Notes under the pieces: generated by a model
Told to the model about the DNA's origin: nothing
Databases searched by the model: none
The model's input: the letters and a program-made list of their open reading frames with translations, nothing else
NCBI GenBank assembly: GCA_963835605.1
Contig: CAWIHO010000045.1
Location: 12,713 to 44,712, forward strand
Direction: 5' to 3'
Origin: an uncultured delta proteobacterium
GTDB taxonomy: Bacteria > Desulfobacterota > Syntrophorhabdia > Syntrophorhabdales > WCHB1-27
DNA: 32,000 nt
Shown: positions 1 through 32,000 of the stretch, one piece after another
Layout: each line of letters starts with the position of its first letter
Position numbering within the stretch: the first letter of the stretch is position 1
Translations under genes and position numbers: made by a program

Positions 1-917
1 GTTGGGAATTGGCTGACTGCCATAAACACATTAAAAATCATGGAGCCGATAATGATAAGGAAAATCATGGCTGTCGTGTGCGTTACCTCGAGGAATGCAG
101 TGCCAAGGTTTGACCAGTTCAACTTTCCGGTAACGATGCCAATAAAAAGGGCCAAAAATGCGCCAATGCCTCCAGCCTCGGTCGGTGTAAAAATCCCAAA
201 ATAAAGACCGCCTATTACAATCACAAATAAGAACAATACCGACCAGACATCTTTCAGGGAGGTTATCTTTTCTCTGAAGGTTGTTTTTGGCCCCGGAGGA
301 CCCAATTGAGGATTTTTTCGAGTCATAAGAAAAATAGTAAGAATAAATAAAATGCTGAGTAAGATTCCCGGGAGTATACCGGCAACAAAAAGTTTGCCTA
401 TGGACTGTTCGGTGAGCAACCCATAAATAATAAAGACGGTACTCGGGGGGATCAAAATACCGAGAGTGCCACCAGCGGCAACGCATCCTGTAGCGAGACG
501 GCCATCATAGTTATACTTTTTCATCTCCGGCAAGGCTATTTTCCCAATTGTAGCTGCTGTACCTACGCTGGTGCCGCTTACAGCAGCAAAACCAGCACAA
601 GCAGCGACCGTAGCGATACTTAACCCTCCCCGAAAGCTTCCCACCCATTTATAGGCAGTACTATAGAGACCTTTGCTCATTCCAGCATATGAACAAAAAA
701 TGCCCATCCCCACAAAAAGGGGGACAACACTCATGGTATAACTAGCCATGTTCGAATAGAATACTGTCGCTATAACAGGAAGCCCTGCTTTCAGGCTTGT
801 CAGATAAAAAATACCGCCAAGACCCACCAACGACATCGCGACGCCAATGTGTACTCCTAAAAACAACATTAAAATCATAATTGCGATGCCGATGATTCCT
901 ATAGAAAACGGGCTCAT
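1..917 (-). CDS. dctM: TRAP transporter large permease subunit (DctM family), N-terminal ~305 codons; gene continues past the left edge
   Basis: Absent from the ORF track because no stop codon lies inside the window. I checked the minus-strand frame codon by codon from the ATG at 917 down to position 3 and found no stop. The translation (MSPFSIGIIGIAIMILMLFLGVHIGVAMSLVGLGGIFYL...SGTSVGTAATIGKIALPEMKKYNYD...AAGGTLGILIPPS...) is polytopic and DctM-like. Its start overlaps the dctQ stop (ATGA). Confidence 0.85.
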   Translation of the reverse strand, partial: MSPFSIGIIGIAIMILMLFLGVHIGVAMSLVGLGGIFYLTSLKAGLPVIATVFYSNMASYTMSVVPLFVGMGIFCSYAGMSKGLYSTAYKWVGSFRGGLSIATVAACAGFAAVSGTSVGTAATIGKIALPEMKKYNYDGRLATGCVAAGGTLGILIPPSTVFIIYGLLTEQSIGKLFVAGILPGILLSILFILTIFLMTRKNPQLGPPGPKTTFREKITSLKDVWSVLFLFVIVIGGLYFGIFTPTEAGGIGAFLALFIGIVTGKLNWSNLGTAFLEVTHTTAMIFLIIIGSMIFNVFMAVSQFP

Positions 918-1417
918 TTTCCAACCCCCTGAGCTAGAGAATGGATAAATTTTACTAGAAACACCAAAGTAAGCGAAATAAAGCTAATGGCCACCGCATA
1001 GACGAAGGGGTAGGCGGGTATTGGCAGCACTCCAATGAGGAGACCAGTTCTCCGTAAGGAGTTTGCATAGACGATGGTCTGCCAGGATGCTACTATAAAC
1101 ACAGCAAGACCTGCAAAGTAACTCAAGATATCTGATAGTAACTGGGTCCTATGTGAACATCGGGAAGTGAGAATATTAATACGCACGTGCTGGTCAACGA
1201 CCAGGGCATAAGCAAGGCTAAGGGAAATCACCAAACCTGTCATTACCTCCACGAATTCGTAGTCGCCTTTGATGGGTTTGTTAAAAAAATAACGTCCCAC
1301 AACATCCGCTGCGACAAATAAGACCATGAGTCCAAACAAAACAGCGGCCACATAATTGATCACGAAGCTAAATCCGATTATGCCTCGCTCTACAAGTCTG
1401 ACTGCACGATTGGCCAT
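914..1417 (-). CDS. dctQ: TRAP transporter small permease subunit (DctQ family)
   Basis: 167-aa ORF with about four hydrophobic segments. Size and position between dctP and dctM are typical of DctQ, and it is translationally coupled to dctM. Confidence 0.8.
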   Translation of the reverse strand: MANRAVRLVERGIIGFSFVINYVAAVLFGLMVLFVAADVVGRYFFNKPIKGDYEFVEVMTGLVISLSLAYALVVDQHVRINILTSRCSHRTQLLSDILSYFAGLAVFIVASWQTIVYANSLRRTGLLIGVLPIPAYPFVYAVAISFISLTLVFLVKFIHSLAQGVGK

Positions 1418-1578
1418 TTTGATTACCTCAAAGTTTATTTCTGTATTTTGTCGCTTGTCATCATAAGACTCTCTTTCAGAACCCCTGCGTTAGACCATTT
1501 TACTGATTACGAGAAAAGAAAGAAGAGTGAGCCGTGCCAGATGAGCAGCCTCACTTTGCCACGCAATTGTTTAAGCTC

Positions 1579-2628
1579 TTACTCCTTGTATTCCTTTGAA
1601 ATGCGATTTGCTGCATCAACAATTTTTCTCCCAGGCATCCCTTTGGACTCTAAACTTTGAATCCACTTCTCACGAATCGGTTGGGCCTGAGTGCGCCATC
1701 GTTGCAATTCGGTGTCTGGAAGCTGGATGATTTCGACCCCAGGCATTTTTTTTGCTTTATCAACAGAAATCATGTCCTCTTCCCACCATGCCTTTCCTGC
1801 GACCTTTGCCAAATAAAGACCGGAAACTCCGTCGATAATCTTCTGATCGGCCGGAGATAACGAATTCCATTTGTCCTTGTTCATGACTAAAGCGAATGCT
1901 GATATATTAATGCCGACCCAGGTGTGATATTTGGTGAGTTCGTGCAAATTAAACGTGTTTAAACCGGTCCAACTCCAAAATGTACAATCCACCACCCCCC
2001 TCTGCAATGCCAGGTAAAGTTCGGGGGCCGGTACGTTTATTGGAGTCGCTCCCAATGCTGTTGCTACCAGTTGTGCAACCGTCCCGGGGGCTGCTATTTT
2101 CATCCCCTTAAAGTCTTCCAGCTTGCGGATGGGCTTTTTAGTCGAGTGGATAAAATAAGGCGTAATATTATGCAGGTTGATCACCTTCACATCTTTGTAA
2201 TCATCTTTGATATATCCTTCGTCATAAAGTCTCTGTAAGACGAAGTTGGCGTGCCTGACATCACTTGACCAGGGCGAAAGGGGCATCTCAATAACATCAC
2301 TCAAGGGGAAACGACCAGGGGAGGCCCACTGGTTAAAGTTTCCAAGATCCGCAAAACCGGAGACAACATTATCATAAATATCCTTTTGCTTGGCCAGAGA
2401 CTCGCTCGCATAAATCCTTACCTTTATTCTCCCATCCGTATTCTTTTCCACCATCTTTGCCCAAGCGTCAAGGACACCCCGATACTCAACGCCGGTGGTG
2501 GGTACAAACGTGGCCAGTTTAAGCTCAACTGTCTTGGATTGAGGATAGCCGTTTCCACTTAGTCCTAGTGTCAGCACCAACGCCATGAGCAGGCCACAAG
2601 ACAATTGTGCTACTATCCCTTTTCTCAT
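1579..2628 (-). CDS. dctP: TRAP transporter solute-binding protein (DctP family), copy 1 (promoter-distal)
   Basis: 349 aa with an N-terminal signal peptide (MRKGIVAQLSCGLLMALVLTLGLSG). DctP-like periplasmic binding-protein sequence adjacent to dctQM. RBS GGAGGG lies upstream of the ATG. Confidence 0.9.
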   Translation of the reverse strand: MRKGIVAQLSCGLLMALVLTLGLSGNGYPQSKTVELKLATFVPTTGVEYRGVLDAWAKMVEKNTDGRIKVRIYASESLAKQKDIYDNVVSGFADLGNFNQWASPGRFPLSDVIEMPLSPWSSDVRHANFVLQRLYDEGYIKDDYKDVKVINLHNITPYFIHSTKKPIRKLEDFKGMKIAAPGTVAQLVATALGATPINVPAPELYLALQRGVVDCTFWSWTGLNTFNLHELTKYHTWVGINISAFALVMNKDKWNSLSPADQKIIDGVSGLYLAKVAGKAWWEEDMISVDKAKKMPGVEIIQLPDTELQRWRTQAQPIREKWIQSLESKGMPGRKIVDAANRISKEYKE

Positions 2629-2813
2629 CTTACCCTCCTGGTTAGCTTGCCATAGGCACGCGATGCCTGCCCGGTACGATGCCGGTCACGAAAACGACTG
2701 TTCAGGGAGACAAGGAGATACAAAAAGGCTGTACACTCCACATCGATTCCACCTGGGCCGGATGAGCCGTGCCAGATGAGCAGCCTCACTTTGCCACGCA
2801 ATTGTTTAAGCTC

Positions 2814-3863
2814 TTACTCCTTGTATTCCTTTGAAATGCGATTTGCTGCATCAACAATTTTTCTCCCAGGCATCCCTTTGGACTCTAAACTTTGAATCCA
2901 CTTCTCACGAATCGGTTGGGCCTGAGTGCGCCATCGTTGCAATTCGGTGTCTGGAAGCTGGATGATTTCGACCCCAGGCATTTTTTTTGCTTTATCAACA
3001 GAAATCATGTCCTCTTCCCACCATGCCTTTCCTGCGACCTTTGCCAAATAAAGACCGGAAACTCCGTCGATAATCTTCTGATCGGCCGGAGATAACGAAT
3101 TCCATTTGTCCTTGTTCATGACTAAAGCGAATGCTGATATATTAATGCCGACCCAGGTGTGATATTTGGTGAGTTCGTGCAAATTAAACGTGTTTAAACC
3201 GGTCCAACTCCAAAATGTACAATCCACCACCCCCCTCTGCAATGCCAGGTAAAGTTCGGGGGCCGGTACGTTTATTGGAGTCGCTCCCAATGCTGTTGCT
3301 ACCAGTTGTGCAACCGTCCCGGGGGCTGCTATTTTCATCCCCTTAAAGTCTTCCAGCTTGCGGATGGGCTTTTTAGTCGAGTGGATAAAATAAGGCGTAA
3401 TATTATGCAGGTTGATCACCTTCACATCTTTGTAATCATCTTTGATATATCCTTCGTCATAAAGTCTCTGTAAGACGAAGTTGGCGTGCCTGACATCACT
3501 TGACCAGGGCGAAAGGGGCATCTCAATAACATCACTCAAGGGGAAACGACCAGGGGAGGCCCACTGGTTAAAGTTTCCAAGATCCGCAAAACCGGAGACA
3601 ACATTATCATAAATATCCTTTTGCTTGGCCAGAGACTCGCTCGCATAAATCCTTACCTTTATTCTCCCATCCGTATTCTTTTCCACCATCTTTGCCCAAG
3701 CGTCAAGGACACCCCGATACTCAACGCCGGTGGTGGGTACAAACGTGGCCAGTTTAAGCTCAACTGTCTTGGATTGAGGATAGCCGTTTCCACTTAGTCC
3801 TAGTGTCAGCACCAACGCCATGAGCAGGCCACAAGACAATTGTGCTACTATCCCTTTTCTCAT
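2814..3863 (-). CDS. dctP: TRAP transporter solute-binding protein (DctP family), copy 2 (promoter-proximal), identical to copy 1
   Basis: The track ORF 2814..3896 carries 11 extra N-terminal codons. By analogy with copy 1, and given the shared RBS (ccaGGAGGGtaagATG), the start is the ATG at 3863. This gives the same 349-aa protein. Confidence 0.9.
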   Translation of the reverse strand: MRKGIVAQLSCGLLMALVLTLGLSGNGYPQSKTVELKLATFVPTTGVEYRGVLDAWAKMVEKNTDGRIKVRIYASESLAKQKDIYDNVVSGFADLGNFNQWASPGRFPLSDVIEMPLSPWSSDVRHANFVLQRLYDEGYIKDDYKDVKVINLHNITPYFIHSTKKPIRKLEDFKGMKIAAPGTVAQLVATALGATPINVPAPELYLALQRGVVDCTFWSWTGLNTFNLHELTKYHTWVGINISAFALVMNKDKWNSLSPADQKIIDGVSGLYLAKVAGKAWWEEDMISVDKAKKMPGVEIIQLPDTELQRWRTQAQPIREKWIQSLESKGMPGRKIVDAANRISKEYKE

Positions 3864-3944
3864 CTTACCCTCCTGGTTAGCTTGCCATAGGCACAATCAA
3901 AAATGGGACGGATCTTTAAGAAACTTTCCTCGGCCCTCTGGTAC

Positions 3945-3972
3945 AGCATACCTACCCCCAAAAAAAAGTCAA
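3945..3972 (-). promoter_or_regulatory. Candidate sigma70-type promoter for the dctP-dctP-dctQM unit
   Basis: The minus strand reads TTGACT-16 nt-TATGCT about 75 nt upstream of the copy-2 start. It lies outside the duplicated unit. Hexamer match by eye only. Confidence 0.4.
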
Positions 3973-4110
3973 TAACTTTTTCGAGATTTACATCAACACG
4001 TATACGCAAGAAAGCTATGCCCGGACTAACTCCGCCTGAAGTAAGGATGTAGTAGTCAGAACCGGTTTTCAAAGTCTACCCCAGACCGGACCTGAGCAAC
4101 CAGCCATAAC

Positions 4111-4140
4111 TTGACGTAGTATTCGGTTGTTGCGTATAAT
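4111..4140 (+). promoter_or_regulatory. Candidate sigma70-type promoter for the molybdoenzyme operon
   Basis: TTGACG-18 nt-TATAAT, about 95 nt upstream of the GTG start at 4236. The leader contains a duplicated GAAGATTCC motif. Confidence 0.45.
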
Positions 4141-4235
4141 GCCTTCCAGAAGAAGATTCCAACGTTTCTTCGGGAAGATTCCGGTTGCGAGCACCGTTGT
4201 TGAGCCTCCCAGGAATAGAAAAAGGATAGAACAGA

Positions 4236-6806
4236 GTGAAAGAAGACGTCTGGGTCAAAAGTACCTGCAATATATGTTTTAGTCACTGCGCTATACGAGT
4301 TCACCGTGTAGATGGTGTAGTGACCGAAATTGAAGGGAATCCGGACTGCGCTACCAGTCTCGGAGGGCTCTGTCCCAGAGGAGCTGCCGGCATGATGCTC
4401 CTCTATGACCCCAATCGGATAAACACCCCGCTGAAAAGGACAAACCCGGAGAAAGGTATTGGGATCGATCCGAAGTGGGTGGAAATAAGCTGGGATGAAG
4501 CACTGGACACAATAACTGAGAGGCTTAGAAAAATTAAGGCCGACGATCCAAGAAAGCTGCAGACCATCCATTCCGTGATCCTCGGAGACAATGTTCCGTT
4601 GGGTGTTTCCTTCGCCGCAGCGTTCGGGAGCCCCAATTGGTTTCCCTCGGGAGCCGGTATGCATTGCGGAAACGGATCACACTTGTTTTCTGGCATGATG
4701 CACGCCGCCTGGACGAAGATGCCCGACCCAAACTATACCGAATACTATCTCAATTTTGGCTGCCCGGCGGGCTTCGGTGCTTATTACTGTGTTACCGGCA
4801 TGGCACAGAGGATGGCGAATGCCAGAAGAAGAGGAATGAAGCATGTCGTGATCGAGCCATGGATGGGAACGCCAGGCCTGAATAGTGATGAATGGATACC
4901 TATTAGGCCCGGTACCGATGCTGCACTGGCGTTGGCCATGGTGAATCTTCTACTTAACGAGTATGGGATATACGACGCAGGGAGCATAAAGCAATATACT
5001 AATGGTCCCTACTTAGTTGGAGTTGATGGCTATTACGTTCGAGACAAAGAGACACAAAAACCGCTCGTGTGGGACATCCTTGATGGAAAAGCTAAAGCTT
5101 ACGATGCCCCCACTTTACAGGACGTGGCTCTGGAGGGGAGTTACTCAGTTAACGGGGCTGAAGCCACAACCGCCTTTTCTTTAATCAAAGAGCATGTCAA
5201 AAAGTATACGCCGGAAATGGCTTCTGGGATAACTACCGTCCCCGCGGAGACAATACGCCGGTTGGCAAAGGAATTCGGGGAGGCAGCGAGGATAGGGAGC
5301 ACTATCGTTATTGACGGAAAAGAGTTACCTTACAGACCGGTCGCTGTCGGGTACTTCAGGGGAGCCTCCGCGCATAAGCATTCCGCTCTGATCAATATGG
5401 CACTTGAACTTCTGCAGGAAATAGTCGGGGCCAATAACGTACCTGGCGGCGTCTTGGGGATGAATTCCCGAGCCCTTGGGCATCCAGAAACCGGCCAGCC
5501 TTCGTACAGTCCAGGCGAAGGCCCGGATGGACTTCTGAAGGTAGGAGCGTGGACTGTACCACACATCCCCTGGCCTTTAGAGGAGCCCAAGAAACCGGAA
5601 ACGACCGGCATGACTGACCTCGTCCCCACCTCCGGGATATCTCCGCTCGTTCTCTGGGGTATAACGGAACACGAGAAGTATAAAATACCTTACAAGACTG
5701 AATTCGTGATGCACACCGGCGGTAATTACATGATGTCTTTTCTCGACCCGAAGGCCGTGGAAGGGACGTTTAAAGAAGGCATATTCATTGTTTCGTTTAG
5801 CGTTTTCCTGGATGAGTCAACCGAGCTTGCGGATATCGTTCTGCCTGATACCTGCTACCTCGAAAAGCTTGATTTGCGGGCTGATATGGACAGCACATTC
5901 TCGCCCGTGGATGGATGGGCGATGCACCTGAGACAACCGGTTGTTGAGCCCGTGCTCCAGCGAAGACCCACCCAGAAGGTGCTTCTTGAGTTGGCAGAAA
6001 GATTGGGCATACTGGGTGATTTCTATCGGCGGATCAATATAGCCTTCAATTTCAAGGACCCCTACAAACTTGACCCGGAGCAGAAATATACCTGGGAGGA
6101 GATCGTTGACCGCAGGTTGAAAGGATACTTTGGGCCTGAGCGTGGTCTGGATTGGTTCAAGGAAAACGGCCTCATAAGCTGGCCCAAAAAGGTGGAAGAA
6201 GTCTATTGGAGGCCTTTTGTGAAGGTTCGCGTACCCATCTACTACGAACACTTTAAGAGGCTTGGGGAGCAGATAGAGCACATAAAGAAAGAGCATGATA
6301 TACCCGGCTTTGACACATCGGATTTCCAGCCGATGCCGGATTGGAAACCGTGCGCGTCCCACGAGGAGAAACGTCCAGACTATGATCTGTATGGGATTTA
6401 TTACAGAATACCCTTTCACACCTTCACCTCCACTTACAATAATCCGTTTCTGGACGAAGTCTCCAAGACAGATCCTTATGTGTACGGAATCGCCATGAAC
6501 ACGGAAACTGCCCGCAAGAAAGGCATCAAGAACGGGGACCGGGTGGTCATTCAATCGGCGGGGACGGGCCATGAAATAGAGGGAAGGGCCGCCCTGAGCG
6601 AGGCTATCCATCCTGAACTGATTGCCTATGCCAGCGGAGGAGGCCACTGGTCGAAAGGTTTACCCATTGCCAGCCAGCAGGGGAAGGGAATATGCCCTGA
6701 ATGGCTCATCCCCTTAAGTTGGGATTACATAGACACGGTCAGCTTCAACCTTGACCTCTGTGTCAAAGTGAAGGTACAGAGAAAGGATGAAGGAGGGGCT
6801 CGATGA
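4236..6806 (+). CDS. Molybdopterin (bis-MGD, DMSO-reductase-family) oxidoreductase catalytic subunit, cytoplasmic; substrate unknown
   Basis: 856 aa. The N-terminal C-x2-C-x3-C...C motif (CNICFSHC...GGLCPRG) is typical of the family's [4Fe-4S] domain, and the length and overall sequence are typical of the family. No twin-arginine signal. GTG start preceded by AAAGGA. Confidence 0.85.
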   Translation: MKEDVWVKSTCNICFSHCAIRVHRVDGVVTEIEGNPDCATSLGGLCPRGAAGMMLLYDPNRINTPLKRTNPEKGIGIDPKWVEISWDEALDTITERLRKIKADDPRKLQTIHSVILGDNVPLGVSFAAAFGSPNWFPSGAGMHCGNGSHLFSGMMHAAWTKMPDPNYTEYYLNFGCPAGFGAYYCVTGMAQRMANARRRGMKHVVIEPWMGTPGLNSDEWIPIRPGTDAALALAMVNLLLNEYGIYDAGSIKQYTNGPYLVGVDGYYVRDKETQKPLVWDILDGKAKAYDAPTLQDVALEGSYSVNGAEATTAFSLIKEHVKKYTPEMASGITTVPAETIRRLAKEFGEAARIGSTIVIDGKELPYRPVAVGYFRGASAHKHSALINMALELLQEIVGANNVPGGVLGMNSRALGHPETGQPSYSPGEGPDGLLKVGAWTVPHIPWPLEEPKKPETTGMTDLVPTSGISPLVLWGITEHEKYKIPYKTEFVMHTGGNYMMSFLDPKAVEGTFKEGIFIVSFSVFLDESTELADIVLPDTCYLEKLDLRADMDSTFSPVDGWAMHLRQPVVEPVLQRRPTQKVLLELAERLGILGDFYRRINIAFNFKDPYKLDPEQKYTWEEIVDRRLKGYFGPERGLDWFKENGLISWPKKVEEVYWRPFVKVRVPIYYEHFKRLGEQIEHIKKEHDIPGFDTSDFQPMPDWKPCASHEEKRPDYDLYGIYYRIPFHTFTSTYNNPFLDEVSKTDPYVYGIAMNTETARKKGIKNGDRVVIQSAGTGHEIEGRAALSEAIHPELIAYASGGGHWSKGLPIASQQGKGICPEWLIPLSWDYIDTVSFNLDLCVKVKVQRKDEGGAR

Positions 6807-7444
6807 CCTACGGCATGGTGATAGACCTGAAAAGATGCATTGGCTGTCGCGGTTGCGAGATATTCTGTAAGAGCGCAAATGCCACCGCTCCGGGGGTGCT
6901 CTGGTCACGGGTGTTGTTCTATGAGCTGGGAAAATATCCCGCGGCCAAGAGGGTGCCTGTACCCGTGCTTTGTATGCATTGCAGAGTGCCCGCGTGCGTT
7001 GATGTATGCCCTACGGGGGCGAGTATAAAGAGGTCCGACGGGATTGTAACGATAGACGAAAACAAGTGCTCGGGGTGTCTTAACTGCCTCATGGCCTGCC
7101 CCTATGGGGCGCGTCATCTGTCACCTGCGAGCGATGAGGGTCACTTTCCTGGTCAGGGACTTACTCCATACGAAAAGGTCGGCTCCCAGCAGCACCCCAG
7201 AGGTGCGGTGGGAAAATGCAATTTCTGCCTGCCGAGGATTGAGCGGGGACTCAAGCCGGCTTGTGTCCAGAATTGCATGTCTAAAGCGAGATACTTTGGC
7301 GATCTCGATGACCCTGAGAGCGAAGTGTCGCAGCTTATACGCAGCGGGGGAGCCTTCCAGATTCGCCCCGTAATTTTCTCCGGAAGTCCGGTGACCGGGG
7401 CGACATCGGAGATAGAGACTGTAGTCTACTATCTGGAGCGTTGA
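6803..7444 (+). CDS. 4Fe-4S dicluster electron-transfer subunit (DmsB/PsrB-like beta subunit)
   Basis: 213 aa with several CxxCxxCxxxCP-type motifs (CIGCRGCEIFC, CMHCRVPACVDVCP, CSGCLNCLMACP, CNFC...C). Start overlaps the alpha-subunit stop (ATGA). Confidence 0.85.
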   Translation: MTYGMVIDLKRCIGCRGCEIFCKSANATAPGVLWSRVLFYELGKYPAAKRVPVPVLCMHCRVPACVDVCPTGASIKRSDGIVTIDENKCSGCLNCLMACPYGARHLSPASDEGHFPGQGLTPYEKVGSQQHPRGAVGKCNFCLPRIERGLKPACVQNCMSKARYFGDLDDPESEVSQLIRSGGAFQIRPVIFSGSPVTGATSEIETVVYYLER

Positions 7445-7535
7445 AGAGGCGCATCCTCGTGCGAACCGTTACGGATAAAAAAGTGGTAAAGCATCACGAG
7501 GCTATGAGCCAGAGGGTAGGAGAGCAAGGGTAAAG

Positions 7536-8804
7536 ATGGCAGCAAGAAAACATCTCATAATCGGTGCCGGTCCGGCTGCACTGAGTGCCCTGGAGGCAAT
7601 AAGACGTATTACCTCCCGGGACGAGGTCAAGCTGGTCACCCTGGAAGACTCTCTCCCCTATTCGCCTGCCGCGCTTCCCTACTTGCTGTGCGGAGGGATA
7701 ACAGAGGCGCAGTTGTGGCTGAGAGATGACGCGTATTTCAGGCACCGGAGATGCACCCTGGTGCGAGGTAAAGAAGTTACCCGTCTCCTTCCGCAGAAGA
7801 AAGAGGTTATCTATCACGACGGGGTTTCAGAATTCTATGATACCCTGCTCATCGCTTCCGGTGCAGAGACGGTGAGGCCCGCAATCGAGGGAATGGCTGA
7901 GGTTGGAATCCAGCATTTCAGAACCTTAACCGATTGCCGGCGGCTTCTCGGGGAGTTAAAGACCAAAAACAGGGTGGCTATTTTAGGTGCGGGGCTGGTG
8001 GGAATGAAGATAGCCGCGGCACTCCTGGAAAGGGGATGCCGGGTCAGCATTGTTGAGAAGGAGCAGACTGTCCTCCCCCTCTATTTCAGTGAGGAGGCCG
8101 AGGTCTATATAAGACAGACCTTCATAGACCATAAGGCCAGTCTCTTTATGGGAAAGGCGGTGAGTAGTGTCAAGAGAGAAGGCGACCAGATAAAGATTTT
8201 CTTGTGTGAGGGCGGCTCTCTGACTGCGGATATTCTCATCAACGCGATGGGAGTCAAGAGCAGAATACCTTTTCTGCAAGGGACAGGCGTGAGAATAGCC
8301 GGCGGCATCCTTGTGGACAAAGGAATGGGAACGAGCATCGACCAGATTTACGCTGCGGGAGACGTGGCCGAACCACCGGATTTTTTCACCGGTGAGCCGA
8401 AGATCAGCGCCATTATCCCCAGCGCTGTGAGTCAGGGTAGAGTTGCCGGCGCCAGTATGGCAGGGGTAAAGGCGGAATATGAGGGTGGAATCCCCATGAC
8501 GGCTTTTGGCTTCATGGGCAATCGGGCATTCTCCATAGGCGTGCCTATGCTTCAGCAGGACCCCGGGCAAGTGCTGACACAGAGGGATGGCCAAAACAAA
8601 AGGTTCAAAAAGCTGGTCTTCGACGGGGATAGGCTCATCGGTGGTATGTTCTTGAATGAAATCGTAGACCCAGGCATTATCCTCCACCTCATTAAAGAAA
8701 GAATAAATCTGTCATCTCACAAAGAAGCCCTCTTCGAAGGGACAAAGCCCCTCTCTGATCCTTGGTTAACCTCGCTTAAGTTCTCCCGGCCTGGCTCGAG
8801 GTAA
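7536..8804 (+). CDS. FAD-dependent pyridine nucleotide-disulfide-family oxidoreductase (NAD(P)H-linked reductase component)
   Basis: 422 aa with two Rossmann dinucleotide motifs (LIIGAGPAALSA near the N-terminus; VAILGAGLVGMKIAAALLERG in the middle) and an AAGDVA FAD motif. Confidence 0.8.
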   Translation: MAARKHLIIGAGPAALSALEAIRRITSRDEVKLVTLEDSLPYSPAALPYLLCGGITEAQLWLRDDAYFRHRRCTLVRGKEVTRLLPQKKEVIYHDGVSEFYDTLLIASGAETVRPAIEGMAEVGIQHFRTLTDCRRLLGELKTKNRVAILGAGLVGMKIAAALLERGCRVSIVEKEQTVLPLYFSEEAEVYIRQTFIDHKASLFMGKAVSSVKREGDQIKIFLCEGGSLTADILINAMGVKSRIPFLQGTGVRIAGGILVDKGMGTSIDQIYAAGDVAEPPDFFTGEPKISAIIPSAVSQGRVAGASMAGVKAEYEGGIPMTAFGFMGNRAFSIGVPMLQQDPGQVLTQRDGQNKRFKKLVFDGDRLIGGMFLNEIVDPGIILHLIKERINLSSHKEALFEGTKPLSDPWLTSLKFSRPGSR

Positions 8805-8865
8805 GCTGTAGTTCCGATTGAAAGCCTTTTTCTCTGAACGCTTTGCTCAGAGGCCGCCCCCTTTT

Positions 8866-9354
8866 CTATGGTTCCCGGCTTCGTGCGGCCGACTTTATGG
8901 CTCTTATTATCTGTACATAGCCCCCGCAGCGGCATAGATTGCCTTCGATTGCCGTTTTTATCTCATGTTCGGTCGGGTTGGATTTTTCGTCCAAAAGAGC
9001 TTTTGCCGACATAATCATACCCGGTGCGCAAAACCCACACTGGACGGCCCCTTCCTCCACGAAGGCTGCCTGGATCGGATGTAGGATCGGATGAACGTCC
9101 TGGGAAAACGTCTTGCTCAAGCCTTCCACAGTCCATACCTCTCCTTCGTCAGCTTCCATTACGGGAAGTATACATGAAACGATTGCCTTTCGATTCACGA
9201 TCACGGTACACGCACCACATTCCCCCATCCCGCAACCCTCTTTTACCCCGGTAAGTCCCAATATCTCTCTCAAAAGATAGAGGAGTGTCCAGTGAGGCTC
9301 CACTTCAACCTGTGTAGGCTCACCATTTAGAACAAAGGATATGCGCTTCCTCAT
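8866..9354 (-). CDS. Xanthine-dehydrogenase/CO-dehydrogenase-family small subunit, 2x[2Fe-2S]
   Basis: 162 aa with the plant-type ferredoxin motif CGMGECGACTV and a second cluster motif (CGFCAPG...CRCGGY). Confidence 0.9.
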   Translation of the reverse strand: MRKRISFVLNGEPTQVEVEPHWTLLYLLREILGLTGVKEGCGMGECGACTVIVNRKAIVSCILPVMEADEGEVWTVEGLSKTFSQDVHPILHPIQAAFVEEGAVQCGFCAPGMIMSAKALLDEKSNPTEHEIKTAIEGNLCRCGGYVQIIRAIKSAARSREP

Positions 9355-9358
9355 TATG

Positions 9359-10321
9359 TTAGCTCCTTTCTTTCCCGAAAAACAGAATCCTTTCCAGACA
9401 TCTGAGCGCCAATCGTCTGGGCGAAACCTCTATCATTTTTCTTCGATACCATGCAGCCCCCCTCATGCTGTCCCTGAGCCGGGCCTCCTTTGACGCCATG
9501 AGGCCTGCCTCAATGAGATTGTGGGTAGTAAGCCTTTCCCCCTTCAAGAATTCTTCAGGACTTTTTACTCGCATCGGCGTTGGAGCGGCGACGCCTAACG
9601 CAATCCTCACTTCGCGACAATATATTTCACTTCGATCAAGGCAATCGAAAAGCTCGTCGAGGGGCGCATTTCTCGTGAATGCGTCCCTCAGTGCCGAGGC
9701 ATCTGCCACTTCCACCGCAAGCATCATAGCTACCCCGAGCATCGCAATTTCCATGGCCTGTCGACGGGCATGCTTCCAGTAGGCGCTCGCTGAATCAGAG
9801 GATAGAGACGGAATGATGAATTCAAGCAACATTTCGTTGTGCTGCAATATCGTCTTGCCGGGCCCGAGGTAAAACTCTCTTAGGGGGAGGTTTCTTTCAC
9901 CGCTCGATCCTTTTATACGAAGCTGAGTATCAAAAACAAGAAGCGGACACGCGGTATCAGCCGAAGGTAAGCCATTTGCGATATTTCCGCCCATCGTTGC
10001 CACATTCCTTATTTGCAGAGAACCAACGTGGTCGACGGCATCAGCAAGAGCCGAAAAACGTTCCCTTATCAGGCCCGACTCTCCAATCTGCCTATGTGTG
10101 GCCAACGCGCCGATCCTCACCCCGTTCTGATGAGGCTCTATGCAATCAAATCCCTTTATGCCCTTCAAGGAGATAAGAAGCTGAGGGGAGAGCTTCCTCT
10201 GCCTTATTCCCACCATTACATCGGTGCCCCCGGCAATGAGCATAGCCCGCCCCGGGTACTGCCGCAAAAGCTCCATCGCCTCCTCGATCGACGATGGTCT
10301 CAGGTAATCAAAATCCATCAT
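9359..10321 (-). CDS. Xanthine-dehydrogenase-family medium subunit, FAD-binding (CoxM/XdhB-like)
   Basis: 320 aa with FAD-binding PCMH-type motifs (LIAGGTDVMV, ATMGGNIA). Sits between the large and small subunit genes. Confidence 0.85.
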   Translation of the reverse strand: MMDFDYLRPSSIEEAMELLRQYPGRAMLIAGGTDVMVGIRQRKLSPQLLISLKGIKGFDCIEPHQNGVRIGALATHRQIGESGLIRERFSALADAVDHVGSLQIRNVATMGGNIANGLPSADTACPLLVFDTQLRIKGSSGERNLPLREFYLGPGKTILQHNEMLLEFIIPSLSSDSASAYWKHARRQAMEIAMLGVAMMLAVEVADASALRDAFTRNAPLDELFDCLDRSEIYCREVRIALGVAAPTPMRVKSPEEFLKGERLTTHNLIEAGLMASKEARLRDSMRGAAWYRRKMIEVSPRRLALRCLERILFFGKERS

Positions 10322-10338
10322 CTATATCCTCCCGCGCT

Positions 10339-12663
10339 TCAGGCGGACGACCCAGTCTTTCCTTCTTCCATTTCGATCAATTTCAGAAGGATTTTCTCCT
10401 GGGTAATGGGAAGATCTTTGAAGCGGATACCCGTCGCCTGGTAAAGGGCATTTGCAATGGCCGCCATTGGGGGAACGATCATGACTTCACCGATCCCTTT
10501 GGCGCCATAAGGTCCCTTGTGATTAGTCACCTCTGTTGCAACCGCAACGATCTCGTCAGGGAGATCTTTAACGGTCGGTATCTTATAATCGACGAAATTT
10601 CGGTTGAGCAACGTTCCCTTCTCGTCATAGATCATGCGTTCGGTAAAGGTCTGCCCGAGAGACATCACGATGGACGACATATTCTGTTGTTCCACATTTA
10701 TCGGGTTTATCACCTTTCCCGCGTCCACGACTCCGACATACTTGATAATCTTTGTACTGCCAGTTTCTCTATCCACTTCTACCTCGACGCCCCCGCTGGC
10801 GCTCATCCAGTAAAAGGAGGCGACACCCTGGGCTGTTCCAGGTTCAATGGTGCCTTTGGTTTGATAAATGCCGCGGCCGGTGAGACTGCCACGATTGACT
10901 CCCGTTCCTTTAACCGCCTGGGCCAGTGGTACAAACCTGTCCGGGATCTCTTTAACGTTAATGGACCCGTCTGAGAATTCCAGATCCACTGTTCCTGCGT
11001 CAAGCATTACCGATGCTGCATCCAAAAGTTGCTTCTTCAGGTCTTCTACGGCAAGAAGGATGGCATTGCCCATGTGGAACGTGGACCGGCTGGAATAGGT
11101 CCCAGTATCGAACGGGGCCACCGTGACGTCCGGGTCGAGCACCAGTACCTTTTCAAGGGGCAGCCCTAATTCTTCTGCAATGATTTGCTTGAATACCGTA
11201 CCAATCCCCTGACCCATCTCTACGGTATTACAGATCAGGTTTGCACTTCCGTCAGCATGCATTTTTATTAACGCGCTTGAAGTGGAGGGCGTGGCAGTGC
11301 CCTTCAAGCCGATTGATAATCCCTTGCCTCGAGATTTAATCTTGTTCGTACTCTCTCTTTTTCCGCCCTGCCACTCAATGCCTTCGGCCGCTTTATCCAA
11401 CAGTTGACCAAAGCCGATATCCTCTATGATCTCTCCCGTGTAAAACGTATCCATATTTTCTAAAACATTCTTTTTTCGAAGCACCAAGGGGTCAACCCCC
11501 AGCTTTTCGGCTATAATATCCATCTGTTGTTCATATGCCCATGCGACCTGCGGAATCCCGAACCCCCGCATCGCACCCGCGGGGACCTTATTTGTATAAA
11601 CGTTGTAAGCATCAATCTTCACATGTGGGATACGATACGGACCTCCGGCAGAAAAACCGCTATTCTTACTCACGACTGGGCCGATGTCAGCATATGCCCC
11701 CTTGTCGAAGTAAATCGCTATTTCACGGGCTACCAGCGTACCATCCTTTTTAACCCCTGTCTTGATTGTTACCCTACTCCCATGTCTCGAGATCGTAAAA
11801 AAATCTTCCTCACGACTGCAGCTTACCTTGACCGGCCGACCCGCTTTCCATGCCAGCGCCACGGCGATCGGCTCCAGTTTAGGTCCTATTTTTGCTCCGA
11901 AGCCTCCTCCAACGTAAGGAACGACCATTCTGATGCTGCTCAGAGGGACGTGAAAAATTTGGGACAATTGTGCCTGGACATTCGATGGATCCTGGTTGTT
12001 TGACCAGAGCTCGATCCGTGGGCCCTCGAGGACTTTCGCCAGACTGCAGTGGGGTTCAAGCGTGGCATGTTGAACGGGCTCCGTGGTAAACGTGTCTTCA
12101 AAGATAAAATCAGACTCTTTAAATCCTTGTTCAACATCCCCATGTCTTAACTTGAAGTGGGTACAAATGTTGGTGCCTTCTATGGGATTCAAAAGTGCTT
12201 TCAAGGGCGGGAGGGGTAAAATCTTGTCGTGAACCAAGGGGGCAGTAGTCGCCAGCGCCTGGTCAATAGTAAAAACGCCGGGTAATTCCTCGTACTCAAT
12301 GCTAATGAATGAAAGGGCCTTTTCCGCGGTAAAGATGTCGATGGCTGCTACAGCCGCTACCGGGTCACCTACATACCGCACCTTATCAATAGCCACGATC
12401 GATTGGTCGGTTATCACCATTCCATAATTGCTGAACCTCCCGTCAACATCGTTCCTGGTTAACACTGCCTTCACGCCAGGGATTTTCTCTGCCTGCGCGG
12501 TATCGATTCTTTTGATTCGGGCATGGGCATAGGGGCTCCGCAAAATCTTGCCATAAAGCATATCGGGTATTTTCAGATCCACGGCAAAGAGTGCTCTTCC
12601 CGTTACTTTTTCAAGAACATCTGAACGAGTTACACGTTTCCCGATATATTTAAAAGTACCCAT
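10339..12663 (-). CDS. Xanthine-dehydrogenase-family large subunit, molybdopterin-binding hydroxylase/aldehyde-oxidase type
   Basis: The track ORF runs to 12720, but I place the start at ATG 12663 (MGTFKYIGKRV...), preceded by GGAGGA. Family motifs are present: VGGGFGAK, AMRGFGIPQ and AKGIGEV with the conserved Glu. Confidence 0.9.
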   Translation of the reverse strand: MGTFKYIGKRVTRSDVLEKVTGRALFAVDLKIPDMLYGKILRSPYAHARIKRIDTAQAEKIPGVKAVLTRNDVDGRFSNYGMVITDQSIVAIDKVRYVGDPVAAVAAIDIFTAEKALSFISIEYEELPGVFTIDQALATTAPLVHDKILPLPPLKALLNPIEGTNICTHFKLRHGDVEQGFKESDFIFEDTFTTEPVQHATLEPHCSLAKVLEGPRIELWSNNQDPSNVQAQLSQIFHVPLSSIRMVVPYVGGGFGAKIGPKLEPIAVALAWKAGRPVKVSCSREEDFFTISRHGSRVTIKTGVKKDGTLVAREIAIYFDKGAYADIGPVVSKNSGFSAGGPYRIPHVKIDAYNVYTNKVPAGAMRGFGIPQVAWAYEQQMDIIAEKLGVDPLVLRKKNVLENMDTFYTGEIIEDIGFGQLLDKAAEGIEWQGGKRESTNKIKSRGKGLSIGLKGTATPSTSSALIKMHADGSANLICNTVEMGQGIGTVFKQIIAEELGLPLEKVLVLDPDVTVAPFDTGTYSSRSTFHMGNAILLAVEDLKKQLLDAASVMLDAGTVDLEFSDGSINVKEIPDRFVPLAQAVKGTGVNRGSLTGRGIYQTKGTIEPGTAQGVASFYWMSASGGVEVEVDRETGSTKIIKYVGVVDAGKVINPINVEQQNMSSIVMSLGQTFTERMIYDEKGTLLNRNFVDYKIPTVKDLPDEIVAVATEVTNHKGPYGAKGIGEVMIVPPMAAIANALYQATGIRFKDLPITQEKILLKLIEMEEGKTGSSA

Positions 12664-12786
12664 AGACCAATTCCTCCGGACAAATTCTCGCCGCAGCCAT
12701 AAGCTGCCCTTGTTGCTCAAGAAAGTGCCAGCAAATAAATGCTATTGATTCAACGCATTGTCAAGAAGTTTTTTGCTTGACAGGGG

Positions 12787-14443
12787 CCCTCTAACGGCCT
12801 GTTGCCCAAATCGCTGAGATAAGTTTCTTCTGGGAAAGACGGCGAGAAAAAAATTGTTCATAATTGTATACAATTTACTTGCATTTATATGGGACGTATG
12901 CTATGCTTCGAAAACGCTCAGAGCAAGGAGATACGGCCTATGATGGGTCATCAGTCCCCGCCTCAGGATCCTCTCTTTTCTGTCAATGTTCAGCTTGAAA
13001 CAAGGGTGCGCACTGACCACCCTCTCCGAAGCGTGAAGGAGCTGATTGATTTCGATTTTGTCTATAACGAGGTAGCCGCTACGTATGGGGAAAACGGCAA
13101 CGTCTCTGTTCCTCCTCCCGTCATCCTGAAGCTCATGCTCCTGCTCATCCTGTACAATGTCCGTTCTGAACGGGAACTGATGGAAACGCTTCCCGAACGG
13201 CTCGATTGGCTCTGGTTCCTGGGCTACACCCTTGATACCGAGATTCCCGATCACAGCGTTCTCTCCAAGGCGCGCACGCGCTGGGGAAAGGAAGCCTTCA
13301 AACACTTCTTTGAACGGATCGTCCTCGCGTGTGTCAAGGCCGGGTTGGTTGACGGAATGAAGATCTTCGTAGATAGCAGCTTCATCGATGCCGATGCGTC
13401 AAACGGCGCTGTTATCGATACCCACGCACTCAGCCGCTACCTCAACGAACGATACCAGGGGTTGGAGAAGCGACTGGAGGAGAAGGAAGTCGCGGAGCCT
13501 CGCACCGACCACGTGGTCAATCGACGCTATCTCTCCACCACCGATCCCGACGCATCCATCGTGCGGCAGGGAAAAGGCGGCGCAAAACTGCAGTATAAGA
13601 CCCACCGGGCCGTTGATGCAGGCTGCGAGATCATTACCGCGGTGGAGGTAACACCCGGTGCCATCAACGAAGGGCACAAGATGGCCTCTCTTATCGACGG
13701 GCACGAGGCAACGACGGACACAAAGATAGCAACAGTCGTTGCCGACAGCCAGTACGGTACCAAAGAGAATTTCCTGCTCTGCCACGATAAAGGGATAGCT
13801 GCCCACATGCCCGTGGTAAAGTACCTCAACGAAGCGTCACGGAAGGGAATATTCTCGGAGGACCAATTTGTCTACGACAGGAAGACCGATACCTTCATAT
13901 GCCCTGCCGGGCAGCCCTTGAAAGGAAGAACGCTCCATGGGCAGAACCGTGAGTACCTTGCCTCACGGAGCGCCTGTCGTTCCTGCCCGCTCAAGCCACA
14001 GTGTACCAGGGCCAGGGTAAGAACCTTACAGCGCCATAGCCGCCAGGAAGCGCTTGACCATATGTTCCTTGAGGCACGAACCCCACAGGCGAAACGCGAC
14101 ATCGCCACCCGCCAATACCTCATGGAACGCTCGTTTGCAAGAAGTACGCGCTATGGATTTGATCGAGCGCGGTGGCGAGGTCTCTGGAGAGTGGCCATCC
14201 AGGAATACTTAGTCTGTGCACTCCAGAACATCATGACGCTCGTGAGGTTCGTACAAAGGCCCACGAGGGGGATACGCACGCTCCCGATCCGAGCAAAGCG
14301 TGTGCTGTACGCGATGACCAGCGGCGTCCTGCGTATCCGATTAATTGTTCCTTTACGACGTGCCCCACAGCGGTGTTCTTCCGTTCGAGATGACGACGAG
14401 CACCACGTGGCTATCCTGGTTTGGGCAACAGGCCGCTAATGGG
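12787..14443 (+). mobile_element. Insertion sequence, IS1182/IS5-like, apparently intact
   Basis: Terminal inverted repeats TAACGGCCTGTTGCCCAAA (12792-12810) and TTTGGGCAACAGGCCGCTA (14420-14438) match at 18 of 19 positions. A further CCC/GGG match lies a few bases outward. They flank a single transposase gene whose stop codon lies inside the right repeat. No target-site duplication was recognised. Confidence 0.8.
12940..14439 (+). CDS. DDE transposase (IS1182/IS5-like; InsH-type N-terminal domain plus C-terminal DDE domain)
   Basis: The track ORF starts at 12889. I prefer ATG 12940 because AAGGAG lies 9 nt upstream. The sequence (PLRSVKELIDF...PPVILKLMLLLILYNVRSERELMETLPERLDWLWFLGY...HSVLSKARTRWG...FVDSSFIDADAS...) is typical of this transposase group. 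Confidence 0.85.
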   Translation: MMGHQSPPQDPLFSVNVQLETRVRTDHPLRSVKELIDFDFVYNEVAATYGENGNVSVPPPVILKLMLLLILYNVRSERELMETLPERLDWLWFLGYTLDTEIPDHSVLSKARTRWGKEAFKHFFERIVLACVKAGLVDGMKIFVDSSFIDADASNGAVIDTHALSRYLNERYQGLEKRLEEKEVAEPRTDHVVNRRYLSTTDPDASIVRQGKGGAKLQYKTHRAVDAGCEIITAVEVTPGAINEGHKMASLIDGHEATTDTKIATVVADSQYGTKENFLLCHDKGIAAHMPVVKYLNEASRKGIFSEDQFVYDRKTDTFICPAGQPLKGRTLHGQNREYLASRSACRSCPLKPQCTRARVRTLQRHSRQEALDHMFLEARTPQAKRDIATRQYLMERSFARSTRYGFDRARWRGLWRVAIQEYLVCALQNIMTLVRFVQRPTRGIRTLPIRAKRVLYAMTSGVLRIRLIVPLRRAPQRCSSVRDDDEHHVAILVWATGR

Positions 14444-14529
14444 TACTAATCCTTGACCTTGGCTTCTCTTGCAGAGTGAAGATTGCCATGCGAAAGTAAG
14501 ACGATGTACCTCTCTAAACACAATTTTTC

Positions 14530-14557
14530 TTGACATGTGGTGTAACCGTGCTACGAT
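14530..14557 (+). promoter_or_regulatory. Candidate sigma70-type promoter driving the riboswitch leader
   Basis: TTGACA-16 nt-TACGAT, ending about 8 nt before the proposed aptamer P1. Confidence 0.5.
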
Positions 14558-14564
14558 TGGATTA

Positions 14565-14665
14565 ATCTGCTAAAACCAAACCATCCGTGAGGATGGGACG
14601 GAAAGCCAGCGGGTCTCAGAGAGGCATCTTGGTAACGCAGCAGTCAGACAGCCGGGCCGCCAGAT
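14565..14665 (+). promoter_or_regulatory. Candidate GEMM-I class (c-di-GMP-I / cGAMP) riboswitch aptamer
   Basis: CAAACC-AUCC-GUGA-GGAU-GGGACGGAAAGCC resembles the recalled Vc2/GEMM-I core (GGCAAACC...GNRA hairpin...GGGACGCAAAGCC). The second helix is symmetric: GCC-AG-CGG-GUCU (14604-14615) pairs with AGAC-AG-CCG-GGC (14646-14657). P1 is AUCUG (14565-69) pairing with CAGAU (14661-65). Not verified with a covariance model. Confidence 0.6.
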
Positions 14666-14687
14666 AAAGGCGGCTCTTCTTTTTTTT
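14654..14687 (+). terminator. Intrinsic terminator forming the riboswitch expression platform
   Basis: 8-bp GC-rich stem GGGCCGCC (14654-61) / GGCGGCUC (14669-76), a 7-nt loop, then UUCUUUUUUUU. The 5' arm overlaps the 3' strands of aptamer P3 and P1, so the two folds are mutually exclusive. Confidence 0.7.
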
Positions 14688-14715
14688 GGAGGTTGAGTCA
14701 GCAGGGAGGTCAACC

Positions 14716-15600
14716 ATGTTCAAGCCTAAAGGTCTGCTCTTCGTCGTAGCTCTTCTGTGCGTTCTTTTCGTTACCCCGTTCCACCAAGCGAGTGCCCAGG
14801 AATCGAAGGCGCCCTTGGGCCAGGTCCAGGCCCAGCCGTCCGATGAGGTCGTCTGGCAGCGGTTTCTGGCATGGATGCCGAGCGCTACGGCGGCGGGTGG
14901 CGCACTGCCCGTGATAAACGAATACCTTGCTCAACTGACCTCCGCCGGCACTCCGGCCGCAGAAATCGACCGCCAGAGAAGCGTGATCTCCCGCATGATG
15001 AAGGAAAGGCCGGAGGGCCAGCGTATCCTTTACAACAAGACGTACACAAGCAGCAGCCCTCAGTTCACGACGCAGCCGAATGCGCTCCTGGTCTCGACGG
15101 TCGAAGGCCGCAAACCGGGGCGTGCCCTGGACGTCGGCATGGGCCAGGGCCGGAACGCGCTGTTTCTTGCCATGAAAGGCTGGGACGTCACCGGGTTCGA
15201 CATTTCTGATGAGGGTATAGCGGTGGCCCGCAAGAACGCCGAACGTGCCGGGGTGAAGGTCAACGCGGTCCAACAGACCGTCGAGGCCTTCGACTATGGC
15301 ATCGACCAGTGGGACCTGATCGTCTTCGTGTACGAGCCATTTCCGGTGACCTCGGCGGCGTATGTCGAGCGCCTGCGCAAGTCGCTAAAGACAGGCGGGC
15401 TTTTCGTGTTTGAAACCCATGCTGCGGAGCCCGGCAAGCCCCGTCCCACAATTGCCGTCGATGACCCTCTTCAGGTATTGGCCGCCTTCAAGGATTTTCG
15501 GCTCCTTTACTTCCAGGATACCGTCACAAGGCCCGACTGGCCGGCACGAGAGGGTGAGGAGAGCCGTATCGTCCGTATGGTCGTCGAGAAGCGGCCGTAA
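14716..15600 (+). CDS. Class I SAM-dependent methyltransferase-fold protein (TehB-like) with N-terminal Sec-type signal peptide
   Basis: The track ORF starts at TTG 14686. I prefer ATG 14716, which has GGGAGG 6 nt upstream. The N-terminus MFKPKGLLFVVALLCVLFVTPFHQASA/QE looks like a signal peptide with an AXA site. SAM motif I is LDVGMGQGRNALFLA. Confidence 0.8.
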   Translation: MFKPKGLLFVVALLCVLFVTPFHQASAQESKAPLGQVQAQPSDEVVWQRFLAWMPSATAAGGALPVINEYLAQLTSAGTPAAEIDRQRSVISRMMKERPEGQRILYNKTYTSSSPQFTTQPNALLVSTVEGRKPGRALDVGMGQGRNALFLAMKGWDVTGFDISDEGIAVARKNAERAGVKVNAVQQTVEAFDYGIDQWDLIVFVYEPFPVTSAAYVERLRKSLKTGGLFVFETHAAEPGKPRPTIAVDDPLQVLAAFKDFRLLYFQDTVTRPDWPAREGEESRIVRMVVEKRP

Positions 15601-15713
15601 TTCGCGATTACCTAGTGAAAGCTGGTACCAGAGCAAGACATAGTAAGGTAACGCTTGCAGGAAGATCTCTTGCTTGAAGGTCTATGGAGAACATCTCAGC
15701 TGATTTGATACTT

Positions 15714-16379
15714 TCACCGTACCTTTACCGCTTTAACATAATCCACAGGTGGATTGGCTACCCTGGATGTATCCTTCATCCTTTCAACTAGGACGACCTT
15801 GAAGCCTGTACTCTCCAACTTGTCACGGAGCACAGGCTGACTGAGCAACTTCGGTATAGGCATTATTGTGTGACTTATCCTGAAGCCAGAGTAATAAGCC
15901 CGAATCACGAAAATCAGAAAATACGCCAGGTTCAATCCGGTGGTCAAATTCGCGATGATCAGGGTACCCCCTGGCTTCAGGATTCGCTTCATCTCAGACA
16001 GGGTTTTATCAGGATTCTCCACGTGATGAAGGACCAAGCTCATAATGGCAGTATCGAACTCCCTATCCAGAAAGGTGGTGCTCTGACAGTCGGCCACCTG
16101 AAACTGAACATTCGTGAAGCCCGTTACGTTCTCCTTCGCCAGCCGTACCATGTCGTCAGATAAATCCGTCGCAATCAGACTATCCGCTTTCCCTGCAAGG
16201 ACCTTTGTCATAAAGCCTGTTCCACAGCCGAACTCTGCTACCTTACCCAGACGCCCTTCCGCACTAAGCTTTTCTCTTATCAGCGAGAGCGTGTTCTTCC
16301 CCAACATCGCATCTGCCAGAGCCTCATATTGTGGCGATACCTGCGACCAATATGCATATCCCCCTTGTGTAACAGTCAT
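15714..16379 (-). CDS. Class I SAM-dependent methyltransferase (UbiE/Methyltransf_11-like)
   Basis: 221 aa with motif I VAEFGCGTGFMTKVLA and a post-I acidic residue (ATDLS). Confidence 0.8.
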   Translation of the reverse strand: MTVTQGGYAYWSQVSPQYEALADAMLGKNTLSLIREKLSAEGRLGKVAEFGCGTGFMTKVLAGKADSLIATDLSDDMVRLAKENVTGFTNVQFQVADCQSTTFLDREFDTAIMSLVLHHVENPDKTLSEMKRILKPGGTLIIANLTTGLNLAYFLIFVIRAYYSGFRISHTIMPIPKLLSQPVLRDKLESTGFKVVLVERMKDTSRVANPPVDYVKAVKVR

Positions 16380-17280
16380 ATTCTATCCACCCCCCACTGA
16401 TTTGATGGGCGCCTCGCGCCGGTTTCACGCACGGTTCCGGAGCTGCATCCATTTCTACCGCTGCGCCACCGCATAGACTATTGCAACGGATAGATGCAGG
16501 CCATCCTGGCGGACCAGGGGACGCAGCTTGGCAAGGTATTCCTCCTTGAACCGCGCGCGTATCCTCATCCATACGCAGGATCGACGGTCGCGGGCCAATG
16601 GTCAGCTGGAACGCCCACCAATCGTCAAGGCTCGCATAGGCGATGTCGTTCGGCTCACTCCGTAGCTCGATGGAGCGAAAACCGGATCGACTCAGCAGGG
16701 CCTCCACTTCCTCCGACGCGTAGCCTAAGGGTCGCGGCATGCGGACCCAACCTCCATACGCCTCAAACTGTTGGATCAGGAGCGGCCAGCCCGGATTGAA
16801 GGGTGGGGGTGTGTTGCCGAACATGGATATGCCGATAGAGCCGCCAGGCTTGGAGACCCGGTACATCTCCCGCAGCGCAGCCTCCATATCCGGACAAAGA
16901 AAGAGCGAAAGAGCGCAGGTAACGGCATCGAAGGTCTGGTCCGGGAAATCGAGATGCTCGGCATCCATCTTGCGGAAGGTGACGTTGGTCAGGCCCTCTG
17001 CGGCAGCGGCGCGTTCGGCTTCCCGGAGTATCCCTCCGGACAGGTCAATGCCGGTTACCTGTCCCCCTGATCCCACCTGCCGCGCGGCAGCAAGGAGCAC
17101 TGCGCCCGTGCCTGTGGCAACATCGAGCACGCGCGCGCCTTGCTTAAGCGGCATTCGTTCAACCAGGCGCCTGCCGAACTGCGTAAAGACGCTTGGACCG
17201 GTGCGGTTATACGACCTGGCCGCATCGTCGAAGAGTTGCTCAATCACCTGTTTCGTGGCAACCGTTGGCATTGTCTCCAT
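16324..17280 (-). CDS. Class I SAM-dependent methyltransferase whose C-terminus is disrupted by a frameshift; the authentic end is probably 16455
   Basis: Motif I is VLDVATGTGAVLLAAA, and a strong RBS (GAAGGAGGTGA) precedes ATG 17280. After ...RMDEDTRA the track frame becomes low-complexity (VQGGIPCQAASPGPPGW...). An alternative frame reads (R)FKEEYLAKLRPLVRQDGLHLSVAIVYAVAQR and stops at 16455-16457. Confidence 0.75.
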   Translation of the reverse strand: METMPTVATKQVIEQLFDDAARSYNRTGPSVFTQFGRRLVERMPLKQGARVLDVATGTGAVLLAAARQVGSGGQVTGIDLSGGILREAERAAAAEGLTNVTFRKMDAEHLDFPDQTFDAVTCALSLFLCPDMEAALREMYRVSKPGGSIGISMFGNTPPPFNPGWPLLIQQFEAYGGWVRMPRPLGYASEEVEALLSRSGFRSIELRSEPNDIAYASLDDWWAFQLTIGPRPSILRMDEDTRAVQGGIPCQAASPGPPGWPASIRCNSLCGGAAVEMDAAPEPCVKPARGAHQISGGWIEYDCYTRGICILVAGIATI

Positions 17281-17391
17281 ACGTCACCTCCTTCTGGGTT
17301 TGTTGAGGGCTATCGCAGCAACGGCACCAAAGATGACCCCATGAGGTCACACTCCTTGCGGTGATGCCCTTTCATCGTCGGACACCTCGCC

Positions 17392-17565
17392 TTAACCGGT
17401 TCGCTGCCTCTCGGCTTTTGCTCTCTTCCTGTTTTGAGCACGGGCTTGTTTGCTCGCTTGCCGGCAATACTCGCACCTCAGGTCTTGGTCGAGGAGATCT
17501 CTGAACGTACTTTTGCCGCAGGAAACGCACGGTGCGAAGTAAACGATGTTGGACGACTCTTCCAT
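17392..17565 (-). CDS. Small zinc-ribbon protein with basic C-terminal tail (57 aa), hypothetical
   Basis: Below the ORF-track size cutoff; translated by hand as MEESSNIVYFAPCVSCGKSTFRDLLDQDLRCEYCRQASKQARAQNRKRAKAERQRTG. It has CxxC...CxxC spacing and AGGGGA about 13 nt upstream of the ATG. Same strand as the two methyltransferase genes, upstream of them. Confidence 0.4.
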   Translation of the reverse strand: MEESSNIVYFAPCVSCGKSTFRDLLDQDLRCEYCRQASKQARAQNRKRAKAERQRTG

Positions 17566-18207
17566 GAGAATAACCGTCCCCTGATATAAAGAACGAGAAA
17601 CGGTCAGTGCTGCGGGGATGCTTTCATGGTAGCAGGAGTCTGTCTCGTTGTCAATTCGAAAAAAGAGAGAGCTGCGTGGACCACGATAACGCCACGGATG
17701 GAGGTATCAAGATGCGCAGCCAAGTGTGACACCACGGTTACAACCTCACGATTACCGGTTCAAAGCTTCAATCTATCAGCGCGCTCATCGTGTGAATGTT
17801 GCAGGAAGGAACAAATAGAGCTCAACTGATCCCGAACCATTCACGCAACCTCTTCTGTATGTGCCCGAAGGTTTCCTCGAGCAGGAAGATATCATTGTGC
17901 AATGCCCGGTGTATCTCCACAACAGGAGCGCCGGTTGCTGCAAGCTCTTTGCACGTAGCCACAATCTCGGGAACGTCTCGGGATCCAAACAGTAGTAGTG
18001 ACCGTGAGCTATCGCGGACACGTGCAAACATTCGTTTTCAGGCACACTGAGCTGGGTCGAAGATTACGCTTTGAAACGATGTAACAATACGGACCAGCGG
18101 CATTGGCCGTGCCGCCTTCGCCTGGGTGTCTCTGATAGGCACCCTCGTTTATGCAGGTCGTGCAGCGAGGAATCCGCCAGAGCTGCGGGTTCCTCGAATT
18201 AACGTAC

Positions 18208-18254
18208 TTTTCATGTGACTTTAATTTTCCCTTAACACTCTGCGGCCAAACTAT
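18208..18254 (+). promoter_or_regulatory. Pho-box-like phased direct repeats plus a possible -10 element upstream of ptxA
   Basis: TTTTCAT (18208-14), CTTTAAT (18219-25) and CCTTAAC (18230-36) are spaced exactly 11 bp apart. AACTAT at 18249-54 is a possible -10. The enterobacterial Pho-box half-site is CTGTCAT with 11-bp phasing. Confidence 0.35.
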
Positions 18255-18286
18255 CCCCAACACATGCGACCTTACGAGGTGGACTC

Positions 18287-19108
18287 ATGATTCGCACACA
18301 GGGGCTCACAGTTTCCTATTCCGGCGTCAACGCCCTTTATCCAATGTCAATCGTTTTCAGGGAGCAGGAATTCACCGTGCTCTTAGGTCCTTCAGGAGCG
18401 GGCAAGTCAACACTCCTTCGCAGCCTGAACCTGCTTATCCGGCCTTCGTCAGGATCGATAATGGTTAACGGTGTGGGTGTGGTCAGCGGCGGGAAAGCGT
18501 TGCGCGACCACCGCCGCTGCACCGCAATGATCTTCCAACAGCATCAACTCCTTGATCGTCAGACTGCCCTGCACAACGTCCTCATCGGCCGGCTCGGTTA
18601 TCACTCCACGCTGCGGAGCATCTTTCCTCTTTCCCGCGAGGAACAGATCATCGGTCTCCAGAGCTTGGAGCGTGTGGGTCTTTTGCAGAAGGCGATGGAG
18701 AGGGTCGACCGCTTAAGCGGCGGCGAACGCCAGCGGGTAGGCATCGCGCGCTGCCTGGCCCAAAAACCGCGTATTATTCTCGCGGACGAGCCCGTAGCAA
18801 GCCTTGATCCGGCCACGGCTGAAAAGGTAATGTCGCTTCTCGGCGGGATATGCAGAGAAGACGGTATCACCGCCATCGTAAGCCTGCACCAGGTCTCCAT
18901 CGCCAAACGGTTCGCCGATCGGGTGCTCGGTCTCACTCATGGAAGGATTGTATTCGATGGCACCGCCGATGAGCTGACCGATGGTGCACTTAACCTGATC
19001 TATAACGGCAGTGAAGTTCGAGTAAGGAGAGAATCGAAGGAAGTTGCCCTGGTCTCAGGAGACAGTGTGACCGGGCTGGAGAGCCGGCCGGTCCGGCTCT
19101 ATCAATAA
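18287..19108 (+). CDS. ptxA: Phosphite/phosphonate ABC transporter ATP-binding protein
   Basis: 273 aa with Walker A (GPSGAGKST), the ABC signature (LSGGERQRV) and Walker B (IILADEP). PhnC-like, first gene of the operon that ends in ptxD. RBS GAGGTGG. Confidence 0.85.
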   Translation: MIRTQGLTVSYSGVNALYPMSIVFREQEFTVLLGPSGAGKSTLLRSLNLLIRPSSGSIMVNGVGVVSGGKALRDHRRCTAMIFQQHQLLDRQTALHNVLIGRLGYHSTLRSIFPLSREEQIIGLQSLERVGLLQKAMERVDRLSGGERQRVGIARCLAQKPRIILADEPVASLDPATAEKVMSLLGGICREDGITAIVSLHQVSIAKRFADRVLGLTHGRIVFDGTADELTDGALNLIYNGSEVRVRRESKEVALVSGDSVTGLESRPVRLYQ

Positions 19109-19990
<882 letters not shown>

Positions 19991-19993
19991 CCA

Positions 19994-20794
19994 ATGGCAA
20001 AGATTCAGTACCTTGACGTTCTTGAACTGAAGAGGCGGCGCACTCGAAAGACCATGATACAGGCCTGCTTCGCGCTGCTTCTCGCCGGCGGCTGCCTTTT
20101 TTATGTGGGCTTCTTCGACACGCAGCGCCTGGCTGAAGGGATTCCGGCGATTCTCTCATTGATCACCGAGAGCCTGCCGCCTGATTTCACGGACAGCTTG
20201 AAATGGCTGAAACCTCTGGCCGACACTTTGGCAATGAGCGTCGCGGGCACCTGCCTCGCGGTCGCGCTCTCGCTGCCCCTCGCGCTTCTTGGCTCGGGCG
20301 CCACCTCTCCTCACCCCGCCATCTACCATGTGACACGACTGGTTCTGAATGCGCTCAGATCGGTGCCTGAACTAATCATGGGTATCCTTTTCGTGGCTGC
20401 CGTCGGCTTTGGCGTGCTGCCGGGCGTGCTTGCTCTGGGTCTCCACTCCGTCGGCATGGTCGGCAAGTTCTTTTCCGAAGCCATCGAGCACGTGGACAAC
20501 GAGCCGGTGGAGGCAGTCCGTTCATCGGGTGCCAGTCACCTGCAGGTGATCCTGCACGGTATTCTCCCGCAGGTGCTGCCGCAGATGGCGGATGTGGCTA
20601 TCTACCGGTGGGAGTACAACTTCAGGGCCTCGACCGTGATGGGCATGGTGGGGGCAGGCGGCATCGGTTTCGAGTTGATGGGATCGCTCCGTCTGATGCA
20701 ATACCGCGAAGTGTCGGCCCTCCTTCTTGTGATCCTTGCAATGGTCACCATTGTCGATACCCTTGGCTCCTATCTGAGGAACAGGTTCAAATGA
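19994..20794 (+). CDS. ptxC: Phosphite/phosphonate ABC transporter permease (PhnE/PtxC family)
   Basis: 266-aa polytopic membrane protein in the PhnE position. Its stop overlaps an ATG of the next ORF. Confidence 0.85.
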   Translation: MAKIQYLDVLELKRRRTRKTMIQACFALLLAGGCLFYVGFFDTQRLAEGIPAILSLITESLPPDFTDSLKWLKPLADTLAMSVAGTCLAVALSLPLALLGSGATSPHPAIYHVTRLVLNALRSVPELIMGILFVAAVGFGVLPGVLALGLHSVGMVGKFFSEAIEHVDNEPVEAVRSSGASHLQVILHGILPQVLPQMADVAIYRWEYNFRASTVMGMVGAGGIGFELMGSLRLMQYREVSALLLVILAMVTIVDTLGSYLRNRFK

Positions 20795-20811
20795 AAACGA
20801 ATGGAGGCGTC

Positions 20812-21843
20812 ATGCGACCGCGCCTGGTCATCACCCATTGGGTTCATCCGGAAGTCGTTGATCTTCTGAGCCGCAGCTTTGATGTGATCCCCAACATAAC
20901 GCGTGAGACCCTGCCCCGCGCAGAGGTCCTGCGGCGAGCGCAGGAGGCCGAGGCCATCATGATCTTCATGCCGGATGTAATCGACCGATCATTAGTTGAG
21001 GCATGTCCCCGTTTGAAAATCATTGCGGGGGCCTTCAAGGGCTATGATAACGTTGACGTTGAGGCATGCACTGAGAATGGCGTATGGTTTACGATCATCC
21101 GTGATCTCCTCACCGTCCCCACAGCCGAGCTGGCTGTCGGTCTCCTGATCGGCCTCACCCGTAACATTGCAACGGGAGACTCTTGTGTCCGTACCGGGAG
21201 ATTTACCGGCTGGCGCCCCGTGCTTTACGGAGGCGGACTTGCCGGCAAGACGGTGGGCATCGTTGGGCTGGGCGCCATAGGCCGCACCATCGCAAAATGT
21301 CTTTCGGGCTTCGATGTCAGCCTGATCTACAGTGATCCCATAGAACCGGCGAAGCCTGTCAGTCCCGGGCTGATGCGTGTCTCCTTCGGCGATCTTCTCG
21401 AACAGAGCGATTATGTTATCCTCTCGCTACCGCTCAGTTCCGCAAGTTTTCATCTGATCAACAGGGAGAGCTTGGCGCGCATGAAAGCCGGCGCTTATCT
21501 TGTGAACGTCGGAAGGGGCTCAGTGGTGGATGAACAGGCGATCGCTGACTTCCTCGAGTCGGGTCACCTTGCCGGTTATGCGGCCGACGTGTTTGAAATG
21601 GAAGATCTTTCTAGGGGTGACCGCCCCCTTGCGATTCCCGAACACCTGCTTCAAACCCACCATAGGACACTCTTTACTCCGCACCTCGGTTCAGCGGTGG
21701 ACGAGGTGAGGCGGGCAATAGCGCTTGAGGCAGCAGCCAATATCTTTGAGGCACTGAATGGAGAAAGACCGAAAGGGGCGATAAACGACCCGCGTACCAC
21801 GTGCGAACCGCCATACGCGCAGTCCGTTACGTACGGACTCTGA
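20812..21843 (+). CDS. ptxD: NAD-dependent phosphite (phosphonate) dehydrogenase
   Basis: The track ORF 20608..21843 begins inside ptxC. I place the start at ATG 20812 (MRPRLVITH...), 5 nt after GGAGG, matching the recalled P. stutzeri PtxD N-terminus MLPKLVITH. D-2-hydroxyacid dehydrogenase fold with VGLGAIGRT (NAD site), GRGSVVDE and FTPHLGSA (catalytic Arg/Glu/His positions), and GYAADVFEMED. Confidence 0.85.
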   Translation: MRPRLVITHWVHPEVVDLLSRSFDVIPNITRETLPRAEVLRRAQEAEAIMIFMPDVIDRSLVEACPRLKIIAGAFKGYDNVDVEACTENGVWFTIIRDLLTVPTAELAVGLLIGLTRNIATGDSCVRTGRFTGWRPVLYGGGLAGKTVGIVGLGAIGRTIAKCLSGFDVSLIYSDPIEPAKPVSPGLMRVSFGDLLEQSDYVILSLPLSSASFHLINRESLARMKAGAYLVNVGRGSVVDEQAIADFLESGHLAGYAADVFEMEDLSRGDRPLAIPEHLLQTHHRTLFTPHLGSAVDEVRRAIALEAAANIFEALNGERPKGAINDPRTTCEPPYAQSVTYGL

Positions 21844-22215
21844 GCCAAGACTAACAATGTTCTGCTCAGGCCAGTGCCTCTCTGCCAAGCTACAATGTAG
21901 GCGGACAATTAGGTTTGATTCCTGCCGATAGGTTGAGAGATCAATACTCTTTCCGCAAGAGCGCATTGCCACGGGTAATGTGGCATCGGATTTGGAAAAG
22001 GCAAATGCACCAGTACAGGAAGACATTTTTCTGTTCGAGACATATGTTGAGAGCACCTAATCTTCCCTTCTGACTGGACCTACGCTTTCCAACTATACCG
22101 CTTCAAACAGCGCATACGTAAGATTCAGTGGCTGGCCCGAAGCATCGTCTGTACCGTCCGCCGAGATTATTCACTCCTCATTTCTAGATCGCAAGAATTG
22201 GGACCGTAAGAGAGG

Positions 22216-22728
22216 CTATTTCGTGTCGGAGATCTTCTTTTCGAATGCATCCCAGAAAGCAGAATCGGGCTTGCGCCAATAAGGGCCCCATTCTTCCCCC
22301 AAAACCCCCTCGATCTCTTTCAGGAGCCGCTTCCAGGCAGGGCCGTATTCATACGTCAGGACGTCCTCGAGCAGGGGGACCAAGGTACCGAGTTTGTCCT
22401 TGGGCAGGTATGCCCGTGCTCCCAACTCTATCGACGTCTTGAGGGCTTCGGGCGAGAGGGCGTGGGCGGTGAGCATCACGGCAGGCATCGGATACGGGCG
22501 GGCGGTTGCCTGCTGAAGAAGATCAAAACCTCGGACGCCCATGATATCCAGGATAACGAGATCATAGGTCCATAAGCCAAGGAGCCGGGATGCTTCCTGG
22601 TAGATGGTGGCTGTCTCCACCTTACTCTTCGGGGCAGCCGACAGGATCTCTTGCTTGAGTATCGTGAGAACATCGGGCTCATCGTCTACCGCGAGAATTG
22701 TCTTGTGGTTCAAAACCGATTCTGACAT
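22216..22728 (-). CDS. Single-domain response regulator (CheY-like receiver) with ~45-aa conserved C-terminal extension
   Basis: 170 aa with receiver signature residues: VDDEPD, the VILDIMG phospho-acceptor Asp, MLTAH and YLPKD. Confidence 0.85.
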   Translation of the reverse strand: MSESVLNHKTILAVDDEPDVLTILKQEILSAAPKSKVETATIYQEASRLLGLWTYDLVILDIMGVRGFDLLQQATARPYPMPAVMLTAHALSPEALKTSIELGARAYLPKDKLGTLVPLLEDVLTYEYGPAWKRLLKEIEGVLGEEWGPYWRKPDSAFWDAFEKKISDTK

Positions 22729-22831
22729 TCGCTCCTCCTTTGCGGCTGAGGGGTAATGGAGAGCCGGGTGCGCTTCTGACAGAGTTCAGTGATGTCGACG
22801 GCGCGCTCGGCAGAAGCCCCGGTCTGCGCCC

Positions 22832-23311
22832 CTAGTACCAAAAGGTGACATCAGCTCTTCCTTTCCACCCAGGATCAAACTGGTCGTCAAAGTAACTCTC
22901 CAATTTCTCCAGGAGTCGCTTCCAGCCCGCCTTATACTCGTGGGTGAGGACGTCCTCTAAGAACGGAATAATCTCTCCCAGCTTATCCTTCGGCAGATAG
23001 GCGCGCGCACCAAGGTCATGGGATTTCTTGAGGGCCTCGGGCGTGAGGTCATGCGCAGTGAGCATAGCTACTCTGAAATTCCTTTTCACGGCCAGGTCGA
23101 GGAGGTCGAATCCACGTACGCCCATGATGTCGAGGATCACGATGTCGTACGTGTTTTCGCTGATCAGCTCGGCCGCTTTCCCGTGGGTGGTGGCCTTGTC
23201 GACCTTGCAGTTCGGGCAGGAATCCTTGATCTCCTCTTCCAGCACGGTTAGTACGTCGGGTTCATCGTCTACGGCCAATATCCTTTTGCCATCTAGAATC
23301 GAAGCGGCCAT
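22832..23311 (-). CDS. Single-domain response regulator, paralogue of 22216..22728
   Basis: 159 aa with the same receiver motifs and the same C-terminal extension (LEDVLTHEY..GWKRLLEKLE...W). Confidence 0.85.
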   Translation of the reverse strand: MAASILDGKRILAVDDEPDVLTVLEEEIKDSCPNCKVDKATTHGKAAELISENTYDIVILDIMGVRGFDLLDLAVKRNFRVAMLTAHDLTPEALKKSHDLGARAYLPKDKLGEIIPFLEDVLTHEYKAGWKRLLEKLESYFDDQFDPGWKGRADVTFWY

Positions 23312-23428
23312 GCTGTACCTCCTTCTTTATGCTTGACTGTGGGCACTCTCCATCTTTTTCCCATGCGGCGCCAGCCGCTTCCGCGACGGGAACAAGCAAG
23401 ACGTGCATCACTCTTGTGCCGCGTTCCC

Positions 23429-23456
23429 ATTGTAACGCGACGATATTTTTTGTCAA
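23429..23456 (-). promoter_or_regulatory. Candidate sigma70-type promoter for the upstream response-regulator gene
   Basis: The minus strand reads TTGACA-16 nt-TACAAT, about 115 nt upstream of ATG 23311. Confidence 0.5.
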
Positions 23457-23613
23457 GCACGTTTTTGTATCAGCCTGTACGCATAAGATGTGTTGGATAG
23501 GCTGGATGTAGGAGAACAGAATCGTCCACCGTCAAATATGCGAGGGTCAAATGTTATCCCTTTCCGCATGTAATAACGAATGACTTCTGAGCGAGGGCGA
23601 TTCACCCTTTCAG

Positions 23614-24702
23614 TCAACTATATTTAATTCCCCCTGCAACAAAAGATGTTTTGTGGCTCAACATTGCAAAGATCACGCGAATGAGTTTATGGGCTGTCGC
23701 GAGAACAGCCTTTTTGTAAATGAGCCCTTCTTCTCTTCTCCTGAAGAAGTAGGCCTGAAGACTTCATTGTTGGTAATGACCCTGGTGGTCATCAGCCAGA
23801 TGACCCTCCGGAGATGGCGATTTCCTCTTTTGCTGATCTTGCTTTCTCCTTCGTATTTGCCTGATTGATAGGTCGAAGGATCGAGCCCTGCAGCAGCGAT
23901 CAGCTTCCGGTCATGTTCGAACGCCTTTATATCTCCTCCCACCTCGATCAAGAAGTTGAATGCGGTCTTGTCGCCGATACCTCGCATGGAGGTGAGGATC
24001 TTTGCGTCTCGCTGTATCTTCTCACCTGAAAGATCCATGGTGAGCTGCATGATCTCTTCGGCCTGCCCCTCAAGCGCAAGAAGCAGGGAGGCTTCCTGTT
24101 TCAGGATCATATCTTTTGCCGGACTCGCAACGCCCACGGATGTGGTTGCGGCATCCATGGGCAGAAGGAAACTCAGTAAGAAGACGAAGCGTTGCTTTGG
24201 TAAAGATACCGGTGATGGTCTCCAGTTCCGGGAAGGTCACGGAGAGAATCCGCTTCATGTCGTTCTTCAGCGACGTCATCTGGTCTACGAGCCTCTCCCT
24301 TCTTCGGGAAAGATCTCTGAGCTCAGTAACGTGAGGGGATGCGGTGTGCGTGGTCACCGCCTTCTTTTGAAGGAGCAAGAACTGCGCTATGGTAAAGGCA
24401 TCTTTCTTATCCGTCTTTGTTTTTCTCAAAGACAATTTTGCGAAGTTTGCGATCAGCAGAGGGTTGATAATAGCAACGCGATAGCCTTTTGCGGTAAGAT
24501 ACGAAAACAGGGCGATATGGTAACTGGCCGTGGATTCCATACCGAGGAGCAGGGATGCCGTGCTCACCGCCGCCAACCTTGTCACGAGCTTGTCAAATCC
24601 CTCTCGGTTCATCGGGAAGGAGAGGGAGAATACCTTCTTCCCTTCATCGCCAATCCCACACGCATCACATTTCTCTTTCGGCACATCGATTCCAACATAC
24701 AT
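23614..24702 (-). pseudogene. IS110-family transposase/recombinase gene (DEDD N-terminal domain plus Transposase_20 C-terminal domain) broken by two frameshifts
   Basis: The N-terminal frame (24702 down to about 24160) reads MYVGIDVPKEK...GMESTASYH...KTDKKDA. The middle frame (about 24158-23755) reads SVGVASPAKDMILKQ...SMRGIGDKTAFNFLIEVGG...SGKYEGESKISKRGNRHLRRV. The last frame, which is the same frame as the N-terminus, reads AYFFRRREEGLIYKKAVLATAHKLIRVIFAMLSHKTSF and stops at 23614. RBS AAGGAGG precedes the ATG. Confidence 0.8.
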
Positions 24703-24900
24703 ACACCAACCTCCTTAAACGTAGCAGAAAAGCAGGGATTGCCTCCGGCCAATCCTCCTCGGTCACAAGGGCTCTGTGCGGCCCAATCAACTTATCATGG
24801 CTCCAAGAGGCAGGGGACAGACTGAAATAAGGGTTCGGCGACCCAGGAAGCATTATAAGTCCCCCTGCCTTCCTTGGGGCTAATCTTACTGCCTCTCACA
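24703..24900 (-). ncRNA. Candidate IS110-type non-coding (bridge/seek-like) RNA region upstream of the recombinase gene
   Basis: Long-range inverted repeat AGGCAGGGGAC (24808-18) / GTCCCCCTGCCT (24859-70, one extra C) and a local hairpin GGATTG (24736-41) / CAATCC (24750-55). The position matches the non-coding end in which IS110-subgroup elements encode their guide RNA. Confidence 0.3.
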
Positions 24901-25067
24901 CTTACTTATACAGGAATTAATGGTAGGAGGAAGTTGTGTGCAGGGTATAACTCTCAATATTTTGAAAGCTCTACCCTGAAGAAAATTGCGTGTAACGTCG
25001 ATGAGCAGAGGCCTCGAGCCGATAGTGAAGCAGTTGAATCAATTGTTGCGCTGTGTGAAACAAGGGA

Positions 25068-25499
25068 TCATTCGGTTGTGGGCTCCGGGTCCCTCGCCGC
25101 GAGTCTTTTCCGGATTTCCTTCATCGCGCCGCTCTTGTTCTTCCGGATGTCTCTCGCAAGCCCATGCGTGCGTTCCGGGATTTCAAAGTACTTATCACCC
25201 CATAGGATTATCTCAAGCAAAGCAGGCATCAAATCGATCCCCTTAGGGGTCAGTCGGTAGAGATTCTTTACCTTGTTTCCAGGAAAGGCCCTTTTTTCGA
25301 CGATCCCGTTCCTTTCCAGAATCAGGAGGCGATCGGCAAGAATATTGGTCGCGATCTTTTCTTCGGACTGCAAGAACTCACCGTAGGTCTTCTTTCCTTT
25401 GAACATCAGGTCCCTTATGATCAGCAACGTCCACTTGTCACCCAGAATATCGAGAGTGGAGCTGATAGGGCACATCGATCGCCTGGTGGTTTTCTTCAT
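25068..25499 (-). CDS. HxlR-family winged-helix transcriptional regulator
   Basis: The sequence MKKTTRRSMCPISSTLDILGDKWTLLIIRDLMF.GKKTYGEF matches the HxlR signature (CP...L..IG.KW...I...L). I chose Met-13 of the track ORF (25499) as the start. Confidence 0.8.
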   Translation of the reverse strand: MKKTTRRSMCPISSTLDILGDKWTLLIIRDLMFKGKKTYGEFLQSEEKIATNILADRLLILERNGIVEKRAFPGNKVKNLYRLTPKGIDLMPALLEIILWGDKYFEIPERTHGLARDIRKNKSGAMKEIRKRLAARDPEPTTE

Positions 25500-25518
25500 G
25501 TTAATAAGGTTATACAAA

Positions 25519-25558
25519 TTACTTGCAAAAAGCAAGCTTATGGTCTATACTACTTGCA
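25519..25558 (+). promoter_or_regulatory. Divergent control region: near-consensus promoter with repeated TACTTGCAA operator-like sites
   Basis: TTGCAA (25522-27)-17 nt-TATACT (25545-50), followed by GGAGGAG and ATG 25583. TACTTGCAA occurs at 25519-27 (over the -35) and at 25550-58 (over the predicted start site). A perfect palindrome CTTGC-AAAAA-GCAAG lies at 25521-35. Confidence 0.5.
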
Positions 25559-25582
25559 ATTCGAAAGTAACATGGAGGAGTT

Positions 25583-26626
25583 ATGAACAGTGAGGACAGA
25601 ATACGGGAAAAAGCTCTGCAGCTCGGATACGAAGATTGCGGCATCATAAGAGTCGGCGCGCTGGCCGGTTATCGGGATAAGCTGGAGGAGCGCATCTCGC
25701 GGATTCCCATGGGAGAAAAGATCTATGGAAGGTTCAGGACCTACGCTGATCCCTCGGCGGCCAATCCCGCGATAAAATCCATCGTCGTCGCCATTGTCCC
25801 CAGTTACGGGTACAACGTGCCCGGCGAATTCGACGGTGTCTACGGCAAAGCCTATATGTTCGACAGTCGGACGGACGAGGACGCCCCATTTTTCGGTATA
25901 CGCAATGAGTTTGCCACGTTTCTTGAGAGTCTCGGTCTCAACTGCACGTTGGGCGACGGTCATGGAATCCCGGCGCCTGCACGCTGGGCAGCGTACCAGG
26001 CGGGGCTCGGAACCATCCGCCGAAATAACTTCTTCTACACAGAAAAAGGATCGCATAATCGCATAGAAATGCTCGCGGTAGACGGAGAGCTCGAACTCAT
26101 TCGCGACGTAAAGCTCAAAGATTGTCCTGAAAATTGCGGCAAATGCATCGAAGCCTGCCCGACCCATACTCTGTGCGCGCCGTATACCATGTCGATGATC
26201 GGGTGCATCAGCTTTCAGACCAACCTGTCGACCAATATGGGCATGGGCGTCCCCTCCCCCGAGATGACCGAACAGATCGGCGGAAGGCTCTACGGCTGCG
26301 ATGCATGCCAGGACGCATGCCCCTACAACAAAGGTAGATGGACAGGCGGCGAGGAGTTTCCGGGGCTCGACGCGCTCGTACCCTTGATGCGTCCGGAAAA
26401 CATCATGAAGGCAAACTACGACGAGATCGGGAGGACCTTGGGTCGCAAATACTGGTACATAAGGCCGGAAAATCTCTGGAAGTGGAAACTGAATGCGCTG
26501 ACCGTGATGGTGAACGGTTATCGCGAAAAATATGCAGCACCGATAAAGCTCGGGCTTGAAGACACCAACGAAAACGTGCGCAACTTCGCGCGCGGCGTCT
26601 GCTCGAGGCTCGGGATAGAGCACTGA
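25583..26626 (+). CDS. Epoxyqueuosine-reductase (QueG)-like / reductive-dehalogenase-related Fe-S protein
   Basis: 347 aa with two ferredoxin-type motifs (CPENCGKCIEACP and CDACQDACPYN, compare QueG CDxCQxxCPWN). Also has a QueG-like N-terminal domain and a HEAT-like C-terminal tail. Confidence 0.65.
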   Translation: MNSEDRIREKALQLGYEDCGIIRVGALAGYRDKLEERISRIPMGEKIYGRFRTYADPSAANPAIKSIVVAIVPSYGYNVPGEFDGVYGKAYMFDSRTDEDAPFFGIRNEFATFLESLGLNCTLGDGHGIPAPARWAAYQAGLGTIRRNNFFYTEKGSHNRIEMLAVDGELELIRDVKLKDCPENCGKCIEACPTHTLCAPYTMSMIGCISFQTNLSTNMGMGVPSPEMTEQIGGRLYGCDACQDACPYNKGRWTGGEEFPGLDALVPLMRPENIMKANYDEIGRTLGRKYWYIRPENLWKWKLNALTVMVNGYREKYAAPIKLGLEDTNENVRNFARGVCSRLGIEH

Positions 26627-27002
26627 GGCCGCGGCCATTTGTGGCTGCCTGCGAAAACGGTCCGAGAAGGCAAGGTCCCAAAGAGGCCCTTGGGGCAGGG
26701 GGCCATTCGCACCTCTCCTGACACTTACCACGCGTAAGTATTACCTGCTTAACATGAATGTCGGTACGCCATTGCAGGAAGTATCAAATGAGACTGCGTG
26801 GTTTATCGAGAACACCTACGAGTCAAGCATACGACCCTTTGACTTTGATCGTGAATTGCCGACAGAAAGCGTGGACCATGCTTCGCCCCAAGCCTCTGCT
26901 TTTCGTCATCGATCAGATCGGAACACGAAAAAGAATCTCGATCAACAACTATTGCTTAAAGGGCGCAACCGCCGCAGGCAAACATCGGCCTTCAACGATT
27001 CC

Positions 27003-27569
27003 TTAGGCATGCATTTCGTCATCGGCTTCAACACGGAACACCAACATACGGTAACTGCGCTCGTCATGAGCAAAGCGTCCAACCTCACTCATTCCCAGGC
27101 TCTTTGCATGCGCTTTCAATGAACGGGGATTGTCTTCATCTACGAAAGCCGAGCCCAAATCATACTTCCCGGTTACCTCACGTTTGATACCTTGGTAGAG
27201 TTCACGGAGCAAGCCTCGCCCTCGATAGGCCAGACCAAGACATGCTGGGCCATAAAGAAATATCTTATAGTCAGCGAGCGGGCGCCCTTGAAAACCAATG
27301 CGGTCAAACTCCGCGATCATGTTCTTTACAATCGAAGGTTGGTCGTCTGAGTTAAGCCGGGATGCGCACGCAAAACCGACAACACGATCATTATCCCTGG
27401 CTACGATGATACCAAGGTCACTCGCTATATCGGCTATTTGCTGCAAGGTATACTTTGCGGAGATGAAGCCCTGTTGCCGATCAGTTGGAGATAGATTCTG
27501 CTCATAGTTGGCCGCTGCCAATTCGCAGATTCCGGGATAGTCATCTGGGATGGCTCTTCTAATCTCCAT
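27003..27569 (-). CDS. GNAT-family N-acetyltransferase
   Basis: 188 aa with acetyl-CoA motif A-like sequence (LGLAYRGRGLLRELY) and a typical IRRA..DD N-terminus. Confidence 0.8.
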   Translation of the reverse strand: MEIRRAIPDDYPGICELAAANYEQNLSPTDRQQGFISAKYTLQQIADIASDLGIIVARDNDRVVGFACASRLNSDDQPSIVKNMIAEFDRIGFQGRPLADYKIFLYGPACLGLAYRGRGLLRELYQGIKREVTGKYDLGSAFVDEDNPRSLKAHAKSLGMSEVGRFAHDERSYRMLVFRVEADDEMHA

Positions 27570-27890
27570 ATCCGTACGCCCTTTATTGATGCCTGAGACG
27601 CTTTATGCCGTAATCTCATCGACAGGCAAAATCTACTTTCCCTGTCGAACAGTAAGGACCGAAATCCTCTTCTCCTCCGGCCTCTCTATATGGAACCCGC
27701 TTTTCCCAACAGAAAACCGGATTTCTTCAGGTTATAGTTCCGCCTACACCACCGTCCTGTCTCTTTTTCTTATACTTTTTTAAATACGTTTACAAGTTTA
27801 AAAGACGCGATAAAGAGGGTGTCAGCGAGTGGTAAGAGGAATGCCATATTAGTCCCGGAGTCGTCGGATTAGGCAAGCATGGTTCAACCT

Positions 27891-27960
27891 GATACAATGG
27901 CGTCATAAGTGTAACAATGTGAGTTAATGTAATACAATAGTTGCGTTAATGTAATACAGA
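27891..27960. repeat. Phased AT-rich direct repeats (TACAAT-like cores every 20-22 bp, including an exact 14-bp repeat)
   Basis: GTTAATGTAATACA occurs at 27923-36 and again at 27945-58. Related cores are GATACAATGG (27891-), GTAACAATGT (27911-), AATACAATAG (27931-) and AATACAGAAT (27953-). Confidence 0.6.
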
Positions 27961-28207
27961 ATAATAGTGACTCTATTTTAAATTTACAAATTGGGCGAAC
28001 CAGTGATTTTTCGGAGAGCGCCTGTGACACACTTGGATAAGTTTGAAAGCAGGACATACGCGTCCCTCGCGAGACAACATTTTGCTTTTGGCCATCTCGG
28101 AACTCATCCCCCTGACTTATCCAAGAAAAGACTTACATTATCTCCAAGAGAACAGTTTTCTGCACGCGCAAGTTTGTGCCGCAGTTTGCCGGCAGGGGAG
28201 GTAACTA

Positions 28208-28519
28208 ATGAGCAGAGAAGAACACGAACATGCGATGCCCGACGAGGAGCTTCTCCAGAAGCTGAGCGACGAGTACCAGGAAGCTCTTCTGGCGGATGAC
28301 AAGATGAGGATCGAGAATAATATAGCCCCTCGGTTCTGGCAGAGGTTTGGCCGCTATTACCACGCGTACTCAGTGGAATGGAAGGACCCTCACCCCACGA
28401 CGCCCGTAACCCGCCACTTGAGCGAATCAGCGCTCGGCGAGGTGGAAATGGAATGGATGGACCAGGTGCTGCGGGGCGAGATCGAACTGGGGGATGAGAC
28501 AGACGAGGAAGGCTGGTAG
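28208..28519 (+). CDS. Hypothetical small acidic protein (103 aa)
   Basis: GGGGAGG lies 7 nt upstream of the ATG. The composition looks like a coding sequence (MSREEHEHAMPDEELLQKLSDEYQEALLADDK...). I recognise no family. Confidence 0.5.
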   Translation: MSREEHEHAMPDEELLQKLSDEYQEALLADDKMRIENNIAPRFWQRFGRYYHAYSVEWKDPHPTTPVTRHLSESALGEVEMEWMDQVLRGEIELGDETDEEGW

Positions 28520-28525
28520 GGCTCT

Positions 28526-28954
28526 TTAAATGCTGTAGGTTTCCGGGCCTAGCGTGTGCACCCAGTTCGCCTTGAGGATCTCTTCTGCTTCCTTGGTTCT
28601 ATCCACGCCCAGTATCACGATAGCCTGGCCGCTCACCCTGCCCAGATGGGGATAGAGATAATGGACATTAATGCCTGCGTTTCTCAAGGGCTTGAGCACC
28701 GCATTGAGCCCTCCCGGGTGGTCAGGCGTCTCCACCGCCAGCACATCGGTCTCTCTCGTTGAAAAACCGTTGGCCTTAAGAATGTTGAGTGCCTTTACAG
28801 GATCATCCAGGACAAAGCGGACGGTGCTTAAGTCCGACGTGTCCGCAACGGATATCGCGCGGATGTTAACTCCTTCCCTGCCGAGTATCTCGCTCACATG
28901 AGATAGCGCACCGGGCACGTTGTCGAGGATAACCGAAATCTGTTTAATGACCAT
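28526..28954 (-). CDS. Tandem ACT-domain protein (small-molecule-binding regulatory protein)
   Basis: 142 aa with two ACT-like repeats (ISVILDNVPGALSHVSEILGREGVNIRAISV; LAVETPDHPGGLNAVLKPLRNAGINVHYLY). Its start lies 1 nt after the stop of the gamma-subunit gene. Confidence 0.8.
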   Translation of the reverse strand: MVIKQISVILDNVPGALSHVSEILGREGVNIRAISVADTSDLSTVRFVLDDPVKALNILKANGFSTRETDVLAVETPDHPGGLNAVLKPLRNAGINVHYLYPHLGRVSGQAIVILGVDRTKEAEEILKANWVHTLGPETYSI

Positions 28955-28955
28955 C

Positions 28956-29501
28956 TTAGACGCACTCCTTCACGTAGTCAAAGCCCATCTGGAGGGCTTC
29001 CCTGTTGATCTTCGTCAGCTTCGATTTTCCTTCACCGAGTATCTCTGAGAGGTTCTTCATCAAGAATTCAAATGAGACGATATTGCTCGCCTTGACGAAG
29101 GCGCCCAGCAAGATCATGTTCGCCACTTTTATCGTCCCCAGCTTTTCCGCCAGCTGGCTCGTGGGGATCGCCACAATCTCGATGTCGCCCCGCGCAGAGG
29201 ACGTGTCCACGATCGAGGAGTTGACGCATATGAGCCCGCCTGACTGAAGGATGCTCTGAAACCGGAAGAAGGAAGGCTGGTTCATCGCAACGATGAACTC
29301 CGGCTCCGAAGCGACAGGAGATGAGATCTCCTCGTCCGACACCACCACGGTGCAATTCGCCGTACCACCTCTCACCTCAACGCCATACGAAGGAAGGTAC
29401 GTCACGTACTTACCCTCCAGCATGGCCGTGTTGGCAACGGTGTAGCCCATGGAAAGAACGCCTTGCCCGCCAAACCCGGAGAATATAGTCCGTATCAGCA
29501 T
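28956..29501 (-). CDS. 2-oxoacid:ferredoxin oxidoreductase gamma subunit
   Basis: 181 aa. The GFGGQGV motif and overall sequence are typical of the PorG/KorC/VorC family. Confidence 0.85.
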   Translation of the reverse strand: MLIRTIFSGFGGQGVLSMGYTVANTAMLEGKYVTYLPSYGVEVRGGTANCTVVVSDEEISSPVASEPEFIVAMNQPSFFRFQSILQSGGLICVNSSIVDTSSARGDIEIVAIPTSQLAEKLGTIKVANMILLGAFVKASNIVSFEFLMKNLSEILGEGKSKLTKINREALQMGFDYVKECV

Positions 29502-30238
29502 TTTTTCGTCTCTTTGATCAGCCCGAGGGGAAAGACTTTTGTCATCACATCATCAACCCATCTGCAAGCATCGAGGGGGCTCATCTTCCAATTCGTCGGA
29601 CAGGGCGAAAGGATCTCCACCAATGAAAAGCCCGTCTTCTGCAACTGATGTCGAAAGGCCCTTGCTATAGCCTTCTTCGTCTTGATGATTCCCGCGGGTT
29701 TGTTCACGGCCACGCGCTCCAGGTAGGACGTGCCATCGAGCGTGGCGTAGACTTCACAAATTTTTACCGGATGGCCCTGGATAACAGAGTCCCTCCCTGC
29801 CGGCGACGTTGTGGTCACCTGTTCCAGCATGGTGGTCGGGGCCATCTGTCCGCCCGTCATACCGTAAACCCCGTTATTCACGAAAATCACAGAGATGAGC
29901 TCTCCGCGATTTGCCGCGTGAAAACCTTCGGCGGTGCCGATAGCCGCGAGGTCCCCGTCGCCCTGGTACGAGAAGACAAGATTCTCCGGCCGCACGCGCT
30001 TGATGCCCGTTGCTACGGCAGCGCCGCGCCCATGGGCCGATTCTATCGTATCGAAGTCGAAATAGTTGTAGAGGAGCATGCCGCAGCCTGCCGGCGCAAC
30101 GCAGATCGTCTTGTCCCGCAGCTCCATCTCATCCACGACCTCCGCGATGAGCCGGGTTATGACGCCGTGTCCGCATCCGGGGCAGTAATGGAAGTGGGCT
30201 TCTTTCATCGATTTGGGCCGGGCATAGACGGTCTTCAC
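29495..30238 (-). CDS. 2-oxoacid:ferredoxin oxidoreductase beta subunit (TPP-binding)
   Basis: 247 aa with CPGCGHG and the GDGD...NNGVYGMTGGQ thiamine-diphosphate motif. Confidence 0.9.
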   Translation of the reverse strand: MKTVYARPKSMKEAHFHYCPGCGHGVITRLIAEVVDEMELRDKTICVAPAGCGMLLYNYFDFDTIESAHGRGAAVATGIKRVRPENLVFSYQGDGDLAAIGTAEGFHAANRGELISVIFVNNGVYGMTGGQMAPTTMLEQVTTTSPAGRDSVIQGHPVKICEVYATLDGTSYLERVAVNKPAGIIKTKKAIARAFRHQLQKTGFSLVEILSPCPTNWKMSPLDACRWVDDVMTKVFPLGLIKETKKC

Positions 30239-31313
30239 TGCTTCTTACCCCGCTGTGACTGGTAGAAATGGCGCGCGATGATCCGGGAGAGTTCTACGGG
30301 CGTGGGAATCACGCCTCCGGGTCTGCCATAAAAATGAATGTGCCCTTTGCCTTCCAGGGAAAGTTTGACGTCTTCGATCATTTGACCGGTGCTCATTTCA
30401 AACACAAAAAAGTCGCTGAGCTGCTTGGCTGTCTCCTGGATGATCTTCTTGGGAAAGGGCCAGAGTGAAATGGGGCGGATCAGTCCCACCTTCAAGCCCT
30501 CCTGCCTCAAGCGCTTGATCGCCCCTTTTGCGATCCGTGCGGCAATGCCGTAAGCAAGCACGGCCATGTCGGCATCATCAAGAAGAAACGTCTCGTAGCG
30601 CACCTCGTTTCGCTCCATCAGCTGATACTTTCTGAAGAGCTTCCAGTTATGCTCCTCCTCTTCCTTCGTATCAAAAAGGAGAGAGCGGATCATCCTGGAG
30701 GGACGCCCGCTGGCGCCTGACAGCACATAATCTTTCGGATATTCTTTCTTCGGTCGATCGGCTGCGTAGTGAACGTCACCGGCTCCATCATCTGACCGAG
30801 CATGCCATCGCCCAGTATGACCACGGGATTTCTGTATGCATCGGCCAGGTCAAATGCGACATTGACCAACTCGGCAGCCTCCTGCACGGATGCCGGGGCA
30901 AGAACGATCGTTCTGTAGTCGCCGTGGCCCCCGCCGCGCGTGGCCTGCAAATAGTCGGATTGCGCGGGAGAGATATTGCCCATGCCGGGTCCGCCGCGCA
31001 TCATGTTCACGATGACGGCAGGCAGCTCATCCGCGGCCAGATAGGAGACGCCTTCCTGCTTCAGGCTGATACCGGGTCCGCTGGAGGAGGTCATTGCACG
31101 CGCGCCGGCGGCAGACGCACCCAGCACCATGTTGATCGCCGCTATCTCGCTTTCAGACTGGATGAAAACAGCGCCGGGAACTTCGGCAATGCGCTTCGCC
31201 ATATACTCAGTCAGTTCATTCTGCGGTGTGATAGGATAGCCAAAGTAAGCGGTACATCCCGCCAGAACCGCGGCTTCTCCTACGGCGCTATTGCCGCTCA
31301 TCAGTCTTTTCAA
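30235..31313 (-). CDS. 2-oxoacid:ferredoxin oxidoreductase alpha subunit, split into two track ORFs by a single-base frame break near 30752-30764
   Basis: ORF 30690..31313 ([20 protein letters not shown]...[13 protein letters not shown]) and ORF 30235..30726 (in-frame upstream extension [12 protein letters not shown], then [14 protein letters not shown]...[12 protein letters not shown]...) together give a colinear alpha subunit. The span is 1,079 nt, one short of a multiple of three. Confidence 0.8.
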
Positions 31314-31518
31314 ACTGATACACCTCTATTGCTACTTCCGGGCACATCACAGCGCATATTGCGCAGCCCGTGCAGCCTTTCTTTTCTTCGAAGTCCGCAA
31401 TGAAATATCCCTTGAGATTGAGCCTGTTGGATAGCATGATAGCGTGACTCGGACAGTGTTCCATGCACCAGGAACAGCCCTTGCAGCGCTCCGGATCAAT
31501 CCGGATAAAACCCTTCAT
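31288..31518 (-). CDS. 2-oxoacid:ferredoxin oxidoreductase delta subunit (2x[4Fe-4S] ferredoxin)
   Basis: Motifs [12 protein letters not shown] and [13 protein letters not shown] place the start at the internal Met ([12 protein letters not shown], 31518) rather than the track start at 31569. Confidence 0.8.
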
Positions 31519-31573
31519 AGATATGCAACCCCTATACACCTTTTGAGAACTGTCACCGACAACGAGCAACGCT

Positions 31574-31603
31574 AGAGTAGCGCAGAGCCACGCCAGTTGT
31601 CAA
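31574..31603 (-). promoter_or_regulatory. Candidate sigma70-type promoter for the oxidoreductase operon
   Basis: The minus strand reads TTGACA-18 nt-TACTCT, about 55 nt upstream of ATG 31518. Confidence 0.35.
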
Positions 31604-31644
31604 GCCGGTTTTCGACATATGCTTTGAGGTATACTGCTAGACGA

Positions 31645-31806
31645 ATGGTAGAAGAAGAGTCCCTCTCGAGACGCATCCTTCACGTGGACATGGATGCCTT
31701 TTTCGCGGCGCAAGGAGGAACGAGTGCCGTCGAACTGCAGCGTACGCTTTTGCTTGATATTTTCGGGAAAACGTACAAGACTTTTATAAGGGACAGCGCG
31801 GAGTGA
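31645..31806 (+). pseudogene. 5' remnant of a Y-family DNA polymerase IV (dinB-like) gene
   Basis: MVEEESLSRRILHVDMDAFFAA carries the highly characteristic DinB N-terminal motif (ILHVDMDAFFA). Similarity decays immediately afterwards, with traces in shifted frames (EER, PELQ-like), and the frame stops at 31806. Confidence 0.4.
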
Positions 31807-31811
31807 CAAAT

Positions 31812-32000
31812 GTGAAGATCCATACGAGAATAGCGACCGTCGCCCTGTCGTTTGCGCTCTTTATCGTGTTTTCAAGCAGTTCGCTCTATGCGCAGCAAAG
31901 GGGAGGGAGAAGAGGCAGTCAGCCACGCATTGGCACGGCAGGCCCGGCAGGCGCAGCCCCGAGAGTGACGTTGCCCCCGGAGTTTGACAACCGCCCCTTC
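31812..32000 (+). CDS. Partial ORF for a secreted protein of unknown function; continues past the right edge
   Basis: GTG start with GGAG 8 nt upstream. The N-terminus (V/M)KIHTRIATVALSFALFIVFSSSSLYA/QQ looks like a signal peptide. The frame stays open to the window end. Confidence 0.35.
   Translation, partial: MKIHTRIATVALSFALFIVFSSSSLYAQQRGGRRGSQPRIGTAGPAGAAPRVTLPPEFDNRPF

What the first reader, a model, noticed from the sequence alone, without database searches (positions are those of the whole stretch)
4111..8804. Cytoplasmic bis-MGD molybdoenzyme with an Fe-S subunit and a dedicated FAD/NAD(P)H oxidoreductase; substrate unknown
The catalytic subunit has the N-terminal Cys4 Fe-S motif and a candidate Mo-ligand Cys context (GAGMHCGNGSH) but no Tat signal. 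The beta subunit is a 4-cluster ferredoxin. There is no membrane-anchor gene.

Instead, the third gene encodes a two-Rossmann pyridine-nucleotide-disulfide-family flavoprotein. This resembles NAD(P)H-coupled assimilatory nitrate reductases (the NasC/NasB flavoprotein feeding a cytoplasmic Mo subunit) rather than respiratory Psr/Phs/Dms/Arr enzymes. By eye the sequence does not look like NasA/NarB.

It may be an NAD(P)(H)-linked cytoplasmic reductase or hydroxylase for the compound imported by the adjacent TRAP system. I regard this as the best candidate in the window for an uncharacterised enzyme system.
Basis: partly seen in the sequence, partly recalled or inferred. Interest (0 to 1): 0.6.

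Follow-up and report, generated by a model that had tools for sequence, protein, structure and literature searches.

The report
Soluble NAD-linked PadB-family molybdoenzyme
Three genes in a sulfate-reducing soil or sediment bacterium encode an uncharacterised molybdenum enzyme. Its usual membrane anchor has been replaced by a soluble NAD-handling subunit borrowed from an aromatic-degradation enzyme, and the same arrangement recurs in other uncultured anaerobes.

Summary
The operon encodes a Tat-less bis-MGD subunit (Cys144 aligns with the ArrA/PsrA Mo ligand), a 16-Cys ferredoxin and an FAD protein, with no anchor gene. The Nas comparison is wrong. The closest functionally named relative of the catalytic subunit is Thauera PadB (31% identity), which lies in a separate clade. 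The flavoprotein is PadH/AorC-type: it lacks a redox Cys, has an NAD fingerprint, and its nearest outside relatives are PadH genes in padEFGHI clusters. The triad recurs in 8 other loci (catalytic subunit 67-94% identical). Four equally close relatives carry an NrfD-type anchor instead. Beta and flavoprotein each form one clade, while the catalytic subunits do not (AU p=0.011), so the electron-outlet module appears to have been swapped more than once. A 5-11-residue beta insertion marks the flavoprotein type, and its absence correctly predicted an anchor in one test. A beta-flavoprotein model scored 0.76 against 0.00 for controls. The adjacent TRAP system is not conserved beyond the genus. Best reading: a soluble NAD(H)-coupled oxygen-transfer enzyme for an imported organic acid, with substrate and direction unproven. 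It is a new variant of a known kind. The scan had not reported this triad on other DNA.

The parts
4111..4140 (+). sigma-70-like promoter (TTGACG-18-TATAAT) upstream of the operon
   Evidence: 11/12 match; identical in same-genus locus L002; consensus match only
4236..6806 (+). alpha: bis-MGD (DMSO reductase/MopB family) catalytic subunit, PadB-related family; FS0 Cys11/14/18/46; Mo/W ligand Cys144, conserved His149; no Tat signal
   Evidence: AlphaFold pLDDT 95.3; Foldseek best hit ArrA, TMq 0.73
6803..7444 (+). beta: four-[4Fe-4S] PadC/PsrB-type subunit, with a C-terminal insertion (about residues 190-204) typical of flavoprotein-linked copies
   Evidence: 16 Cys; alignment; trees
7536..8804 (+). 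gamma: PadH/AorC-type FAD subunit (Fe-S:NAD oxidoreductase), no redox Cys, second Rossmann GxGxxG ending in acidic residues
   Evidence: PadH 347 bits, below cut-off 475; best PDB hit 8C0Z_E, E 2.9e-60; tree; complex model
3..3863 (-). divergent TRAP operon dctP(x2)-dctQ-dctM; candidate importer, not conserved with the triad beyond the genus
   Evidence: Pfam; synteny
8866..12720 (-). convergent xanthine-dehydrogenase-family operon (L-M-S); neighbour, link to the triad unproven
   Evidence: a 69%-identical large subunit lies directly upstream of another alpha paralog on C72

Best explanation
The operon encodes a soluble cytoplasmic three-subunit molybdo- or tungstoenzyme, best described as a PadBC-type head with a PadH-type tail. 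An organic substrate is converted at the Cys144-ligated bis-MGD centre of alpha. Electrons pass through FS0 and the four clusters of beta to the FAD of gamma, which exchanges hydride with NAD(H). Close relatives pass electrons to the quinone pool through an NrfD anchor instead. The beta+gamma outlet arose once, by recruitment of a PadH, and has been exchanged for beta+NrfD among close catalytic subunits. I slightly favour (about 55:45) the oxidative direction: water-derived oxygen is inserted into a low-potential aromatic or N-heterocyclic catabolic intermediate, and NADH is produced. Shown: gene content, conservation, family placement and module sorting. Modelled: the beta-gamma contact. Inferred: NAD use, electron path, direction and substrate class.
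For: The triad is adjacent in 8 other loci: L002, L041, L042, L045, L047, the P0010 and P0030 contigs, and L108. L107 keeps beta+gamma behind an alpha remnant. An NrfD-type anchor follows alphas of 68-72% identity in L011, L044, L049 and L109. More than 30 loci at <=58% identity had an anchor and none had an adjacent PadH-like gene. Triad flavoproteins form one clade, 100/100, next to PadH of padEFGHI clusters. Flavoprotein-linked betas form one clade, 97/94, even with the insertion removed, while alpha monophyly is rejected (p-AU 0.011). The beta-gamma model scored 0.76, best control 0.00; the mark was reached by 58 of 80 solved and 2 of 110 mismatched pairs; run agreement >=59%, partner pLDDT >=77. 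The contact is at the Cys89-99 cluster of beta. A like complex (AorA-AorC, 8C0Z) is solved, so the pass may partly be memory. AorC links FS4 to FAD and reduces NAD+ (bioRxiv 10.1101/2023.01.23.525143). PadEFGHI is an NAD+ oxidoreductase (PMC4453571). The host carries dsrA and oah over cut-off, consistent with an anaerobic aromatic degrader.
Against: There is no biochemical data. Neighbouring genes differ between loci and name no substrate. NAD versus NADP rests on a sequence fingerprint and on relatives. The beta insertion is not in the confidently modelled interface (only residues 189-190 are). Co-transcription is inferred from a 91-bp gap with no terminator-like hit. From my own knowledge, PadB chemistry uses a quinone acceptor and would be uphill to NAD+, so the reaction must differ from PadB or run in reverse. 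The trees use 15-17 hand-picked loci, and the labels were set before the AU test but after viewing a first alpha tree.
Confidence: 0.65

Rival explanations
1. Same complex, opposite direction: an NADH-driven reductase that removes oxygen from a substrate (dehydroxylation of a hydroxylated aromatic or alpha-hydroxy/oxo acyl-CoA, or S-/N-oxide reduction) and so re-oxidises catabolic NADH.
For: A high-potential reduction can draw on either menaquinol or NADH, which fits the anchor/flavoprotein interchange equally well. Most characterised Cys-ligated members of the Psr/Phs/Arr lineage are reductases (PMC10100899 table).
Against: The nearest named relatives of both modules (PadB, PadH, AorC) work in oxidative catabolism.
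Confidence: 0.3
2. It is simply an NAD-linked phenylacetyl-CoA:acceptor oxidoreductase (a PadB orthologue).
For: Alpha matches the Thauera PadB cluster over its full length (31%, E 5e-105), with the ligand Cys and following His kept. The ESM Atlas neighbour is named 'related to phenylacetyl-CoA: acceptor...'. Gamma descends from PadH. The genome has a padG/H/I-like cluster on C17.
Against: Thauera PadB branches outside the 99-supported clade holding the window protein. The alphas that sit in pad clusters of relatives (L007, L053, L083; 43-45%) form a different subclade. No padEFGIJ gene was seen beside any triad.
Confidence: 0.08
3. A cytoplasmic sulfur- or arsenic-oxyanion reductase (Psr/Phs/Arr-like) or an assimilatory nitrate reductase fed by NAD(P)H.
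For: PhsA and ArrA are the best NCBIfam, PDB and Foldseek hits. The host has dsrA.
Against: All scores are far below cut-off (PhsA 250/694, ArrA 146/1600, NasC 72/1100). The ArrA arsenate-site residues (chain positions R125, H149, K158, i.e. R165/H189/K198 by my own knowledge of the numbering) are not kept in the alignment. Neighbours are organic-acid transporters and hydrolases.
Confidence: 0.07

Closest known systems
Phenylacetyl-CoA:acceptor oxidoreductase PadBCD (Thauera/Aromatoleum)
   Same: Tat-less bis-MGD alpha with the Cys ligand and downstream His; PadC-type beta (44% identity); full-length homology, 31%
   Different: Separate clade; third subunit is a soluble FAD protein, not a membrane anchor; not in a pad cluster. 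The reference used is a Thauera sp. cluster so named by JGI, not the purified T. aromatica protein itself.
PadH, epsilon subunit of phenylglyoxylate:NAD+ oxidoreductase PadEFGHI
   Same: Nearest outside relatives of gamma (45-50%) are PadH in padEFGHI clusters; JGI names gamma's homologues 'phenylglyoxylate dehydrogenase epsilon subunit'
   Different: Below the equivalog cut-off (347/475); forms its own clade; partnered with a PadC-type beta instead of PadI
AorABC of Aromatoleum aromaticum (PDB 8C0Z)
   Same: Same design: pterin catalytic subunit, 4x[4Fe-4S] subunit and FAD subunit reducing NAD+; AorC is gamma's best PDB hit
   Different: The catalytic subunit is of the unrelated W-AOR family; filament formation was not tested here
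ArrAB / PsrABC / PhsABC
   Same: Fold (TMq 0.73 and 0.69), FS0 and Cys ligand
   Different: About 20% identity, no Tat signal, arsenate-site residues not kept, no quinol anchor
Assimilatory nitrate reductase NasC/NasB
   Same: Cytoplasmic, Cys-ligated, NAD(P)H-flavoprotein-coupled in principle
   Different: Different MopB lineage (72 bits); flavoprotein is PadH-type rather than NirB/NasB-type; has a separate 4-cluster beta

Membership tests
DMSO reductase (MopB/bis-MGD) superfamily | Molybdopterin + Molydop_binding domains and four-domain fold | tested here: met
   Pfam over cut-off; Foldseek E 8e-47 to ArrA
DMSO reductase (MopB/bis-MGD) superfamily | Bound Mo or W bis-MGD cofactor | not testable with these tools
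   needs metal and pterin analysis
Cys-ligated Psr/Phs/Arr/Pad lineage | FS0 Cys4 motif and Cys as metal ligand | tested here: met
   C11/14/18/46; C144 aligned with the ArrA/PsrA ligand
PadBCD | alpha in the PadB clade | tested here: not met
   PadB branches outside the window's clade (quick tree, SH-aLRT 99 for the excluding branch)
PadBCD | membrane anchor PadD as third gene | tested here: not met
   third gene is a soluble flavoprotein
PadBCD | oxidises phenylacetyl-CoA to phenylglyoxylate | not testable with these tools
   assay needed
PadH (NF045765) | equivalog score >=475 and padEFGI context | tested here: not met
   347 bits; no padEFGI adjacent
PadH/AorC-type Fe-S:NAD flavoprotein subunits | two Rossmann folds, no redox Cys, adjacent poly-Fe-S partner | tested here: met
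   complex model
PhsA/PsrA/ArrA respiratory reductases | Tat signal, equivalog cut-off, quinol anchor | tested here: not met
NasA/NasC/NarB | equivalog cut-off 1100 | tested here: not met
   72 bits

The most novel reading that the evidence does not exclude
A large uncharacterised PadB-related enzyme family (about 10 paralogues in this genome, 19 matches in another) has an exchangeable electron outlet. Close catalytic subunits are coupled either to quinone (NrfD) or to NAD(H) (PadH-derived), and the NAD-linked form catalyses an undescribed anaerobic hydroxylation or dehydroxylation of an aromatic or N-heterocyclic acid.
Probability: 0.45. Interest if true: 0.68.

Novelty: new variant of a known kind. 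Interest (0 to 1): 0.5.

Why it matters
The PadB-related family is greatly expanded in uncultured Desulfobacterota and Dehalococcoidia, and in my searches only PadB had a named reaction. A soluble member that turns over NAD(H) can be expressed without membranes and screened at 340 nm, which makes the family's substrate range directly testable. Natural pairs with about 70% identical catalytic subunits but quinone versus NAD outlets also constrain the redox potential of the reaction. If they act on the same substrate, it must be either a very low-potential oxidation or a high-potential reduction. They are also a ready model for how redox modules are exchanged. The design itself has a precedent in AorABC, so this is not a new principle.

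Tried and rejected
Plasmid tblastn gave only distant hits (<=30%: PhsA and unnamed enzymes). No NCBIfam equivalog fits alpha, and Thauera PadB itself also scores only on PhsA, so family scans cannot separate these enzymes. Nine literature searches found no description of a PadB-like enzyme with a PadH-like subunit. The library lacks most subscription papers, so this is not proof of novelty. I could not centre a genome search on Rhodocyclaceae and used the Thauera cluster P0260/P0305 instead. Shared contig lengths between alpha and gamma hits (e.g. P0001/P0341, P0006/P0366, P0011/P0356, P0023/P0381, P0027/P0380, P0101/P0392) suggest more triads. They were not looked up and are not counted among the 8, although P0027 was used as a flavoprotein-type row in the trees. 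Neighbour analysis did not give a substrate: amidohydrolases, cupins, OCD, creatininase, hydantoin racemase, CocE/NonD, PEP-utiliser and XDH genes vary from locus to locus. An obligatory link to the XDH operon was rejected, since the L045 XDH is only 37% identical and other loci lack one.
Full report
Observation. A sigma-70-like site at 4111-4140 (11/12) precedes them and is unchanged in a same-genus genome. Alpha carries the three MopB Pfam domains, FS0 cysteines 11/14/18/46, and Cys144/His149, both >=90% conserved in 115 homologues. Cys144 aligns with the Mo-ligand Cys of ArrA and PsrA. Alpha and beta have no RR in their first 60 residues, and the strongest hydrophobic stretch in any subunit is the Rossmann motif of gamma. 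The AlphaFold model (pLDDT 95.3) is closest to ArrA (TMq 0.73, about 20% identity). The host is a 5.08-Mb MAG with many frameshifts. Its same-genus relative is titled an uncultured delta proteobacterium. It has dsrA and the benzoyl-CoA-pathway gene oah over cut-off.

What alpha is. No curated family fits: PhsA 250/694, ArrA 146/1600, NasC 72/1100. An exhaustive search and cluster look-up found a Thauera cluster named phenylacetyl-CoA:acceptor oxidoreductase, followed by a PadC-type gene and a 301-aa third gene. It matches alpha end to end at 31% (E 5e-105), far better than any solved structure. In a 60-sequence tree, however, PadB branches outside the clade of the window protein. The 43-45%-identical alphas that sit beside padE/F/G/(H)/I genes in relatives (L007, L053, L083) form another subclade. 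So alpha belongs to a PadB-related family but is not a PadB orthologue. The family is expanded: 10 matches in this genome, most followed by a beta and an NrfD/PadD-type anchor and often next to TRAP or TTT transporters, and 19 matches in G043.

What gamma is. It scores 347 bits on PadH against 149 on NirB, and its best PDB hit is AorC (8C0Z_E, E 2.9e-60). It has no Cys at the redox-active position of CoA-disulfide reductases and NADH oxidases (the motif reads YSPAALPY). Its second Rossmann fold is GxGxxG with acidic residues after the second strand, the usual NAD rather than NADP pattern (own knowledge). Outside the triads its nearest relatives (45-50%) are PadH genes inside padEFGHI clusters. 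The triad flavoproteins form a single clade, 100/100. In G278 an alpha-beta-anchor operon lies directly upstream of padEFGHI, which shows how a PadH could come next to such a head (inference). AorC takes electrons from the terminal cluster of a 4-cluster subunit to FAD and NAD+ (bioRxiv 10.1101/2023.01.23.525143). PadEFGHI is phenylglyoxylate:NAD+ oxidoreductase (PMC4453571).

Conservation and module exchange. The triad recurs in L002 (89-94%, gamma cut by the contig end), L041 (76%), L047 (76%), the P0010 contig (74%), L042 (73%), L045 (71%), the P0030 contig (67%, order beta-gamma-alpha) and L108 (frameshifted alpha). Four alphas of 68-72% identity are followed by an NrfD-type anchor instead (L011, L044, L049, L109), as are more than 30 more distant loci. 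Flavoprotein-linked betas carry a 5-11-residue insertion near the C-terminus that anchor-linked betas lack. Among database homologues that could be classified, 27 are short and 54 long, and an LN pair inside the Cys89-99 motif occurs in 38 long and 0 short ones. As a test, I predicted an anchor for P0015 from its short beta; the locus has NrfD. Betas sort by partner even with the insertion removed (97/94), whereas holding the flavoprotein-linked alphas together is rejected (p-AU 0.011). The simplest reading is one origin of the beta+gamma outlet and repeated exchange with beta+NrfD among close alphas. The sample is small and hand-picked. The triad is rare: gamma matches at E<=1e-100 occurred in 2 of 401 phylum genomes and 3 of 401 Dehalococcoidia-class genomes, mostly PadH.

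Complex. The beta-gamma model scored 0.76 against a best control of 0.00. The mark was reached by 58 of 80 solved and 2 of 110 mismatched pairs, the runs agree in >=59% of contacts, and partner pLDDT is >=77. Gamma residues 321-334 and 378-385 meet beta residues 88-102, the Cys89-99 cluster. Because AorA-AorC is solved, the pass may reflect likeness; it supports binding but does not show it. The insertion is not in the confident interface.

Substrate and direction. The divergent TRAP operon is orthologous only in the same genus. Other triads neighbour unrelated TRAP or TTT carboxylate transporters, an ABC permease, amidohydrolases, cupins, ornithine cyclodeaminase, creatininase, hydantoin racemase or XDH genes. 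This points to catabolism of imported aromatic or N-heterocyclic acids but names no compound. If sister enzymes act on the same substrate with either menaquinone or NAD, the reaction is either an oxidation below the NAD+/NADH potential or a reduction above that of menaquinone (inference). The ancestry of both modules favours oxidation slightly. PadB's own reaction uses a quinone and would be uphill to NAD+ (own knowledge).

Verdict. This is a real, conserved, uncharacterised enzyme. It works like AorABC in its electron path and is related to PadBC in its catalytic head, but it is a member of neither. I found no paper on it in the searchable library. Earlier scan notes held only this same stretch and an unrelated Tat-less A-B-NrfD operon. 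It is a new variant of a known kind; interest 0.5.

Noticed in passing
window 1528-2659 and 2763-3894: Exact 1132-bp direct duplication holding dctP (two identical 349-aa genes), separated by 103 bp found nowhere else in the genome. The same-genus locus L002 has one copy. It is either a very recent duplication or a long-read assembly artefact.
   Followed up: partly
window 8866-12720 (-) and G000 C72:10512-14750: The XDH-family large subunit (best hit 4-hydroxybenzoyl-CoA reductase alpha, 578/995 bits) has a 69%-identical paralogue directly upstream of another alpha paralogue on C72, next to an OYE-like flavoenzyme gene. This hints that the two kinds of molybdoenzyme can share a pathway.
   Followed up: partly
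G000 whole genome: About 10 PadB-related alpha paralogues and more than 20 XDH-family large subunits, many with TRAP/TTT transporters; three dsrA copies over cut-off. Many are frameshifted, and contamination is given as 7%.
   Followed up: partly
window 18287-21843 (+): PhnC/D/E-type ABC transporter followed by a D-2-hydroxyacid dehydrogenase, the arrangement of ptxABCD phosphite oxidation operons. PtxD identity was not tested.
   Followed up: partly
window 12889-14439 and 23673-24702: IS1182/IS5-like DDE transposase directly upstream of the XDH operon, and a split IS110-family transposase.
   Followed up: no
G000 C17:44231-48318: padG-padH-padI-like genes, with padH split by frameshifts; further 2-oxoacid oxidoreductase genes and a W-AOR-like gene lie nearby.
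   Followed up: partly
L107 7201-9266: Beta+gamma intact behind only a 43-aa C-terminal alpha remnant, next to AOR-family genes; either a decayed triad or a re-used outlet module.
   Followed up: partly
window 25583-26626 (+): 347-aa protein with a Fer4_16 double cluster and no NCBIfam hit at 1e-40, divergent from an HxlR-like regulator; possibly an epoxyqueuosine-reductase or dehalogenase-like fold (recalled, untested).
   Followed up: no
window 28526-31313 (-): 2-oxoacid:ferredoxin oxidoreductase genes followed by an ACT-domain protein; the alpha subunit is split between 30690-31313 and 30235-30726, probably by a frameshift.
   Followed up: no

What the first reader, a model, noticed from the sequence alone, without database searches (positions are those of the whole stretch)
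14530..14715. GEMM-I-like cyclic-dinucleotide riboswitch with a terminator-based ON platform
The element has a near-consensus promoter (TTGACA-16-TACGAT) followed by about 100 nt that fold, by eye, into the GEMM-I architecture.
- P1 is AUCUG (14565-69) pairing with CAGAU (14661-65).
- The first hairpin, CCAUCC-GUGA-GGAUGG, is capped by a GYRA tetraloop.
- It is followed by GACGGAAAGCC (recalled Vc2: GACGCAAAGCC).
- The second helix is symmetric: GCC-AG-CGG-GUCU pairs with AGAC-AG-CCG-GGC.

A strong intrinsic terminator (8-bp stem, U-run) shares nucleotides 14654-14665 with the 3' strands of P3 and P1. Ligand-stabilised aptamer folding should therefore prevent termination, giving an ON switch.

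The GYRA loop and the lack of an 11-nt receptor motif fit what was described as type 2 GEMM RNAs (Sudarsan et al. 2008).
Basis: partly seen in the sequence, partly recalled or inferred. Interest (0 to 1): 0.75.

Follow-up and report, generated by a model that had tools for sequence, protein, structure and literature searches.

The report
Cyclic-dinucleotide riboswitch with variant pocket
This is a genuine member of the well-known c-di-GMP-I (GEMM-I) riboswitch family, built to switch on a secreted methyltransferase gene by blocking a terminator; its only unusual feature is one pocket base (A instead of G) that in studied relatives lets the RNA also, or instead, sense 3',3'-cGAMP.

Summary
Rfam's c-di-GMP-I model (RF01051) matches window 14565-14664 end to end at 52.3 bits (gathering score 35, E 1.2e-7). 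All 23 proposed P1/P2/P3 pairs are canonical. The promoter (TTGACA-16-TACGAT), the 8-bp terminator with its U-run, and the overlap with the 3' strands of P3 and P1 are all present as described.

The ON-switch logic follows from that overlap. A thermodynamic fold gives the terminator a pair probability of about 1 without ligand. Related leaders keep the same design.

The downstream gene encodes a 294-aa TehB-like SAM methyltransferase with a signal peptide. The closest relatives are Syntrophorhabdales MAG proteins.

The nucleotide equivalent to Vc2 G20 is A (14575), while A47 and C92 are kept. A20 is the signature of the cGAMP-sensing GEMM-Ib subclass, and the G20A change makes Vc2 bispecific. 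All eight related leaders I recovered have G there. The A is therefore a lineage-specific change, or possibly an assembly error.

Verdict: an ordinary new member of a known riboswitch class. Its ligand is predicted to be c-di-GMP and/or 3',3'-cGAMP and cannot be settled in silico.

The parts
14530..14557 (+). Sigma-70-type promoter: -35 TTGACA (14530-35), 16-nt spacer with a TG extension, -10 TACGAT (14552-57). The inferred transcription start is about 14564-65, at the first P1 nucleotide.
   Evidence: 10 of 12 matches; 1 site found against 0.3 expected. The -35 box and its spacing are conserved in orthologous leaders L002 and L169. The start site is inferred, not shown.
14565..14665 (+). GEMM-I (c-di-GMP-I family) aptamer, from the P1 5' strand to the P1 3' strand.
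   Evidence: RF01051 at 52.3 bits against a gathering score of 35, E 1.2e-7, full model. All 23 pairs are canonical. My own model R1 finds homologous aptamers in related loci.
14565..14569 (+). P1 5' strand AUCUG, pairing with 14661-14665 CAGAU.
   Evidence: A-U becomes G-U in L161 and L169.
14575..14575 (+). A at the position equivalent to Vc2 G20 (Rfam model position 11, consensus G). This is the ligand alpha-base contact and the GEMM-Ib / G20A signature.
   Evidence: Alignment (posterior probability '*'). All eight related leaders have G here. Meaning of A20: PMC6140456.
14576..14601 (+). P2 arm: C21-C22 (14576-77) pair with G45-G46 (14600-01); AAA; hairpin CCAUCC-GUGA-GGAUGG (14581-96) with a GYRA tetraloop; GAC.
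   Evidence: One compensatory U-A to C-G change occurs among relatives.
14602..14604 (+). AAA linker. 14602 is equivalent to the intercalating A47.
   Evidence: alignment. The linker is 'virtually always AAA' (PMC1950547).
14605..14657 (+). P3: GCC/GGC, a symmetric AG/AG internal loop, CGG/CCG, GUCU/AGAC, and a 29-nt variable distal region (14617-45). There is no 11-nt tetraloop receptor.
   Evidence: G-C becomes A-U compensatorily in L004 and L083.
14660..14660 (+). C equivalent to Vc2 C92, the Watson-Crick partner of the ligand's G-beta.
   Evidence: alignment. Role of C92: PMC6140456 and PMC5888326.
14654..14687 (+). Intrinsic terminator: stem GGGCCGCC (14654-61) / GGCGGCUC (14669-76), loop AGAUAAA, U-run UUCUUUUUUUU (14677-87). 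Its 5' arm is made of the P3 3' strand, the C92 equivalent and the first P1 3' nucleotide.
   Evidence: Hairpin at -14.9 kcal/mol. Pair probabilities 0.98-1.0 in the ligand-free ensemble.
14704..14718 (+). Shine-Dalgarno GGGAGG (14704-09) and start codon ATG (14716-18).
   Evidence: Conserved in orthologous leaders.
14716..15600 (+). Regulated gene: a 294-aa protein with an N-terminal Sec-type signal peptide (MFKPKGLLFVVALLCVLFVTPFHQASA|QE) and a class I SAM-dependent methyltransferase domain (TehB / Slr1183-like). It is monocistronic, because the next genes are on the minus strand.
   Evidence: Pfam, NCBIfam (no equivalog reached), PDB profile search, homologues. The signal peptide was read by eye.

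Best explanation
This is a single-aptamer riboswitch of the c-di-GMP-I / GEMM-I family. It sits in the 5' leader of an exported TehB-like SAM methyltransferase gene and acts as a transcriptional ON switch.

Transcription starts at about 14564-65. Without ligand, the 5' strand of P3 pairs locally with the distal P3 sequence. The 3' strand of P3, the C92 equivalent and the first P1 nucleotide (14654-61) are then free to pair with 14669-76. This forms an 8-bp GC-rich hairpin followed by a U-run, and transcription ends before the gene.

When a cyclic dinucleotide binds at the P1/P2/P3 junction, between position 20 (14575), A47 (14602) and C92 (14660), P1 and P3 are locked. The terminator's 5' arm is unavailable and RNA polymerase reads through into the gene. 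The fold difference (-43 against -26 kcal/mol) is too large for equilibrium switching, so the decision must be kinetic and co-transcriptional.

Position 20 is A, not G. The pocket therefore reads A20/A47/C92, the pocket of 3',3'-cGAMP-sensing GEMM-Ib RNAs and of the bispecific Vc2 G20A mutant. I predict the RNA binds 3',3'-cGAMP and also c-di-GMP, the latter less tightly than a G20 aptamer would. Which one acts in vivo depends on whether the host makes cGAMP.

Shown here: family membership by covariance-model score, the helices, the strand overlap, and conservation of the design. Inferred: the transcription start, ON direction in vivo, kinetic control, and ligand identity.
For: - **Family:** RF01051 at 52.3 bits against a threshold of 35, over the full model. 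All 23 helix pairs are canonical. The AAA linker, A47, C92 and a GYRA loop are present.
- **Homologous aptamers:** they sit in the same place upstream of orthologous and paralogous methyltransferase genes in eight other loci. 92.5% of pair cells are kept, against 25-45% in slid controls, and three pairs change compensatorily.
- **Platform:** the terminator was found by scan. Ligand-free ensemble probability of every terminator pair is 0.98-1.0, and of every P1 and P3 pair 0.0003 or less.
- **Conserved design:** terminator hairpins built on the same P3/P1 3' strands, but with different 3' arms, occur in L161 (GGGCCGC/GCGGCCC), L169a, L169b, L004 and L083.
- **Literature on the platform:** terminators overlapping the 3' side of this helix occur in 78 of 322 GEMM RNAs (PMC1950547). 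In Geobacter, GEMM-Ib leaders are ON switches whose terminator mutants bypass the need for ligand (PMC6456294).
- **A20:** alignment, model position 11. Vc2 G20A binds c-di-GMP at 53 nM and cGAMP at 120 nM. Gs1761 (A14) prefers cGAMP. Cbe 1-2 is bispecific (PMC6140456).
Against:
- The covariation evidence from relatives is thin. There are nine close sequences, and most pairs are invariant.
- A20 appears only in this window, while all eight related leaders have G. It could be a neutral or slightly deleterious recent mutation, or an assembly error. The window contains at least one apparently frameshifted gene.
- No cyclic-dinucleotide synthase of any kind is encoded in the 32-kb window, so cGAMP production by the host is unknown.
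- The nearest relative, L091, lacks the terminator, so the platform evolves quickly.
Confidence: 0.85

Rival explanations
1. It is functionally an ordinary c-di-GMP riboswitch. The A at 14575 is a recent neutral or mildly weakening substitution, or a base-calling or assembly error. The only ligand it meets in vivo is c-di-GMP, as for its G20 orthologues.
For: All eight related leaders carry G20, so the ancestral regulon is c-di-GMP. A20 aptamers still bind c-di-GMP through a protonated adenine: Vc2 G20A at 53 nM, Cbe 1-2 at 30 nM (PMC6140456). No cGAMP synthase is visible in the window. The window has a split VorB-like gene, suggesting imperfect sequence.
Against: Position 20 is an upper-case, near-invariant G in the Rfam consensus. 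The one substitution seen here is exactly the one known to preserve function while changing specificity. The rest of the aptamer, the promoter, the terminator and the ORF are intact, which argues against relaxed selection.
Confidence: 0.45
2. It is a true GEMM-Ib riboswitch. It would be selective for 3',3'-cGAMP and would have moved this one methyltransferase gene from the c-di-GMP regulon into a cGAMP regulon in a Syntrophorhabdales lineage.
For: The A20/A47/C92 pocket is the defining signature of cGAMP riboswitches (PMC6140456, PMC5888326). It has a terminator-type ON platform, as in Geobacter GEMM-Ib (PMC6456294). Its weak, AU-rich 5-bp natural P1 is the sort of feature suggested to favour cGAMP selectivity (PMC6140456). 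Hypr GGDEFs are said to have arisen in ancestral deltaproteobacteria (PMC6456294), the traditional home of Syntrophorhabdus.
Against: A20 alone gives bispecific, not selective, binding in Vc2 and Cbe 1-2 (PMC6140456). A20 is not conserved in any orthologous leader. There is no evidence that the host makes cGAMP. The regulated gene is unlike the electron-transfer genes of the known regulon.
Confidence: 0.25
3. It is a decaying, non-functional remnant. The pocket mutation, a U-to-A change in the distal P3 region and an IS1182 insertion 87 bp upstream would mark a locus that is no longer regulated.
For: A20 is unique to the window. Window 14618 is A where all close relatives have U. An IS element lies at 12787-14443. 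Other possibly broken genes are in the window.
Against: The aptamer still scores 17 bits above threshold with all pairs canonical. The promoter is near-consensus and the terminator is the strongest among the relatives. The ORF is intact and 94% identical to orthologues. The IS lies outside the conserved promoter/leader block.
Confidence: 0.07
4. It is a chance resemblance. On this view the hairpins are only a promoter-proximal structure and a terminator (attenuator) unrelated to cyclic dinucleotides.
For: None beyond the general caution that consensus scans give false positives (notes 1.3 terminator-like sites expected per shuffle).
Against: The covariance-model E-value is 1.2e-7 across 4227 families. 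The same aptamer is conserved upstream of homologous genes in independent metagenomes.
Confidence: 0.01

Closest known systems
c-di-GMP-I riboswitch (GEMM-I; Rfam RF01051; prototype Vibrio cholerae Vc2)
   Same: Three-helix architecture (P1, P2 with a tetraloop, P3). Conserved GAC-G-N-AAAGCC junction, AAA linker, A47 and C92. 5'-UTR location. Score above the family threshold.
   Different: Position 20 is A, not the conserved G. The G21-C46 pair is flipped to C-G. The loop is GYRA (GUGA) with no tetraloop receptor, where Vc2 has GAAA plus a receptor. The host and the regulated gene differ (Syntrophorhabdales; exported methyltransferase).
3',3'-cGAMP riboswitches (GEMM-Ib; e.g. Geobacter sulfurreducens Gs1761 and pgcA leaders)
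   Same: GEMM-I scaffold with A at the G20-equivalent position. C92 and A47 are retained. Terminator-based ON platform (PMC6140456, PMC6456294).
   Different: Not in Geobacter. It regulates a methyltransferase rather than cytochromes or pili. A20 is not conserved among its own orthologues (8 of 8 have G). Selectivity is untested, and a cGAMP synthase has not been shown in the host.
[quoted passage not shown]
   Same: A c-di-GMP-type scaffold that differs from G20 relatives by the single pocket change. This predicts nanomolar binding of both c-di-GMP and cGAMP (PMC6140456).
   Different: Those were characterised in vitro. This one is a natural variant known only from sequence.
c-di-GMP-I-GGC variant (Rfam RF03167)
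   Same: The closest relatives of this leader (L091, L161, L004/L082) score 58-59.5 bits to this model, at or near its threshold of 59.
   Different: The variant is defined by G at position 47 (model consensus GACGCGAAgCc). The window and all its relatives have A47. The window gave no gathering-level hit to RF03167. The similarity comes from the shared scaffold, not the pocket.

Membership tests
c-di-GMP-I / GEMM-I riboswitch (RF01051) | Covariance-model score at or above the curated gathering score. | tested here: met
   52.3 bits against 35, E 1.2e-7, model positions 1-87 of 87.
c-di-GMP-I / GEMM-I riboswitch (RF01051) | P1, P2 and P3 helices around a three-way junction, with an AAA linker between P2 and P3. 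| tested here: met
   23 of 23 pairs canonical. AAA at 14602-04. Pairs are kept in 92.5% of cells across nine related leaders, with three compensatory pairs.
c-di-GMP-I / GEMM-I riboswitch (RF01051) | GNRA-type tetraloop closing P2. | tested here: met
   GUGA at 14587-90.
c-di-GMP-I / GEMM-I riboswitch (RF01051) | Ligand-contact nucleotides G20, A47 and C92. | tested here: not met
   A47 (14602) and C92 (14660) are present. Position 20 (14575) is A, not G (alignment, model position 11). The scaffold is that of the family, but the pocket is not the c-di-GMP-specific one.
c-di-GMP-I / GEMM-I riboswitch (RF01051) | 5' regulatory position with an expression platform. | tested here: met
   Promoter, then aptamer, terminator, Shine-Dalgarno and ATG within 190 nt.
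c-di-GMP-I / GEMM-I riboswitch (RF01051) | Binds c-di-GMP and changes gene expression. | not testable with these tools
   Needs in-line probing or ITC, and transcription assays.
3',3'-cGAMP riboswitch (GEMM-Ib) | GEMM-I scaffold with A at the position equivalent to Vc2 G20 (A14 of Gs1761). | tested here: met
   A at 14575. Definition from PMC6140456.
3',3'-cGAMP riboswitch (GEMM-Ib) | Selective binding of 3',3'-cGAMP over c-di-GMP. | not testable with these tools
   A20 alone gives bispecific binding in Vc2 G20A and Cbe 1-2 (PMC6140456).
3',3'-cGAMP riboswitch (GEMM-Ib) | Host makes 3',3'-cGAMP (Hypr GGDEF such as GacA, or a DncV-type enzyme). | tested here: inconclusive
   No GGDEF, EAL, HD-GYP or CD-NTase domain among the window's ORFs of 150 aa or more that were scanned. 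Several of those ORFs, and all shorter ones, were not scanned, and the rest of the genome is not available.
3',3'-cGAMP riboswitch (GEMM-Ib) | A20 conserved in orthologous leaders, as expected for a selected specificity. | tested here: not met
   L091, L161, L169 (two aptamers), L002, L004/L082, L083 and L081 all have G.
c-di-GMP-I-GGC variant (RF03167) | G at position 47 (G20/G47/C92) and a score at or above 59 bits. | tested here: not met
   A at 14602. No RF03167 hit at gathering level in the window. The model consensus is shown.
GEMM RNAs with a GYRA loop and no receptor ('type 2') | GYRA tetraloop on the first hairpin, and no 11-nt tetraloop receptor in the second. | tested here: met
   GUGA loop. 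No CCUAAG or UAUGG in 14565-14665. Description in PMC1950547. Sudarsan 2008 itself could not be read.
Rho-independent terminator | GC-rich stem-loop immediately followed by a U-run. | tested here: met
   8 bp (7 G-C, 1 G-U), 7-nt loop, 10 U in 11 nt. -14.9 kcal/mol.

The most novel reading that the evidence does not exclude
A very recent natural G20A change has re-tuned one member of a c-di-GMP-controlled family of exported methyltransferase genes in a Syntrophorhabdales bacterium. It would now respond to 3',3'-cGAMP, alone or together with c-di-GMP. This would be a snapshot of a riboswitch changing ligand by one mutation while all its orthologues and paralogues keep G20. It would also imply riboswitch-read cGAMP signalling outside Geobacter and its relatives.
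Probability: 0.2. Interest if true: 0.55.

Novelty: new member of a known kind. Interest (0 to 1): 0.3.

Why it matters
The element is what a standard Rfam annotation would label a c-di-GMP-I riboswitch, so it does not change what is known about the class.

Two modest points add value.
- **A new regulon.** Cyclic-dinucleotide signalling in uncultured Syntrophorhabdales is tied to a family of signal-peptide-bearing TehB-like methyltransferases of unknown substrate. Several paralogues each carry their own aptamer.
- **A natural specificity pair.** This copy carries the single pocket change (G20 to A) that separates c-di-GMP from cGAMP sensing, while its orthologues do not. If the base is real, the window and L091/L161 form a ready-made natural pair for testing how one mutation shifts ligand specificity in an otherwise near-identical scaffold.

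Tried and rejected
- **Source contig.** An exact-sequence look-up of the window's methyltransferase and of P0001 found no contig on record. The source contig and further copies of this exact leader could not be retrieved. The other members of its 90% cluster are C-terminal fragments without leaders. The A at 14575 therefore has no independent confirmation.
- **GGC variant.** I considered that the leader belongs to the c-di-GMP-I-GGC variant, because close relatives hit RF03167. I rejected this: position 47 is A in all of them.
- **More distant orthologues.** L001, L003 and L163-L168, and most of the 160 genome and metagenome loci, have no GEMM aptamer upstream. L081, missed by Rfam at E up to 0.1, was picked up by my own model R1 at 40 bits. 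The association is confined to a Syntrophorhabdales-like subclade.
- **Key papers.** Nelson 2015, Kellenberger 2015, Weinberg 2017 (all PNAS) and Sudarsan 2008 are not held. Statements about them come from open papers that cite them.
- **Direct comparison with validated GEMM-Ib RNAs.** Searches for published GEMM-Ib sequences (Gs1761, pgcA) in text and supplements found none. My recollection that Gs1761 shares the C-G flipped 21-46 pair and the CCAUCC-GYGA-GGAUGG hairpin is from memory only.
- **Minus-strand terminator.** The terminator-like hit at 14596-14581 is the P2 hairpin read backwards, with no gene to terminate.
- **Translational control.** A GGUUGA/UCAACC hairpin around the Shine-Dalgarno sequence is not conserved in L091 or L161. 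I did not pursue it.

Full report
**1. Observation**

- A near-consensus promoter: TTGACA 14530-35, a 16-nt spacer with a TG extension, and TACGAT 14552-57. It is the only promoter-like site in 14000-15200, against 0.3 expected from shuffles.
- Seven nucleotides downstream comes a 101-nt element, 14565-14665.
- Rfam's c-di-GMP-I model (RF01051) matches 14565-14664 on the + strand over its whole length (positions 1-87). The score is 52.3 bits against a gathering score of 35, with E = 1.2e-7. It is the only Rfam hit in the 32-kb window.
- All 23 base pairs of the proposed helices are canonical:
  - P1: 14565-69 with 14661-65.
  - The two-pair helix: 14576-77 with 14600-01.
  - P2: 14581-86 with 14591-96.
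  - P3: 14605-07 with 14655-57, 14610-12 with 14652-54, and 14613-16 with 14646-49.
- The P2 loop is GUGA, a GYRA loop. The P2-P3 linker is AAA. No 11-nt tetraloop receptor (CCUAAG / UAUGG) is present. This fits the published statement that GEMM RNAs with GYRA loops almost never have the receptor (PMC1950547).

**2. Expression platform**

An intrinsic terminator follows the aptamer. Its stem is GGGCCGCC 14654-61 paired with GGCGGCUC 14669-76, with loop AGAUAAA and then UUCUUUUUUUU 14677-87. The hairpin alone folds at -14.9 kcal/mol.

The terminator's 5' arm is made of four aptamer elements:
- the last P3b nucleotide (14654);
- the P3a 3' strand (14655-57);
- the C92-equivalent nucleotide (14660);
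- the first nucleotide of the P1 3' strand (14661).

The rest of P1 lies in the terminator loop. Aptamer and terminator are therefore mutually exclusive.

In a nearest-neighbour model of the leader 14565-14690, the minimum-energy fold (-43.0 kcal/mol) contains the terminator. Each terminator pair has probability 0.98-1.0, while every P1 and P3 pair is at 0.0003 or below. Enforcing the aptamer costs 17 kcal/mol (-26.0). In that ligand-free fold, the 5' strand of P3 is taken up by the distal P3 sequence (GUCUC/GAGGC and GCCAG/UUGGU).

I infer that the default state is termination, and that a ligand-stabilised aptamer gives read-through (ON). Because the gap is so large, the choice must be made co-transcriptionally. 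This layout was already described for 78 of 322 GEMM RNAs (PMC1950547). Geobacter GEMM-Ib leaders behave as ON switches whose terminator mutants bypass the ligand (PMC6456294).

**3. What it controls**

The Shine-Dalgarno sequence GGGAGG (14704-09) and the ATG at 14716 open a 294-codon gene, 14716-15600. Its product has a typical Sec signal peptide (read by eye) and a class I SAM-dependent methyltransferase domain of the TehB type. It reaches no named NCBIfam equivalog. Its nearest solved relatives are the uncharacterised Slr1183 and TehB. The next genes are on the other strand, so the unit is monocistronic.

The closest database proteins that carry names are from Syntrophorhabdales MAGs. The window's own genome is not among the GTDB representatives; the best match there is 66% identical.

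No GGDEF, EAL, HD-GYP or CD-NTase domain was found among the window's larger ORFs that I scanned.

**4. Relatives**

I fetched 172 loci encoding homologues of the methyltransferase. I scanned them with Rfam and with my own covariance model R1.

Homologous aptamers lie directly upstream of the gene in these loci:

| Locus | Relationship to the window's protein |
|---|---|
| L091 | 94% identical |
| L161 | 93% identical |
| L169, L170, L171 | same leader sequence in all three; the downstream gene is in the window protein's 90%-identity cluster |
| L172 | partial leader |
| L002 | 63% identical, Syntrophorhabdales |
| L081 | 63% identical |
| L004 (= L082), L083 | paralogues |

- In L169 and L171, two tandem paralogous methyltransferase genes each have their own aptamer.
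- More distant homologues lack the aptamer. These include Binatia, Alphaproteobacteria and Acidobacteriota loci, plus L001 and L163-168.
- Across the nine distinct aptamers, 92.5% of pair cells are standard pairs, against 25-45% when partners are slid. Three pairs show compensatory changes. This is weak but positive support. The sequences are too close to each other to give more.
- Terminator hairpins built on the same P3/P1 3' strands, but with different 3' arms, occur in L161, both L169 leaders, L004 and L083. L091 and L081 share a different platform without a terminator.
- The promoter's -35 box and spacing are conserved in L002 and L169.

**5. The pocket**

In the Rfam alignment, model position 11 is a conserved G equivalent to Vc2 G20. 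This nucleotide pairs with the ligand's alpha base. In the window it is A (14575, posterior probability '*'). A47 (14602) and C92 (14660) are retained.

All eight related aptamers have G at this position. The neighbouring G21-C46 pair is flipped to C-G in the whole group.

Several relatives score best against RF03167 (c-di-GMP-I-GGC). That model's consensus has G at position 47, whereas all these sequences have A. They are not GGC variants.

From the literature:
- In cGAMP-binding riboswitches, G20 is replaced by A (A14 in Gs1761).
- The single G20A change makes Vc2 bispecific: Kd 53 nM for c-di-GMP and 120 nM for cGAMP. Wild type binds c-di-GMP at picomolar Kd and cGAMP at 10 uM.
- Gs1761 prefers cGAMP, and Cbe 1-2 binds both.
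- P1 stability may contribute to selectivity (all PMC6140456; see also PMC5888326).

The window's RNA is therefore predicted to accept 3',3'-cGAMP and to retain weakened c-di-GMP binding. Which ligand matters in vivo cannot be decided from 32 kb.

Only this sequence has A20, and the window contains at least one apparently frameshifted gene (a VorB-like gene split at about 30700). A neutral recent mutation or a sequence error cannot be excluded. I could not retrieve independent copies of this exact leader.

**6. Comparison and verdict**

- **How it works.** The element works like, and by score and architecture is a member of, the GEMM-I scaffold family.
- **Where it fails.** It fails one defining feature of the c-di-GMP-specific pocket (G20). 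It meets the one sequence feature that defines GEMM-Ib (A20). It lacks the supporting features of a selected cGAMP riboswitch: conservation of A20 in orthologues, and a demonstrated cGAMP source.
The interpretation, a GEMM-I-like cyclic-dinucleotide riboswitch with a terminator-based ON platform and a GYRA loop without a receptor, is supported. The unnoticed A20 is the only point of real interest.
- **Classification.** A new member of a known kind, of modest interest.

Noticed in passing
window 12787-14443: An IS1182-family insertion sequence. It has 24-nt terminal inverted repeats (12787-12810 / 14420-14443, 88% complementary) and a 516-aa transposase (12889-14439; NCBIfam IS1182 at 333.9 bits). 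It ends 87 bp upstream of the riboswitch promoter. Homology to orthologous leaders resumes just after it (about 14462 onward), so it has replaced whatever lay upstream. In L169 that is another riboswitch-controlled methyltransferase gene.
   Followed up: partly
L169 44-145 and 1351-1451 (also L171): Two tandem paralogous exported TehB-like methyltransferase genes, each preceded by its own GEMM-I aptamer with G20. The riboswitch-methyltransferase pairing is a small multi-copy regulon in this lineage.
   Followed up: partly
L004 2763-2841 (= L082 1263-1341); L083 194-272: Rfam labels these paralogue leaders c-di-GMP-I-GGC (59.5 and 53.1 bits), but they have A, not G, at position 47. In the alignment, the column of C92 reads U. 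That would give a G20/A47/U92 pocket, which could pair with an adenine at the beta site. P1 is poorly defined there, so the register is uncertain.
   Followed up: no
L091 118-166; L081 802-852: Two leaders, including the window's closest relative, share a different expression platform without a terminator (...CGACCCC...CUGGAGGGCGGGUC...). The platform is exchanged or evolves much faster than the aptamer.
   Followed up: no
window 30235-31313 (-): A VorB-like 2-oxoacid:ferredoxin oxidoreductase alpha subunit is split into two overlapping ORFs. 30690-31313 matches model positions 4-189, and 30235-30726 matches positions 197-347. This is a frameshift, pseudogene or assembly indel, and it bears on how far single bases in this window can be trusted.
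   Followed up: no
window 15714-17280 (-): Two more class I SAM methyltransferase genes (UbiE/ArsM-like) lie on the opposite strand, convergent with the riboswitch-controlled gene. ORF 16324-17280 has an odd low-complexity C-terminal extension overlapping the start of the next gene, possibly a frameshift.
   Followed up: no
window 18287-21843 (+): PhnC, PhnD and PhnE-type ABC transporter genes are followed by a D-2-hydroxyacid dehydrogenase-family gene. This layout resembles ptxABCD (phosphite uptake and oxidation). The resemblance to ptxABCD is from memory. The dehydrogenase reaches no NCBIfam equivalog cut-off.
   Followed up: no
window 23673-24158 (-): A short ORF with an IS110-family Transposase_20 domain only. 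It is probably a remnant of a second mobile element. Two stand-alone response-regulator receiver genes lie next to it (22216-23311).
   Followed up: no
window 12759-12778 and 14516-14535: A 20-nt imperfect inverted repeat (75%) places TTCTTGACA-like -35 boxes facing outward on both sides of the IS. One serves the riboswitch promoter. The other faces the minus-strand molybdopterin dehydrogenase operon (start 12720). This may be chance.
   Followed up: no
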